Source: Alphaproteobacteria bacterium
Lineage (GTDB): Bacteria; Pseudomonadota; Alphaproteobacteria; SHVV01
Reading direction: 5' to 3'
DNA: 64,000 nt
Assembly: GCA_965261735.1 (NCBI GenBank)
Contig: OZ253470.1
Location: forward strand, 32,001-96,000
In this document: in pieces, positions 1-64,000 of the stretch
How positions within the stretch are numbered: position 1 is the stretch's first letter
Layout: every line of letters begins with the position of its first letter
Program-made: the position numbers and the translations under genes
The notes under the pieces: model-generated
Databases searched by the model: none
What the model saw: only the letters and a program-made list of their open reading frames with translations
What the model was told of the DNA's origin: nothing

Positions 1-249
1 GAGGATGAGCTTGCGCTCGCGGTCGCGGGTATGAAGCTCAAGAGCGCGTTCCGATTCAGTGGATGCGCGATCGGCGACGTCCGGCTCCTGGGAGTTCTCC
101 TCCTGGAGATGATGCAGGGTTTGGCTCGACTCCCTCAGGAGCTCGCCTCGCCATTGCAGCAGTTTGCGCCGGAAATACTCGCGCTGGCGCGCGTTCATGA
201 AGGACTCCTCCTCGCCCGGCCGATAGTTCCTCGGTAAACGCCGCGCCAT
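1..249 (-). CDS. dksA: RNA polymerase-binding transcription factor DksA (5' part; runs off window start)
   Basis: Not in ORF track. Manual translation from ATG at 249: MARRLPRNYRPGEEESFMNARQREYFRRKLLQW...EPDVADRASTESERALELHTRDRERKLI, with the DxxDxA coiled-coil tip. Adjacent to fliX as in many Alphaproteobacteria. Confidence 0.93.
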   Translation of the reverse strand, partial: MARRLPRNYRPGEEESFMNARQREYFRRKLLQWRGELLRESSQTLHHLQEENSQEPDVADRASTESERALELHTRDRERKLIL

Positions 250-369
250 GATCGCTCTCTGCCCCACCTCGTCTGAAAAAACCGGCGGAGTATATGAATC
301 CCGCGCCGGGTCAGCAAGGCAAACCCGTCACTTGTCAACAAAGATTGATGATCGGACAGGAGAGGCCGA

Positions 370-789
370 CTACGGGTGGACCTTTAGCTTGGCAAGCTCC
401 ACGCGGGCCCGCAGCTCTATTTCGTCGAGAATCATCGCCAGGTGCGGCTCGATGAACTCCTTGCGCCGCTGCTCGACCATCCGTACCAGCTGATCAAGCT
501 GATGGCGGGGGATGGAGCCCGCGAGGAGGCCGAGCCTGATGTCCTCGAGTCGGTCGAGCATGTCGTTGCCGTGGGCCAGCCCGCGCGAGGGCGCGCTCGT
601 TGCATCGGGGACCTCCTGCAGCGGCAGCAGCGCTTCCACCGCGGCTAGGGGTCCGGCGCCAGCGACGGACGCCGCGGCGGTCTCCTCGCCATGGCTCTCG
701 GGCATGAAGACCTCATCACCCTTCTTGGCCGCCTTGCCAGTGCGGCGCACGGTGCCAGTGCGAACCGGACCCGGACCTTCGATCTTCAT
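370..789 (-). CDS. fliX: flagellar trans-acting regulator FliX
   Basis: C-terminal part of ORF 370..1383 from MKIEGPG (ATG 789). Motifs LLPLQEVPD, G.DMLDRLEDIRLGLLAG and LDEIELRARVELAK are typical of FliX; next to dksA. Confidence 0.85.
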   Translation of the reverse strand: MKIEGPGPVRTGTVRRTGKAAKKGDEVFMPESHGEETAAASVAGAGPLAAVEALLPLQEVPDATSAPSRGLAHGNDMLDRLEDIRLGLLAGSIPRHQLDQLVRMVEQRRKEFIEPHLAMILDEIELRARVELAKLKVHP

Positions 790-795
790 GGCTTC

Positions 796-1278
796 CACCT
801 CGGCGCGCTTGGCTCGGGGGGCGGCGTTACCGGCGTCGCCGTCGATTCCAAGGGCGATCTCTACGTTTCGGGCCTTACCACGAACGCGGCGCTCGATACC
901 ACCGTTAAGAACGCACATTCCGGCGACATCGACGCCTTCGTATTGAATGTCAAGGACAATCCCGCCGGCGGAACGATCCAATACGTTACCTACGTCGGCA
1001 CCAGCACAACGGACCGCGGGCTGGGCGTCGCCGTGGATACCGGCGACGACAGCTTCTATGTAACCGGGGACACTATCGGTACACTCGCCGGCGAAACCAA
1101 GACCGGCGACGTGGATACGTTCGCCGCCAAGTTCGACAAGAACGGAATCCTCCAGTTCACGCACCAGTTCGGGGGCGCGTTCGACCATTCGGGAGCCGCC
1201 ATCGCCTTCGACGCCAACGGCACCTGCGTGTTGTCGCGGCTCGGGCTCCCAGGGGGCGATATTCCGGTCGAGGATGCA
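796..1278 (+). pseudogene. internal fragment of an SBBP beta-propeller repeat protein (FlaEY-like), truncated at both ends
   Basis: Repeats GVAVDSKGDLYVSGLT, GVAVDTGDDSFYVTGDT, GD.DAFV and GDVDTFAAKFD, then VLSRLGLPGG. No plausible own start (abuts the fliX start); the frame runs into the IS1595 left end. Left boundary approximate. Confidence 0.6.
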
Positions 1279-2387
1279 ACCTTGCCTATCCGGTTTACAC
1301 CCACACCCACTAGGGCTAGAATGGGCGCAAACCGGATATAGGGGAGCGCGCCATGGATGTTCTCGACCGCGCCGATCTCCCATTCCCGCATTCGCTACCC
1401 GAGTTCCAGCGACTTTTCCCCGATGATGCGGCCTGCGCCGCCTACCTGGAGAAAGCCCGCTGGGGAGACGGCTTTGCCTGCCCGCACTGCGGCACGGCGG
1501 GAGAGCCGTTCCACTTTGAAAACCGCCCTGGCGTCCTGCGCTGCCGCAAGTGCCGCCAGAACACCGGGCTGACGGTGGGAACAGTGATGGAGCGTAGCCA
1601 CACTCCGCTGAACGTCTGGTTCTGGGCCGCTTATCTGGTCGCCAGTCAGACGCCCGGCATGTCCGCCGTGCAGTTTCAGCGGCAACTTGGTCTTTCGCGC
1701 TACGAGACGGCCTTTCAAATTCTCCACAAGCTCCGCTCGGGCATGGTGCGGCCCAACCAAGACAGGATCGGTGGACAGCCCAAGAACCATGTTGAGGTGG
1801 ACGAAACCTGGGTTGGCGGGCGAACGCGTGGGGAAGGCCGTGGTGTTCACCACAAGGTTCCCGTCTCCTGTGCCATCGAGGTGCGTCATCGAAAGCCGGG
1901 CACCAAGCTCGACAACCGGAAAGACGGACGCTATGCCGGACGCGTTCGGCTCGCCGTCGTGCTCGACCGTAGCGCCGAGTCGCTCTGTGGGTTCGTCGAG
2001 AGCACCGTCGCGCCGCGATCGCTGATCGTTACTGACGATTGGAGCGGCTATGCTGGCCTCGGTAAGCGCGGCTATGAGCACTTCGCTGTTGCCGAGTGTG
2101 GTGATCCAGAGGTTGCCGAGCAATACCTGCCGATCATCCATCTGGTTTTCGCCAACCTGAAGACGTGGCTGATCGGTATCCACCACGGCGTTAGCCACCA
2201 GCACCTACAAGCCTACCTCAACGAGTTCACCTTCCGCTTCAACAGGCGGTTCTACCCGTTCAACGCCTTCCGCTCATTGCTCGGCATCGCGGGCGACACC
2301 TCTGCTCCAACCTATGCCGAGCTTTACTCGGGAGAGTGGCGGCACCCTACATGTAGCGGTCATGGGCGTTAACCGGATAGGCAAGGT
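1279..2387 (+). mobile_element. IS1595-family insertion sequence (probably ISSod11 group)
   Basis: 25-bp terminal inverted repeats: accttgcctatccggtttacaccca (1279-1303) vs reverse complement of 2363-2387, accttgcctatccggttaacgccca (23/25 match). Encloses the transposase. No flanking direct repeat seen. Confidence 0.92.
1353..2372 (+). CDS. IS1595-family DDE transposase with N-terminal zinc ribbon
   Basis: CPHCG...CRKC zinc ribbon; VEVDETWVGG, IVTDDWSGY, IHLVFANLK and YLNEFTFRFNRR motifs. Confidence 0.95.
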   Translation: MDVLDRADLPFPHSLPEFQRLFPDDAACAAYLEKARWGDGFACPHCGTAGEPFHFENRPGVLRCRKCRQNTGLTVGTVMERSHTPLNVWFWAAYLVASQTPGMSAVQFQRQLGLSRYETAFQILHKLRSGMVRPNQDRIGGQPKNHVEVDETWVGGRTRGEGRGVHHKVPVSCAIEVRHRKPGTKLDNRKDGRYAGRVRLAVVLDRSAESLCGFVESTVAPRSLIVTDDWSGYAGLGKRGYEHFAVAECGDPEVAEQYLPIIHLVFANLKTWLIGIHHGVSHQHLQAYLNEFTFRFNRRFYPFNAFRSLLGIAGDTSAPTYAELYSGEWRHPTCSGHGR

Positions 2388-2518
2388 ACGATCATATGGT
2401 AGCACAGCGCGAAAAAACACTTGCGCTGCGCCCTCTTCTACCCCTCCTCCACGACCCAGCATGAGCCGGAAATGGTTAAGGCTTCCTGAACGTTGGCGCA
2501 GGGCGAGGTGTCGCGGCG

Positions 2519-3166
2519 CTATGATTTCGCCTCTTTACCCTCCCCTTCGGCGGGCTCGTCGGGCACCGGACGGTGGCTCACGACCTCGTCGATAAGACCG
2601 AACTCCTTAGCCATCTCGGAGCTCATGAAATGATCGCGCTCGACGCTCTTCTCGATGACCGAAATCTCCTGGCCCGTGTGCTGGACGTAGATTTCGTTGA
2701 GGCGCTGCCGGAGCGACAGGATTTCCCGCGCATGGATCTCGATGTCGGTAGCCTGGCCCTGGAAGCCGCCGGAGGGCTGATGCATCATGATGCGCGCGTT
2801 CGGTAGCGCGTAGCGCATCTCTTTCGCGCCGGCGGCGAGCAAGAGCGAGCCCATCGACGCCGCCTGGCCCACGCACAGCGTCGACACCCGTGGCCGGATA
2901 TATTGCATGGTGTCGTAAATCGCCAACCCGGCGGTGATCAGGCCACCCGGCGAGTTGATGTAGAAGGCGATGTCCTTCTGCGGGTTCTCGGCTTCGAGGA
3001 ACAGGAACTGCGCCGTCACCAGGCTTGCGACTTCTTCGCTCACGGGCCCCGTGAGGAACACGATGCGCTCCTTGAGAAGCCGCGAATAGATGTCGTAGGC
3101 GCGCTCGCCACGGTTGGTCTGCTCGACCACCATGGGGACTAGCAGCTGCATCGTGCTCTGGCTCAT
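2519..3166 (-). CDS. clpP: ATP-dependent Clp protease proteolytic subunit
   Basis: [48 protein letters not shown]; follows tig. Confidence 0.98.
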
Positions 3167-4617
3167 GTGGCCTGCGATCCTTCCGATGGCGCTGGCTTGC
3201 GCCCCTGTTTTCCCTTGGCTCGCGTCGTCCTCGGCTTTTTCTTCGTACTCTTCTTCGGCCTCTCGTCCGCCGCCTCGGCGGCGCTCTCGTTCGCCTCGAC
3301 GTCCTCGCCCTGAATGAGTTCCTGTGAGGAAACCTCGCGCTCGCTGACCTCGGCCATCTCGCAGATAAAGTCGACGACCTTTTCCTCGAAGAGCGGCGCC
3401 TTGATCTGCGCCAGCGCCTGCGGGTCGTTCTGGTAGTACTCGATGATCTTTCGTTCCTGCCCCGGGAAACGCCGCGCCTGCTCGGCGAGCGCCCGGTTCA
3501 CCTCGTCCTGCTGGACTATTATATTGTTCGCCTCTCCGACCTGCGCAAGCAGCAGCCCGAGGCGGACGCGGCGTTCCGAGATCACTCGATACTCAGCCTT
3601 AATCTCTTCCTCGTCTCGGTCCGCGTCGGCTGGGTCGGGCTCGCCCCTCTCCTTGGCTTCCTCGAACTGCTTCCAGATCGCCTCGAACTCGGCATCGACT
3701 AGGCTCGGCGGCACCTCGAAATCGTGGCTTGCGGCGAGCGCATCGAGCAGTTTGCGCTTGAGGATGCGGCGCGAGATACCCTCGTATTCTTGGCTGACCT
3801 GGTTGCGCATGGCCTCTCGCAGCGCCGCTAGATCGGCGAGGCCGTAGCGTTCGGCGAGCGCGTCGTCGATCGTGACGGGCTCCGCCTCGCGCACTTCCTT
3901 GACCGTGACCTCGAACGACGCCGTCTTGCCGGCGAGGTTGGGCGCGGGGTAGTCGTCGGGGAAGCCAACCTCGAGAGGCCGCCGATCGCCACTCTTGACG
4001 CCGACAAGCTGCTCCTCGAAGCCGGGCAGGAAGGTGCTCGATCCGAGGACGAGCTGGTAGTCCTCCGCGCTCCCGCCCTCGAACGGCTCGCCGTCGATCG
4101 TTCCAGCGAAGTCGATCACCAGGGCGTTGCCCTCTCCCGCTTCATGACCCTCCGCCGCGGCGACATACGACTTCTGCTCGTCGGCCATGCGCTGCAGCAT
4201 CCGCTCCACGTCCTCGTCGTCGACTGTGACGCGCAGCCGTTCGAGCTGGAGCGTCGAGAAGTCGGTGGGGACGATCTCCGGCAATACCTCGACCGCCATG
4301 GTGTATTCGAGGTCGGTCCCCTCTTCGAAGCGGGTGACCTCGATCTTGGGCTGTAACGCCGGTTTGAGACCGCTTTCGCTGATCGCCTGCTGCGTCGAAT
4401 CGTTGACCGCTTCCTCGAGAACTTCGCCCCGCAAGGCCTCGCCATAACGCTTCTTCAACAGCGAGAACGGGACCTTGCCCGGGCGAAAGCCCGGCAGGCG
4501 TATGGACTTGCCGAGGTCGCTGAGCTTCGACGTTACTTTGCCTTCGATATCCTCGGCCGACACGACGACCTTGAATTCGCGCTTCAGCCCTTCCGTGAGG
4601 GTTTCGGTCACTTGCAT
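3163..4617 (-). CDS. tig: trigger factor
   Basis: [19 protein letters not shown] ribosome-binding signature, FKBP domain; tRNA-Leu-tig-clpP synteny. Confidence 0.98.
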
Positions 4618-4714
4618 GTCGTTCCTTGGGCCCCTATGCGGTCAGTCCGATCCGGCCTTGCGGGCCGGGGCAGAGGGCGTCCGCCGCTCCGGAGGGAGAG
4701 CCGAGCGGAAGGCG

Positions 4715-4799
4715 TGGTGCGGGCGGAGGGACTCGAACCCCCAAACCTTGCGGCACCAGATCCTAAATCTGGCGTGTCTACCAGTTCCACCACGCCCGC
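4715..4799 (-). tRNA. tRNA-Leu (TAG)
   Basis: Reverse complement GCGGGCGTGGTGGAACTGGTAGACACGCCAGATTTAGGATCTGGTGCCGCAAGGTTTGGGGGTTCGAGTCCCTCCGCCCGCACCA: 85 nt, long variable arm, CCA end. Confidence 0.97.
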
Positions 4800-4914
4800 A
4801 AGCCCGCTCGCGCAGGCCGGTCGCCCGCGTGAAAGCGCCGCACTCTATAGCATATCGGAATCGCGCTTCGACAAGGATTTCATCAACGCGGTCGAGCGCC
4901 TGGCTCGTCCGCCG

Positions 4915-7287
4915 CTAATCGCCGAGGCAGGCGCTCGCGCAGGCGTCGAGGACCGCGTTGGCGTCGAGCCCGTAGCTGCGATAAAGGTCCGGAATGTCGC
5001 CCGACTGCCCGAAATGATCGACCCCGAGCGGGTACACCCGGTGCCGCGCGACCGAGCCGAGCCACGACAGGGCGGCGGGGTGGCCGTCGATCACGGTGAC
5101 CAGTGCGGCTCGAGGCGACAGCGTCGCGAGCAGATTCTCGATATGCGCCGGTGGCGACGATACGCCCCCCGACCTCCCTCTGAGGGCCGCGACCCAGTTG
5201 GCGTGGAGGCGATCGGCCGAGGGCACGGCGAGAAGGCCGGCACCGGGAATGTCGTCGGCGAGCTGTTGGTGGGCCGACAGCGCCTCGGGCGCAACGACAC
5301 CCGAATAGACGATCGCGAGCTCGGCGTCCCGGCCCGGCGCAACCTGCCAGTAGGCGCCGGCCAACAGGTCGTCGCGCAGCTCCGCCGTCATTTCACGTTG
5401 GGGCTGTTCGACGGCTCGCGTCGATAGCCGCAGATACACCGAACCGCCGTCGTCGCGCTGCATGTGATCGAAGCCCCAGCGCATGATCTCCGCGAGTTCG
5501 TCGACGAACGCGGGGTCGAACGAGGCGAGCTTGTCCTGCCCCATGCCGATCAACGGCGTGATGATCGACTGGTGGGCGCCCCCCTCGGGCGCCAGCGAGA
5601 GGCCCGAGGGCGTCGCCACCACCATGAAGCGCGCGTCCTGATAGGTCGCGTAGTTGAGGGCATCGAGCCCGCGCTTGATGAAAGGGTCGTACAGCGTGCC
5701 TACCGGCAACAGTCGGCACCCGAACAACGGCCCGGAGAGCCCGAGCGCGGCCATCAGCAGGAAAAGGTTGTTCTCGGCAATCCCGAGCTCGATGTGCTGG
5801 CCCTCGTGCGACATGTTCCAGCGCTGCGCCGACACCACCTTTTCGGCGCGGAACACGTCCTCGCGCGTGTGGCGGTCGAAGATGCCGCGGCGGTTGACCC
5901 AAGGACCGAGGTTGGTCGAGACGGTGACGTCGGGCGAGGCGGTGACGAGCCGCGCCGCGAGCTCGCTGTCGCCCTTGCCGAGTTCGTTGAGGATGCGCCC
6001 GAACGCCTCCTGCGTGGCCCCGCGCGCAGCGCGCGTGTATTCGAGCTGCGCCGGGACGGCGATCGGGTCGGTGTCGTAGCGCCGCACCCCGCCGCGTACG
6101 AAGGGGACCGCCTCGAGGTACGCGGCGAGCTTGTCGGCATCGATGTCGAGTCCGGCAAAGGGCTCCCACTCCTGCCCCTCCGGCACCCGCTGGGCCCGCT
6201 GGAACGCCTGCATTTGCTCGACGTTCATCAGGCCGGCGTGGTTGTCCTTGTGGCCCGCGAACGGTAAGCCCCAACCCTTGATCGTGTAAGCGATAAAGCA
6301 GTGCGGTTGGTCGCTGTCGACGGAGTGAAATGCCTCCAGGATCGACTCCATGTCGTGCCCGGCGAGGTTGATCATGAGGGCATGGAGTCCGTTGTCGTCA
6401 TGCTCGTCGAGCAGCGCCTTGATCCCGGCCGTATCCCCGAGGTCGCGTGTGAGGTGTTCGCGCCAGCTCGCGCCGCCCTTGTAGGTCAGGGCCGAATATA
6501 GCGAGTTGGGGCAATCGTCGATCCACTGCCGGAGCGCATCGCCGCCGCGCTTGAGGAACGCGGCCTCGAGCCGCTTGCCGTATTTGAGGTTGATGACGTT
6601 CCACCCGGTGGTGCGGAAGACATCGTCGACGCGGGTAAAGACGTGATCGGTGATCACGCTGTCGAGGCTCTGGCGGTTGTAGTCGATAATCCACCACAGG
6701 TTGCGGACGTCGTGCTTCCAACCCTCGAGGAGGGCCTCGAAGATGTTGCCTTCGTCGAGCTCGCCGTCGCCCAGCAGAGCCACCATGCGCCCCGGCGGCG
6801 CATCATCGGGCACCATCTTCTTAAGCCGCAGGTAGTCCTGCGCGAGCGAGGCGAAGGTGGTAATGGCGACGCCGAGGCCGACCGATCCGGTCGAGAAATC
6901 GACGTCGTCCGTATCCTTGGTGCGCGAGGGGTAGGACTGGGCGCCGCCGAAGCCCCGGAAGCGCTCGAGCTTGTCGCGCGTCTGCCGGCCGAACAGGTAC
7001 TGGATGGCGTGATAGACCGGGCTCGCATGGGGTTTGACCGCGATCCGGTCCTGCGGGTTGAGGACGTGGAGATAGAGCGCCGTCAGCAGGGTTACGCAGG
7101 ATGAGCTCGACGCCTGGTGGCCGCCCACCTTGAGGTCGTCGTGGTGCGGCCGCAGGTGGTTGGCGTTGTGGATCATCCAGGTCGACAACCACAATATCTT
7201 GCGCTCCAACTCGAGCAGGAGCGCAAGATCGTCATAGTCGACGGTGGCGGCCGACTTGACGCGGCGGGCAGTTTGCGTTGACCGCAT
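4915..7287 (-). CDS. homodimeric AceE-type pyruvate/2-oxoacid dehydrogenase E1 (transketolase-like TPP enzyme)
   Basis: KVGGHQASS, GAQSYPSR, FSTGSVGLG, TPP motif GDGELDEG...N, LGIAENN, EGGAHQS. Start taken at MRSTQ (7287). Confidence 0.85.
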   Translation of the reverse strand: MRSTQTARRVKSAATVDYDDLALLLELERKILWLSTWMIHNANHLRPHHDDLKVGGHQASSSSCVTLLTALYLHVLNPQDRIAVKPHASPVYHAIQYLFGRQTRDKLERFRGFGGAQSYPSRTKDTDDVDFSTGSVGLGVAITTFASLAQDYLRLKKMVPDDAPPGRMVALLGDGELDEGNIFEALLEGWKHDVRNLWWIIDYNRQSLDSVITDHVFTRVDDVFRTTGWNVINLKYGKRLEAAFLKRGGDALRQWIDDCPNSLYSALTYKGGASWREHLTRDLGDTAGIKALLDEHDDNGLHALMINLAGHDMESILEAFHSVDSDQPHCFIAYTIKGWGLPFAGHKDNHAGLMNVEQMQAFQRAQRVPEGQEWEPFAGLDIDADKLAAYLEAVPFVRGGVRRYDTDPIAVPAQLEYTRAARGATQEAFGRILNELGKGDSELAARLVTASPDVTVSTNLGPWVNRRGIFDRHTREDVFRAEKVVSAQRWNMSHEGQHIELGIAENNLFLLMAALGLSGPLFGCRLLPVGTLYDPFIKRGLDALNYATYQDARFMVVATPSGLSLAPEGGAHQSIITPLIGMGQDKLASFDPAFVDELAEIMRWGFDHMQRDDGGSVYLRLSTRAVEQPQREMTAELRDDLLAGAYWQVAPGRDAELAIVYSGVVAPEALSAHQQLADDIPGAGLLAVPSADRLHANWVAALRGRSGGVSSPPAHIENLLATLSPRAALVTVIDGHPAALSWLGSVARHRVYPLGVDHFGQSGDIPDLYRSYGLDANAVLDACASACLGD

Positions 7288-7404
7288 GGGAAGCCCTTCC
7301 GGAGGTTCGTTCAGCTCGCGGGTAACAGGCCGTCGCGACGCCAATTATACCAGAGTGCGAGCCGACGCAAGGGGCGGCGAGCCATCTAAGATGAGCGCAC
7401 GCGC

Positions 7405-8823
7405 TCAGGTCTTGAGGAGGTTGCGCACCTCGGCGGAGGCGCTGATCAGGCCATCGCCACGGTAGTTCTCGTGGTTGGTCTCGATGTCGCCGAGCTTGTA
7501 GAGGTAGTTGACCATGGTGCCGGCGGACTGGGCGATGCCATTGGCCGAGCGGTTGGCGAGCCAATTGATGCGCTCGACGCGGGCGCCGTTGGAGAGATGG
7601 AAGTTGGCCACCGGATCGAGCGCGCGCAGCCCACTCTTCGCGTGCAGAAGGTATTGGGCGCACGCCCGCGTCAGCGGCGCCCGCACCGCCTCCACGGTAT
7701 CGGGCTCGCTCGGCCAGGTTGGCCGCGCAAGCAAGGCGGTCAGCGCGCTCGCCCCGTCGGCCTCGGCCGTCAGCGCCGCCAGCGCCTCGTCCTCGGCCGG
7801 AGTGAGCAGCATGCCATCGCGGGCCGCCAGGCGGGCGTCGAGCCAGCCGCGAAACCCGGGCACCGGCGAGAGCGTCGCAAACGCGCGGATGCCCGGGAAG
7901 TCGCGCGCCAAGTCGTCGACCACGCGCTTGATGAGGAAGCCCCCGAAATTGACACCAACCAATCCCTTCTGGGCGTTGGAGATGGAATAGAAGATGGCGG
8001 TGTCCGCCTTGTGGGGGTCATCGGCCGGCGCGTCCTCGTCGAGCAGTGCCTGGATGTTGCTGGCCATGCCGGTAACCAGCGCGACCTCGATGAAGATGAG
8101 TGGCTCGTCGGGCATCCGTGGGTGAAAGAAGGCGTAGCATCTACGGTCGGAATCGAGGCGGTTCTTGAGGTCGTCCCAGGAGCGGATTTCGTGTACCGCC
8201 TCATAGGCGATCAGCTTTTCGAGCTGGGCGGCGGGGGCGTTCCAGGTAATGCGCCGGAGTTCGAGGAAGCCGACGTCGAACCACGATATCAACAGCTGCT
8301 TGAGGTCCTGTTCGACCGCGCGCAGCGCCGGCGCCTGGTTCGCCATCCGCAGTAGATCGTCGCGCAGGTCGACGAGGAACTTGACGCCCTCGGGCAACGC
8401 GTTGAACCGGGTCATTAGGCGCACGCGGGGCGCGACCAGAGCGTCGCGCAGGCGCCCTTGGGCGGTCAAACGGTCGGCCTCTCCGCTGGCGCCCTGCAGG
8501 GCCTCGAGCGCGGCGTCGAGGGCGCTTCTGTCGACGCCGTAGTCGCTGGCCAGGAGCCCGAGGAAGCGGCCGCGCCCGGTTTCGTTGAGGCCGAGATAAA
8601 GCTCGCCGAGTTCGGCGGCCTGGCTTCGCGCCGAGACCTCGCCGCCACGCCCGGCCAGGCACGCATCGATCTGCTCGCGCAGATGCCCGAGCGCCGCGTC
8701 CGGAAGATCCGGATGCGGGGCGTTGGCGCCTGGCGCGCGCCCCGGCCGAACCGCCTCGCGCCAGACGCGGCTTAGACGCGAGAGGGTGCGATCGAGGATG
8801 CTCGGCGACGGGGCATCGTTCAT
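7405..8823 (-). CDS. malonyl-CoA decarboxylase
   Basis: WFDVGFLELRRITW, YEAVHEI, DRRCYAFFHP, FYSISNAQ.GL.GV.FG.FLIKRVV, TLSPVPGF, DPVANFHLSNGA. Confidence 0.95.
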   Translation of the reverse strand: MNDAPSPSILDRTLSRLSRVWREAVRPGRAPGANAPHPDLPDAALGHLREQIDACLAGRGGEVSARSQAAELGELYLGLNETGRGRFLGLLASDYGVDRSALDAALEALQGASGEADRLTAQGRLRDALVAPRVRLMTRFNALPEGVKFLVDLRDDLLRMANQAPALRAVEQDLKQLLISWFDVGFLELRRITWNAPAAQLEKLIAYEAVHEIRSWDDLKNRLDSDRRCYAFFHPRMPDEPLIFIEVALVTGMASNIQALLDEDAPADDPHKADTAIFYSISNAQKGLVGVNFGGFLIKRVVDDLARDFPGIRAFATLSPVPGFRGWLDARLAARDGMLLTPAEDEALAALTAEADGASALTALLARPTWPSEPDTVEAVRAPLTRACAQYLLHAKSGLRALDPVANFHLSNGARVERINWLANRSANGIAQSAGTMVNYLYKLGDIETNHENYRGDGLISASAEVRNLLKT

Positions 8824-8869
8824 GGCGCTGTAGTGCCTGCTCGGGCCACGGCTTTCAACCCTTCGATGT

Positions 8870-10354
8870 TCACACGATCTGGGCCTTGAGGCGCGTCAGC
8901 ACGGTGGGGAGTGTTTCGTCCAAGTCCTCGGCGATGAGGCCCGGCCCAACCTCGGCGGCTGCGGCGCCGTGCAGCCATGCGGCGGCGCACCCGGCCTCGA
9001 AGGCCGCCATTCCCTGGGCCATCAGCCCAAGCGCCATGCCGGCGAGCACATCGCCGGCGCCCGCGGTGGCGAGTTCCGGAGGCGCGTTGGCGTTGATCGC
9101 CGCGCGACCATCCGGATGCGCGATCACGGTGTCGGCCCCCTTCAGCAGCACAGCGGCACCGGCGGTCCTGGCCGCGGCGCGCGCGCGGTCAACCTTACTG
9201 CCCTCGATATCCGGGAAGAGGCGGCCAAACTCGCCTTCATGCGGGGTCAACAGGCAGGGTGAGGCGATGGCCGCGAACAGGCGCTCCGGCGCGTCGGCGA
9301 AGACCGTCAGCGCGTCGGCATCGAGCACGCAAAGCTTGCCCATGTCGAGCGCCGCGAGAACATGGGCGCGCGTCGCCTCGGTAACGCCGTTGCCAGGACC
9401 GAGCAGCACCGCGTTGCGGCGCTCATCGCTGATCTGGTCGCGGAACCCCTCGGCGTCGGCGAAAATCGCGCACATCACGGCCGTGAGTTGGCTCGCGTTG
9501 ATGGCGAGCGAGTCGGGTGGCCCGACCACCGTGACCAGGCCAGCACCGCAACGCAGGGCCGCGCGCGCCGCGAGCCGCGCCGCACCCGTGCGCCCAGGCC
9601 CGCCGCTGACGACGGTGGCGTGGCCGCGGGTGTATTTGTGGCTATCGAGCGCGGGCCAGGGAAACGCGTGGCCCCACAGTTCGGGGGTGTTACGAAACAG
9701 GGCCGGCGCGATAGGCGCCAGGGCGGAATCGGGGATGCCGATGTCGATGACCGTGACCTCGCCAGCATGCAGGCGCCCCGGCAGCAGCAGGTGTCCCGGC
9801 TTCATGCGGAAGAAGGTCGCGGTGAGGGCCGCGCGGGGCGCGTCGCCGAGAACGGCACCGGTATCTCCGTGCACGCCGCTCGGGATATCGATGGCCACGA
9901 TCGGTGTACCCAGGGCGTTCGCCGCCTCGATTGTCGCCCGTGCGGCACCGGTGACCTCGCGCGTGAGCCCGGCCCCGAACAGACCATCGACCACGAGGCC
10001 GCAACCCGTCACGGCCTGTGGCGTCAGCGCATCGACCGGACCCTCCCAGCGCCGGGCCATCAGGGTAACATCGCCCTCGATGTGGTCCCTGTCCCCGGTG
10101 AGCGCGACGCGCACGTCGTACCCCGCATCGGCCAGATGGCGGGCAACGACAAAGCCGTCACCGCCATTGTTGCCGGGGCCGCACAGGACGACGGTCCGGC
10201 ACGCCGCCCACCGCCGGGTGATCTCCCGGGCGGTGCCGGCGCCCGCGTTCTCCATCAGGACCTCGCCCGGCACCCCGCCGGCGATGGCGGCGCGGTCGGC
10301 CGCCGCCATCTCTGCCACACGCAGCAGTGCCTGGCGGTAGGGCGATTGGGTCAC
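8870..10354 (-). CDS. nnr: bifunctional NAD(P)H-hydrate epimerase/dehydratase
   Basis: LMENAG, CGPGNNGGDG, DIPSG (YjeF_N); HKYTRG, VLDADAL, TPHEGEF, LATAGAGDVLAG (YjeF_C). GTG start at 10354 overlaps the upstream stop. Confidence 0.93.
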   Translation of the reverse strand: MTQSPYRQALLRVAEMAAADRAAIAGGVPGEVLMENAGAGTAREITRRWAACRTVVLCGPGNNGGDGFVVARHLADAGYDVRVALTGDRDHIEGDVTLMARRWEGPVDALTPQAVTGCGLVVDGLFGAGLTREVTGAARATIEAANALGTPIVAIDIPSGVHGDTGAVLGDAPRAALTATFFRMKPGHLLLPGRLHAGEVTVIDIGIPDSALAPIAPALFRNTPELWGHAFPWPALDSHKYTRGHATVVSGGPGRTGAARLAARAALRCGAGLVTVVGPPDSLAINASQLTAVMCAIFADAEGFRDQISDERRNAVLLGPGNGVTEATRAHVLAALDMGKLCVLDADALTVFADAPERLFAAIASPCLLTPHEGEFGRLFPDIEGSKVDRARAAARTAGAAVLLKGADTVIAHPDGRAAINANAPPELATAGAGDVLAGMALGLMAQGMAAFEAGCAAAWLHGAAAAEVGPGLIAEDLDETLPTVLTRLKAQIV

Positions 10355-11061
10355 GGGCGGGTGAGCGCCGGCGCCCTCGCCTCGCGATAAAGCCACAGGC
10401 GCATGACCTGAGTGAATTCGTAGGCGCCTTCGGCCCGGCCGGTGGCAAACTTCTCCCTCACCTCCGGCGTATCGATACGTGCCATGTCGGTCTCGCGGAA
10501 GGTCACCGCCCGTTGGCCGTCGAGGAACGTCTCGAAATCCGCGAACGACACCCCTAATTGATAGCGATACTCGGCGAGGTCGGTGAAGCTCGGGGCGATC
10601 CGCTCAAGGGCCGTGATCGCCATCCGGCGCGCCTCGGACTCATCGTTAAAGAGGCGGCTAAATTCGTGGAAGGAGCCCTCGAGGCCCGGTTCGATAATGC
10701 AGAGAAAACCGCCGCCGGGCTTGAGGAGGCGCCGCGCCTCGGCGAGAGTGGAGTCCATCAAGGGTGGCGGTACGTGGTGCAACGATCGGCTGAAGAAGAC
10801 GCCGTCCACGCTGGCCGAATCGACAGGAATCGAATCGCCGGGCGCCTCGACGAAGGTCACTCCGGAACCGGGCGCGTCCCTGTTCTTGGCGGCTTGGAGG
10901 GGGTCGGGTTCGACGCCCGTCACGGTCGCGCCCTGCTCGGCGAGCCACCGGCACAGGCGACCGGCGCCGCAGCCCACGTCGACGAGGTCGAGGCCATCGA
11001 GCGCAAGGAGGCGGGCAAGGACGGCGTTGTCCGTCGTCTCGTTGAGTGAGATCGCTGCCAT
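10351..11061 (-). CDS. class I SAM-dependent methyltransferase
   Basis: C-terminal 236 aa of ORF 10351..12672 from MAAISLNE; VDVGCGAG motif I, SVDGVFFSRSLHH, RLLKPGG. Confidence 0.85.
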   Translation of the reverse strand: MAAISLNETTDNAVLARLLALDGLDLVDVGCGAGRLCRWLAEQGATVTGVEPDPLQAAKNRDAPGSGVTFVEAPGDSIPVDSASVDGVFFSRSLHHVPPPLMDSTLAEARRLLKPGGGFLCIIEPGLEGSFHEFSRLFNDESEARRMAITALERIAPSFTDLAEYRYQLGVSFADFETFLDGQRAVTFRETDMARIDTPEVREKFATGRAEGAYEFTQVMRLWLYREARAPALTRP

Positions 11062-11159
11062 CCGTCCATCCGGCGTCGGATCGCTCTGCCGGGCATGATT
11101 ACCGCGACCTCCGCACCATAGCACGAGGTCATGCGGCCGTGCGACCGCGCCGGCGGCAA

Positions 11160-12557
11160 CTAGAGGGGCGGGTGCCGCTCGGCCCACGGGTGGACCGCCT
11201 CGAAGGCGCGGGCCGCGCGGAAGACGAGCGCTTCCCCATAAAGCGGGCCGATGATCTGGAGGCCGACCGGAAGACCCGCGGCGGTGAAGCCGCAGGGTAC
11301 CGTCGCCGCCGGGTGGCGGGTGAGGTTGAAGGGATAGGTGAAGGGCGTCCAGGCCATCCAGTCGATCTCCTCGTCCCCGTTCGGCGTGAGCTGGCCGACG
11401 GCAAAGGGCGGCACCGCGAGGGTCGGCGTGAGCAGGAGATCGTATTGCGTGAGGAACTGGTTCAGGGTCATCCCGAGACTGACCCGCGCTGTGCCCGCCT
11501 CGACCAGGTCCATCACGGCGAATTCGGCACCGAGCCGCGCCGTCTCGACGAGGCCGGGCTCCATCAGCGCCACCTGCTCGGGCGTGAACATTCGCACCAG
11601 CCCGGCGGCGCCGGTGCACCAGTGGGCCCAGAAGATGGGTGTCGGGTCGGCGATGTCGGGGTCGGTGTCCACGACCTCGGCACCCGATCCGGCAAAGGCA
11701 CGGGCGGCGCCGGCGACCAGGTCGGCGACCTCGGGATCGACGTCGGCGTAACCGAGCGTCGCGCTGAAGGCTATCTTGAGCCCGCGGACGCCTGACTCGA
11801 GCACCGCCATCTCGCCAACCCCGTCGTCGGGGAGCGCGTACCAGTCGCGTGCGTCCCAGCCCTTGAGCACCGAGAACATGAGCGCGCCGTCCGCCGCCGT
11901 GCGCGCGATCGGTCCGGTGTTGGCGAGCGAGCTGAACGGGCTGGGCGGGTAGACCGGAACCCGGCCATGGGTGCCCTTGATGCCGAACAGACCGCTGAAG
12001 GAACATGGGATGCGGATGGAGCCGCCACCGTCGGTGCCGAGCGCGAGTGGGCCCATGCCGGCGGCCACCGCCGCCGCCCCGCCCCCACTCGAGCCACCCG
12101 GTGTGAGCTCCGGGTTCCAGGGGTTGCGCGTGATACCGAAGAGGGCGCTGTCGGTGACGCCCTTCCAGCCATACTCCGGCGTATTGGTCTTGCCGAGCAG
12201 GACGGCGCCATGGGCCTTCAGGCGCTCGACGGCCGGTGCGTCCTCGCTCGCCTGCTCGTCCGCGGCGCTCGTCCGCGAGCCGCGCCTCCACGGCCATCCC
12301 GCCACGGGGATAGTGTCCTTGATCGAGATCGGCACGCCGTCGAGCCGGCCCACTGGCTCGGCCCTCATCCAGCGCGCTTCCGAGGCGCGCGCCGCAGCCA
12401 TGGCGGCGTCGCCATCGACGTGGCAGAACGCGTTGAGCTTGGGGTCGTGGGCTTCGATACGCCCCAGCGCCGCGCTTACCGCATCCACGGGCGAGAGGCG
12501 CTTGGCCCGGAAACCCTCGATCAGGTCTACCGCGGAGAGATAGGCCGTGTCGGACAT
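11160..12557 (-). CDS. amidase (amidase-signature family)
   Basis: LDGVPISIKD, GKTNTPEYG, TPGGSSGG, LGTDGGGSIRIP. Start at MSDTAY. Confidence 0.93.
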   Translation of the reverse strand: MSDTAYLSAVDLIEGFRAKRLSPVDAVSAALGRIEAHDPKLNAFCHVDGDAAMAAARASEARWMRAEPVGRLDGVPISIKDTIPVAGWPWRRGSRTSAADEQASEDAPAVERLKAHGAVLLGKTNTPEYGWKGVTDSALFGITRNPWNPELTPGGSSGGGAAAVAAGMGPLALGTDGGGSIRIPCSFSGLFGIKGTHGRVPVYPPSPFSSLANTGPIARTAADGALMFSVLKGWDARDWYALPDDGVGEMAVLESGVRGLKIAFSATLGYADVDPEVADLVAGAARAFAGSGAEVVDTDPDIADPTPIFWAHWCTGAAGLVRMFTPEQVALMEPGLVETARLGAEFAVMDLVEAGTARVSLGMTLNQFLTQYDLLLTPTLAVPPFAVGQLTPNGDEEIDWMAWTPFTYPFNLTRHPAATVPCGFTAAGLPVGLQIIGPLYGEALVFRAARAFEAVHPWAERHPPL

Positions 12558-12661
12558 GCGCGCCCCCTGATGCTCGACGAAAGCCGGATATATAATGATC
12601 TTCGCCGCTCGCGCGCGCTCGCGCAACGGCGTCGCGGCTCATCGCGGAATCGGGGTTTGAA

Positions 12662-13918
12662 TTGAAGATCATCGTGCTCGGCGGCGGCGTGATCGGCGTG
12701 ACCAGCGCCTATTATCTGGCGCGCGCGGGTCACGAGGTGCGCCTGATCGAGCGCCGCGACTCGTGCGGGCTGGAGACCAGCTTTGCCAACGGCGGCCAGA
12801 TCTCCGCCGGCCACGCCGCCCCCTGGGCGAGCCCGGAGGCGCCGCTCGAGCTGCTGCGCTCGCTCGGCCGCGAGGACGCGCCGCTCATCTTCCGGCTCAA
12901 GGCCGACCCGCGCATGTGGGCCTGGGGCCTTCGCTTCCTGCGCAACTGCACGGCCCGCCGTCATGCCGCCAACAGGGGCCGCATGCTGAGGTTGGGCGCC
13001 TACAGCCGGCAAGCGCTCGTCGAGCTGCGGCAGGAGGTCGACCTCGACTACGACGCGCAGGCCCGAGGTATCCTCAATATCTTCCGCGATGAGCGCGGCT
13101 TCGCCGATGCGGCGGGGCACGCGGCCGGCGCCCAAGCCGAGGGCGGCCACATCGAGGTGGCCGACGCGGACCGTTGCCGTGAGATCGAGCCGGCCCTCGA
13201 GGGCAGCCCAGCCGCCATCACCGGGGGAATCTACTATCCCGACGACGAGAGCGGCGATGCCTACAAGTTTACCGACGGGCTCGCGCAGGTCTGCGCCGGC
13301 TTAGGGGTCAACTTCGCCTACGCCACCGCCGTCAACGGTTTGACGGCGAACGGCGGGAGGATCATGGGCGTCGACACCAGCGCCGGTCCTATGTCTGCAG
13401 ACCTCTACGTGATGGCGCTCGGCAGCTACAGCGCGCGGCTCGCCGCCCCCTTGGGGGTCAGGCTGCCGATCTATCCGGTCAAGGGCTACTCGGCAACCTT
13501 GCCACTCAGGGGCCACAACCGTGCGCCCTTGGTCAGCGTTATCGACGCCGAGCGCATGGTCGTCGTCGGCCGCCTCGGCGATCGCCTGCGCGTTGCCGGC
13601 ACCGCCGAAATCGCAGGCTACGATCTCACTCTCAACCCGGTGCGCGCGCGCGCCGTGCTCGATGCTGCGTTGAGCATCTTTCCGGCTGCCGGGGACGCCG
13701 CGGATGCCGAGTATTGGACAGGGCTCAGGCCGATGACGGCGGACGGGCCACCGATCATCGGAGCGACACGCTACGCCAACCTCTTCCTCAACACCGGCCA
13801 CGGGTCGCTGGGCTGGACCATGGCCTGCGGCTCGGCCCTCATCCTCGCCGATCTCGTCGCCGGTCATCGCCCCGCGATCGACTTCGACGGGCTGACGCTC
13901 GATCGGTATCGGCAATGA
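12662..13918 (+). CDS. dadA: D-amino acid dehydrogenase
   Basis: GGGVIG FAD motif, ETSFANGGQIS, IYPVKGYS, WTGLRPMTADG, LNTGHGSLGWTMACGS. TTG start. Confidence 0.9.
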   Translation: MKIIVLGGGVIGVTSAYYLARAGHEVRLIERRDSCGLETSFANGGQISAGHAAPWASPEAPLELLRSLGREDAPLIFRLKADPRMWAWGLRFLRNCTARRHAANRGRMLRLGAYSRQALVELRQEVDLDYDAQARGILNIFRDERGFADAAGHAAGAQAEGGHIEVADADRCREIEPALEGSPAAITGGIYYPDDESGDAYKFTDGLAQVCAGLGVNFAYATAVNGLTANGGRIMGVDTSAGPMSADLYVMALGSYSARLAAPLGVRLPIYPVKGYSATLPLRGHNRAPLVSVIDAERMVVVGRLGDRLRVAGTAEIAGYDLTLNPVRARAVLDAALSIFPAAGDAADAEYWTGLRPMTADGPPIIGATRYANLFLNTGHGSLGWTMACGSALILADLVAGHRPAIDFDGLTLDRYRQ

Positions 13919-14160
13919 GCACGCGATCGTGCCCACGTACCAATGCCATCGCTGCCATGGCAGTCATATGCGTCGTCCTCGCGAGCACCGGCCTCGGCGG
14001 CTGTGCGTGGGAGCCCCTGCGCGACGAGTATCTGGGCAAGAGCGTGGTCCAGCCGGCCAAGGTCAGCCAGCCGATGCGGCGGGATGCCTACGGCAATCCC
14101 ATCCTCGACGGGACCGAGGACACAACGTGGTCGGGCTCGGGGTGGCCGTCGATCTGGTAG
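13915..14160 (+). CDS. small putative lipoprotein
   Basis: ATG overlaps the dadA stop (ATGA). Hydrophobic signal followed by lipobox LGGC; 81 aa. Confidence 0.5.
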   Translation: MSTRSCPRTNAIAAMAVICVVLASTGLGGCAWEPLRDEYLGKSVVQPAKVSQPMRRDAYGNPILDGTEDTTWSGSGWPSIW

Positions 14161-14165
14161 CGGCG

Positions 14166-15263
14166 CTATAGATTGAAGACGCGGACGGCGTTCTCGCCGA
14201 CCAGCTTGCGCTGATCCGCGGGCTCGAAATCGGCGAACATTTGTCCGACCCGGCTCTGCGTATCGAGACCAATCGAACGAATGTGGGGGAAGTCCGAACC
14301 CCACAGGACCTGGTCGGTGCCGATATGGCGGATGGCTTGTGCCCCGTAGGCATCATCGATCATGCCGTGCCAGACGCGCGTGCGCATGTAGTCACTGGCC
14401 AGCATGTCGAGCTTGGGTAGCGGTAGCCGCGCGGCCATGGACACCTGCATCTGGTCGAGCCGCCACATGAATGGCGGAATCCAGGAGATTTCGAACTCGC
14501 CGCAGAGCAGCTTGAGGCTGGGGAAGCGATCGAGAATCTTGCCGAAAATGAACTCGTTGGCGAGCACCCCCATGACCTCGTACATCATCTCGACCTGGGT
14601 CTTGGGCGTGGTTGATTGCTCCTCGCGCGTATGAAAGTGAAGTGGATCGGGCACCCGGCCAGTGATGATGTGGAGCTGCACGGGCATGCCGATTTCCTGA
14701 GCCCGCGCCCAGAACGGATCATAGGCCGCGTTCTGATAGGGTGGGCAACCCGGCGGCGAGTACAGGTGAATGTTGACGCACTTGAAGCCCTTTGCGGCGC
14801 AGCGCTCTAGCTCCTTCACCGCCCAGTCCACATCGTCCATGGGGATCATGCCGATGCCGACCAGCCGCTCCGCGTCGTAGCCCGCGAACTCCCCGAGCCA
14901 GTCGTTGAAGACGGCGGCGCAGGCGCGCAGGCAGTCGTAGTCGGGATGGCGCATGATCAGCAGCATGAACGTGGCGTTGAGCAGCTCCGCCGCAACGCCC
15001 GCGCGCTCCTGGAATCGTACCCGCACCTCGGGCACGTACCCGGCCTCCTGCATGCCGATGTCCTGGGCGGACGCATCGCCCTGGCCGTAATGCATGACCT
15101 GGCCGCCGGTATAGAAGTAGCTGCCCTTCTCGCCGCGGTGCTCGTCGATCAGCCGCGGGGTCCGATCCCCAAACTTGTCTCCGATCGCCTTGAGCCAAAG
15201 ATCGGGCGGCTCCATGACATGGGAGTCCGCCGAAATGACGCGGTTGACGGGGGAATCGCTCAT
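14166..15263 (-). CDS. amidohydrolase-2 family metalloenzyme, paralog 3 of 3
   Basis: ISADSHVMEP, YDPFWA, VQLHIITG, EFEISW, WGSDFPH. Start at MSDSPV; 365 aa. Confidence 0.9.
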   Translation of the reverse strand: MSDSPVNRVISADSHVMEPPDLWLKAIGDKFGDRTPRLIDEHRGEKGSYFYTGGQVMHYGQGDASAQDIGMQEAGYVPEVRVRFQERAGVAAELLNATFMLLIMRHPDYDCLRACAAVFNDWLGEFAGYDAERLVGIGMIPMDDVDWAVKELERCAAKGFKCVNIHLYSPPGCPPYQNAAYDPFWARAQEIGMPVQLHIITGRVPDPLHFHTREEQSTTPKTQVEMMYEVMGVLANEFIFGKILDRFPSLKLLCGEFEISWIPPFMWRLDQMQVSMAARLPLPKLDMLASDYMRTRVWHGMIDDAYGAQAIRHIGTDQVLWGSDFPHIRSIGLDTQSRVGQMFADFEPADQRKLVGENAVRVFNL

Positions 15264-15267
15264 CGCG

Positions 15268-16365
15268 CTAGTGGATGTCGAAGGCGACCGCGGCGTTGCC
15301 GCCGACGAGCTTTTCCTGGTCGGCACGGTCGAACCTGGCGAACATCTGCCCCACCCGGCTCTGCGTATCGAGGCCGATCGAGCGGACGTGCGGGAAGTCC
15401 GACCCCCATAACACCTGATCGACGCCGATGTGCGGAATTGCGTCCGCGCCATAGTTGTCGTCGATCATGCCGTGCCACATGCGCTGGCAGACGTATTCGC
15501 TGGCCAGTCGGTCGAGCTTCGGCAGCGCCAATCGCGAGGCCATGGCCACCTGCATCTGGTCGAGGCGCCACGCGAAGTTCGGAATCCAGGAGATCTCGAA
15601 CTCGCTGCAGATCACCTTGAGCTGGGGAAAGCGGTCGAGGATCGTGCCAAAGACGAAGTCGTTGGCGAGAACTCCCATGATCTCGTAGTCGAGGTTGAGG
15701 AAGATCCCCGGCGCCTCCGACTTCTCTTCCTCGGTGTAGAGGTGGAACGGGTCCGGTACGCGCCCGGTGCCCGTATGGAGCTGTATCGGCATCCCCATTT
15801 CCTGGGCCCGCGCCCAGAAGGGATCATAGGTTGAGTCGCGGTAGGGCGGACAGCCGGCGGGAGCGTAGAGGTTGATGTTGACGCACTTCATCCCGAGCTT
15901 GGCTGCGCGCTCGAGTTCCTTCAGGGCCCATGCGATATCGTCCATCGGCACCATCGCGACGCCATACAAGCGCGTCGAATCACGGGAAATGAATTCGGCG
16001 AGCCAATCGTTGAAGACGGCCGCGCACGCGCGCAGGCAGGCGTGGTCCTGATGGCGCATGATAAGGAGCATGCGGGTGGCGGTCAGCACTTCCGCCTTGA
16101 TGCCCGCGCGCTTCTGAAAGTCGATACGGACCTCGGGGACCCAGCCCGATTCCTGCATCCCGATTTCCTGTGCCGAGGCATCGCTCTGGCCGACCTTGGT
16201 GGTCTGTCCGCCGGTGAAAAAGAACTTTCCCTTGACGCCGAGGTGCTCGTCGATCAACCGCGGGGTCTGATCGCCGAACTTGTCGCCGATCGCCTTTTGC
16301 CAAAGGTCGGGCGGCTCCATAACGTGGGAATCGGCGGAAATCACGCTGTCGAACGCGCTCGTCAT
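15268..16365 (-). CDS. amidohydrolase-2 family metalloenzyme, paralog 2 of 3
   Basis: ISADSHVMEP, IQLHTGTG, WGSDFPH. Start at MTSAFD; 365 aa. Confidence 0.9.
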   Translation of the reverse strand: MTSAFDSVISADSHVMEPPDLWQKAIGDKFGDQTPRLIDEHLGVKGKFFFTGGQTTKVGQSDASAQEIGMQESGWVPEVRIDFQKRAGIKAEVLTATRMLLIMRHQDHACLRACAAVFNDWLAEFISRDSTRLYGVAMVPMDDIAWALKELERAAKLGMKCVNINLYAPAGCPPYRDSTYDPFWARAQEMGMPIQLHTGTGRVPDPFHLYTEEEKSEAPGIFLNLDYEIMGVLANDFVFGTILDRFPQLKVICSEFEISWIPNFAWRLDQMQVAMASRLALPKLDRLASEYVCQRMWHGMIDDNYGADAIPHIGVDQVLWGSDFPHVRSIGLDTQSRVGQMFARFDRADQEKLVGGNAAVAFDIH

Positions 16366-16400
16366 CGCTCCTGGCCTCCTTGCCCGCCCGCTCCCGAAGG

Positions 16401-17498
16401 CTACAGGCCGAAGGCGGCAATCGCGTTGCCGCCGATGATCTTTTCCTGGTCGGTGCGATCGAGATCGGCGAACAACTGTCCCACCCGGCTCTGGGCATCG
16501 AGCCCGATCGAGCGAATGTGCGGAAAATCGTTGCCCCAAAGGATGCTGTCGACGCCGATATGGGGAATGGCCTCGGCACCATGGGCATCGTCGATCATGC
16601 CGTGCCACATGCGCGTGCGGACATAGTCGCTCGCGCGCATGTCGAGCTTGGGCAGCGGCAGGCGCACTGCAAAGGACTCCTGCATCTGGTCGAGCCGCCA
16701 CATGAACGTGGGCAGCCACGAGATCTCGAACTCGCTGACAATCATCTTGAGTTTGGGAAAACGGTCGAGGATCTTACCGAAGATGAACTCGTTCGCGAGC
16801 ACGCCCATGATCTCATAGAACACCTGGAGCATGACATAGGGCGTGTTGATCCGCTCCTCGGGGGTGTGAAAGAGCAGCGGGTCAGGCGTTTGCCCGGTCA
16901 CGATGTGGAGCTGGATGGGCATGCCCATTTCTTCGGCGCGCGCCCAAAAGGGATCGTAGGCGGAATCCTGATAGGGCGGCCGTCCGGGGCGCGCGTCGAG
17001 GTGAATGTTGGCGCACTTGTGACCGAGCTTGGCCACACGGTCGAGCTCGTTGATCGCCCAGTCGATGTCATCCATCGGGATCATGGCGATGCCGACCAGC
17101 CGGCTGCGGTCGTAGGAAATGAACTCGGCGAGCCAGTCGTTGAACACGGCGGCGCAGGCCTTGAGGCATTCGGCGTCGGGGTGCTGCATGATCAGCAGCA
17201 TGCGCGTCGCCGTCAGCGCCTCGGCCTCGATCTTGGCCTCTTCTTGGAACTTGACCCGGACCTCCGGCACATAGCCCGCCTCCTGCATGCCGATCACTTG
17301 CGCCGAGACGTCGCTCTCGCCCTCCTTCACCACCTGCTTGCCAAAATAGAAGTGCGATCCCTTCTGGCCCAGGTGTTCGTCGATCAATCGCGGCGTCCGA
17401 TCGCCGAAGGTCTTGCTGATGGTGCCTTGCCACAGACCGGCCGGCTCCATGACGTGAGAGTCGGCCGAAATAACGCGGGCAAATCCGTTCTGCTTCAT
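16401..17498 (-). CDS. amidohydrolase-2 family metalloenzyme, paralog 1 of 3
   Basis: ISADSHVMEP, IQLHIVTG, WGNDFPH. Start at MKQNG (AGGA upstream; alternative ATG at 17504); 365 aa. Confidence 0.9.
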   Translation of the reverse strand: MKQNGFARVISADSHVMEPAGLWQGTISKTFGDRTPRLIDEHLGQKGSHFYFGKQVVKEGESDVSAQVIGMQEAGYVPEVRVKFQEEAKIEAEALTATRMLLIMQHPDAECLKACAAVFNDWLAEFISYDRSRLVGIAMIPMDDIDWAINELDRVAKLGHKCANIHLDARPGRPPYQDSAYDPFWARAEEMGMPIQLHIVTGQTPDPLLFHTPEERINTPYVMLQVFYEIMGVLANEFIFGKILDRFPKLKMIVSEFEISWLPTFMWRLDQMQESFAVRLPLPKLDMRASDYVRTRMWHGMIDDAHGAEAIPHIGVDSILWGNDFPHIRSIGLDAQSRVGQLFADLDRTDQEKIIGGNAIAAFGL

Positions 17499-17627
17499 TG
17501 TCATATTCCTGCGCGCCGTCGAGTCCCGGGCCGGGCACGCCAGTCAGGCACCGGGCGCACGGGCGACCGCCCTATTGCGCCGAGTGCCCGGCGGCAGGGC
17601 ATGCGACGGGTTGTCACGGCGCCCGCC

Positions 17628-18635
17628 TCAGGCGAGATACGGCCGCAGTTCGGGGGCCGCTTTACCGATAACGGTTGGGTCGGGGTTGCGATCACAGAAG
17701 AACTCGACCCGCATGCCATCGGGATCGACGACGAATAGGCTCCGCTTCGTCGCGTCGTCGATCTGCTTTTCTATGGTGATGCCCGCCTGGCCGAGCGCGC
17801 CGGCGGACTGTTCGACCGCGGCTTCGCTCGCGAGCTGGAAGCCAATATGGTGGACACTGGCCTTGGTGCCGTTGTTCGCCGCGAGCAGCGCGAGGTCGTA
17901 ACCGCCCGCCGTACCCTGCAGGCACGCATAGCTTCCGTCCGCCGCCTTGTGCGCCGTCGCGAGCCCAGCGATATCATTGTAGAACGCGCATGAGCGATCG
18001 ACCTCATCGACGACGATCGCGGTGTGAGTGATCCGCAGCGGGTGAAGCGGCGCCTCGTCGACGCCGTAGAGCCGCGGATCGAGGTCGTAGCGCGGGTCGT
18101 TGGCCGGGATGACGTCGCTCGGATCCCAGTGGCCCGTAATCAGCTCCATCTCACCATGAAACCAGCCATGCCAGTCCTTCATGATGTCGGCGTAGAACTC
18201 CATCAGGTTGCCGTCGGGATCGGGCATGTAGATGCTATGCGAGATCTGATGATCGACGATCATGGCGATGCTTTCGTCGGCGGCCTGCGCCCGTTTGATC
18301 GCGGAGACGAGTTCGGCCTCATTCTCCATCTCCCACCCGAGGTGGAAGAGTCCGACACGGGTTCCTTCGGTCTTAGGTAGCAGCACCTCGCCATCGCGAC
18401 CGATCCGATCCTTGCCGCGCGTGATCTCCACCATCCCGATGTCGTGATGGGTATTGCCGTTGCCGAGAAAGCTCGCCAAGAGCCCAGGCTCGGTCGCTTC
18501 GATCGTGAGCCCGAACACCTTGTTGTAGAACTCGGTGGTCTTCTGGATGTCGCCAACCCATAGGTTTGCATGCCCTAGGCGGCGGGGCCTGAACATGGCC
18601 GGCTGAGCCGTACCAACTTGTTCTGCCGTGGTCAT
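17628..18635 (-). CDS. two-domain VOC family protein (extradiol/catechol 2,3-dioxygenase-like)
   Basis: RRLGHANL, THHDIG, GLFHLGW, SIYMPDPDGNLMEFY; second module ITH...VHHIGF...DPDGMRVEF. Confidence 0.85.
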   Translation of the reverse strand: MTTAEQVGTAQPAMFRPRRLGHANLWVGDIQKTTEFYNKVFGLTIEATEPGLLASFLGNGNTHHDIGMVEITRGKDRIGRDGEVLLPKTEGTRVGLFHLGWEMENEAELVSAIKRAQAADESIAMIVDHQISHSIYMPDPDGNLMEFYADIMKDWHGWFHGEMELITGHWDPSDVIPANDPRYDLDPRLYGVDEAPLHPLRITHTAIVVDEVDRSCAFYNDIAGLATAHKAADGSYACLQGTAGGYDLALLAANNGTKASVHHIGFQLASEAAVEQSAGALGQAGITIEKQIDDATKRSLFVVDPDGMRVEFFCDRNPDPTVIGKAAPELRPYLA

Positions 18636-18902
18636 CGCCTTTCCTCCGGATAACGAGCCCGACGTGCGGAATTCGCGGCGCCGAATGTTGCGTGGCGGGG
18701 GCGGCCATTAGGACTGCCGCCGCTAGAGCCCGCGCCTCAAATCCCCGCTCTAGATGGCGTCTGCTTACTATAGCTGACCCTCACGCGGGCCGCAATGGAC
18801 CGATCTTTCGAGTTGCCACCCGCTTGCTTGAGGGCCGCGCGATTAGCCGCTATAACCGGCGCATCGGCTTGGGCCGGTGTATCAAGAACAAAGGATGCAG
18901 GG

Positions 18903-19421
18903 ATGGTGGTGACACACAAGGAAGTCGGCCCGAAGCGCTACCGCGAGACCTATGGGCGCTACCTCGAGGACTTCGAGGTCGGCGATGTCTACGAACATCG
19001 CCCGGGGCGGACGATCACCGAGTACGACAATGTCGCCTACACACTGTTGACAATGAACACCCACCCGCTCCACTTCGACAACGCCTACGCCGCCAAGTCG
19101 GAATTCGGCAAACCGCTCGTCAATAGCGCATTGACGCTCTCGCTGGTGACCGGCATGAGCGTGAGCGACGTAAGCCACAAGGCGATCGCCAATCTGGGCT
19201 GGGACAAGGTGCGGCTAACCGCGCCGGTGTTCGTGGGCGACACCGTCTACGCCGAGAGCGAGGTGCTGTCGAAGCGCGAATCCAAGTCGCGCCCGACACA
19301 GGGAATCGTGACGGTTCGCACCATCGGCAAAAAGGACGATGGCACTGTATTCATGGACTTCGAGCGCTCGATGCTGATACCCAAGCGCGGCCACAGTCCC
19401 GAGGACATCGCAGGCTATTGA
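18903..19421 (+). CDS. MaoC-family (R)-specific acyl-CoA hydratase (RipB/itaconyl-CoA hydratase-like)
   Basis: YRETYGRYLEDFEVGD.YEHRPGRTIT..DN, TMNTHPLHFD, ANLGWDKVRL..PVFVGDT, KRESKSRP.QGIV. Confidence 0.85.
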   Translation: MVVTHKEVGPKRYRETYGRYLEDFEVGDVYEHRPGRTITEYDNVAYTLLTMNTHPLHFDNAYAAKSEFGKPLVNSALTLSLVTGMSVSDVSHKAIANLGWDKVRLTAPVFVGDTVYAESEVLSKRESKSRPTQGIVTVRTIGKKDDGTVFMDFERSMLIPKRGHSPEDIAGY

Positions 19422-19521
19422 GCCTCGCCGGCGCTCACACCGCCACGCTCGCTATCGTTTTTGAACGGCGCAGGCTAGACTCCGGGTTGGACTCGGGGCT
19501 CGCCGACAAGGAGATGAAGAG

Positions 19522-20946
19522 ATGAACAGCGCTGTTGAGGCCTACGAGGGCGAAGCAGAGGTCGGCGGCATCGCCAATCAGCTGGCGGACTTCGCCGCGG
19601 GCCTGTCTTTCGACGACATACCCGAGACCGTGCGCACCCGCGCCAAGCATCTCGTTCTCGATGCGGTCGGCATCGCCCACGCCTCGGGGCCACACGATTT
19701 CGCGCAGGTGACGCTGAAGAGCATCCACGAGCTCGGGGGCGACGGCGACTTTCCGGTGATCGGGACCAAGCTGCGCCTCCCGGTGCGCGACGCGGCGTTC
19801 CTCAACGGTCTCCTCATTCACGGCCTCGACTTCGACGACACGCACACGCCGGGCGTCATCCATACGACGACGAGCACCTTCCCGAGCGCTCTAGCGGCGG
19901 CGGCGCTCGCCGGCGCGAGCGGGCGCGAGATGCTGACGGCCTACATCATCGGCGTCGAGGCCGCATCGCGCCTCGCCACGGTGGTCAAGGGCGCCCTGCA
20001 TCAAATCGGCTTCCATCCGACGGGCGTCATGGGCGCCTTCGGTTGCGCTCTCGTGGCCGGCCGCCTGCTTGGCCTCGATCGTCATCAGCTGGCGATGGCA
20101 CAGGGCATCGTACTCAGCGCCGCGTCCGGCAGCCTGGAGTTCCTCGAGGACGGCGCGTGGACGAAACGTTTTCATCCTGGATGGGCGGCGGTGGCGGGTA
20201 TTACCGCGGCCAAGCTTGCCAGCGACGGCTTCGTCGGCGCGACCCGCCCCTACGAGGGCCGCTTCGGGCTCTACAACGCCTACCTCGACGAAAAGGGCGC
20301 GGCCGGCTGCGATCTCAGCATCGCGACCGCAGGCCTGGGCTCGTCCTGGGAGCTATCCAACGTGGCCATCAAGCCGTTCCCGGCGTGCCATTTCACGCAC
20401 GGGTGTATCGATGCCGCGCTCAAGCTCCATAACGATCACGGAGTCCGGGGCGATGCGATAAAGCACGTGCGCGCGCTGGTGCCCCAGGAGGTGGTGAAGG
20501 CCGTATGCGAGCCGGTGGCCAACAAACGCCGTCCCGCCAACACCTACGACGCCGAGTTCAGCATCCCCTTCCTCGTAGCGGCGGCCCTCACCCGCGGCAA
20601 GTACACGCTCGATGAGCTCGATGATGAATCGCTGAGGGATCCGGCCATCCTCGCCATCGCCGACAAGGTCGACTACGAGATCGATCCCAACTCCGGTTTC
20701 CCCAAATACTATTCGGGCGAGGTCATCGTCGAGACCAACGACGGCCGCGAACTCGGCCAGCGCGAGCACAAGAACCGGGGCTGCTCCGAGAACCCGATCT
20801 CTAACGAGGAGATCGTCGCCAAGTTCGAATCCAACGCGGCCCGCGTGACGTCCGATGCGCGTGTCGCGGCGGTCCGCGAGTTGATCCTGACACTGGATCA
20901 GGGCGCCGAGGCAACGCACATCGGCGACGGCCTGGCGGCGCAGTGA
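19522..20946 (+). CDS. MmgE/PrpD family protein
   Basis: AAFLNG..IHGLDFDDTH, GFHPTG, AWTKRFHPGWAA, EGRFG, IKPFPACHFTH. Confidence 0.92.
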   Translation: MNSAVEAYEGEAEVGGIANQLADFAAGLSFDDIPETVRTRAKHLVLDAVGIAHASGPHDFAQVTLKSIHELGGDGDFPVIGTKLRLPVRDAAFLNGLLIHGLDFDDTHTPGVIHTTTSTFPSALAAAALAGASGREMLTAYIIGVEAASRLATVVKGALHQIGFHPTGVMGAFGCALVAGRLLGLDRHQLAMAQGIVLSAASGSLEFLEDGAWTKRFHPGWAAVAGITAAKLASDGFVGATRPYEGRFGLYNAYLDEKGAAGCDLSIATAGLGSSWELSNVAIKPFPACHFTHGCIDAALKLHNDHGVRGDAIKHVRALVPQEVVKAVCEPVANKRRPANTYDAEFSIPFLVAAALTRGKYTLDELDDESLRDPAILAIADKVDYEIDPNSGFPKYYSGEVIVETNDGRELGQREHKNRGCSENPISNEEIVAKFESNAARVTSDARVAAVRELILTLDQGAEATHIGDGLAAQ

Positions 20947-20964
20947 GCGAAAGGGCGCGCAGAC

Positions 20965-22158
20965 ATGACTGGTGACGCGGCGGCCGGCGATACGCTGAAG
21001 GCGCGCGAGGAGCTATCGAACGAGAGCGAGTCGCTGATCCTCGACAGTATCGACCGCTTTCTCGAGCGCGACGTAAAGCCTTACGTCCACCAGCTCGAGC
21101 ACGACGACACCTACCCCGCCGACATGGCCGATCGCATGAAAGACCTCGGCCTCTTCGGCGCGGTCATCGACCCGGAGTATGGCGGGCTCGGGTTGTCGTC
21201 CCAGACCTACGCCAAGATCGTCGAGCATATCTCGGCCGCGTGGATGTCACTTACCGGGATCTTTAACTCGCACCTCATCATGGCGGTCGCGGTGCAGCGC
21301 TTTGGCACCGAAGAACAGAAGCGGCAGTATCTTCCGCCCTTCGCCAGCGGCGACATCCGTGGCGGCCTCGCGCTGACCGAGCCCGACTGCGGCACCGACC
21401 TGCAGGCGATCCGGACCGTCGCGCGCCGCGACGGCGACGACTACGTCGTCAACGGCAACAAAATGTGGATTACCAACGGCATCCACGGCAGCTGCTTCGC
21501 CCTGTTGGTGAAGACCGATCCCACGGCCGAGCCGCGCCACAAGGGCATGAGCCTGTTGATCGCGGAGAAGGGCGAGGGCTTCAAGGTCAGCCGCAAGCTC
21601 GAGAAGCTCGGCTACAAGGGCATCGATACGGCCGAGCTAGTGTTCGAGGACTACCGCGTGCCTGCCGACCGGCTCATCGGCGGGGTCGAGGGGCTCGGGC
21701 TCAAGCACGCGCTCGCAGGACTGGAACTCGGGCGCATCAACGTCGCGGCTCGAGGGATCGGCGTGGCGCGCGCGGCGCTCGACGAGGCGACCGCCTATGC
21801 CCAGGTGCGCAAGACCTTCGGCAAGCCGATTTGCGAGCATCAATCGATCCAGATCATGCTCGCCGACATGGCGACGCGCGTCGAGGCCTCGCGGCTGCTC
21901 GTGAACTCGGCGGCGCAGGCCTACGATCGCGGCGAGCGTTGCGACATGGAAGCCGGCATGGCCAAGCTGTTCGCCACCGAGGCTGCGCTCGCCAACGCGA
22001 CCGAGGCGATGCGTATTCACGGCGGCTACGGCTTCTCCAAGGAGTTCAACATCGAGCGCTACTACCGCGATGCGCCGCTGCTGGTTATCGGCGAGGGCAC
22101 GAACGAACTCCAGCGCATCATCATTGCCCGCCAGCTCGTCGCCCGTAATCCCGTCTAG
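20965..22158 (+). CDS. acyl-CoA dehydrogenase
   Basis: ALTEPDCGTDL, VNGNKMWITNG, RKTFGKPI, IHGGYG, IGEGTNELQR. Confidence 0.93.
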   Translation: MTGDAAAGDTLKAREELSNESESLILDSIDRFLERDVKPYVHQLEHDDTYPADMADRMKDLGLFGAVIDPEYGGLGLSSQTYAKIVEHISAAWMSLTGIFNSHLIMAVAVQRFGTEEQKRQYLPPFASGDIRGGLALTEPDCGTDLQAIRTVARRDGDDYVVNGNKMWITNGIHGSCFALLVKTDPTAEPRHKGMSLLIAEKGEGFKVSRKLEKLGYKGIDTAELVFEDYRVPADRLIGGVEGLGLKHALAGLELGRINVAARGIGVARAALDEATAYAQVRKTFGKPICEHQSIQIMLADMATRVEASRLLVNSAAQAYDRGERCDMEAGMAKLFATEAALANATEAMRIHGGYGFSKEFNIERYYRDAPLLVIGEGTNELQRIIIARQLVARNPV

Positions 22159-22217
22159 CGAGCGCGCCCGCGCCTGACCTTGTGGCGGGCCGCCGGGGCC
22201 CGTCGGGAGAGCCTTTC

Positions 22218-23405
22218 ATGCTGCCACTTGAGGGACTTCGCGTGATCGCCGTCGAGCAATACGGGGCGGGGCCCTTCGGCACCATGATGCTCGCCGACCT
22301 CGGTGCCGAGATCATCAAGATCGAGAACGCCGAGGACGGGGGCGACTTTGGGCGCCGCGTCGGGCCGCATTTCTTCGATTCCAACGACAGTCACTTCTTC
22401 GAGACCTTCTCGCGCAACAAATTCAGCGTCACGCTCAACTTCCGTGTTCCGGAATCGCGCGAGGTCGTGCGCGACCTGGTACGGACCGCCGATGCCGTCT
22501 ACGACAACCTCCGCGGCGACAAGCCCGCCCAGCTCGGCCTCACCTACGACCAGCTCAAGGACGTGAACCCCAAGATCGTGTGCACCCATCTCGCAGCGTA
22601 CGGGCGCGACACCTCGCGCGCGTCGTGGCCCGGGTTCGACTACCTGATGCAGGCCGAGGCCGGGTATTTCTCGCTCACCGGCGAGCCCGACGGGCCGCCG
22701 GCGCGCATGGGGCTCTCGATCGTCGACCTCATGACCGGGGTCGAGGCGGCGTTTGCCCTGCTCGCCGCGGTGGTTGGGGCGCGCGCGACCGGGGTCGGGC
22801 GCGACATCGACACGAGCCTGTTCGACACGGCGCTGCACAACGTCGGCTACGTCGCCACGTGGTATCTCAACGAGAAGGTGAAGACGGGCCGTGTCGCCCG
22901 CTCGGCCCACCCGTCGCTGACGCCGAGCCAGCTCTACCGGACGGGCGACGGCTGGATTCTCATAATGTGCAACAAGGAGCACTTCTGGGGCGTGCTCGCG
23001 GATAAGGTTGGGCACCCGGAATGGGCCAACGACCCGGAGCTCAACACCCAGGACGCGCGCCTTAGGAACCGCGATCGCATCACCGTCATGCTCGATGAGG
23101 TTCTGTCCGCGCGAACCACCCAGGAGTGGATCGACCACTTCGCCGGTGAAGTGCCCGCGGCACCGGTCAACGACGTCGCGCAGGCGCTCGATAACCCTTA
23201 CGTGCGGGACGAGGGCCGCATCCTCGAGGTGCCCCACCCGGCCCGCGGCACGATACAACTGGTGGCCCCGCCCGTGCGCTGTCCAGGTGAAGAGTTCCCA
23301 ACCCGGCCCGCGCCCGAGCTCGGCGCCGACACCGACCGGCTGTTGCAGGAGATCGGCTACGACGAGGCGAAGATCGCCCGCCTGCGCGAGGCCGGCGCCA
23401 TTTAG
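22218..23405 (+). CDS. CaiB/BaiF (family III) CoA-transferase
   Basis: PLEGLRV, AGPFGTMMLADLGAEIIKIE, RNKFSVTLN, PGFDYLMQAEAG, PAPELGADT. Confidence 0.93.
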   Translation: MLPLEGLRVIAVEQYGAGPFGTMMLADLGAEIIKIENAEDGGDFGRRVGPHFFDSNDSHFFETFSRNKFSVTLNFRVPESREVVRDLVRTADAVYDNLRGDKPAQLGLTYDQLKDVNPKIVCTHLAAYGRDTSRASWPGFDYLMQAEAGYFSLTGEPDGPPARMGLSIVDLMTGVEAAFALLAAVVGARATGVGRDIDTSLFDTALHNVGYVATWYLNEKVKTGRVARSAHPSLTPSQLYRTGDGWILIMCNKEHFWGVLADKVGHPEWANDPELNTQDARLRNRDRITVMLDEVLSARTTQEWIDHFAGEVPAAPVNDVAQALDNPYVRDEGRILEVPHPARGTIQLVAPPVRCPGEEFPTRPAPELGADTDRLLQEIGYDEAKIARLREAGAI

Positions 23406-23443
23406 CGCGCTGCGGCGCGGGAAGACCCAGGGAGAATCGCGAG

Positions 23444-24277
23444 ATGCGCATTAAATTTCTCGACGTCGACGGTATCAATACCCGCGTCATCTTTGCCGGC
23501 GATGAGAAGAAGGACCCGCTCCTTTTTATCCAGGGATTCGGCATCACGGCGGACAGCTGGATGGCCAACATCGATCCCCTGTCCGACGAGTTCTACGTCA
23601 TCGCACCCGACATCGTCGGGCACGGATTCACCGATCCGGTTGATTTCAAGGGACGCCCGCCCCATCCCGCGACCGTCGAGCACCTGTTCAAGCTGATGGA
23701 CACGCTGGGGATCGACAAGTTCTGTCCGAGCGGCAGCTCCTACGGTGCGCTGCTCGGCGCGCTGATGTATTTCGAGGCCCCGGAACGGGTCGACAAGCTC
23801 ATCATCAACGGCAGCGGCTCGTGCTTCAATTCCGAGGCCGAACTTGCCTCTGCTCTGCAGGGCACGCTCAAGAACGCGCGCCAGGCGCTACTGGCGCCGA
23901 CACTGGAATCCTGCCGCCGCCGTATGGGGAATACGGTCTACGACGTGTCCTGCGTGCCCGACGAAATGCTGATTCTTCAGCTCACCGCCTATGCCCAACC
24001 CCACATCGTGCCCGCGTGGGAGGAGGCGATGAAGGGCATGGCGAACATCGAGGCGTCGCGCCCCTATCGCATCCTCGAGCGGCTCGAGCAGCTCGACGTC
24101 GACACCCTCGTGGTATGGGGGCGCGAAGATCCGCGCGGCGTCTACGCGAGCGCGGTCGAGGCGGTGAAGCGGATGCCCCGGGCGCGCCTCGTGACGTTCG
24201 AGAAGTGCGGTCACCTGCCCTACCTCGAATACCCCGAGGCGTACAACGACGCGGTACGCGAATTCCTGAAGTCCTGA
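23444..24277 (+). CDS. alpha/beta-fold hydrolase (meta-cleavage product hydrolase-like)
   Basis: APDIVGHGFTD, GSSYG nucleophile elbow, VWGRED, CGHLPYLE. Confidence 0.85.
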   Translation: MRIKFLDVDGINTRVIFAGDEKKDPLLFIQGFGITADSWMANIDPLSDEFYVIAPDIVGHGFTDPVDFKGRPPHPATVEHLFKLMDTLGIDKFCPSGSSYGALLGALMYFEAPERVDKLIINGSGSCFNSEAELASALQGTLKNARQALLAPTLESCRRRMGNTVYDVSCVPDEMLILQLTAYAQPHIVPAWEEAMKGMANIEASRPYRILERLEQLDVDTLVVWGREDPRGVYASAVEAVKRMPRARLVTFEKCGHLPYLEYPEAYNDAVREFLKS

Positions 24278-24322
24278 CCGTCGGCAATCGATACGCTGGC
24301 GCCGAGCGCGGCGTCCGCGCGC

Positions 24323-25318
24323 CTAAGCGTCCGACTTGGCCCCCGTAGCTGGGGGCTGAGGCACGTGCGCGGCCTCGGCTATGCGCTGGAGGTCCTCGAC
24401 CGAGCGCGCCTTGGGCGCACCCGCCGGCAACAACCCGCGCGGCATGAAGACCATCACCAGGACGATGATGATGCCGTAGAACATGAGGCGGAAACGGGGC
24501 TCGTCGGTCGTCGTCAGCCACGGGACGAAGTAAACGAACGCGCCGCCCAACACCGTTCCCCAGAACGTCCGTAGCCCCCCGAGCAGCACGCCGAGCACGA
24601 ATACGATCGAGAGAAAGACGCTGAACTCGGTCGGTGAGAGCACGGTCACGCGATGGGCGTGAAGGCTGCCGCCGATGCCGGTAATGAAGCCGCCGATTCC
24701 CCACGCCAGCAATTTCGTCCGCTTGACGTTGATGCCCATGGCGCCGGCGACCACCTGGCTCTCGCGGATGGCCTGGAAAGCCAGCCAGAAGCGCGATTTC
24801 TCCAATCGCCAGAGCGCAAAGATCAGAATCACGATAATGGCGAACACGGGCAACGCCGTCGACTTGAGCGGGATACCGACGAAGCCGATCGCGCCGCCGA
24901 GATACTCCGAGTTCAGCCACACGGTGATCAACGCCTCGCCGAACGCGAAGGTGCCGATGGCGAGGTAGAATCCGGTCAGGCGGAGGCCGAGCAGGTAACA
25001 GTAGACGAGGCCGGCGAGCGCGCCGGATACGCCCGAAAGCGGCACGGCGAGCCAGAAGGGCGTGCCGAATTTGACCACCAGCACGGCGGAGCTGTAGGCG
25101 GTGATGCCGACCAGGCCGGCATGCCCGAGCGAGACTTGCCCGGCCGCGAACATGACGAACAGCCCGAGCGTGCTGACGAGATAGACGCCGTAATCGGTGA
25201 AGAGATCGAGCGCGAACGCCCAGGTCAAACCGGAATAGTGCAGGACGAGCCCGCGCCAGGTCGCCGACCAGGTGATGTCGAGCAGACGCTCGAGGATGTC
25301 AGGAGTAACGGGATCCAT
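24323..25318 (-). CDS. livM: branched-chain amino acid-type ABC transporter permease (LivM-like)
   Basis: AGQVSLGHAG, LRLTGFYLAIGT, AIRESQVVAGAMGIN, LGGLRTFWG; multiple TM segments. Confidence 0.88.
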   Translation of the reverse strand: MDPVTPDILERLLDITWSATWRGLVLHYSGLTWAFALDLFTDYGVYLVSTLGLFVMFAAGQVSLGHAGLVGITAYSSAVLVVKFGTPFWLAVPLSGVSGALAGLVYCYLLGLRLTGFYLAIGTFAFGEALITVWLNSEYLGGAIGFVGIPLKSTALPVFAIIVILIFALWRLEKSRFWLAFQAIRESQVVAGAMGINVKRTKLLAWGIGGFITGIGGSLHAHRVTVLSPTEFSVFLSIVFVLGVLLGGLRTFWGTVLGGAFVYFVPWLTTTDEPRFRLMFYGIIIVLVMVFMPRGLLPAGAPKARSVEDLQRIAEAAHVPQPPATGAKSDA

Positions 25319-25324
25319 CGGGTC

Positions 25325-26215
25325 CTACACTTCTCTCTCGACGCGCCCTTCCTCGCCGAACAGGCCGAAGGGCCGGAACATGAGGATCATGACCATTCCG
25401 GAGTAGGCGACGAAGTCGCGGTAGGTCGAGCCACCGAGGCCGACCGCAAGGGACTCCATGATGCCGAGGACAACGCCAATATAGAGGCAGCCCCGCATAT
25501 TGCCGATGCCGGCGACGATGAGAACCACGATGCCTTTGAGCCCGAGGAGCAGGCCCACAAATGGGTAGGTGGAGCCAAAGGCCATCGAGTTCAGGATCCC
25601 GGCGACCCCGGCCAGGCTGGCGCTGATCGCGAAACCCATGACCGTGATGCGGTCGACGTTGATCCCGACACACTTGGCGATGTCGGGGCTCTGGGCGAGC
25701 ACGCGGATCGCCTTGCCTATCGAGCTCCTGCGCAGGAATAGAACCATCCCCAACATGACGCCGACCGACAGCAGGATCAGCACCATCTGGGTGTCGGAAA
25801 TCTCGACATCGCCGACGATCACGTAGTAGGTGGGATCGAACGGGCGCGGAAAGAGTTGGGGCCGGCCCTCCGTGAGGACCGTGACTAGGTTCTCGAGAAA
25901 CAGAGCGCCGCCGAGCGTCGCCACCTTGGTATTCCACCAGTTCCCCCTAAGGGGCCGCACCGTCAGCCGCTCGATTAGGAGGCCCGTGACCATCGCCAGC
26001 GCAATGCCGCCGATAGCCGCGAGCCAGAAATTCTCGAGACCGAGATAGTAGACGAGCAGAACGCCATACGCGCCGATCATCATCGTCGCGCCGTGGGCGA
26101 GGTTGAGCACGTTCATGGTGCCGAAGACGAGATTGAAGCCGATCGCCACGACCGCGTAAATCGCACCGGTGGAGACACCGATGAAAATTTGCTCGGCGAG
26201 GTACCCGATCGGCAT
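25325..26215 (-). CDS. livH: branched-chain amino acid-type ABC transporter permease (LivH-like)
   Basis: GAIYAVVAIGFNLVFG..NVLNLAHG, GKAIRVLAQ...A..VGIN. Confidence 0.88.
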   Translation of the reverse strand: MPIGYLAEQIFIGVSTGAIYAVVAIGFNLVFGTMNVLNLAHGATMMIGAYGVLLVYYLGLENFWLAAIGGIALAMVTGLLIERLTVRPLRGNWWNTKVATLGGALFLENLVTVLTEGRPQLFPRPFDPTYYVIVGDVEISDTQMVLILLSVGVMLGMVLFLRRSSIGKAIRVLAQSPDIAKCVGINVDRITVMGFAISASLAGVAGILNSMAFGSTYPFVGLLLGLKGIVVLIVAGIGNMRGCLYIGVVLGIMESLAVGLGGSTYRDFVAYSGMVMILMFRPFGLFGEEGRVEREV

Positions 26216-26230
26216 GTCCGCGTTCCCTGC

Positions 26231-26974
26231 TCAGCTTCCTAGGTAGGCGTCCTTGAGACGCTCGCCTTCGGCGACCTCGGCGCTGGTGCCGCTGAACTCG
26301 ATGCCGCCGATACGCATGACGTAGGCGCGATCGGCTATCTCCAACGCCTTGTTGACGTTCTGCTCGACGACCAGGATATCGACCCCGTCCTCCTGGTTGA
26401 TGCGCCGAAGCATGTCGAAGATCTCCTTGAGCAATATCGGCGCGAGCCCCAGGGACGGCTCATCGAGAAGCATCAATTTGGGACCCGCCATGAGCCCGCG
26501 GGCGATCGCCAGCTGGCGCTGCTCGCCACCTGACAGTGTCGCGGAGAACTGTTTACGACGCTCATGGAGAACCGGGAACTTGTCGAACAGCTCGTCCATC
26601 TTGCGGCGCACGATCGTTCTGTCACGGTACAGGAACAGGCCGCCCACCTCGAGGTTTTCCTCGACCGTCATGCGCGGCAGAACCACCTGCGCGGAGGGTA
26701 CGTTGGCGATGCCGAGCCGCGCCAGGTTGTGGGTCGCCATACCGGTGATGCGGTGCGTCCTTTCGCCGTCGAAATAGTCGACTGTCCCGGTTGAGGGCGG
26801 GACCAGCCCCATGATCGAGAGCAGGACGCTCGTTTTTCCGGCCCCGTTGGGGCCGAGCAGCGCCACAACTTCGCCGCGGTTGACCACCATCGATACGTCG
26901 GTCGCGGCGACGACCGCGCCATAGCGAACCTCCAGGTTCTCGACCTTGAGGACGGGAATTGCGTCGCTGGCCAT
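26231..26974 (-). CDS. livF: ABC transporter ATP-binding protein (LivF-like)
   Basis: GPNGAGKT, LSGGEQRQLAIARGLM, LLDEPSLGLAP, VEQN. Confidence 0.9.
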   Translation of the reverse strand: MASDAIPVLKVENLEVRYGAVVAATDVSMVVNRGEVVALLGPNGAGKTSVLLSIMGLVPPSTGTVDYFDGERTHRITGMATHNLARLGIANVPSAQVVLPRMTVEENLEVGGLFLYRDRTIVRRKMDELFDKFPVLHERRKQFSATLSGGEQRQLAIARGLMAGPKLMLLDEPSLGLAPILLKEIFDMLRRINQEDGVDILVVEQNVNKALEIADRAYVMRIGGIEFSGTSAEVAEGERLKDAYLGS

Positions 26975-26978
26975 GAAT

Positions 26979-27752
26979 CTAGTCGCCGAGATAGGCCTGG
27001 ATCACGGGGGGATCGTCACGCACGTACTCGGGAGTGCCCTCCGAGATCTTGCGGCCGTAGTTAAGGACCGCTACTTGATCCGAGATCTGCATGACCACTG
27101 ACATCTTGTGCTCGATCATCAGGATCGTCTTGTTGCGCCCCTTGATCTCGTTCTCGATGAGGCCCAGCGTTTCGTTGATCCAAACGGGGTTCATGCCCTG
27201 GGTCGGCTCGTCCATCAGCACGATCTCCGGATCAAGGGCGAGGATGCGGATCATTTCGAGCATGCGCCGCTCGCCGAGCGAGCAGGTGCCTGGATAATCG
27301 TGACGGCGCGGATACAGGCGGCCGCCACCTATCTCGCCGAGCAGCTTCTCCGCGCGATCGCGCACCCGCTTGCGTTCCTCGCGCTCACCGCGCATGCACA
27401 ACAAGGCCTCGACAATGCTCGTCCGGCTGCCCGTGAACTGAGGTAGCTCGCAGTTCTGCAGGATCGTCAGATTGGGGAACAGGCGCGCGCTCTGGAAGGT
27501 GCGGCCGACGCCGAGCTCGGCGACGCGGTGCGGCCCCCACCCCATAATGTCGACGCCGTTGAACATGATCGAGCCGCCGTCGGCGGGCAGCAGCCCCGAG
27601 ATAATGTTGAACAGCGTCGTCTTGCCCGACCCATTGGGACCGATCACGCAAAAGGTTTGTCCCTCGGAAATATCGAGGCTTACCCCGTCCAACGCGACCA
27701 AGCCACCAAAGTGCTTGGTGACACCCGCTATGCTGAAAAACGAAGATGCCAT
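26979..27752 (-). CDS. livG: ABC transporter ATP-binding protein (LivG-like)
   Basis: FGGLVAL, GPNGSGKTT, GRTFQ, MDEPTQGMN, IEHKM, VIQAYLG. Confidence 0.9.
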   Translation of the reverse strand: MASSFFSIAGVTKHFGGLVALDGVSLDISEGQTFCVIGPNGSGKTTLFNIISGLLPADGGSIMFNGVDIMGWGPHRVAELGVGRTFQSARLFPNLTILQNCELPQFTGSRTSIVEALLCMRGEREERKRVRDRAEKLLGEIGGGRLYPRRHDYPGTCSLGERRMLEMIRILALDPEIVLMDEPTQGMNPVWINETLGLIENEIKGRNKTILMIEHKMSVVMQISDQVAVLNYGRKISEGTPEYVRDDPPVIQAYLGD

Positions 27753-28049
27753 AACGCCCCTTCGAGAAAACCCGCTGGACCGGCGAATCGAGCAAGCGCC
27801 AGCGCGGCGCCAACAAACCCACCGGCGCCAGGGCGCCCCGTGGTCGACGCCGCAAACCGCCGCGTCAAAGGCCGATAAAACGCTGTGCTGCGGCCTCCCT
27901 GAGAAGGGCCATTATTGTTTCGCGCCGCGGTGCAGTTCCCAAAACGGGGCGGGCACCCCGGCGCGAGACGCATTCTGCTTACAAGGGGGGGCCATGGCAA
28001 CAGCGAATTGGCGTTGGCCCGATTTCGCCCGTGACGTTGTGCGTACTCG

Positions 28050-29057
28050 CTAGATGAGATACGGCCTCTGTTTGGGGTCAGCGCCCGCCACCGCACTGAA
28101 ATCGGGCGCTCGAGCCACATAGAACTCGCAGCGCATCGCATCCGGGTCCTTGACGAACAGGCTGCGCTTGACCGGGTTGTCGACGCGCATCTCGATCTCG
28201 ACTCCGGCGTCGGCCAGCGCCTTCTCCGCCGAGTCGAGCTCGCTCTCGTTGGCGACCTCGTAACTGTAGTGGTGGATCGACGGCGCGGCGCCCTCCGCCT
28301 GGCTGAACAGCGCGATACTGAAGGCATAGCCGGCGGCACTGCCGGCGAAGCACTGGAAGGCGCCATCGGGCGCGCTGTAGACGTTGCTCAAGCCGGCGAC
28401 GCCCTCGTAGAAGTCGACCATCGGGCCGAACTTTCCGCACATCAACACGGCATGGGTGAAGCGCAGGGAGTGAACGAGCGCATCGTCCACGCGCCTGATC
28501 TCGGCGCCGGCGTCATAGCGTGACTCAGCGGTGGCGGGCGCCGCATGAGGCTCCCAGCTGCCGGTGACGGGACTGCCTTTCTGGCTATCGAAAAACCCGC
28601 GCCAATCCCTGATCATGTCGGCATAGATCTCGTGCTCGTTGCCGTCGGGATCGAACACATAAACGCTATGTGCGCTCTGGTGGTCGACGCAACGGTAGAT
28701 GGGATAGCCGGCCTCGACCGCCCGGTCGTAGGCCTCGACCAGGCGCTGCTCGTTGTCCATCTCCCACCCGAAATGATTGAGCCCCGCCTTCTTGGCGCGC
28801 CCACTCGAAGGCACGGGCTTGCCATCGCGGCCGACGAGCACCTTGTCACTGACCTGGACCAGGCCGAGATCGTGGTGCGTATTGCCGTTCGAGAGGAACC
28901 CCGCGTTGACGATGTGGATACGGTAGACCTCCTCGAACCCGGCAACCTTGTTGTAGAACTCCATCGAGCGTTCGAGTTCGCCCACGAACAGGTTGGCGTG
29001 ACCGACCCGGCGCGGCGAGAACTTGATGGCCGGCGCCTCTTGCGTCTGAGCTGTCAT
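28050..29057 (-). CDS. two-domain VOC family protein (extradiol dioxygenase-like), paralog of 17628..18635
   Basis: RRVGHANL, NGNTHHDLG, GLNHFGW, SVYVFDPDGNEHEIY; 335 aa like its paralog. Confidence 0.85.
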   Translation of the reverse strand: MTAQTQEAPAIKFSPRRVGHANLFVGELERSMEFYNKVAGFEEVYRIHIVNAGFLSNGNTHHDLGLVQVSDKVLVGRDGKPVPSSGRAKKAGLNHFGWEMDNEQRLVEAYDRAVEAGYPIYRCVDHQSAHSVYVFDPDGNEHEIYADMIRDWRGFFDSQKGSPVTGSWEPHAAPATAESRYDAGAEIRRVDDALVHSLRFTHAVLMCGKFGPMVDFYEGVAGLSNVYSAPDGAFQCFAGSAAGYAFSIALFSQAEGAAPSIHHYSYEVANESELDSAEKALADAGVEIEMRVDNPVKRSLFVKDPDAMRCEFYVARAPDFSAVAGADPKQRPYLI

Positions 29058-29251
29058 GGAACATCCTCCGATGGCGGGTTGTCGGAACCTGCGCCGACCT
29101 TAGCACAGGTCGCCGCGCGTACCTATTCGGAGCGGCGGGTACAGGCGCCACTGCACCGCCGCGGCAGCCAGAATCGGCGCGTGGGCGGAGCGCAGGATGT
29201 GCTAATGTTCGCCGGATCGGCTAGCAGACCGGCGGTGTGATGGAGGGAACC

Positions 29252-30511
29252 ATGGGTTACGAAGGCGGCGTGCAATGGCCGCGCAAAGATTACTCGCGCG
29301 TCCCCTACTCGCTCTACCACGATGCCGACATCTACACCCAGGAGATGGAGTGCATCTTCCGCGGCCCGGTGTGGCTCTTCCTGGGCCTCGAGGCCGAAGT
29401 CCCCAATGCGGGCGACTTCCGCACCACCTGGCTCGGCGAGACCTCCGTCGTCTACAACCGCGACGATGACGGCCAAATCTACGCCTTCGTCAATCGCTGC
29501 GCCCACCGCGGCGCCACCGTGTGCCGCGAGCTTTACGGCAATGCCGCCGATCACACCTGCATCTACCACCGCTGGTGCTACGACCGGCAGGGCAATCTCA
29601 TCGGCATTCCCTTCAAGCGCGGTGTTGGCGGCAAGGGCGGGCTCAGCCCGGACTTCGACCAGAGCGCCCACGGCCTCAGGAAGCTGCGGGTGGAGAGTTA
29701 CTGCGGCGTGCTGTTCGCGACCTTCTCGGACAATCCCGAACCGCTGATCGACTATCTCGGTCCGGCCCATTCCGCTCACCTCGAACGCGTCTTCCACAGC
29801 CCGGTGCGCGTGCTCGGCTACCAGCGCCAGCGCATCCATGGCAACTGGAAGTTCTACAACGAGAACCTGCGCGACCAGTACCACGGGAGCCTGCTGCACG
29901 AGTTCCAGACCACCTTCTCGATCAACCGCATCACCCAGGAGGGCGGCGCCAAGATGGACCCGCGCCACCGCCACAGCATCTCGTGGGCCAAGAAGGGGTC
30001 CGACGATGACGCGGCCGTCCACGAGCTCTACAAGGACAACAAGGTGCGCGAGGGCGAACTCACGCTCAAGGACACGGAGATGCTCGTCTACCATCCGGAG
30101 TACGACGACGGCGTCACCATCTCGATCGCCTCGGTATTCCCCAATGCCTGCTTCCAGCAGATTCACAACAGCGTGGCGACGCGGCAGATTCGGCCCAAGG
30201 GGCTCGACGCCTTCGAGCTCGTCTTCACCATCGTCGGCTTCGAGAGCGATAGCGCGGAGATGACGCGGGCGAGGCTGTTGCAGTCGAACATGGTGGGCCC
30301 CGCCGGGCTGATCTCGATGGAGGATGGCGAGGCGGTGGAGATCGCCCACCGCTCGAGCCGGGCGACACAAGACGCCCACACGGTCGTCGAGATGGGCGGA
30401 GGCGGCAAGATCGAGGACTTCGACTTCCTCGCCGCCGATATCCCGATCCGCGGTTTCTGGTCCTACTACTCCGAGCTCATGGGGTTCGAGCCGGAGGGGG
30501 CAGTGCGATGA
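29252..30511 (+). CDS. Rieske aromatic ring-hydroxylating oxygenase alpha subunit 1 (salicylate hydroxylase/anthranilate dioxygenase-like)
   Basis: SRVPY, CAH-x17-CIYH Rieske motif, NWKFYNENLRDQYHGSLLH, VGPAGLISMEDGE. GGAGGG RBS before ATG 29252. Confidence 0.93.
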   Translation: MGYEGGVQWPRKDYSRVPYSLYHDADIYTQEMECIFRGPVWLFLGLEAEVPNAGDFRTTWLGETSVVYNRDDDGQIYAFVNRCAHRGATVCRELYGNAADHTCIYHRWCYDRQGNLIGIPFKRGVGGKGGLSPDFDQSAHGLRKLRVESYCGVLFATFSDNPEPLIDYLGPAHSAHLERVFHSPVRVLGYQRQRIHGNWKFYNENLRDQYHGSLLHEFQTTFSINRITQEGGAKMDPRHRHSISWAKKGSDDDAAVHELYKDNKVREGELTLKDTEMLVYHPEYDDGVTISIASVFPNACFQQIHNSVATRQIRPKGLDAFELVFTIVGFESDSAEMTRARLLQSNMVGPAGLISMEDGEAVEIAHRSSRATQDAHTVVEMGGGGKIEDFDFLAADIPIRGFWSYYSELMGFEPEGAVR

Positions 30512-30981
30512 CGACGGCAGAGGTGCGAGACGCCATCAACGGCCTGCTCGCCGACTACGTTCATTACATCGATGCCGACAGGCTCGAGGAGTGGCTCGAC
30601 TTCTTCACCGAGGATTGCGTCTACAAAGTCCTGCCCCGAGAGAACGTCAAGCAGGGCCTGCCGGGCAGTCTCATGGAGTGCCACAACAAGAACATGCTGC
30701 GCGACCGCATCGTCTCCTACCGCGAGGCCAACGAGTACAACATTCACGTCGACCGCCATCTCCTGAGCAACGTGCGCATCGTTGGCGAGAATGCCGGCGT
30801 CTACGACGTCGAGGCGAACTACGCCGTATTCCAGACCAACAACGACGGCGAGAGCCGCCTGTTCAGCGTCGGCAACTACGAGGACAAGGTCGTGTTCGAC
30901 AATGGGTCTGCGCGCTTCAAGGAAAAGATCGTGGTCGTCGACACCTATTCGATCCCGACCCTGCTCGCCACGCCCCTGTGA
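30508..30981 (+). CDS. Rieske oxygenase beta (small) subunit
   Basis: YVHYID..RLEEWLDFFTEDC.Y...PREN, MLRDRI, G.Y.D, IPTLLATPL (NagH/AndAd-like C-terminus); ATGA overlap with alpha 1. Confidence 0.92.
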   Translation: MTTAEVRDAINGLLADYVHYIDADRLEEWLDFFTEDCVYKVLPRENVKQGLPGSLMECHNKNMLRDRIVSYREANEYNIHVDRHLLSNVRIVGENAGVYDVEANYAVFQTNNDGESRLFSVGNYEDKVVFDNGSARFKEKIVVVDTYSIPTLLATPL

Positions 30982-31007
30982 GCGCCGCCGCGCCGCCGCG
31001 GTAGTCC

Positions 31008-32273
31008 TTGCGCGACACGCTCGCCGTGACCGGTAGCCACCAGATACCCTGGCCGCGGAAGGATTTTTCCAGAGTACCGTTTGCGCTCTATCACGACGTA
31101 GACATCTACGCGCAGGAGATGGAGCGCATCTTCCGCGGTCCCGTGTGGCTCTTCCTCGGCCTCGATGCCGAGGTCCCCAATGCTGGCGACTTCCGCACCA
31201 CCTGGCTCGGCGAGACGCCCGTCGTCTACAACCGCGACGATGACGGCCAAATCTACGCCTTCGTCAATCGCTGCGCCCACCGCGGCGCCACCGTGTGCCG
31301 CGAGCTTTACGGCAATGCCGCCGATCACACCTGCATCTACCACCGCTGGTGCTACGACCGGCAGGGCAATCTCATCGGCATTCCCTTCAAGCGCGGGGTT
31401 GGCGGCAAGGGCGGGCTCAGCCCGGACTTCGACCAGGGCGCCCACGGCCTCAGGAAGATTCGGGTGGAGAGTTTCTGCGGCGTGCTGTTCGCGACCTTCG
31501 CCCACGACGTCGAGCCGTTGATCGACTATCTCGGCCCAACCCACGCCGATTTCCTGGCGCGCACCTTTCACAGCCCCACGCGCTTGCTCGGCTATCAGCG
31601 CCAGCGTATCCACGGCAACTGGAAGCTCTACAACGAGAACATCCGCGATCAGTACCACGGCAGCCTCCTCCATCGCTTCCAGGCGGCGTTCGGCATCACC
31701 CGTTTCACGCATGCCGGCGGCACCGTGACCGACGCGTGCCACCGCCACAATCTGCTCTACACGATCGCCGGCAGCGACACGGACGCAGAGGCCCACGAGG
31801 TCTACGCGGATGCCGACCAGGAGCCGCTCGACATCGAACTCGCGGCGGCGGAGTTCATGGACTACGTACCGGAGTTCGAGGATGGGCTAGCGCTCGGGCT
31901 GGCGGCGTTCTTTCCCAACGCCCTCTTCCAGCAAATGCGCAACAGCTTGGCCGTGCGCCAGATCCGCCCCAAGGGTCCCGGCGCCTTCGAGCTCATCTTC
32001 ACCCTCTTCGGCTACGAGAGCGACAGCCCGGAAATGACGCGCCACCGCCTCGGTCAGTCCAATCTCGTCGGACCGGCCGGGCTGATCTCGATGGAGGACG
32101 GCGAGGCCGTGGAAATCGCCCACCGAGCGACCATGACGGAGCAGGACGCCGCGGCAGTCATCGAAATGGGCGGTCGCGGCCCCATTCGCCGGCACGCCCC
32201 GTACAAGATCAACGAATCGGCGATCCGCGGCTTCTGGTCGCACTACGCAACGTTGATGGGGCACGAACTCTAG
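31008..32273 (+). CDS. Rieske oxygenase alpha subunit 2
   Basis: Same Rieske motif; NENIRDQYHGSLLH; most divergent catalytic domain. Start uncertain (TTG 31008 or GTG 31026). Confidence 0.9.
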   Translation: MRDTLAVTGSHQIPWPRKDFSRVPFALYHDVDIYAQEMERIFRGPVWLFLGLDAEVPNAGDFRTTWLGETPVVYNRDDDGQIYAFVNRCAHRGATVCRELYGNAADHTCIYHRWCYDRQGNLIGIPFKRGVGGKGGLSPDFDQGAHGLRKIRVESFCGVLFATFAHDVEPLIDYLGPTHADFLARTFHSPTRLLGYQRQRIHGNWKLYNENIRDQYHGSLLHRFQAAFGITRFTHAGGTVTDACHRHNLLYTIAGSDTDAEAHEVYADADQEPLDIELAAAEFMDYVPEFEDGLALGLAAFFPNALFQQMRNSLAVRQIRPKGPGAFELIFTLFGYESDSPEMTRHRLGQSNLVGPAGLISMEDGEAVEIAHRATMTEQDAAAVIEMGGRGPIRRHAPYKINESAIRGFWSHYATLMGHEL

Positions 32274-32359
32274 CCTGCCCGGGCGCCGATTGCGCCCGCC
32301 CGCCAAAGCCCATAACGTGGTTCACCGCTCGAGTGGCTGAAGCAATCCCGAGGATCGAT

Positions 32360-33622
32360 ATGGACGGCGCCCTGACTGTGGAGTGGCCGCGAGACGACTA
32401 CTCGCGCGTCCCCTACTCGCTCTACCACGACGCCGATATCTACGCGCGGGAGATGGAGCGCATTTTTCGGGGCCCGGTGTGGCTCTTCCTGGGCCTCGAG
32501 GCCGAGGTCCCGAACCCGGGCGACTTCCGCACCACCTGGCTTGGCGAGACGGCGGTCGTCTACAACCGCGACGATGACGGCCAAATCTACGCCTTCGTCA
32601 ACCGCTGCGCCCACCGCGGCGCCACCGTGTGCCGCGAGCTTTATGGGAATACCTCCGACCACACCTGCATCTACCACCGCTGGTGCTATAACCGGCAGGG
32701 CAACTTCATCGGCATTCCCTTCAAGCGCGGGGTCGGCGGCAAGGGTGGGCTGGCCGAGGACTTCGACCAAGGCGCCCACGGCCTCGAGAAGCTCCGCGTC
32801 GAGGGCTATTGCGGCGTGCTGTTCGCGACCTTCTCGGACGACCCCGAGCCGCTGATCGACTATCTCGGTCCGACGCACGCCGACTACCTGGCTCGCGTCT
32901 TTCACAGCCCGGTGCGCGTGCTCGGCTACCAGCGGCAATACGTCTACAGCAACTGGAAGTTCTATAACGAGAACCTGCGGGACCAGTACCACGGCAGCCT
33001 GCTGCACGAGTTTCTCACCACCTTCGCCATCTCGCGCGTGACCCAGGAAGGCGGCGCCAGGATGGACCCGCGTCACCGCCACAGCATCTCCTACAGCAAG
33101 CAGGGCACGGATCAGGACTCCGACGCGCGCGAGGTCTACAAGGAAGCCAAAGTGCGCGAGGGGCTGTTGCAGCTTCGTGAGCCGGCGATGGTCGACTACC
33201 ACCCGGAATATGACGACGGCATCAGCATCTCGATCTGCTCAGTGTTTCCCAACGCCTGTTTTCAGCAGATCAACAACAGCCTCGCGACGCGCCAAATCCG
33301 ACCCAAGGGGAGGGACGCGTTCGAGCTCGCCTTCACGATTTTCGGCTACGAGGACGACAGCGAGGCGATGACCCGACATCGCCTTCTGCAGTCGAACCTG
33401 GTAGGACCGGCCGGGCTCATCTCGATGGAGGACGGCGAGGCCTGCGAGCTCGCGCACCGCTCGAGCGCCAGCGACAAGGACGCCCACACGGTGATCGAGA
33501 TGGGCGGGCGCGGCGCCATTCCCGACAACGTCACCTACAAGGTCAGCGATATCCCGATCCGCGGTTTCTGGTCCTACTACGCCGAGCTCATGGGGCTCGA
33601 GCGCGACGGCGCCGTGCGCTAG
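32360..33622 (+). CDS. Rieske oxygenase alpha subunit 3
   Basis: C-terminal 420 aa of ORF 31295..33622 from MDGALTVEWPRDDYSRVP (GAGGA RBS); motifs intact. Confidence 0.92.
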   Translation: MDGALTVEWPRDDYSRVPYSLYHDADIYAREMERIFRGPVWLFLGLEAEVPNPGDFRTTWLGETAVVYNRDDDGQIYAFVNRCAHRGATVCRELYGNTSDHTCIYHRWCYNRQGNFIGIPFKRGVGGKGGLAEDFDQGAHGLEKLRVEGYCGVLFATFSDDPEPLIDYLGPTHADYLARVFHSPVRVLGYQRQYVYSNWKFYNENLRDQYHGSLLHEFLTTFAISRVTQEGGARMDPRHRHSISYSKQGTDQDSDAREVYKEAKVREGLLQLREPAMVDYHPEYDDGISISICSVFPNACFQQINNSLATRQIRPKGRDAFELAFTIFGYEDDSEAMTRHRLLQSNLVGPAGLISMEDGEACELAHRSSASDKDAHTVIEMGGRGAIPDNVTYKVSDIPIRGFWSYYAELMGLERDGAVR

Positions 33623-34716
33623 TGGATTGATTCCAACGTTTGGAACCCTCTGTTTCGTGCGGCGATGATATGATCGGGGTCGGCTTTCCAGATGAAGGGT
33701 TTTGGGTTTGCGTCATTGTATTCGCGGACAAATCGGTTGATGGCGTCCTGAAGGTCGACGACGGATTGGAAGACGCCGTATTTGAGCCTGCGCCGCGTTA
33801 GTTTGGCGAAGAAGCCCTCGACGGCATTGAGCCACGAGCACGAGGTTGGCGTGAAGTGGAAGGTCCAGCGTGGATGGCGGGCGAGCCAGGCGCGGACCTT
33901 GTCCTTCTTGTGCGCGGCGTAGTTGTCGAGGATGACGTGGACGGCCTTGTCCGTCGGCACCTCGCGCTCGATGCGGTTGAGGAAGCGGATGAACTCCTGA
34001 TGGCGGTGGCGCTGCATGTTCTGTGCGATGACCGTACCGTCCAGCACGTTGAGCGCGGCGAACAGCGTCGTCGTGCCATGCCGTTTGTAATCATAGGTCA
34101 TCGTACCGGCGCGGCCCTTCTTCATCGGCAAGCCGGGTTGGGTGCGGTCGAGCGCCTGGATCTGTGATTTCTCATCAACCGACAGCACCACGGCATGGGC
34201 CGGCGGATCGACATACAAGCCGACGATATCTGTGAGCTTCTCGGCGAAGGCGGGATCATTGGAGAGCTTGAAGTGCCGCCAGCGGTGCGGGCTGAGGCCA
34301 TGGGCCTTCCAGATCGCTTGGACCGTCGACGCCGCGACGCCAGCAACCTTCGCCATCGCGCGCAGCGTCCAGTGGGTCGCCTCGTGCGGCGGCGCTTGCT
34401 GGGTCAGGCGGACGATCTCGGCGACGCGCTCCGGCGGGATCGGCGCTTTGCCAGGCGGACGGGACCTGTCGCGAAGCAAGCCGTTGACACCCTCGTGCAT
34501 GAACCGCTCCTGCCAGCGCCAGACACAGGTCTTGGACTTGCCGGTCTCGGCCATGATCGACGAGTTCCCGAGCCCCTCGTCGCTCTTCAGGATGATCCGC
34601 GCCCGCCAGACATGTTTCTGCGAGCTCTTCGGGTCCGCGACGATAGCTTGCAATCGCTGACGGTCGCCAGACGTGACAGTAAAATAGATGCCGGTGCGCA
34701 TAGCACAGACTCGCAT
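33619..34716 (-). CDS. IS630-family transposase
   Basis: HTH region (RWQERF..EG..GLLRD), VDEKSQIQAL, YKRHGTTTLFAAL, ILDNYAAHK, FTPTSCSWLNAVE. Alternative start at 34701. Confidence 0.95.
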   Translation of the reverse strand: MRVCAMRTGIYFTVTSGDRQRLQAIVADPKSSQKHVWRARIILKSDEGLGNSSIMAETGKSKTCVWRWQERFMHEGVNGLLRDRSRPPGKAPIPPERVAEIVRLTQQAPPHEATHWTLRAMAKVAGVAASTVQAIWKAHGLSPHRWRHFKLSNDPAFAEKLTDIVGLYVDPPAHAVVLSVDEKSQIQALDRTQPGLPMKKGRAGTMTYDYKRHGTTTLFAALNVLDGTVIAQNMQRHRHQEFIRFLNRIEREVPTDKAVHVILDNYAAHKKDKVRAWLARHPRWTFHFTPTSCSWLNAVEGFFAKLTRRRLKYGVFQSVVDLQDAINRFVREYNDANPKPFIWKADPDHIIAARNRGFQTLESIH

Positions 34717-34773
34717 GACACCGCACCATACGGAATCTCAAATCGGACTCTTTCGTTCCGATCAATCCACTAG
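33619..34773 (-). mobile_element. IS630-family insertion sequence
   Basis: Perfect 13-bp inverted ends ctagtggattgat (33619-33631) / atcaatccactag (34761-34773). CTAG (containing the TA target) occurs at both ends. Confidence 0.93.
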
Positions 34774-34786
34774 CAAAGCGAGGCAA

Positions 34787-36052
34787 ATGATGGATGCGGC
34801 GGCTCCCATTCACTGGCCTCGCAACGACTATTCGCGAGTGCCCTACCGGCTCTATCACGACGCGGATATCTACGCGCAGGAGATGGTGCGCATCTTCCGC
34901 GGTCCCGTGTGGCTCTTCCTCGGCCTCGAGGCCGAGGTCCCCAATGCGGGCGACTTCCGCACCACCTGGCTCGGCGAGACGCCCGTCGTCTACGACCGCG
35001 ACGACGACGGCCAGGTCTACGCCTTCGTCAATCGCTGCGCCCATCGCGGCGCCACCGTGTGCCGCGAGCTCTACGGGAATAGCGCCGATCACACCTGCAT
35101 CTACCACCGCTGGTGCTACGACCGGCGGGGCAACCTCATCGGCATTCCCTTCAAGCGCGGGGTTGGCGGCAAGGGCGGGCTCAGCCCCGATTTCGACCAG
35201 GGCGCCCACGGCCTCGAGAAGCTCCGCGTCGAGAGCTATTGCGGCGTGCTGTTCGCGACCTTCGCCAACGACGTCGAGCCGTTGATCGACTATCCCGGGC
35301 CAACCCATGCCGCCCATCTCGCGCGGGTCTTCCACAGCCCGGTGCGCGTGCTCGGCTACCAGCGGCAGCGCATCCACGGCAACTGGAAGTTCTACAACGA
35401 CAACCTGCGCGACCTCTATCACGGCACTCTACTGCACGAGTTCCAGACCACCTTCGCGATCGCCCGCGTGACGCAGGAGGGCGGTGCCGGCATGGACCCG
35501 CGCCACCGCCACAACCTGTCCTGGGCCAAGGAGGGCACCGACGACGACGCGGATGCGCACGAGCAATACCAGCAGGCGAACGTCCGCGAGGGCGTGCTGA
35601 CGCTCGAGGCGCCCGATTTCGTGACCTTTCGCCCCGAGTACGCCGATGGCATCAGCATCTCGATCTGCTCGGTGTTCCCCAACGCCTGTTTCCAGCAAAT
35701 ACGCAACAGCCTGGCGACGCGTCAGATACGGCCCAAGGGGACGGACTCTTTCGAGCTCGTCTTCACGATCTTCGGGTACGCGAGCGACACGCCGGAGATG
35801 ACGCGCCACCGCCTACTGCAGGCTAATCTGGTGGGGCCGGCGGGCCTCATCTCGATGGAGGACGGCGAAGCCGTGGAAATCGCTCACCGCTCGACCCTGA
35901 CCGACCAGGGCGCCTGCAACGTGATCGAAATGGGCGGCCGCGGGAAGATCGGCGATTCGGTCGAGTTCGGTGTTACCGACGTTCCCATGCGCGGCTTCTG
36001 GTCCTACTACGCGGAATTGATGGGCTGCGAGCCGCCCGGCGCGATACGCTAG
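34787..36052 (+). CDS. Rieske oxygenase alpha subunit 4
   Basis: From MMDAAAPIHWPRNDYSRVP (GAGG RBS); Rieske motif intact; NDNLRDLYHGTLLH. Confidence 0.92.
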   Translation: MMDAAAPIHWPRNDYSRVPYRLYHDADIYAQEMVRIFRGPVWLFLGLEAEVPNAGDFRTTWLGETPVVYDRDDDGQVYAFVNRCAHRGATVCRELYGNSADHTCIYHRWCYDRRGNLIGIPFKRGVGGKGGLSPDFDQGAHGLEKLRVESYCGVLFATFANDVEPLIDYPGPTHAAHLARVFHSPVRVLGYQRQRIHGNWKFYNDNLRDLYHGTLLHEFQTTFAIARVTQEGGAGMDPRHRHNLSWAKEGTDDDADAHEQYQQANVREGVLTLEAPDFVTFRPEYADGISISICSVFPNACFQQIRNSLATRQIRPKGTDSFELVFTIFGYASDTPEMTRHRLLQANLVGPAGLISMEDGEAVEIAHRSTLTDQGACNVIEMGGRGKIGDSVEFGVTDVPMRGFWSYYAELMGCEPPGAIR

Positions 36053-36101
36053 CGCCGAGGCGTTCAACCGACGAAACCAGAACGACAAGGTGGAGGTGCC
36101 G

Positions 36102-37298
36102 ATGGCCGCGCCGCGCAAGGAATATCGACTGGACGACTTGAACCCGCCGATCAGCCACTACACCGACGCGGTGCAGTGCGGCGATTTCCTGTTCATGTCG
36201 GGGGCCGGTCCGTTCGATTCCGAAATGAACCTCATCGGCGAGGGCGATGTCGTCAAGCAATGCGAGGTGACGTGCCAGAACATCGAGAAGATGTTGAACG
36301 CGGCCGGCATGACCTTCAAGGACATCGTCTACTTCAAGGTGCTGCTCGAAGACGTGAGCGATGGCGCGGCGATCAATCCGGTGCGCCAGGCGTTCTCCGG
36401 TGATTCGCGACCGGTGAGCACGCGGGTCGGCGTCGGCCACCTGGCCTGGCCGGGCATGCTCATCGAGATCGAGGCCTACGCCTACAAGCCGCAAAACGGC
36501 GGCCCACCGAAGCAGGAGATCCGGGTCGAGAGCTTGTGCGAGCCGCTGAGCCACTACACCGACGTGGTCAAGTGCGGCGACTTCGCGTTCCTTTCCGGAA
36601 CAGGGCCGATCGGGCCCGATGCGAAGGCGTTGCATTTCGGCGACCCGGTGGCGCAGGGCCGGGCGACGATGGAGAACATGCATAAGATGCTCGAGGCCGC
36701 CGGCATGGGCTTCGAGGACGTGGCCAAGGTCATCTGCTACATGGAGAACATCTACGACCGCCCCAAGATCAACGTCGCGCGCAAGGACTTCTTCGGCGAT
36801 AGCCGCCCGACCAGCACGCTGTTCGGCATCCGCCGCCTCGCCATCCCGGGCATGGGCCACGAGATCGAAGCGATCGCCTACAAGGCCAGCGGCAGCGCGC
36901 CGAAGCGGCGCGAGATTCGGGTCGAGGGTTACCGCGAGCCGATCAGCCACTACACCGACGGCGTCAAGTGCGGCGACCTCTACTTCGTCTCCGGCAGCGG
37001 CCCGTTCGATGACAACCTCAAGCTCGTCGGCGGCGACGACATGACGGCACAAGCCGTGCAGACCCACGACAACATCGAGCGTATCCTGGCGGCCGGCGGC
37101 ATGAGCTACGAGGACGTGGCCAAGGTCACCGTGTACATGGACAACACCGAGGAGCGAAAAGTGCTGGACGAGGTGCGCAAGAGGTACTTCGGCAACACGC
37201 GGCCGGCCAGCACCCTGTTCGGGGCCAACCGCCTGGCGCTGTTCGGCATGAAGCTCGAGATCGAGACCATCGCCTACAAGCCCGACTCGGGGGACTAG
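36102..37298 (+). CDS. triple-domain RidA/YjgF/UK114-superfamily protein
   Basis: Three ~130-aa repeats P[IL]SHYTD.V.CGD..F.SG.GP...AAGM.F.D...F.GD.RP.ST...E[IL]E..AYK. GGAGG RBS. Confidence 0.88.
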   Translation: MAAPRKEYRLDDLNPPISHYTDAVQCGDFLFMSGAGPFDSEMNLIGEGDVVKQCEVTCQNIEKMLNAAGMTFKDIVYFKVLLEDVSDGAAINPVRQAFSGDSRPVSTRVGVGHLAWPGMLIEIEAYAYKPQNGGPPKQEIRVESLCEPLSHYTDVVKCGDFAFLSGTGPIGPDAKALHFGDPVAQGRATMENMHKMLEAAGMGFEDVAKVICYMENIYDRPKINVARKDFFGDSRPTSTLFGIRRLAIPGMGHEIEAIAYKASGSAPKRREIRVEGYREPISHYTDGVKCGDLYFVSGSGPFDDNLKLVGGDDMTAQAVQTHDNIERILAAGGMSYEDVAKVTVYMDNTEERKVLDEVRKRYFGNTRPASTLFGANRLALFGMKLEIETIAYKPDSGD

Positions 37299-37738
37299 GG
37301 ATCGGGCTCCGTCGCGGCGCCGAGGTCGCCCCAGCTCGTGGCGCGCTCGATGCCGATGGCGATGACCGGGTGGCGGGCGATGTCCATGCTCATAAGCTGG
37401 TCGTAACGGTCGCGTAGCAGCGCTTGTGCGGACGCGTGCTCGGGCCCCGTCGTGAGGACATCGGCGCGGCCGCGCACCATCACCCAGCCGAGCCGCGACC
37501 AGTCGGCGTCGTCGTAGTAATCGGCGACGAGCGCGACCCGCGAGTTGACGGCGATGTTGCGCAGCCGCTTCAGCGGCCGGCCGCCTCGTTTTGGCTTGTC
37601 GTCGATCGTGATGTAGACCACGTCACCGTGAACCGCGAAGCAGACCGGCACGACGTGCGGCGCGCCCGCTTCATCGGCAGTGGCGAGATGCGCGACGCGG
37701 GCCGCATCGAGGAACCGCCGCTCAAGTTCGCTCAACAT
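37295..37738 (-). CDS. PPOX-class (pyridoxamine 5'-phosphate oxidase-like) putative F420-dependent oxidoreductase, Rv0121-like
   Basis: ARVAHLATAD..G.PHVVPVCFA, IDDKPK, LKRLRNI..N..V...D.Y..DWS.L.WV.VRG.A. Confidence 0.85.
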   Translation of the reverse strand: MLSELERRFLDAARVAHLATADEAGAPHVVPVCFAVHGDVVYITIDDKPKRGGRPLKRLRNIAVNSRVALVADYYDDADWSRLGWVMVRGRADVLTTGPEHASAQALLRDRYDQLMSMDIARHPVIAIGIERATSWGDLGAATEPDP

Positions 37739-37754
37739 GCGGCCCCCTTGGGCC

Positions 37755-38621
37755 TCACATACCGGCGACCGCCTCCTTGAACAGGCGGATCGCCCTCATG
37801 TGCGCGCTCGGTGAGTCGAGGCCGGCGTTCATCGTATTTAGCGACAGGGTCGTCACCCCCATCTCGGCGTAGGCGGTCGCCACTTGGACCGCCTTTTCGC
37901 TTGGCGTGTCGTGCAGCAGCAACATGCGTTCAATGCCGATGTCGGCGGGATCGCGGCCCGCCTCGCGCGCGTAGTCATGGAGCTTTGCGACCGCCGCGCG
38001 GCCCTTCTCGTCCGGCGCAAAGAAGGGAATCCAGCCGTCACCAATCCGGGCGATGCGGCGCACCACGGCATCGGCATTGCCGCCGAACCAGATCGGGATC
38101 GGCCGCTGCACGGGCAGCGGGTTGATGCCGCTATCGGTGATCTTGTGCCACTCGCCCTCGAAGTTCACGATGTCCTTGGTCCACAGGGCCCGCATGACGG
38201 CGATTTGCTCCTCGGAGCGGCGTCCGCGGTCGTGGAAGTTCTCGCCCAGCGCCTCATACTCGAAGGCGCTCCAGCCGATGCCGATGCCGAGCCGCAGGCG
38301 GCCGCCGCTCAAGACGTCGACCTCGGCCGCCTGCTTGGCCACCAGGACCGTCTGGCGCTGCGGCAGGATGAGGATCCCGGTCGCGAGCTCGATGCGGCTG
38401 GTGACCCCGGCGAGGTAGGCGAGCAGCGTGAGCACCTCGTGGAACATATGGCGGTGGGTGTAGAGCCCGTCCCAATCGGCGCGCTCGGCGTTGACGCCAG
38501 TGACGTGATCGAAGACGAGCAGGTGATCGTAGCCGAGCGCCTCGGCGGCTTGAGCGAAATCTCGAACGGCGACGGGATCGGCCCCAATCTCGGTCTGTGG
38601 GAATACGGCTCCGAAACGCAT
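37755..38621 (-). CDS. LLM-class (luciferase-like) putative F420-dependent oxidoreductase
   Basis: AQAAEALGYDHL..FDHV, ILILPQRQTVLVAKQAAEVDVLSGGRLRLGIGIGW, P.PVQRPIPIWFGG. Confidence 0.88.
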   Translation of the reverse strand: MRFGAVFPQTEIGADPVAVRDFAQAAEALGYDHLLVFDHVTGVNAERADWDGLYTHRHMFHEVLTLLAYLAGVTSRIELATGILILPQRQTVLVAKQAAEVDVLSGGRLRLGIGIGWSAFEYEALGENFHDRGRRSEEQIAVMRALWTKDIVNFEGEWHKITDSGINPLPVQRPIPIWFGGNADAVVRRIARIGDGWIPFFAPDEKGRAAVAKLHDYAREAGRDPADIGIERMLLLHDTPSEKAVQVATAYAEMGVTTLSLNTMNAGLDSPSAHMRAIRLFKEAVAGM

Positions 38622-38729
38622 GGGCTCCTCCTATGGGTCGGTCTCTCCGACGATAGCACGTCCCGACACGAGGCGGCCCGGCGGGCGTTTGGGAAGATCG
38701 GGCGCCATGATAACCTCGGCCCCGAGCCC

Positions 38730-39941
38730 ATGCCGGTCAAAAACCAAGCCAAGGATATCGACAGCACCTCCCGGGAGGCGCTGATCGAGCGCGCGCGCGC
38801 CCTCGTGCCCGCTCTGCGAGAGCGAGCGCCCGAGGGCGAGCGCCTGCGCAACCTGCCGCCCGCGACGGTGGGCGATTTTCACGATGCCGGCCTGTTCCGC
38901 ATCCTCCAGCCCGCCCGCGTCGGCGGCGCCGAAATGGACTTCGGCCTGATCGTCGACATCGGCGCCGAGATCGGCCGCGGCTGCGCCTCCAGCGCCTGGG
39001 TGCTGGGCAATCTCGCGGTCCATCATTGGCAGCTCGGGCAGTGGCATGAGGCCATGCAGGACGAGGTCTGGGGCGCGGACCCCGATGCCCTGATCGGTTC
39101 GAGCTACGTCTTTCCCGCCGGGCGCGCCACCCGGATCGACGGCGGCTACCGCTTGCGCGGCAACTTCCCGTGGCCCTTCAACAGCGGCGTCGACATCAGC
39201 GAATGGAGCATCCTCGCCGCCGGGCTCGAGGGCGCGGCCGGCGAAGCGCCGGAGCCGATGCTCTTCATGGTCCACAAGTCCGAATACACCGTCCTCGACG
39301 TCTGGCACGCGTCGGGCCTCGTCGCCAGCGGCAGCAACGACTGCGTGATCGAGGAGGTGTTCCTGCCCGAGCATCGCGGGCTTCGGGTGGCCGATTGCAA
39401 GGGGGGGCCGACGCCGGGCTCGAAACGAAACCCGAGCCCGCTCTATAGGCTTCCGGCGTTCGCGACCTTCCCCTATGTCGTCGCCGCGCCGCTCTTGGGC
39501 GCCGCGCTCGGGGCCTACGAGCTATGCCGCGATTCGACGCGCGAGCGCGTCGGCACCTACACCGGTGCCCGGCTCGCCGATCTCGGGCCGGTGCAGATCA
39601 AGCTCGCCGAGGCGGCATCCTCCATAGAGGCGGCGCGGCTGCTACTGCGCTCGAATTGCGATGAGATGATGCGGCGCGCCGAGGCCGGCGAACACCCCGC
39701 CATCGAGGATCGTGCGCGCTACCGCGGCGACGGCGCCTTCGCGGCCAAGCTCGCCCTGCGCGCCGTCGATATCGCGGTCGAGCTCACCGGCGCCGCCGGC
39801 CTCTACACCAAGAACCCGATCCAGCGCCACTTCCGCGATGCCCACGCCATCAGCCATCATGTCGCCGTGGTCTGGGACATCGGCGCGCAAATCTACGGCG
39901 CGGCCACGCTTGGCCTGCCGCCGCTACTGCCGACGGTGTAG
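38730..39941 (+). CDS. acyl-CoA-dehydrogenase-fold flavin-dependent hydroxylase (HsaA/HpaH-C2-like oxygenase component)
   Basis: C-terminal part of ORF 37884..39941 from MPVKNQ. AGLFRILQPARVGG, GCASSAW, WPFNSGVD, W.ASGL.ASGSND, NPIQRHFRDAHA..H. Confidence 0.85.
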   Translation: MPVKNQAKDIDSTSREALIERARALVPALRERAPEGERLRNLPPATVGDFHDAGLFRILQPARVGGAEMDFGLIVDIGAEIGRGCASSAWVLGNLAVHHWQLGQWHEAMQDEVWGADPDALIGSSYVFPAGRATRIDGGYRLRGNFPWPFNSGVDISEWSILAAGLEGAAGEAPEPMLFMVHKSEYTVLDVWHASGLVASGSNDCVIEEVFLPEHRGLRVADCKGGPTPGSKRNPSPLYRLPAFATFPYVVAAPLLGAALGAYELCRDSTRERVGTYTGARLADLGPVQIKLAEAASSIEAARLLLRSNCDEMMRRAEAGEHPAIEDRARYRGDGAFAAKLALRAVDIAVELTGAAGLYTKNPIQRHFRDAHAISHHVAVVWDIGAQIYGAATLGLPPLLPTV

Positions 39942-39964
39942 CCGGATGCGAATCGGAGATCAGG

Positions 39965-41245
39965 GTGAGTAAGGTCGAGCCGCTGGCGCCGGTGCGCATC
40001 GCCGGCCAGGACGTGCATTTCGCACAAGGCGTCAAGGCCGGCGGCTGGGTGTTCCTCACCGGCCATGAGGCGACGGACTTCGCTACCGGCCTCGCACCCG
40101 AGGTCGCCGGCAAGCCTCACTTCCCGCTTTACGGGCAGCCCAAACACAGGCGCGAGGGCGACTTCATCCTGCGCCGCTTCACCGACCTGCTCGGGGCCGC
40201 GGGCACCGACCTCGAGCACTCGGTTCGGCTCGACCAGTACTACCCGACTTGGAAGGCCGTCGATCCCTACCACCACGCGCGCCGGGCCCATTTCGGCGAG
40301 AACATTCCGCCAAGCACCTCGATCCTAATGGAGGAGCTGATGGTCACCGGCGCCGATATCAGCGCCTCGATCATCGCCGTCGTGCCGAGTGCCGGGCGCG
40401 AGGTGAAGCGCGTCCGGCCCGACACGGTGCGGGCGCCGACATGGTCGGGCTTCGCGCCGGTGATGACTTCAGGCGACTACGTCTTCGTCGCCGGTCAGAT
40501 GGCCAATGCCGAAGATTGGTCGGTCGATGCGCGCGCGCATGTGGCCGACGGCGCGTTGTGGGCCGGCTTCGAGATTCGCCTGCAGGCCGAGTTCATCATC
40601 AACGAGCGCATCAAGCCGGCGCTGGAAGCCGCCGGCTCCTCGCTCGAGGGCGTCGTCAAGGCTCAGGCCTACCTCAGCAACGTCGAGGACTTTCCCCACT
40701 TCATCGAGGTCTGGAATGCTCATTTCGGTGAACGGGGCTGCGCGCTCAGCGTCGTCCCGGCGTCGGGCTTCGCGATGGTCGAGGGGATCATCGAGATCAA
40801 CGTGATGGCGCTCGCCGATGGCGGCACGACGCGCAAGGAGATCGTCGATTGTGCCATGCCCGCGACGATGGCCTACGGCGCGCCGGCCGTTCGCGCCGGG
40901 GATCTGCTGCTGCTCTCGGCGCTGATGGCCGTGGATGAGGACGGCGCCGCCCCCGCGGCTGAGGCGCGCGCGGGCCTGCCCCATTTCGCCATCTCCCCGC
41001 GCGCCCAGATGCGCCTCATCCTGGAGCAGGCGGAGCGGATTTGCCGGGCCGGCGGAACCGCGCTCGAGAACGTGGTCCGCGTCCACCAGTTCCACGCCGA
41101 CCTCGCCGAGTTCTACCCCATGCACGCGGTATGGCGCGAGCTGCTACCCGATCAGCCGATCCCCTTCTCGGCCGTCCGCGTGCCCGCGCCCCTGCCCGCG
41201 CCCGGCGCCACCGTCATGCTCGATCTATGGGTGTACGCGCCGTAG
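39965..41245 (+). CDS. multi-domain (three-module) Rid-superfamily protein
   Basis: Modules FAQGVKAGGWVFLTGH, FAPVMTSGDYVFVAGQMA...LEAAGSSLEGVVKAQAYL, and APAVRAGDLLLLSAL...GTALENVVR. GTG start. Confidence 0.75.
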   Translation: MSKVEPLAPVRIAGQDVHFAQGVKAGGWVFLTGHEATDFATGLAPEVAGKPHFPLYGQPKHRREGDFILRRFTDLLGAAGTDLEHSVRLDQYYPTWKAVDPYHHARRAHFGENIPPSTSILMEELMVTGADISASIIAVVPSAGREVKRVRPDTVRAPTWSGFAPVMTSGDYVFVAGQMANAEDWSVDARAHVADGALWAGFEIRLQAEFIINERIKPALEAAGSSLEGVVKAQAYLSNVEDFPHFIEVWNAHFGERGCALSVVPASGFAMVEGIIEINVMALADGGTTRKEIVDCAMPATMAYGAPAVRAGDLLLLSALMAVDEDGAAPAAEARAGLPHFAISPRAQMRLILEQAERICRAGGTALENVVRVHQFHADLAEFYPMHAVWRELLPDQPIPFSAVRVPAPLPAPGATVMLDLWVYAP

Positions 41246-41259
41246 CCGTCGCGCCTGAG

Positions 41260-42477
41260 CTATCCGCTCCACTCCAAGATGTAGAGGCCATCGCCCGAAC
41301 GGTCGACGACATAGACGACGCCGCGGTCGTCGACGAAGACGTCGTTGAGCTGGGTCTCGCCAATCGAGGAGTGGGCGGAGGCGGGCGGCACGAAGTAGCC
41401 GGTTTCGGTCGGTCGGTGGGGATGCGAGACGTCGAACACGCGAAGTCCGGCGTTGAAGAAGGTGCCGAACAGGATGGTCTCCGAGCGGAAGGCACCGGCG
41501 TCCGGGTGATTTTCGTGCAGGTTGTGGGCGCCGAAGCGGGCCTCGCGCCCGCCGTAGCAGGCGAACGGCGGCGGCGGCAGGTTGGCGAGCGGCACGAGTT
41601 CGGTCTCGTCGCGCGCATCCAGCACCCACATGAACTTGGGATGGTCGGCGCCGCCCATGAGGACGCTTTCATCGCTCACGATCATGAGGTCGCGGCCGAA
41701 CAGCGGCATCACCGTGTGGCTGAAGCCGCCGTAGGGCGGCGAGTTGTCCCAGCGCGCGATCAACCGCGGCGTCGCCTTGTCGGAGATATCTAGGATCAAG
41801 GCCCCGGCGTCGATGAAGCCGACATAGGCCCGGTCGGGGCGCTCGGGGTAGACGTTGGTGTTGTGGGCGCGAAATCCGAGGTCGTTGTGGCCTTCGTGGC
41901 GCGCCGGCGGCGGCTCGGAATCGCCGACGCGCGTGCCGGGCAGCCACCACCGGCCGACCTCGGCTGGCTTGTCGGGTCGGCGCACGTCGATGATACGGTA
42001 GAACTGATCGTCGAGCGGGTTATGGGGTTCGAAGTCCGGCGCCCCGCTCGCCATGTGCACGTACTCGCCATCGCAGAACCACAGATTGTGAACGCCGCGC
42101 GAGGCCGGCCCCGCGGCGTCGAAGAACGCGATGGAGCGCGGCACCTCAGGCGCCGCGATATCGAACAGCTCGAAGCCCGCAGGGTGCAGTCCGACGCCCG
42201 GCGCCTGGTAGGCGACCGCGAGAATATCGCCAGAGACGCCGAGCGAGTTGGAGCGCTCGGCGCCGGGCGGCAACTCGGTCTGGACGATGACGCGCGGGCG
42301 CGCCGGGTCGGTCACGTCGACGCCGGTGAAGCTCTTGGGCGCACGCTCATGGGCGAGCCACAGGACCCGACGCCCGCCCGCGCCGAGCTGGATGCGCACG
42401 CCCTCGCCGAGCGCCCCATGCCCGCCCAGCAGCTCATGCGCGAGCAGGCGCAGGTTGTGGCTGATACGAATGGTCAT
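41260..42477 (-). CDS. LVIVD-repeat beta-propeller protein
   Basis: Repeats VDVTDPARP, FDIAAPEVP, IDVRRPDKP, ILDISDKATP, VFDVSHPHRP; His-rich GVHNLW, AHN, SHT, GAHNLHEN. Start at MTIRIS. Confidence 0.82.
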   Translation of the reverse strand: MTIRISHNLRLLAHELLGGHGALGEGVRIQLGAGGRRVLWLAHERAPKSFTGVDVTDPARPRVIVQTELPPGAERSNSLGVSGDILAVAYQAPGVGLHPAGFELFDIAAPEVPRSIAFFDAAGPASRGVHNLWFCDGEYVHMASGAPDFEPHNPLDDQFYRIIDVRRPDKPAEVGRWWLPGTRVGDSEPPPARHEGHNDLGFRAHNTNVYPERPDRAYVGFIDAGALILDISDKATPRLIARWDNSPPYGGFSHTVMPLFGRDLMIVSDESVLMGGADHPKFMWVLDARDETELVPLANLPPPPFACYGGREARFGAHNLHENHPDAGAFRSETILFGTFFNAGLRVFDVSHPHRPTETGYFVPPASAHSSIGETQLNDVFVDDRGVVYVVDRSGDGLYILEWSG

Positions 42478-44615
42478 TGGGGCGATGGGCGGGCCAGGAT
42501 GCGGGCGTCCACGGCCCAGGCACCCTGCCCTTCCGGCAGCACGATTAGCGGGTTGAGATCGATCTCGACGAGCTCGTCGCGCAGGTCCCATCCGAGGCGG
42601 GCCAGCGCGCGCAGGTTGCTCAGGAGGGCCGTGACGTCGGCGGCGGGACGGCCGCGTGCGCCTCGCAGGATCGCGTGCGCCGGGCTCGCGATGACGAGCT
42701 CCTCGATTTCCGCGTCGGTGATCGGCAGGAGCCGGTAGTCGACCGCCCGCAGCAGCTCCACGAAGATGCCGCCGAGGCCGAAGACGAGTACTGGCCCGAC
42801 ATCGGCATCGACCTTGAGCCCGGCGAGGACTTCGACTCCTTGCGGCAGCATGCGTTGAACGTAGAGGCGCGCCTGAGCCAAGTCGCCGCCCACGCCCGCA
42901 TGCGCCGCGTGGAGCTCGCGATACGCCGCGGTGACGCTCGGCGGATCGGCGAGCCCAAGGCTGACCAGACCGGCGTCGCTCTTGTGCAGCGCCTTCGGCG
43001 AGAACAGCTTGGCCGCGACGGGAAAGCCGAGCCCGGAGGCGGCCGCGACCGCATCCGCCTCCGTCTCGACGAAACGCTCCGCCACCCGTGCAATCCCATA
43101 CAGATCGAGCAGCTCGGCCGCCGCCTCTGGCGCCACCAGGAGCGCACCGTCGCCGACTGGGCTCGCGCGCCGAACGAGGGCGCGCGCGCCTTCGACCGCC
43201 GCCGACCCGCTATCGCGGTCCTCGCCGCTTGGGCCATTGGGCGCCGCCCATCTCGCGAGGTGGCCGATGGCGAGCAGCGCCTCGCGGGCACCGTGCAGCA
43301 CCGGCACGCGGAGATCGCGCGGCAGCTCGGGAGTGGCACCGGTTCGCGCCGAGCGGGTATTGATATAGACGATCGGCTTGTCGCTTTGTCCGGCGACCGT
43401 ACGGGCCGCCTCGAGGGCGTTGTCGCAATATCCCTGGTAGCCCGGGAAGCGGGTGATATCGACGGGCATGTCACCGTACACGCCCACGACATCGACGCCT
43501 GGATCGCGGCACAGGTGCAGGAGGCATTCTTCCAGCTTGCGCGGCGATACACCGCCAACGCCGCTGTCGACGGGATTGAGGCCGGGGCTGTCCGGCCCCA
43601 GGACCGCGCCTATCGCGGCGATCGTCGCCTCATCGAGATCGGCCAGGGTGACGCCGATGGATTCGCACAGGTCCGCGTAGTAGCCGGCCTTGCCGCCCGA
43701 GGTGCCGATGAGCCCGAGCCGCGGCCCATCGGGCGCGAACCCGGCCGCGAACAACGCTAGCGTCTCGATGAACTCGTCGAGGTCGCGCACCCGGGTGATG
43801 TGGAATCGCTCGAAGAAGGCGTCCCACACCTGGTCGTCGCCGACGAGCGAGCCGGTGTGCCCGAGCGCCGCCGCGCGACCCCGTTCAGAGCTGCCGATCT
43901 TGAGCACCACGAGCGGCTTGCCGAGCTCGAGGGCGCGCCGCGCCGCGCGCGTGAACTGAGCCACATCGCGCACAGCCTCGAGCGCGAGGCCGACCGTGGC
44001 GATCCGCTCATCCTCGAGCACATGCGTGAGGTAGTCGGCCGCGGTCAAGACGGCCTCGTTACCGCTCGCGATCAGCAAGCCGGGATGGATGCCGTTGCCG
44101 CTCGTGCGCACCGCATCTATGAAGCCCGCGCTCTGCGAGATGACGGCCACGGGTCCCGCGTCCGCGGCGCCCTCGGAGCCGATAAAGGCGGGAAAACCGT
44201 CGAGCCCGTTGATGAGGCCGAGCGAACATGGGCCGCATAGCGCGATGCCGGAGGCCCGCGCCTTGTCGGCCACACGTTCCTGGAGCTGGCGGCCCTCTTC
44301 ACCCGCTTCCGCGAAACCGGTGGCGTACACGATCGCCGCGCCCACGCCGGCCGCGCGGAGATCGTCGAGAACGGAGAGCACGGTACCGGCCGGCGTCGCG
44401 ACGTAGGCGCAGTCCACGGGGTTGGGGATATCCTGTATGCGGGGGTAACACGGCATCCCGCGAACCGTCGCACGGTTCGGGTTGACGGCGAACAGGCCTC
44501 CTCGGTAGCCGCTCAGCCGCAGCGCATCCATAATCCGGCCACCCGATCCTTCCTCCGACGCGCCGACGATGGCGACCGACGCTGGGCGCAACAGCTTGTC
44601 AAGATTGAAGACCAT
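42474..44615 (-). CDS. ADP-forming acyl-CoA synthetase (fused alpha-beta, acetate-CoA ligase family)
   Basis: LLRPASVAIVGAS, VNP, AVISQS, GNEA, GHTGSL phospho-His loop, ATP-grasp HKSDAG, EIDLNPL. Confidence 0.88.
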   Translation of the reverse strand: MVFNLDKLLRPASVAIVGASEEGSGGRIMDALRLSGYRGGLFAVNPNRATVRGMPCYPRIQDIPNPVDCAYVATPAGTVLSVLDDLRAAGVGAAIVYATGFAEAGEEGRQLQERVADKARASGIALCGPCSLGLINGLDGFPAFIGSEGAADAGPVAVISQSAGFIDAVRTSGNGIHPGLLIASGNEAVLTAADYLTHVLEDERIATVGLALEAVRDVAQFTRAARRALELGKPLVVLKIGSSERGRAAALGHTGSLVGDDQVWDAFFERFHITRVRDLDEFIETLALFAAGFAPDGPRLGLIGTSGGKAGYYADLCESIGVTLADLDEATIAAIGAVLGPDSPGLNPVDSGVGGVSPRKLEECLLHLCRDPGVDVVGVYGDMPVDITRFPGYQGYCDNALEAARTVAGQSDKPIVYINTRSARTGATPELPRDLRVPVLHGAREALLAIGHLARWAAPNGPSGEDRDSGSAAVEGARALVRRASPVGDGALLVAPEAAAELLDLYGIARVAERFVETEADAVAAASGLGFPVAAKLFSPKALHKSDAGLVSLGLADPPSVTAAYRELHAAHAGVGGDLAQARLYVQRMLPQGVEVLAGLKVDADVGPVLVFGLGGIFVELLRAVDYRLLPITDAEIEELVIASPAHAILRGARGRPAADVTALLSNLRALARLGWDLRDELVEIDLNPLIVLPEGQGAWAVDARILARPSPQ

Positions 44616-44635
44616 GGGGCCCTCGCGGCGCCCGC

Positions 44636-45412
44636 CTAGGTCGCCCGGCGGCGGCCGGCCAGCCCCGCGGTCAGGCCGATGAAGATCGAGACCGCGATGA
44701 TGAGACTGGAGACGACGGACAACATCGGATCGATCTCATCGGTGAAGGATGTGAACATTTTGCGCGGCAGGGTCTCGGTCTTGTACCCGGTGACGAAGAG
44801 GGCGATCAAAAGCTCATCGAACGAGTGGATGAACGCAAGGAGAGATCCGGCGAGCACGCCGGTCCAGGTCAGCGGCAAGGTCACGTACCATAGCGCGCGG
44901 CCCCACGACGCGCCGAGGCTCATCGCCGCCACCTCGAGGGCCTCGTCGAACGATTTGAGCCGCGCCGCGGTGACGAGCACGAGGTAGGGAAGCGAGACCA
45001 CGGAGTAGGTCAGCACCAGGCCGAGCTCGCGGTCGAACAGGTCGACGCGCCGGTAGAAGAAGAACAGCGCGAGCGCGTAGATGACGATGGGGACGATGAG
45101 GGGGCCGAGGAGCAGGCCGTTGAGAAGCCCCTTGCCGCGGAAGCGCCCGCGCACCATGCCGAGCGCGAGCGCTACACCCACGGGTATCGCGAGGACGGTG
45201 GCGAAGAAAGCCACGCGGGCGCTGAGGAGCGTGGCCGCGACCCAGTCCTCGGAGTGGAAGAACGCGATGTAACGCGTGAGGTCGTAGCCCGGCGGGGGGA
45301 ACTCGATACCACCGGTGGTGCTGAAGGAGATCGGCACGATGATGACGATCGGAAAGACCAGGAACGCGAGCACCAGGCCGCCGGCGATAGCGATGACGAT
45401 TTTGCCGATCAT
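44636..45412 (-). CDS. polyamine/opine-type ABC transporter permease (PotC-like)
   Basis: FLVFPIVIIVPISFS, LEVAAMSLGAS (EAA loop), SFDEL, TLP. Confidence 0.88.
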   Translation of the reverse strand: MIGKIVIAIAGGLVLAFLVFPIVIIVPISFSTTGGIEFPPPGYDLTRYIAFFHSEDWVAATLLSARVAFFATVLAIPVGVALALGMVRGRFRGKGLLNGLLLGPLIVPIVIYALALFFFYRRVDLFDRELGLVLTYSVVSLPYLVLVTAARLKSFDEALEVAAMSLGASWGRALWYVTLPLTWTGVLAGSLLAFIHSFDELLIALFVTGYKTETLPRKMFTSFTDEIDPMLSVVSSLIIAVSIFIGLTAGLAGRRRAT

Positions 45413-45445
45413 GGGGTCCGCATGAGCCTTCGGCTTGGCGCGGCC

Positions 45446-46330
45446 TCAGGCACGCCCGCCCCAGATACGATCGAGCCCGAAATAACGGTTGAAGAGGGCG
45501 ACGATGACCAGGGTCGCGACCAGCAACGGAATGCTCAACAGAACCGCGCCCGCGAAGTTACCGTCGAGGACCGCCTGCTGGTGGATGAGCTGGGCGATCA
45601 TGACGTCGCGCGGGCCGCCGAGCAGGGCCGGCGTGATGAAGTAGCCGAGCGATAAGATGAAGACCAGCGTGCAGCCTCCCCACACGCCGGGCATGCTGAG
45701 CGGAAAGATGACCCGGAGGAACACCTGTAGCGCCCCGGCTCCAAGGGCCCGCGCCGCCAGGGGCAGATCGGGATCGATCCCGCGCAACGAGCTGTAGATG
45801 CTGAGCACCATGAACGGCAGCAGCGCCTGGGCCATGCCGATATAGACCGCTCCGGTCGAAAACATGATGCGCAGCGGCTCGTCGACAACGCCGAGCTCGA
45901 TAAGGGCTGAGTTGACGATGCCGTTTCTCCCCAGCACGACCAGCAACGCGTAGGTCCGAACGATGATGCTGATCCAAAAGGGGATTAGCACCAGAGACAG
46001 GAGGACGCCGAGGAGCTGCCGCGGCGCCGAGTACAGCATGTAGGCGACGATGTAGCCGAGGACGAGGCACTCGGCGGTCACCCCCAGCGCCATCTGGAAA
46101 GTGTTGAGGTAGACGCGGATGTAGAGGGTTTGCTCGAAGCTCGATAGCGCGGGCACACGCAGGAAATCGCCCTCGACGATGAAGCGCAAGAGCATGAGCA
46201 CGATCGGCAGCACGTACCAGAGGACGAGCCACGCGCCGCCGAGCAGGGCCAGTATCAGATAGCGATCGGGACCGCGCGAGCGTTCCGAAACGGCGAGCGG
46301 GAGGGCGCGTTCGGACAGGGAAGTGGCCAA
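45446..46330 (-). CDS. polyamine/opine-type ABC transporter permease (PotB-like)
   Basis: LIPFWIS..VRTYA, LLPFMVL, AARALGA, F..SLGYFITPALLGGP. Confidence 0.88.
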   Translation of the reverse strand: MATSLSERALPLAVSERSRGPDRYLILALLGGAWLVLWYVLPIVLMLLRFIVEGDFLRVPALSSFEQTLYIRVYLNTFQMALGVTAECLVLGYIVAYMLYSAPRQLLGVLLSLVLIPFWISIIVRTYALLVVLGRNGIVNSALIELGVVDEPLRIMFSTGAVYIGMAQALLPFMVLSIYSSLRGIDPDLPLAARALGAGALQVFLRVIFPLSMPGVWGGCTLVFILSLGYFITPALLGGPRDVMIAQLIHQQAVLDGNFAGAVLLSIPLLVATLVIVALFNRYFGLDRIWGGRA

Positions 46331-46346
46331 GGCTCGTGACCGCGGG

Positions 46347-47459
46347 TTAGGTCGGGAGGACGCGGGTATCCGGGATACGCCAGCTCACGTCGACCTCGGC
46401 CCCGACCTCGAGACCGCTGGCGAGGTTGTGGGCCGGCATCTCAACCTCGAGCGTGTGCCCGGCGCTCACGGCGACGAGGTACTTCATCATCGTGCCGCCG
46501 TAGACCGCTTCGCGAATCGTCGCCGCGTAGCTGTTGTGGTGCTCCCCTGGCGTCGCACCCTTTGAAAGCTGCAGGCGCTCGGGGCGCACCATAACCCAGA
46601 CCTCGTCGTTGTCCGCGAACGGAGCGGGCTTGGCTACTTCGGCCCGGAGGCTCAGGCCATGATCGGACCTCAGCTGGCACTCGCCGCCCTCGAGGCCGAC
46701 GATACGCGCCTGGAAGAGGTTCGCGTTGCCGAGAAAGCCGGCCACGAAGACGTTGGAAGGGCTCTCGAACAGCTCGCGCGGGGTTCCCACCTGCTGGAGG
46801 CGCCCCTCGTTCATCACGCCGATCCGATCGGACATGCTGATCGCCTCGCCCTGATCGTGCGTCACGTAGAGCGTGGTGATGGCGAGCCGCTTCTGGAGCC
46901 CACGAAGCTCGAGCTGCATCTCCTCGCGCAGCTTGCGGTCGAGGGCGCCAAGGGGTTCGTCCATGAGCACGAGTGGGGGGCTGGCAACCAGCGCCCGCGC
47001 CGTGGCGACGCGCTGCTGCTGGCCGCCGCTGAGCTGTCGCGCGTAGCGCTGGCCGAGGCCCGTGAGGCGCACGAGGTTGAGCATGTCGGTGCCGCGCTTC
47101 TCGATCTCGGCCCGCGCCATCCCGCGCATACGGAGCGGAAACGCGATGTTGTCCTGCACGGTCATGTGCGGGAACAGGGCATAGCTCTGGAACACCATGC
47201 CGATGTTGCGCTTGTTGATGGGTACGTTCGTAATCGGATTATCGTCGACGTAGATCTCGCCGCTGTCGGGCGCGAATACCCCGAGCACCATGTTGAGCAG
47301 GGTCGTCTTTCCCGAGCCGCTCGGCCCGAGGAGCGTCACGAGCTCGCCGCCCGCGACCTCGAGCGAGACGCCGTCGGCGGCGGTCACCGAACCGAATTGC
47401 TTGTTGACGCCCTCAACCTTGAGGCCACCCGAACCCGCCATGCGGCGCGCCTCACTCAC
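46347..47459 (-). CDS. polyamine/opine-type ABC transporter ATP-binding protein (PotA-like)
   Basis: GPSGSGKTT, VFQSYALFPHM, LSGGQQQRVA, DEPLGALD, C-terminal TOBE domain. Confidence 0.92.
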   Translation of the reverse strand: MSEARRMAGSGGLKVEGVNKQFGSVTAADGVSLEVAGGELVTLLGPSGSGKTTLLNMVLGVFAPDSGEIYVDDNPITNVPINKRNIGMVFQSYALFPHMTVQDNIAFPLRMRGMARAEIEKRGTDMLNLVRLTGLGQRYARQLSGGQQQRVATARALVASPPLVLMDEPLGALDRKLREEMQLELRGLQKRLAITTLYVTHDQGEAISMSDRIGVMNEGRLQQVGTPRELFESPSNVFVAGFLGNANLFQARIVGLEGGECQLRSDHGLSLRAEVAKPAPFADNDEVWVMVRPERLQLSKGATPGEHHNSYAATIREAVYGGTMMKYLVAVSAGHTLEVEMPAHNLASGLEVGAEVDVSWRIPDTRVLPT

Positions 47460-48501
47460 CGATACCGGCCCCGGATCGCAAGGGAAGGGCGACCGTCAGC
47501 GTTCCGGTGGTCACGACCATGCCCTCGTTCTTGTCGTTCCAGATATCGAGGTCGATCTCACCCCTGCCATCTTGCACCCTCGTCGCGGTGGCGCGCCCGC
47601 AGAAGCGGAGCATGTCATTTCTATACACGAAGTCGCCGTAGCGATTCCGGATCTTGCGCACCCGGGCGGCTGGGCCGCCCCACGCCTGCGCCAACTGGAT
47701 GAACAGCGCGGTCCGCCACGCCCCCATATCGACGACATCCTTCAAGCCCGCCTTGGCGGCGTACCACGGATCATAGTGCACGGCGGCCGGATCCTCGCCC
47801 GGCGGCGGTAGACCGCCGACCATGACGAAACGAACGAACTGGTCGATGCGGAGCGGTCCCAGCGTGAACGGACCCAGCTCATCGCCGACGGCCACCTCGT
47901 CGAGGAAGCGCTGCGCCTCGAGGGCCGGCCTGTCGTCCACCGGTTCGGCCTCCGATTCGGGCACAGCGACCGTTATCGGGGCCGGCTTGGAGGCAGGCGT
48001 CCGCTGCAAGGCCTCGTCACTCGTGTAGAGCACGCTCGTCTGCCGTTGGATAGCGACCCGCACCGCATTCTGATTCGTGTAGTCGGTCTGGGTGAACACG
48101 AGGAGGAGTGGGCCCAGCGTGTCGCCTCCGGTCTCGCGCACTCCGGTGATGTGCGCCTCCGCGGTGATGCGATCGCCAACGTGGAGGTCGGCTAGGAATT
48201 CGTACTCCTGCTCCCCGAACAGCGAGATGACGTCGGGCGGAAATGTGTACATCTCATAGCTCGGGCCGCGCGCGACCATGTAGATGAAGGAGGGCGGCAC
48301 GCGGAGGCCGTCGTAGCCGGCCGCCTTGGCGGCGGCGGCATCCCAATAGACGGGATCGCGTTCGTCGATGGCATACGCCCAGTTGCGCACGAAGTGCTCG
48401 CTGACCTCGTTGAGGCGCTTGCCGGTAGGCGTAAAGCGCTTGCCTATCTGGGCTCGTATCTCCTCCGCGAGGAGCTTGAGGCCCGAAGCTGACATGGCCA
48501 C
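47452..48501 (-). CDS. double hot-dog (MaoC N-terminal + MaoC) acyl dehydratase
   Basis: N-domain A.AIDERDPVYWD..AA..AGY....PPSF; C-domain EDPAAVHYDP..A..AGL hydratase-2 motif. Confidence 0.75.
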   Translation of the reverse strand: MAMSASGLKLLAEEIRAQIGKRFTPTGKRLNEVSEHFVRNWAYAIDERDPVYWDAAAAKAAGYDGLRVPPSFIYMVARGPSYEMYTFPPDVISLFGEQEYEFLADLHVGDRITAEAHITGVRETGGDTLGPLLLVFTQTDYTNQNAVRVAIQRQTSVLYTSDEALQRTPASKPAPITVAVPESEAEPVDDRPALEAQRFLDEVAVGDELGPFTLGPLRIDQFVRFVMVGGLPPPGEDPAAVHYDPWYAAKAGLKDVVDMGAWRTALFIQLAQAWGGPAARVRKIRNRYGDFVYRNDMLRFCGRATATRVQDGRGEIDLDIWNDKNEGMVVTTGTLTVALPLRSGAGIGE

Positions 48502-48527
48502 CCCCGTTCGCTGCGATTACGGCGCGG

Positions 48528-49406
48528 CTATCGTCGCGGTCGACGCGCGGGCGGTTCGGCCGATGCCGTGCGGTCGCGCCACTTCACCGCCGCCTGCGCC
48601 CCGCGATCGCGCCGAATACGCGCCCACTCCTGAAACCCTCCCTCGGTCAGGGCCGAGAGTACGTTGGCATCGTAGGCCGCTTCCATCGCCTCTCGTAGCC
48701 CGGCCGCCTCGAACGCGCGGTTCACGGTCCGTTTGCCGAAATAGGCGGCCTCCGGCGGCAGGTCCACGAGCGTCGCCACCATATCGCCAACGGCGCCCTC
48801 CAACTCGCCCACCGGCACGGCTTGGTTGATCAACCCCGCCTCCTCCGCTTCGGCGGCGGACAGCGGGCGCCCGAGGAGGACAAGTTCCTTGGTTTTCCTA
48901 AGGCCGACGGTCCACGGCAGCAGACCCAGAGCAATGGCACCAAAGCGCGCCTCGGGGAGGCTGAAGACGGTGTCGTCGTCGGCCACGGCGAAGTCACAGG
49001 CGCTCGCCATGATGAGCGCGGCACCGACGCAGTGGCCGTGGATCTGGGCGACAACGGGCTTTTCCAGATCCCAGATCGCGTCCATCCATTGCGCCGTGTA
49101 GTAGCGGCGGTAACGCTTGCTCATGGCGAGCCCGTCCTCGGCCATCACCCACCCGTTCTCGGCCGGGTCATCGGTAATGTCGGCGCCCGAACAAAACGCG
49201 CGGCCGGCGCCCCGGAGCACGACGGCGCGAACCTCGTCGTCGGCCTCGGCACGCTTCAGCGCCGCGCACAGATCGGCGCGCAGTTGATTGTTGAGCGCAT
49301 TGAGCTTGCGCGGACGATTGAGCGTGATGCGCGCCGCGCCGCCCGCGGTTTGGTACAAAACCGTGGCGTACCGCTTGCGCTTGGCGCTCTGGCTGGCGCG
49401 GCTCAA
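48528..49406 (-). CDS. enoyl-CoA hydratase/isomerase (crotonase) family protein
   Basis: ITLNRPRKLNALN, GAGRAFCSGAD, KPVVAQIHG, SLPEARFG. Confidence 0.88.
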   Translation of the reverse strand: MSRASQSAKRKRYATVLYQTAGGAARITLNRPRKLNALNNQLRADLCAALKRAEADDEVRAVVLRGAGRAFCSGADITDDPAENGWVMAEDGLAMSKRYRRYYTAQWMDAIWDLEKPVVAQIHGHCVGAALIMASACDFAVADDDTVFSLPEARFGAIALGLLPWTVGLRKTKELVLLGRPLSAAEAEEAGLINQAVPVGELEGAVGDMVATLVDLPPEAAYFGKRTVNRAFEAAGLREAMEAAYDANVLSALTEGGFQEWARIRRDRGAQAAVKWRDRTASAEPPARRPRR

Positions 49407-49422
49407 GAGCAGCCCCGCGCTC

Positions 49423-49632
49423 TCAGTCCGAATTGGCTTCGACGACGATGGCGCCGGTCGGGCACAGGGCTTCCGACTCGCGCGCGAGAGCCACGTGCTC
49501 CGGCGCCGGCGATCCGATCAACACCCGCGTCGGCCCGTCGTCGTCGGCGCGACCGAACAGGGTGGGCGCGAGCTGGATGCAGTACTCGGTCTTGTGACAC
49601 CTCATCGGATCGATCCGGATTCTCAGGCTCAT
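49423..49632 (-). CDS. P450-associated ferredoxin, probably [3Fe-4S]
   Basis: C-x2-T-x2-C...AP..F...CPTGAI; overlaps the P450 stop. Confidence 0.82.
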   Translation of the reverse strand: MSLRIRIDPMRCHKTEYCIQLAPTLFGRADDDGPTRVLIGSPAPEHVALARESEALCPTGAIVVEANSD

Positions 49633-50855
49633 GGAGAGTCGAGGCGGATCGGAAAGACCGCATAGTTGCCCTGCGGATTGTCGGGCTTGCGCTGCGCCGG
49701 GAGATCGGGATCGGGCCGCATCCCGGCTTGGTACAGCTCGTGGAGGATGCGGACCATCAGCCCCGGCGCCGCCGCGCCAGCCTCACCGACGGCGAAGCCC
49801 TGGCCGATACACGTGTGGGCCCCGCCACCGAAAGTCAGGCCATAGGGTTGGGCGCCCACCGCGCGTCGACGCGGGATTCGGAAGCTGTCAGCCTCGGCGC
49901 CGAAGACTTGCCCATCCCTGTTGGCGGCCGCGAAATCGAGCAAGATGTGCTCCCCGGCGCGCATGGCCCGGCCCGTCGACAACACGGTGTCACGTTGCGT
50001 GACCCGGTGCTTCGGCGGCCCCGGTGGATGGAGGCGCAGGCCCTCGCACACGGCGTCGCGCAGGAAGCCCATGTCGCGGAGTTTGGCGATATCCGCCGGG
50101 CGCCGCTCGATCCAGGCGGCGAGTTCAACAACGATGTGCGGTAGAGCGTTGGTCGGCGAAAAGAGCCCGCCGGTGAGGTACATCATCGCTTCGCGAACCG
50201 CGAGGTCATCGTCCCACTCTTCGAAATAGTGCCGATCGCGGATGATGAGCGTGAGCAGGTCGTCCGGGTGCGCGCCCGGATCGCCGTCCTCGGCCGCCAC
50301 GAGGGCCAACCGCCGCGACCAGGACGGCTTGAAATAGCACTCGACGAAGCGGCGCTTGGCCGCGAGCGCTTCGCGCATCACCCGGGTGCCCTCGCGCGGC
50401 GACCAGTGCACGTGGCTGCCCTCGGTGATCAACTCGGCGTCGCCATAGAACTCGGTGGCGGCCGCGAGCCGGTCGAGACCGTCAATCCCGGCGATCGCGG
50501 CCGAAACCGCAAGGTACATCGGCCTCACGAGAGCTTGCAGGTCCGCACGGACCACCCCATCGGCGCCAGGCGATGCTCGGCAGGCCTCGAGCCCGCGGCG
50601 GATGGCCGGGAGCAGCACCCGGCCGTCGTAATCGGCGAGAGCCTCCTTACGGAACAGGACCGCCTCGAGGCGTCGGCGCTCGAAGTGCTCACGGCCTTCG
50701 AGCGCCGTCAGGGTATGCGCCCGGAAGGGTGCGTTCGTGCCCTGCCCCCACCCGGGGGCAAAGTCCTTCGACTTAAAGATCTCCTCGACTTCGACGAAGG
50801 ACGTGACCAGGGTCATGTCCGCGAATGCGGGGTCGGCCATGCCCTGGGCGCTCAT
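49629..50855 (-). CDS. cytochrome P450
   Basis: K-helix EGLRLHPP, AANRD..VFG, heme ligand FGGGAHTCIG. Confidence 0.9.
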   Translation of the reverse strand: MSAQGMADPAFADMTLVTSFVEVEEIFKSKDFAPGWGQGTNAPFRAHTLTALEGREHFERRRLEAVLFRKEALADYDGRVLLPAIRRGLEACRASPGADGVVRADLQALVRPMYLAVSAAIAGIDGLDRLAAATEFYGDAELITEGSHVHWSPREGTRVMREALAAKRRFVECYFKPSWSRRLALVAAEDGDPGAHPDDLLTLIIRDRHYFEEWDDDLAVREAMMYLTGGLFSPTNALPHIVVELAAWIERRPADIAKLRDMGFLRDAVCEGLRLHPPGPPKHRVTQRDTVLSTGRAMRAGEHILLDFAAANRDGQVFGAEADSFRIPRRRAVGAQPYGLTFGGGAHTCIGQGFAVGEAGAAAPGLMVRILHELYQAGMRPDPDLPAQRKPDNPQGNYAVFPIRLDSP

Positions 50856-50907
50856 CCCCTCGTCGAAGCCGCGGGATCGACCATTATGCGCGCGCGGCTT
50901 CCTCGCC

Positions 50908-51990
50908 TCAGCGGGTCCGCCACTCGTTCCAGCGAGTCCGGATCTCGGAGAGCCGCGGGCTGTACCACTCGGGATCGATGACGACCGTGGTCTTCACGTA
51001 CTCCGGCGCGGTCGACAGGATGGCGCGCACCTTGGGATCGATGAACTTGTGCGCGTTGAGATTGGAGACGGCGTAGTAGGAGCGGCTGGCGTAGGTGCCC
51101 TGCGCCTCGGCCGTTCCGCAGTAGCCGATCACGTGAGACGCATTCTGGGGGTGCTTGGCGCCCTTCGGAATGACCATCATGCTGCCGAAATCGCGGATGT
51201 GGGTCTCGGGTACGATCTGGAACGGCGCCCCTTGAACGACGGCGTCCCACCCGCGGCCGGTCCACGCCGAGATGAGATCGACTTCCTTGCGCAGCATGGC
51301 CTGCGTCTGGACCGCGCCCTTTTCGTACCAGAAGGTTACATGAGGCTTGAGCTCGTCGAGCTTCTTGAAGATGCGGTCGAGGTCCATGGGATAGGTCTTG
51401 TCGGGCGGAATGCCGAGCGCGCGCGAGGCGGCCTCGAAATTGCCGTTGGTGCGGGCGCGGGCGTCGATGCCGCGCGGCCCGGGGAACTTTTTCGCGTCCC
51501 AGAAGTCGGCCCACGTCTTGGGGTGATTGTCGCCCGGCCACTTCTCCTTGTTGTAGAACATGACCCAGCCGAAGGTATCGAAGGTGATCGCGTAATCACC
51601 CCACTTGTGCTGGTACTGGTTGGGGGTGAGCGTGCTCTTGTCGATGACGCTGTAGTCGAGCTTCTCGAGGTAGCCGCCTTCGATCGCCGCGGCGATCTCG
51701 GAGGACGGAAGCTTGGAGGTATCGAACTGCGGCGTGCCCGCCTTGACCTGCGCCACGATCTGCCCCAATGCCGCACGCCCCTCGGAGTAGATAACCTTGA
51801 TGCCGGTCTCTTTCTCGAACTTATTGAGGCACGCTTCCTCGTGTCCGAGCCGCGACATGCCGCCGCCGGCCACCCAAATGACCTCCGGGTCTTCGGCCGA
51901 GCGCGCCGACTCCACCGGAAACGCAGCCACAACCGCAGCCGCCGAGGCACCGGCGATGAATACCTTGAGCAAGCTTCGTTTACTGGTCAT
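50908..51990 (-). CDS. ABC transporter substrate-binding protein (PotD/PotF-like)
   Basis: Signal peptide, FEKETGIKV, LEKLDYS, P.TWADFWD.KKFPG.R, YPMDLDR.F.KLDELKP; strong GGGAGGAGG RBS. Confidence 0.9.
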   Translation of the reverse strand: MTSKRSLLKVFIAGASAAAVVAAFPVESARSAEDPEVIWVAGGGMSRLGHEEACLNKFEKETGIKVIYSEGRAALGQIVAQVKAGTPQFDTSKLPSSEIAAAIEGGYLEKLDYSVIDKSTLTPNQYQHKWGDYAITFDTFGWVMFYNKEKWPGDNHPKTWADFWDAKKFPGPRGIDARARTNGNFEAASRALGIPPDKTYPMDLDRIFKKLDELKPHVTFWYEKGAVQTQAMLRKEVDLISAWTGRGWDAVVQGAPFQIVPETHIRDFGSMMVIPKGAKHPQNASHVIGYCGTAEAQGTYASRSYYAVSNLNAHKFIDPKVRAILSTAPEYVKTTVVIDPEWYSPRLSEIRTRWNEWRTR

Positions 51991-52088
51991 GTTTTGACCC
52001 TCCTCCCTTGTGTTGCGGCGCCGAGTTTAGGCTTGAAGCGCCGGCTTTGCCAGTCTCGCCATTACGCAGCCAGGGCGCGCGCGACTCT

Positions 52089-52430
52089 CTACCGTGGCTC
52101 GATCTCTTGAACGGGGCGCAGGAACTCCCGATCGCTGATCCCGCCGGGGCCGATGACGTAGTACCAGCCGTCGCGCGCCGCTAGCCGCACCGATTGGCCG
52201 AGAACGCTCACGAGCTTTCCCTTCTCGCGGAATGTGACACCGACGATGGGCCCGAGATCGGCGCCGCGGGCAGCCTGATCGCCGAAGAGGTTATAGGCGC
52301 GCTTGCCGATCGCCCCGCAATAGGGCCCGCCAGGGTCGCGCAGGCACGCGTTGGAAAACGCCAACGCCGGCCCGGCCAGGAGCAGGAGGAGCACCACGAC
52401 GCAATAGCTCGCTCTCGACGCGATCCTCAT
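52089..52430 (-). CDS. small secreted hypothetical protein
   Basis: Signal peptide ending ALA; two Cys after the cleavage site; fills the gap between tRNA and SBP gene. Confidence 0.5.
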   Translation of the reverse strand: MRIASRASYCVVVLLLLLAGPALAFSNACLRDPGGPYCGAIGKRAYNLFGDQAARGADLGPIVGVTFREKGKLVSVLGQSVRLAARDGWYYVIGPGGISDREFLRPVQEIEPR

Positions 52431-52461
52431 CGCCGGCCTTCCGCACAGGTGGCTGGACGTC

Positions 52462-52537
52462 TGGTAGGCGCGCCCGGACTCGAACCGGGGACCCTCTGAT
52501 TAAAAGTCAGATGCTCTGCCAGCTGAGCTACGCGCCC
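52462..52537 (-). tRNA. tRNA-Lys (TTT)
   Basis: Reverse complement GGGCGCGTAGCTCAGCTGGCAGAGCATCTGACTTTTAATCAGAGGGTCCCCGGTTCGAGTCCGGGCGCGCCTACCA: 76 nt. Confidence 0.97.
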
Positions 52538-52609
52538 CTGGAAAACGCCCTCGCGCGGCACCATAGGCAGCACCCCGGAGCCGGTCAACTCGCACACCAG
52601 GCGAGGCGC

Positions 52610-53752
52610 TCACGGCGCGCCGATATCGCCACGGGCCTGTTCGGTGCTGAAGGTGTCGGCGAAGGCGGCGAAACCGCCCACCTCGATGGCGGCGCGCAGG
52701 TCCGCCATCAGGTCCTGGTAGTAAGTTAGGTTGTGCCGGGTGAGCAGGATCGGCCCGAGCATCTCGCGCGCCCGGAACAGGTGGTGGAGGTAGGCGCGGC
52801 TGTGGCCGGTGCAGGTCGGGCATGAGCACGTCGAATCGAGGGGCCGTGCATCGGCGGCGTGGCGTGCGTTGCGCAAGGCGACGGGACCGCGCCGCGTAAA
52901 GGCCTGGCCGGTGCGGCCCGAGCGCGTCGGCAGCACGCAGTCGAACAGGTCGATGCCGCGCGCCACGGCGGCGGCGACGTCGGCCGGCTTGCCCACCCCC
53001 ATGAGATAGCGCGGCTTGTGCGCGGGCAGCTGAGGCGCGGTATCCGCGACCACGCGGAGCATCGCGTCGGTTCCTTCGCCCACGGCGAGGCCGCCGAGCG
53101 CGTAGCCGTCGAAGTTCATGTCGACGAGCCGGGCGGCGCACTCGGCACGGAGCGCGGGAAAGACGCCACCTTGAACGATGCCGAACAGAGCACCCGGGGC
53201 GCGGTCGCCGCCCAAGGCCGCGAGGCAGCGCTCGGCCCAGGCGAGCGTGAGCCGCATCGAGTCGCGCGCCTGGTCCTCGGTCACCGGAAAGGGCGTGCAC
53301 TCGTCGAGCGCCATGGCGATATCGACGCCGAGCAGTCCCTGGATTTCGATACATCGCTCGGGCGAGAGCTCGTGGCGGCTGCCGTCGAGGTGGGAGCGAA
53401 AGACGACGCCGTGCGCCGACAACTCGCGCAGGCTTGCCAGCGACATCACCTGATAGCCGCCCGAATCGGTCAGCAGCGGCCCGTCCCAGTTCATGAAGCG
53501 ATGCAGGCCGCCGAGCGCCGCGATCGTCTCGGCGCCGGGGCGTAGCATCAGGTGGTAGGTGTTGGCGAGGACGATCTCCGCCCCGGTCTGCTTGAGGGCG
53601 GAGGGCGTCATCGCCTTGACGGTGGCGGCGGTACCTACCGGCATGAACGCGGGCGTCCGCACGATGCCGTGCGCGGTGCCGAGCCGCCCGGTACGCGCCT
53701 CGCCATCACGCGCCACGAGCTCGAAGCTCAGGCCCGCGGACCCCTGGGTCAT
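52610..53752 (-). CDS. tgt: tRNA-guanine transglycosylase
   Basis: [54 protein letters not shown]. Start at MTQGS. Confidence 0.97.
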
Positions 53753-54786
53753 TCCCCGGCCCGCCGAAGAAGACAGGCATCGCCGTAGGAGTAGAAGCGG
53801 TAGGAGTGGGCCTTGGCGTACGTATATGCCCGCTTCATGCGCGCCAACCCGGCAAAGGCCGCGACGAGCATGAACAGCGTCGATCGCGGCAGGTGGAAAT
53901 TGGTGAGTAGGCGATCGGCCGCCTTGAAGCGGTAGCCGGGCGTGATGAACAGGTCCGTCTCGCCGTCGAACGGGCGGACGATGCCGTCTGCCCCGGCGGC
54001 GCTTTCCAGCAGGCGCAGGCTCGTCGTGCCGACGGCGACGATGCTGCCGCCGGCTTCGCGCGCCCTGTTGATGGCCTGCGCCGCAGCCGCATCGAGCCGA
54101 CCCCATTCGCCCGGTAGATGGTGCTCTTCGGTATCCTCGGCGGTGACCGGAAGGAACGTGCCGGCCCCCACGTGCAAGGTCACGCGCGCCTGGCCAACCC
54201 CGCGCCGACCGAGCTCGCGGAGCAACCGCTTCGTGAAGTGCAACCCCGCCGTCGGCGCGGCGACAGCACCCTCGCGAGTCGCGAATACGGTTTGATAGTC
54301 GCGGCGGTCGCGGGCATCCGGTGCGCGACGGCGCGCGATGTAGGGGGGTAGCGGCACGCTGCCGTGGCGCTTCAACGCCGCGTCAAGCGACGCACCCGCG
54401 CGGTTGAAGCACAGCGTGCGCGAGCCGCCCGCACCTGTGGCGACGACGGCCGCGTGCAGATCCGACGCGAAGACGAGCTCGGTTCCGAGACGCACTTTGC
54501 GCGCGGGTCTCGCGAAGGCCTCCCAGCGTGCCGGCGCCGTGGGCTTGTACAGCATCACCTCGACCGCGCCACCACCCGGAAGCCGGCCCTCCAGGAGCGC
54601 CGGGATCACGCGGGTGTCGTTGAATACGAGAACGTCGCCCGGCGTGAGAAGGCCGGGCAGATCGCGTACCACGCGATCCTCGAACTCTCCCTCAACCACG
54701 AGCAGCTTTGCCGCATCGCGTGGCGAGGTGGGGCGCAGCGCGATGCGCCTGCGCGGCAGATCGAAGTCGAAGAGGGCGACTTTCAT
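53749..54786 (-). CDS. queA: S-adenosylmethionine:tRNA ribosyltransferase-isomerase
   Basis: [56 protein letters not shown]. Start at MKVAL. Confidence 0.97.
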
Positions 54787-54830
54787 TGCCGGGGGGGGCC
54801 GCGCGACGCTCGGGCCGTGCGCCGGGTGGA

Positions 54831-55382
54831 TTACTCTGCGACGTCCGAAGCCACGCGAATACGGATGATGCGGTCGGGATCGGTCACCCGCCCATTGCGC
54901 CCCCGATCGCCGCGCTTGATGCCGTCGACGAGCGACATGCCCTCGATCACCTTGCCCCACACCGTGTATTTACGGTCGAGGCTGCGTGCCGGCGCGAACA
55001 TGATGAAGAACTGGCTATCGGCGCTGTTCGGGTTGTTGCTGCGCGCCATGGATACGATGCCGCGGACATGACGCTCGTCGGAAAACTCGGCCTTGAGCTT
55101 GTGGCCGGAGCCGCCGGAGCCGGTGCCGGTGGGGTCGCCCGTTTGCGCCATGAAGCCTTCGATCACACGGTGGAACGGGGCACCGTCATAAAAGCCCTGG
55201 CGGACCAGCTCCTTGATGCGCGCGACATGCCGGGGCGCCAGGTCGGGCCTGGTTTCGATAATCACCTCGCCGGAGGCGAGCTCGAGAATCAGCAGATCCT
55301 CGCGATCGGCGGCGCGCGCTGTCGCGGAACTCAATCCGACCATCAAAATAACCGCAAAGAAAACAAGACTTGATCTGCCCAT
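54831..55382 (-). CDS. cyclophilin-type peptidyl-prolyl cis-trans isomerase (secreted)
   Basis: [32 protein letters not shown]; signal peptide. Confidence 0.95.
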
Positions 55383-55391
55383 ATGTCCTCC

Positions 55392-55913
55392 TCAGCGCCG
55401 CGCGGCTCGCTTGGCGCCAATCGCCAGATGGCTGGCGATGTGCGATGCCACGTTGGCCGGGACGAAGCCGCTTACGTCACCACCCAGGCGCGCGATCTCC
55501 TTGACCAGGCGCGACGAGATGAACTGGTGCCGCTCCGAGGCCATGAGGAACACGGTATCTATGGACGGATCGAGGCGTGCGTTCATGCCGACCATCTGGA
55601 ACTCGATGTCGAAATCGGAGACGGCCCGCAGGCCGCGTACGATAACCCCGGCGCCCATCTCCGCGGCGAATTGCGTGAGCAGATTGTCGAAAGGCTGCAC
55701 CTCGATCGCGGCAGCGCCGTTGAGGGGCGTCACCTCTGCGCGTACCAGCGCGACGCGGTCCTCGAGGCTGAACATCGGGTTCTTGTCGTTGTTGACGGCG
55801 ACGCCGATGATCAGGCGATCGACCAGCCTAGAGGCGCGCGTGATGATGTCGGCATGACCGTTGGTGATGGGATCGAATGTCCCCGGATAAACGCCCACGA
55901 GTGCCTTGGCCAC
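55392..55913 (-). CDS. coaD: phosphopantetheine adenylyltransferase
   Basis: YPGTFDPITNGH, RGLRAVSDF, ISSRLVKEIA. GTG start at 55913. Confidence 0.97.
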   Translation of the reverse strand: MAKALVGVYPGTFDPITNGHADIITRASRLVDRLIIGVAVNNDKNPMFSLEDRVALVRAEVTPLNGAAAIEVQPFDNLLTQFAAEMGAGVIVRGLRAVSDFDIEFQMVGMNARLDPSIDTVFLMASERHQFISSRLVKEIARLGGDVSGFVPANVASHIASHLAIGAKRAARR

Positions 55914-55924
55914 GCGATCCTCCC

Positions 55925-58654
55925 CTACGCGTCGTCGATTTCCTCGTCGCCCCCGGTTTCGGCCTCGTCGACCGCCTCCCCCTCGCCGTCCTCGGCGGAG
56001 ACCTCCGGAAGCCACGCCACGGAAACGACACGCTCATCGGCTTCGGTCCGAAACAAAGTTACACCTTGGGTATTGCGCCCGGCAAAGCGGATGTCGTCGA
56101 CCGGCGTGCGGATCAACTGGCCGTGGTCCGTGACGAGCATGACCTGGTCCCCATCGGCGGCGGGAAAGGACGAGACGACCGGGCCGTTGCGCTCCGAGGT
56201 TACGATATTGATGATGCCCTGGCCGCCGCGCGTGGTGACGCGGTACTCGTAGGCGGAGGTTCGCTTGCCGTAGCCGTTCTCAGTGACGCTGAGGACGAAC
56301 TCTTCGGCCGCCGCCAACTCCGCCGCGCGTTCGCTACCGATACCGCTCGCCTGGGAAGGCGCCGCGGCTTCTTCGTCGCTTCGGCCTTCCCGGCGTCGCG
56401 AGCGTAGGTAGGCGTCGCGCTGCTCGGTGTCGGCCTCGACGTGGTGCAGGATCGACATGGAGATTACCGCGTCGTCGCGCACGAGCCTCATCCCGCGGAC
56501 ACCGATGGTGGCGCGCCCACCGTGCATCCGCAGCTCGGCGACTGCGAAGCGGATGCATTTTCCCTTCCGCGATACGAGCAACACGTCGTCGGTATCAGTG
56601 GCAGTGGCAACGCCGATCAGCCGGTCGCCTTCCTCCAGCTTGATGGCAATGATTCCAGTCGACAGCACGTTGCTGAACTTGCTGAGCAGGATAGGCCGGA
56701 CGATTCCGCGGGTGGTCGCAAATACCGCGACGAGCTCGGCCCACGCCCCCTCGTCCTCCGGCAGCGGCATCAGCGTCGCGATGGTCTCGCCCTCGGCAAG
56801 CGGCAACACGTTGACCATCGCCTTGCCCCGCGCCTGAGGCGTACCCAGAGGCAGGGCATACGCCTTGAGCTTGTAGACCTTGCCGGTCGTCGAGAAGAAA
56901 AGTACCGGGGTGTGGGTATTGACGACGAAAACACGGGTAACGAAGTCCTCCTCCCGGGTGCTCATGCCGGCCCGCCCCTTGCCGCCGCGCCGCTGCGCGC
57001 GGTAGGTGCTGAGCGGAACCCGTTTGATGTAGCCGGTGTGGGTGACGGTAACGACCATCTCCTCGCGCTTGATGAGCTCTTCCTCGTCTTGCTCGAACTC
57101 GCCCTCCAGGATGGTGGTGCGGCGCGGCGTGCCGAACTTCTTCTTGATGGCCACCAGCTCATCGCGCAGCACCCGATATAGGCGGGTCCGACTGCGCAGA
57201 ATGTCGAGATAGTCGACGATGCGCTCGACCAGCGTTTGGAGCTCGCTGCCGATGCGATCGCGTTCGAGCGCGGTGAGGCGCTGAAGGCGAAGATCCAGGA
57301 TCGCCCGCGCCTGGGCCTCCGAGAGACGGTAGTCACCGTCGACGACCCCCTGTCCGGGCGTATCGATGAGCTCGATGAGCGACGTTACCTCGCCCGCCGG
57401 CCAGGCCTCGGCCATCAGGCGCTCGCGCGCTTTGGCCGGGTCGGGCGCCTTGCGGATGAGCGCGACGACGGCGTCGATGTTGGCGACGGCCACCGCGAGA
57501 CCGATCAGCACTTCCGCTCGCTCCCGCGCCTTGGCGAGTTCGAACTTCGTGCGCCGGGTGATGACCTCCTCGCGAAAGGTGACGAACGCGGCGATGACAT
57601 CGCGCAGGCCCAAGAGCTCCGGCCGGCCGCCGGTAAGCGCCAGCATGTTGACGCCAAAGCTCGTTTGCAGCGGGGTAAACCGATAGAGCTGATTGAGAAC
57701 GAGGTCGGCGTTGACCTCGCGCCGGAGCTCGATAACGACCCTCACGCCATCGCGGTCGGACTCGTCGCGCAGCTCCGCTATACCCTCGACTCGTTTGCTG
57801 CGCGCGACCTCGGCAATCTGCTCGATCAGGCGCGACTTGTTCACCTGATAGGGGATTTCCGTGACGACGATGACGGGACGGTCGCGGCCTGCCTCCTCCA
57901 TGCGCACGCGGCTGCGCATGACGATGGAGCCGCGCCCGAGGTGATAGGCGGCGCGCGCACCCGCCGAGCCGAGGATGAAGCCGCCGGTCGGAAAGTCCGG
58001 CGCCGGCACGTGCGTCATCAGCTCCTCGACCTCTATCTCCGGATTGTCGACAAAGGCGCAACAGGCGTCGATCACCTCACCGAGATTGTGGGGCGGAATG
58101 TTCGTCGCCATGCCCACCGCAATGCCACCTGCGCCGTTGACCAGCAGGTTGGGAAAGCGCGCCGGCAGCACCGTTGGCTCGAGCGTCGTGTCGTCGTAGT
58201 TGGCGCGGAAGTCGACCGTGTCCTTGTCGATGTCGTCGAGCAGGGCGCGCGCGACCTCGGCCAGGCGGACCTCGGTGTAGCGCATCGCCGCAGGCGGATC
58301 GCCGTCCATCGAGCCGAAATTGCCCTGGCCGTCGATCAGTTGGAGCCGCATGGCGAAGTCCTGCGCCATGCGGACCATGGCGTCGTAGATCGCCTGGTCG
58401 CCGTGCGGGTGATACTTGCCCATGACGTCGCCAACGATGCGCGCCGCCTTACGGTAAGCGCGGTTCCAGTCGTTACCGGTCTCGTCCATCCCGTAAAGGA
58501 TGCGCCGGTGCACCGGCTTGAGCCCATCGCGCACGTCGGGCAAGGCGCGCGCGACGATGACGCTCATGGCGTAATCGAGGTAGGAGCGCCGCATCTCCTC
58601 CTCGATGCTGATCGGCGAGATGTCTTGGTCGGGCGGTACGAGGGTGTCGGTCAA
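55925..58654 (-). CDS. gyrA: DNA gyrase subunit A
   Basis: [22 protein letters not shown], GyrA-box QRRGGKG. Confidence 0.98.
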
Positions 58655-58787
58655 CGGGGTGGTTGGTGTTTGGGGGTTGTGTTTGCGATCGACGGAAGCG
58701 TTGCCGGTGCACCGGCGTGGTCAGGCGGTTGCGCTAGCGGCCGGGCTAGCGGCAGGGCCAGCTCGACTGCCGGCCCTCTGTCGCGAC

Positions 58788-59249
58788 TCAAAAGGGAATT
58801 TCGTCGTCGATGTCGGCACCCGCCTCGGCCTGATAAGGAGGTGCCGAACCCGCGCCCGTGCCCGCCTCGGCCCCGGCGAATCCCTCGCTCGCGGCGGCGC
58901 GGCTGTCGAGCATCGTGAGTTCACCGCGAAATCGCCCGAGGACGACCTCGGTGGTGTAGCGGTCCTGGCCCGAAGCGTCGGTCCACTTCCGTGTTTGCAG
59001 CTGACCCTCGAGATAGACCTTCGAGCCCTTCTTTATGTATTGCTCGGCGATGCGGCCCAAATTCTCGTTGAAGATCACTACCCGGTGCCATTCTGTGCGC
59101 TCGCGGCGCTCCCCGCTGGCGCGATCCTTCCACGATTCCGAGGTTGCGACGGACAGGTTGACGATCGGGCTCCCATCCTGTGTGTGGCGGACCTCGGGAT
59201 CGCGGCCCAAATTGCCGACGAGGATCACCTTATTGACGCTGCCTGCCAT
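58788..59249 (-). CDS. ssb: single-stranded DNA-binding protein
   Basis: [24 protein letters not shown]-terminal DDEIPF. Confidence 0.98.
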
Positions 59250-59475
59250 GACCGGGCCTCGAATTCAGTAACAGTTTCAAGGCTCTCGCCTCCCCTAAAG
59301 GTCGTGGAGAGAGCCTGCCGGGCATCTTACGCGGATTCATCCGGCCGCCGCCACCGGCAAAATGCGACGGCCTCGGCCGCCGCGTTTCGGGCGTTTGCAT
59401 TTTGCTTCAACGGCGCTCAACATGTGCTTTCTAGCACTCGATCGTACGGGTACACCGCTCTCACCAGCGTCAAGA

Positions 59476-62403
59476 ATGAACAAATCCATCAGCATCCGTG
59501 GCGCCCGCGAGCACAATCTCAAGGGCATCGACATCGAGATTCCGCGCGATCGGCTGGTCGTGATCACCGGGCTCAGCGGTTCGGGCAAGTCGTCGTTGGC
59601 GTTCGACACGATCTACGCGGAGGGCCAACGCCGCTACGTCGAGAGCCTTTCGGCCTACGCGCGTCAGTTCCTCGAGCTCATGCAAAAGCCGGACGTTGAG
59701 TCGATCGAGGGGCTGTCGCCGGCCATTTCGATCGAGCAAAAGACGACCTCGAAGAACCCGCGCTCCACGGTCGGCACCGTTACCGAAATTTACGACTATT
59801 TGCGCCTCTTGTTCGCGCGGGTCGGCGTCCCCTACTCGCCCGCCACCGGCCTGCCGATCGAGAGTCAGACCGTGTCGCAAATGGTCGACATCCTGCTCGA
59901 CATGCCCGAGGGGCGGCGCCTCTATCTGATGGCGCCCGTGGTGCGCGGTCGCAAGGGCGAGTATCGCAAGGAACTGGCGGATCTGCTCAAGCGCGGTTTC
60001 CAGCGCGTCAAGGTGGATGGGGCGATCTACGACATCGAGGCGGTGCCTGCCCTCAATAAGAAGGTCAAACACGACATCGAGGTCGTGGTCGACCGCGTGG
60101 TGCTGCGCCCCGACTTGGCGACGCGGTTGGCCGACAGCCTCGAGACCGCGCTGGGCGTGAGTGACGGGCTCGCCATCGCCGAAGAGGCGGACGGCGGCGC
60201 GCGCACCCTGTTCTCGGCCAAATTCGCCTGTCCAGTTTCGGGATTCACGATCGAGGAAATCGAGCCCCGGCTGTTCTCGTTCAACAACCCCTATGGGGCA
60301 TGTCCCTCATGCGACGGCCTCGGCACCCGCATGTTCATCGATCCCGGCCTGGTCGTGCCCAACGACGCCCTGACTTTGCGCGAGGGCGCCATCGCTCCGT
60401 GGGCGCGCTCGACGTCGCCCTACTACACGCAGGCCCTCAATAGCCTCGCACATCACTACGGGATCAGCACCACCGAGCCCTTCCGCGACCTGCCGGAAAA
60501 GGTACGCCAAGTCATCCTGTTCGGGTCCGGCGACGAGCCCGTGCGCATGACCTACGACGACGGCAACCGCGTCTACACCACCGAGCGGCCCTATGAAGGG
60601 GTCGTGCCCAACCTCGAGCGGCGCTGGCGCGAAACGGAATCGGACTGGATTCGCGACGAGCTGGGGCGCTACCTCTCGAGCGCGCCATGCGAGGCCTGCG
60701 GCGGCTACCGCCTCAAGCCCGAGGCGCTCGCGGTCAAGATCGACGGGTTGCACGCCGCCCAGGTGGCCGAGATGTCGATCGTCCAAGCCGCCGAGTGGTG
60801 CACCGGCCTCGCCGGGCGGCTGTCGGCCAAGCGGCTCGAAATCGCCCGCCGAATCCTGAAGGAGCTCGACGCCCGCCTCGGTTTTCTCGTCAACGTTGGC
60901 CTCGACTACCTCACGCTGTCGCGCGGCGCGGCGACCCTTTCGGGCGGCGAGAGCCAGAGAATCCGCCTGGCTTCGCAGATCGGCTCCGGCCTCACCGGCG
61001 TGCTCTACGTGCTCGACGAGCCCTCCATCGGCCTGCACCAGCGCGACAACGCCCGGCTGCTGGAAACGCTGAAGGACCTCCGCGACCTCGGCAATTCGGT
61101 GCTCGTCGTGGAGCACGACGAGGAGGCGATCCTCGCGGCCGATCATGTCATCGACATGGGGCCAGGGGCCGGGGTCCATGGCGGCCACGTCGTCGCGCAG
61201 GGGCCGCCGCAGCGAATCATGCGCAGCCCCGAGAGCCTTACCGGGCAATACCTCTCCGGAACGCGGCAGGTTCCCGTGCCGGCTGGCCGCCGACAGGGGC
61301 ATGCGGGCAAGGAGTTGGCCATCGTCGGCGCCACCGCACACAATCTGCGCGGCGTCAGCGTGCGCATTCCGCTCGGAACCTTCACCTGCGTCACCGGCGT
61401 CTCGGGCGGCGGCAAATCGACGCTCATCGTTGAGACCCTCTACAAAGGCGTGGCACGGCGGCTCAACAACGCCCGCGCCCTTCCCGGCGCGCACGAGCGC
61501 ATCGACGGGATCGAGTATCTTGACAAGATCGTCGATATCGACCAGTCGCCGATCGGACGCACGCCGCGCTCGAACCCGGCGACCTACACCGGGGCATTCA
61601 CACCCATCCGCGACTGGTATGCCGCTTTACCCGAGGCGGTGGCGCGAGGCTATAAGCCGGGGCGATTCTCGTTCAACGTCAAGGGTGGCCGCTGCGAGGC
61701 CTGCCAGGGCGACGGCGTGATCAAGATCGAGATGCACTTCCTGCCCGACGTCTATGTCCAGTGCGACGTGTGCAAGGGCCGGAGATACAATCGCGAGACT
61801 CTGGAAATATCGTTTCGCGGCAAATCGATAGCCGATGTTCTTGAGATGACGGTGGACGAAGGCGCCGACTTTTTCGGTGCCGTGCCGGCGATCCGCGACA
61901 AGCTTCAGACGATGCAAAAGGTGGGGCTCGGCTACGTCGCTGTCGGCCAGGCGGCGACTACGCTTTCAGGCGGCGAGGCGCAGCGCATCAAGCTCTCCCG
62001 CGAACTGTCGCGGCGGGCAACAGGCCAGACGCTTTACATTCTCGATGAGCCGACCACCGGCCTTCATTTCGAGGACATCCGCCGCCTGCTCGACGTGCTG
62101 CATACGCTGGTCGAAGCCGGCAACACGGTGGTCGTCATCGAGCACAACCTCGAGATCATCAAAACGGCGGACTGGATTATCGACCTCGGTCCCGGCGGCG
62201 GTGATGCCGGCGGGCGCATCGTCGCCGCCGGGACGCCGGAGGAGGTCGCGGGGGTGGCGGAGAGCTACACTGGGTACTATGTGGGCCGGCACCTCGCCCG
62301 GGCGGCCGCCAAGACGCGCTCCAAGCGGACGCGGGCCAAAGCCGCTCCGACACAACGTCCGCGCGGGTCCGGCGACCGTACCCCTCGTCGCAAGTCGGCG
62401 TGA
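59476..62403 (+). CDS. uvrA: excinuclease ABC subunit A
   Basis: [19 protein letters not shown], two ABC modules, zinc fingers; divergent from ssb. Start at MNKSIS. Confidence 0.98.
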
Positions 62404-62461
62404 GCGGGCTAACGAAAAAGTATGTCCGCCGCCACGACCACCTGACAATATGACGGCAAGG

Positions 62462-63334
62462 CTAGTAGCGGCCCCTCTTCGAGGAGAGTGTGAGCGCGGC
62501 GACGCGTCGCGCCACGCTGAGGGCGGTGCGCCGGTAGGGGTTGTGGCCGCCGCGGGCGAGCCGCGCTTGATAGAGCGTGCACAACACCGCCGGCAGCAGC
62601 GCGGGAAGCGCGGCTCGAGGAACCTCGGCGCGCAAGGCGCGGGCCTCGACGAGGTGGTGCGCCGCGGCCTCGAGCATCACCGCCATCGCCTTGCCGAGCG
62701 CGGGGGTGTAGCGCCCCGCGAAGACCTCCCCCTCCGAGAGCCCGCATGCGGCCATCGTTTCACTCGGCACGTAGAGGCGGCGCTGGGCGGCATGGAAGGG
62801 TACGGCGCGCACCAGCCCCGTCAGCGCCCAGGCGATGCCGACGTGGCGGGCCGCGCTCGCGGCAGCGTCGTTCGAGACACCGAGTGCTTCGAGCTCAAGT
62901 TCGGCGAGCGCCCCCGACGTCGCTTCGGCGTATGATTCCAGCGCGATCAGCGTCGCTGGTGCCGCGCTGTCGAGGTCGGCCTCGCGGGCCTCGATCAGCC
63001 GATCGACGAGGGCTCGGGTCAGGCCATGGGCGACAACCGCCTCGGCGAGCGCGAGCGCCACTGGATGCGCGGGCGGCGCACCGGCGAACACCTGTCCCAC
63101 CGCATCGCGCCAAAACTGCAATCGGATGTCACCGAGTGCCGGCTCGCTCACGCTCTCGCGGATGCGCGCAATCTCCTGATTGAAGGCGAGCAGCGCCATG
63201 AGCGCGTGGCGCGCCGGCTGCGGCGCGAACAACGCCGCGAGGTAGCGGTCGTGATCGTGGCGGCGCGCCTCGCCCCTGCAATACTCATGGGCGTCGTGCG
63301 CGGCGGGCCCGGCAGATGCGGCGGCCTCGCTCAC
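62462..63334 (-). CDS. squalene/phytoene synthase-fold protein (NDUFAF6-like)
   Basis: R.HDHDRYLAALFAP, AFNQEIARIRESVSEP..G.IRLQFWR. GTG start at 63334. Confidence 0.85.
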   Translation of the reverse strand: MSEAAASAGPAAHDAHEYCRGEARRHDHDRYLAALFAPQPARHALMALLAFNQEIARIRESVSEPALGDIRLQFWRDAVGQVFAGAPPAHPVALALAEAVVAHGLTRALVDRLIEAREADLDSAAPATLIALESYAEATSGALAELELEALGVSNDAAASAARHVGIAWALTGLVRAVPFHAAQRRLYVPSETMAACGLSEGEVFAGRYTPALGKAMAVMLEAAAHHLVEARALRAEVPRAALPALLPAVLCTLYQARLARGGHNPYRRTALSVARRVAALTLSSKRGRY

Positions 63335-64000
63335 GCCGGCAGTCGGCCTTCGAGGACGGCGCGATAGTCTCGGGCGACAAGCGCATAGGTCGCGTGGTAG
63401 CGCCGGTAGAGGGCATCCAGGGCGATCTGTTCCCGGGCGCCGAGCCAGGGCGCGAGGTCGACGAGCAGACGCTCGGCGGCCGGCATGAGCCGCCCCGCGC
63501 GAGCCCCCAGATCCTCGATCAAGGGCGCGATCGCGGTGAGGTCGTGGCGCGCCACCGCGCGCCGGAGCCGGCCCTTGTCGAGGCCGGCCGCGCTCAGGGC
63601 TTGGCGCGGGATGGTTATCAGCTGGGCCGGCTTGCGCGTGTCGGCGGGCAGGTCCCTGAGGATGTGGACGAGGTAACAGAAGTGCGCCATGTCGGCGACG
63701 TGACGCAGCGCGGCGGCAGGCGCATCGAACTCGGTGGTAGCACCGCCGGTAACGCGGCACGCGAGGATGTAGACGAAGACCCTGGCCGGGGCTACGGCCG
63801 CGCCGCGGCAATAGGCGTCGAAGTCGTCCCAGCCACGTAAGCCGCGCTCGCTTACGTCGCTGCGCATCGATCCCGCCAGATCGCGCCAGGGTCCCGGGCC
63901 GATCTCGCTCGCCCCCGCATAGCGATTGAGCGCCGCGAACACGCGCCCCTCGAAGGAATCGGGGCCGGCGCGAAAGCGGCCTGCGGCTGCGGCCGTTGCC
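63331..64000 (-). CDS. squalene/phytoene synthase family protein (3' part; start outside window)
   Basis: M.SD.......WDDFDAYC.GAA, LVHILRDLPAD; frame open to the window end. Confidence 0.7.
   Translation of the reverse strand, partial: ATAAAAGRFRAGPDSFEGRVFAALNRYAGASEIGPGPWRDLAGSMRSDVSERGLRGWDDFDAYCRGAAVAPARVFVYILACRVTGGATTEFDAPAAALRHVADMAHFCYLVHILRDLPADTRKPAQLITIPRQALSAAGLDKGRLRRAVARHDLTAIAPLIEDLGARAGRLMPAAERLLVDLAPWLGAREQIALDALYRRYHATYALVARDYRAVLEGRLPA

Follow-up and report, generated by a model that had tools for sequence, protein, structure and literature searches.

Rieske oxygenases catalyse the opening step in the degradation of aromatic pollutants and of plastic monomers, which makes them targets for engineering. 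It is customary to regard the beta subunit as the exclusive partner of a single alpha. In the available text of PMC7907043, the pyrazon oxygenase of Phenylobacterium immobile E is described with 19 alphas (PpoC1-19) and a single beta, PpoD. Fifteen alphas are given there as 63.7-89% identical and as differing mainly near the catalytic iron. Native gels put all the oxygenases at about 200 kDa, and alpha shows no activity when beta is missing. The available text of PMC4048848 describes seven alpha-beta pairs in Sphingobium sp. PNB (AhdA1[a-f]A2[a-f] and XylXY), in which each alpha adjoins its own beta. Our literature searches for many-alpha/one-beta operons and for mixed-alpha particles led to the P. 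immobile precedent, with scattered alpha genes.

Here we describe a locus with four alphas and one beta in a 64-kb window of alphaproteobacterial DNA (the window being the whole stretch that was analysed). Our preferred reading, to which we give a probability of about 0.6, is that this is a three-component oxygenase operon of the aryl-carboxylate subfamily, in which a single beta and a single electron-transfer chain serve four isoenzymes.

Gene content and family of the alpha subunits

The ORF coordinates and Pfam searches bore out the gene order and content of the original prediction, alpha1-beta-alpha2-alpha3-(IS630)-alpha4 between positions 29252 and 36052 (Table 1).

Table 1. Features of the oxygenase locus and its neighbours, in window positions.
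Feature	Position	Strand	Length and evidence
Extradiol-type dioxygenase, two-domain (VOC/glyoxalase fold)	28050..29057	-	Pfam Glyoxalase, 2 stretches
alpha1, Rieske oxygenase large subunit	29252..30511	+	419 aa; Pfam Rieske + Ring_hydroxyl_A
Gene-conversion tract in alpha1	29445..29622	+	178 nt identical to alpha2 31219-31396
beta, small subunit	30508..30981	+	157 aa; Pfam Ring_hydroxyl_B / SnoaL_4
alpha2, large subunit	31008..32273	+	421 aa; Pfam Rieske + Ring_hydroxyl_A
alpha3, large subunit	32360..33622	+	420 aa; Pfam Rieske + Ring_hydroxyl_A
IS630-family insertion sequence	~33622..34771	-	NCBIfam IS630 transposase, Pfam DDE_3, terminal inverted repeats
alpha4, large subunit	34787..36052	+	421 aa; Pfam Rieske + Ring_hydroxyl_A
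Triple RidA (Rid/YjgF) fusion	36090..37298	+	402 aa; Pfam Ribonuc_L-PSP, 3 stretches, E = 1.1e-70

The four alphas are 70-79% pairwise identical. All of them matched the Pfam Rieske domain (E = 1e-15 to 3e-15), and Ring_hydroxyl_A was above its cut-off in all four. They matched TphA2 (PDB 7q04) with E = 2.7e-116, a value which means that their identity as alphas is no chance match, and NagG (7c8z) with E = 1.6e-98. The Rieske motif C88-x-H90-x17-C108-x2-H111, the bridging D213 and the iron ligands H216, H221 and D363 were found to be invariant in all four. Four full-length alphas (about 420 aa) with CxH-x17-CxxH and iron ligands had been predicted, and so had the C-terminal tails GAVR in alpha1 and alpha3 and GAIR in alpha4; both were confirmed. 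The ligands of the predicted iron motif also stood, but its pattern, D.YH...H, had to be corrected to D-x-Y-H-x4-H.

D213, H216, H221 and D363 align with D207, H210, H215 and D356 of TphA2, the roles of whose metal-site residues are described in the available text of PMC9060491. R316 (alpha1 numbering), the equivalent of TphA2 R309, does not vary among the four alphas or anywhere in the 45 sequences that make up our alignment A3; according to the same text, TphA2 R309 and NagG R323 are the carboxylate-anchoring Arg that is conserved across the aryl-carboxylate subfamily. Judged from their sequences, the four alphas belong to this subfamily, with TphA2, NagG, AndAc and AhdA1c.

The best-scoring named NCBIfam family for the alphas and the beta was AndAc/AndAd (NF041684, NF041685). 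However, the alphas scored 453.4-474.3 bits against the AndAc equivalog cut-off of 750, and the beta scored 171.7 bits against the AndAd cut-off of 230. With scores this far under the cut-offs, a classification of the genes as anthranilate 1,2-dioxygenase AndAcAd was rejected. Automatic annotation of relatives uses the anthranilate 1,2-dioxygenase name.

The RidA fusion, which also matched TIGR00004 (188 bits), lies directly downstream of alpha4 and is probably part of the same operon. The extradiol-type dioxygenase gene is divergent from alpha1; its NCBIfam matches to HpaD and catechol 2,3-dioxygenase were weak, far under their cut-offs. No homolog of the reductase, the Rieske ferredoxin or the SDR/cis-diol dehydrogenase was found in the 64-kb window by tblastn with proteins of the related locus L011 (E <= 1e-3), nor were reductase or ferredoxin Pfam domains found among the window ORFs scanned. 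This indicates that oxygenase activity depends on genes elsewhere. Within the locus, neither promoter-like sites (one, at 34657-34685 in the insertion sequence and facing alpha4, against 1.3 expected) nor terminator-like sites (8 against 4.7 expected) were above chance.

The single beta, its coupling to alpha1 and its predicted fit to the alphas

The beta is a Ring_hydroxyl_B (NTF2-like) subunit according to Pfam PF00866 (44.5 bits; cut-off 27), and its PDB relatives are 3eby (2.5e-39), TphA3 (7q04_A, 4.8e-23) and NagH (7c8z_B, 1.1e-23). A profile from 40 betas found only this one in the 64-kb window. The gene is preceded by GGAGGGGG, and its start overlaps the stop of alpha1 in an ATGA, by which it is translationally coupled to alpha1 only. 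With four alpha genes to a single beta gene, and coupling to alpha1 alone, there is a fourfold gap in stoichiometry, which counts against one beta serving all four.

The coupling favours a reading in which alpha1 would be the sole real partner of beta, while alpha2-4 would be surplus copies that arose recently through tandem duplication with gene conversion. Such copies would be in decay or little expressed, or would use a beta elsewhere in the genome. The start of alpha2 is a TTG without a clear ribosome-binding site, and its conserved tail has been lost through an early TAG, so that the protein ends in ...MGHEL with a remnant of the tail just downstream; both features fit this reading, as does the position of alpha4 behind the insertion sequence. 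Against it, none of the four ORFs is broken and no catalytic residue is missing, even in alpha2, and there are good ribosome-binding sites for alpha3 and alpha4 (GAGGA six bases upstream of the ATG of alpha3; GCGAGG upstream of ATGATG in alpha4). All four paralogs are also retained in close strains, at 98.1-99.5% identity. For alpha1 itself, the ATG at 29252 is preceded by the ribosome-binding site GGAGG, and there is an upstream in-frame GTG at 29237; a 419-aa database protein 99.5% identical to alpha1 has the same length as the ATG 29252 form.

The insertion sequence carries a transposase ORF of 365 aa on the minus strand (33619-34716; NCBIfam NF033545, 267.8 bits against a cut-off of 100; Pfam DDE_3). 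Its terminal inverted repeats are 21 nt long and imperfect (33618-33638 and 34754-34774, 86% complementary), and it is flanked by TA at both ends, which is the target-site duplication. It was inserted exactly in the short spacer between alpha3 and alpha4 and broke no gene, and the TAG stop of alpha3 uses the TA of the target duplication. The element separates alpha4 from the rest of the operon and may cut it off from the operon promoter.

A 1:1 complex model was run for beta with alpha2, the most divergent alpha. The ipSAE was 0.93, versus 0.00 for the best of three controls; at least 97% of the contacts agreed between runs, and the partner pLDDT was at least 93. The ipSAE mark is reached by 116 of 157 solved complexes versus 2 of 215 mismatched pairs, counts that hold only roughly here because custom alignments were used. 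Complex modelling, which the original prediction had proposed as a check, places beta on alpha2. Since like complexes have been solved (7q04 and 7c8z), this pass may reflect likeness to them and should not be read as proof.

Among the predicted beta-contact residues, 26 of 41 are invariant in the four alphas, including 194-199 and most of 355-369. In the catalytic domain, 24 of 39 residues at the predicted beta interface were invariant versus 86 of 193 (Fisher p = 0.056). This enrichment is weak and is not used as strong evidence. Invariant interface residues are also conserved family-wide.

The contact surface bears on another reading, in which alpha2-4 would be beta-free alpha3 oxygenases and beta would be required by alpha1 only. 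Rieske oxygenases of that kind exist in other lineages, such as the carnitine and carbazole oxygenases among the distant structure matches. However, the solved members of the subfamily, TphA2A3 and NagGH, are alpha3beta3, the strands predicted to touch beta do not vary among the four alphas, and the alpha of P. immobile is inactive on its own in the available text of PMC7907043. We consider beta-free alphas very improbable here.

Pocket divergence, gene conversion and related loci

The alphas differ most in columns 241-300, which contain pocket residues. In alpha1, 2, 3 and 4, respectively, the equivalent of TphA2 N224 is N, T, S and A, that of S243 is S, L, S and S, that of I290 is I, L, I and I, and that of R390 is L, K, K and G. 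The second-carboxylate set of TphA2 (N224, S243 and R390) is complete in none of the four, and terephthalate was therefore judged unlikely as a substrate.

Pairwise dN/dS among the alphas was 0.22-0.46 overall. In columns 301-390, omega was 0.14-0.25 for every pair of alphas (0.19-0.25 for pairs with alpha2), and the catalytic core is under purifying selection. In the pocket segment, columns 241-300, alpha2 had an omega of 0.8-1.09, which is near-neutral change. Alpha2 is also the most divergent alpha, with 69-71% identity to the other three in alignment A3 and 70% to alpha1 in the first pairwise comparison. The near-neutral pocket of alpha2 and its branch, the longest of the four, would suit alpha1 as the sole partner of beta, but the constraint on the core in all pairs argues against surplus copies.

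The Rieske halves are 82-86% identical between paralogs and have been partly homogenised via gene conversion. The longest exact match, 178 nt, is shared by alpha1 and alpha2 (Table 1); between these two, dS was 0.033 over codons 61-150 versus 0.76 in the C-terminal half.

Gene conversion is also relevant to a reading, suggested in the original prediction, in which the four alphas would co-assemble as heterotrimers on one beta3 base and pass electrons from the Rieske centre of one paralog to the iron of another, giving combinatorial oxygenases. As a rule, paralogs that arose recently from a homomer can still assemble with one another. The four genes share one operon and 70-79% identity, their Rieske halves are partly homogenised, and the residues of the inter-subunit electron path (the Rieske ligands, D213 and H216) are invariant. 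On the other hand, our literature searches found no mixed-alpha particle of an alpha3beta3 oxygenase, and the chemistry of mixed particles need not differ from that of a mixture of homotrimeric ones, since every active site is contained in a single alpha. We regard mixed particles as unlikely. A still more doubtful proposal is that the tandem alphas would assemble together while one mRNA is being translated, or shortly afterwards, into trimers of mixed alphas on a single beta3 base. Gene conversion would then keep the Rieske domains and the interfaces exchangeable as the pocket segment diversifies. If true, the locus would be a built-in generator of oxygenase variety, in an array conserved in a clade of uncultured Alphaproteobacteria.

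A search of genomes for multi-alpha/one-beta arrays, another check that had been proposed, was positive: 4 of 79 related loci have one beta with two to four alphas. These are L003 and L011 (three alphas each), L014 (at least two) and L023 (four), and they are the nearest relatives of the window; a further locus, L058, has three alphas and two betas. The alphas of the four arrays sort into three orthologous groups that recur from genome to genome, which indicates long-term maintenance of such sets and speaks against alpha2-4 as surplus copies. In L003 and L011, one of the three alpha groups is in a transcription unit apart from the other two and beta, which counts against mixed particles. A reductase was found in L001, L003, L011 and L023 and a Rieske ferredoxin in L011, and RidA genes and a ferredoxin reductase lie near the alphas in L003 and L011. 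Array-bearing MAGs have further alpha-beta pairs on other contigs (L011/L055, L014/L065 and L001/L058), as would be expected if alpha2-4 used a beta elsewhere.

In the full-length tree, the four window alphas formed one clade (SH-aLRT 99), as expected of lineage-specific duplicates and hence in keeping with alpha1 as the only partner of beta. With the evidence on both sides, we find that reading rather improbable. The N-terminal-half tree also kept the four together (support 100), whereas in the C-terminal-half tree alpha2 leaves on a long branch. For the C-terminal half, the AU test did not reject the four alphas held together (p = 0.825), nor did it reject orthology of alpha3 with group A (p = 0.39), alpha1 with group C (0.29) or alpha4 with group B (0.41). 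As neither grouping is rejected, the set may have arisen by independent duplication or may consist of old paralogs blurred by gene conversion.

Proposed isoenzymes on a shared beta and comparison with known systems

We infer that beta would bind all four alphas and that the resulting enzymes would be active. According to the isoenzyme reading, the catalytic alpha gene would have risen to four copies, with a structural beta gene that remained single-copy. The most likely product of each alpha is the usual alpha3beta3 particle on the same beta, and all four particles would draw electrons from the same reductase and ferredoxin, encoded outside the window. The particles would share the carboxylate-anchoring Arg and the metal sites and would differ at the far end of the substrate pocket. 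Given these differing pocket linings, the four would be isoenzymes that differ in the substituted aromatic acids they accept. The substrates are possibly amino-substituted, because genes of the RidA deaminase family are attached. The earlier interpretation is partly supported: one beta serving four alphas is the likeliest reading, in view of the single beta in 64 kb, the related arrays, the contact surface, much of which is invariant, the alpha2-beta model and the P. immobile precedent. Against the isoenzyme reading stand the gap in stoichiometry, the redox-partner genes not found in the window, the further alpha-beta pairs in array-bearing MAGs, the start, tail and pocket segment of alpha2, and the position of alpha4 behind the insertion sequence.

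This locus and the four related ones in uncultured Alphaproteobacteria suggest repeated multiplication and diversification of the catalytic subunit alone, with one beta and one electron chain. If this is true, a simple design rule would follow, in which the scaffold stays constant and the alphas are exchanged. Gene conversion in the Rieske half and divergence in the pocket segment form a mosaic that would show how such sets stay compatible, and the locus offers a compact four-gene natural experiment on the pocket residues that set substrate choice in the TphA2/NagG/AndAc subfamily.

The terephthalate 1,2-dioxygenase TphA2A3 (PDB 7q04-7q06) and the salicylate 5-hydroxylase NagGH (7c8z) are the best solved relatives. 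Both are alpha3beta3 and have the same metal ligands and carboxylate-anchoring Arg as the window alphas, but they have one alpha per beta, whereas the window locus has four. Sphingobium sp. PNB, as far as the available text of PMC4048848 describes it, has many oxygenases in one catabolic region with a common ferredoxin and reductase. Its clusters include salicylate- and anthranilate-hydroxylating members, of the same broad subfamily as the window alphas, and insertion elements are found among the genes, as in our locus. However, each of its alphas has its own beta, in contrast to the ratio of four to one found here.

The closest likeness is to P. immobile, in the available description of which there are also many paralogous alphas per one beta, with divergence centred on the pocket or iron-proximal segment. 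Homology is claimed only at the superfamily level. PpoD is given as 21.5 kDa whereas the window beta has 157 aa, and the substrates are pyrazon and phenazone there and probably aryl carboxylates here. The P. immobile alpha genes are described as scattered, none of them adjoining beta or the redox partners, whereas the alphas and beta described here form one tandem operon. The sharing of a beta is itself already published for P. immobile, and the layout of the present locus is uncommon, with that published precedent.

Operon genes and their surroundings

The operon occupies 29.2-37.3 kb of the window on the plus strand. Its four Rieske oxygenase large subunits are 419-421 residues long, and identity to alpha1 is 70-79%. 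No change was seen across the four in the Rieske ligands C88, H90, C108 and H111, in D213, the bridging residue, or in the iron ligands H216, H221 and D363. Therefore, the genes were correctly described in the original prediction, including the GAVR/GAVR/GAIR tails. A search with a profile built from 40 betas revealed a single beta in the entire 64-kb window. Alpha2 stops early at a TAG (window 32259-32300), and the DNA beyond it resembles the lost conserved C-terminal tail (compare ...EPPGAIR of alpha4), with small indels.

Features of the window, in window positions
Feature	Position	Strand	Description
Extradiol-type dioxygenase	17628-18635	-	335 aa, two-domain VOC
Extradiol-type dioxygenase	28050-29057	-	335 aa, two-domain VOC
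alpha1	29237/29252-30511	+	Pfam Rieske + Ring_hydroxyl_A
beta	30508-30981	+	157 aa; Pfam Ring_hydroxyl_B/SnoaL_4
alpha2	31008-32273	+	Pfam Rieske + Ring_hydroxyl_A
alpha3	32360-33622	+	Pfam Rieske + Ring_hydroxyl_A; insertion sequence comes next
IS630 element	33618-34774		Imperfect 21-nt inverted repeats, 33618-33638 and 34754-34774
IS630 transposase ORF	33619-34716	-	267.8 bits on NCBI IS630 model (cut-off 100)
alpha4	34787-36052	+	Pfam Rieske + Ring_hydroxyl_A
Triple-RidA protein	36090-37298	+	402 aa, three RidA domains (Pfam)
Second multi-RidA protein	39965-41245	+	426 aa, at least two RidA-like stretches
P450	49629-50855
GyrA	55925-58654	-

The IS630 element is bordered by TA at both ends and sits exactly at a TA in the alpha3-alpha4 spacer. 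Without it, the alpha4 ATG would follow the alpha3 TAG stop after some 15 nt, a spacer that contains GCGAGG; therefore it inserted in the intergenic spacer and no gene was broken. The alpha3 stop was rebuilt from the duplicated TA and the first IS base. The element separates alpha4 and the RidA gene from the remaining operon by 1.15 kb of antisense DNA, and an outward-facing promoter-like site in it (34657-34685) is weak and of a kind not found above chance frequency. In L011, a related locus from a MAG, an IS481-family transposase (11063-12016) lies directly downstream of beta and RidA. Mobile elements seem to be recurrent inside these clusters.

The window is chromosomal; clpP, tig, gyrA, ssb, uvrA, tgt and queA are among its genes. 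The nearest non-self relatives of its GyrA are at most 72% identical, and the named ones belong to MAGs of uncultured Alphaproteobacteria, Rhodospirillaceae and Dongiaceae; the host seems to be without close named relatives. The two extradiol-type dioxygenases near the operon are 42% identical to each other, and both miss the cut-offs of named ring-cleavage families by a wide margin. Other neighbours encode Amidohydro_2 proteins, a branched-chain-type ABC transporter, CoA-transferase, acyl-CoA dehydrogenase and hydratase enzymes, and an ADP-forming CoA ligase. No homolog of a reductase, a Rieske ferredoxin or a short-chain dehydrogenase (cis-diol dehydrogenase) was found in the 64-kb window. 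The P450 is likewise without an adjacent ferredoxin. Relatives carry a reductase gene no more than 5 kb from beta; L011 additionally has a Rieske ferredoxin.

RidA (Rid/YjgF) proteins are homotrimers, and the 402-aa protein may be a whole RidA trimer fused as one chain. The second multi-RidA protein is encoded a few kb from the operon. In the relatives, one-domain and two-domain RidA genes are adjacent (5700-6089 and 6304-7161 in L011; 5960-6352 and 6349-7179 in L003).

Substrate pocket and divergence of the alphas

Among solved structures, the alphas best match those of terephthalate dioxygenase TphA2 (7q04, E = 2.7e-116) and salicylate 5-hydroxylase NagG (7c8z, 1.6e-98), and beta best matches 3eby, NagH and TphA3. 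The top NCBIfam matches are the anthranilate dioxygenase subunits AndAc (alphas, 453-474 bits against an equivalog cut-off of 750) and AndAd (beta, 171.7 against 230). Since these scores are far below the cut-offs, identity with AndAcAd was rejected, and the genes are unnamed members of the subfamily.

In the available part of the TPADO study (PMC9060491), R309 of TphA2 is the substrate-carboxylate anchor conserved across the subfamily, and N224, S243 and R390 are terephthalate-specific. R309 aligns to R316 (alpha1 numbering), a residue that does not vary among the four alphas or across the 45 sequences of our alpha alignment. The equivalents in alpha1/2/3/4 are N/T/S/A for N224, S/L/S/S for S243, I/L/I/I for I290 and L/K/K/G for R390. 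Because R316 is kept and the other pocket positions vary, the sequences point to aromatic carboxylates as probable substrates, with a distal specificity that would differ per alpha.

The four alphas form their own clade (SH-aLRT 99), with a mosaic signal. Alpha1 and alpha2 are identical over 178 nt of the Rieske domain (29445-29622 and 31219-31396), and the dS between them is 0.033 for codons 61-150 versus 0.76 in the C-terminal half. Smaller tracts with high synonymous identity were seen in other pairs. These patterns mark gene conversion in the Rieske half, and the alpha1/alpha2 tract is recent. In the C-terminal-half tree, alpha2 falls outside the clade on a long branch, and AU tests rejected neither a single clade of the window alphas nor their orthology to the relatives' three alpha groups (p = 0.29-0.83). 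Columns 241-300, which hold the S243 and I290 equivalents, are the most variable segment, with an omega of 0.30-0.47 among alpha1, alpha3 and alpha4 and 0.80-1.09 in alpha2 pairs.

Related loci and the proposed sharing of beta

A beta-alignment scan of one genome per species gave 79 loci, all in MAGs and all from genomes other than the window's own, whose alpha and beta content was determined by profile search of six-frame ORFs. This check for multi-alpha/one-beta arrays found the same layout again in the closest relatives: L023 has four alphas and one beta, L003 and L011 three and one, and L014 two and one, its contig ending 393 nt before the first alpha. L058 has three family alphas and two betas and is intermediate between paired and shared layouts. 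In each of the remaining 74 loci, no more than one family alpha accompanies beta; some of these contigs are short. In an 87-alpha tree, the window falls in one 18-row clade (SH-aLRT 94) with L001, L018 and the four arrays that have a single beta. Apart from an additional copy in L023, the alphas of L003, L011, L014 and L023 belong to three orthologous groups, each well supported, so the arrays are old and maintained in that lineage. L058 (3391-11802) is a more distant relative, ordered alpha-beta, weak alpha-like gene, alpha-beta-alpha.

The order in L011 is SDR, alpha, RidA and RidAx2 on the opposite strand, alpha, alpha, beta and RidA, followed by an IS481-type transposase, a hydrolase, a reductase and a Rieske ferredoxin; L003 is much like it over the scanned part. 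The full three-component system and the RidA association are therefore seen in relatives, where one alpha is in a separate transcription unit from beta.

The original prediction that one beta serves four alphas is partly borne out. Besides the lone beta nearby and the recurrent layout, it is supported by a model that pairs beta with alpha2, the most divergent of the four, in which the ipSAE was 0.93, compared with 0.00 for the highest of three controls; three runs shared at least 97% of contacts, with partner pLDDT of at least 93. Of 157 solved complexes, 116 reach the ipSAE mark, as do 2 of 215 mismatched pairs; these figures are approximate, given that our own alignments were used. Since similar complexes are solved (7q04, 7c8z), the score indicates likeness to them, not binding by this copy. 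The predicted beta contacts are invariant in the four alphas at 26 of 41 residues, including 194-199 and most of 355-369, a weak enrichment (24/39 versus 86/193 in the rest of the catalytic domain, p = 0.056).

On the other side, translational coupling to beta is confined to alpha1, alpha2 has no clear ribosome-binding site, alpha4 lies behind the IS, and a single beta gene has to supply four alphas. Alpha1 might thus be the sole true user of beta, with the other alphas surplus or decaying. We consider this unlikely: whole-gene omega is 0.22-0.46, indicating purifying selection, and 0.14-0.25 in columns 301-390 for every pair including alpha2, and all four paralogs are present in close strains (99.5, 98.1, 99.5 and 99.5% identity). 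Also against a shared beta, additional betas may be present elsewhere in the genome; three MAGs among the relatives have further alpha-beta pairs on other contigs.

Proposed mechanism and known systems

The likeliest mechanism, to which we give a probability of roughly 60%, is that of four isoenzymes on a common beta. Each alpha would build an alpha3beta3 on it, all would receive electrons from a single chain whose genes lie elsewhere, and the diverged pocket segment would set the specificity of each. Putative mixed-alpha heterotrimers, also raised in the original prediction, are possible but improbable. Within a limited library, no description was found of mixed-alpha alpha3beta3 particles or of a tandem many-alpha/one-beta operon.

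In the available part of a study of sphingomonads (PMC4048848), seven alphas each have their own adjacent beta, and only ferredoxin and reductase are common. According to the accessible text on Phenylobacterium immobile E (PMC7907043), the genome holds 19 alphas and only one beta, at dispersed sites; therefore beta sharing was already described. There, native gels put the oxygenases at about 200 kDa, an alpha lacking beta was inactive, and 15 alphas, 63.7-89% identical, had most of their differences in one segment close to the iron. Unlike these scattered genes, those of the window form a tandem operon. Besides this tandem form, the present locus differs in belonging to the aryl-carboxylate subfamily, in occurring repeatedly as conserved arrays among uncultured Alphaproteobacteria and in its mosaic of gene conversion.
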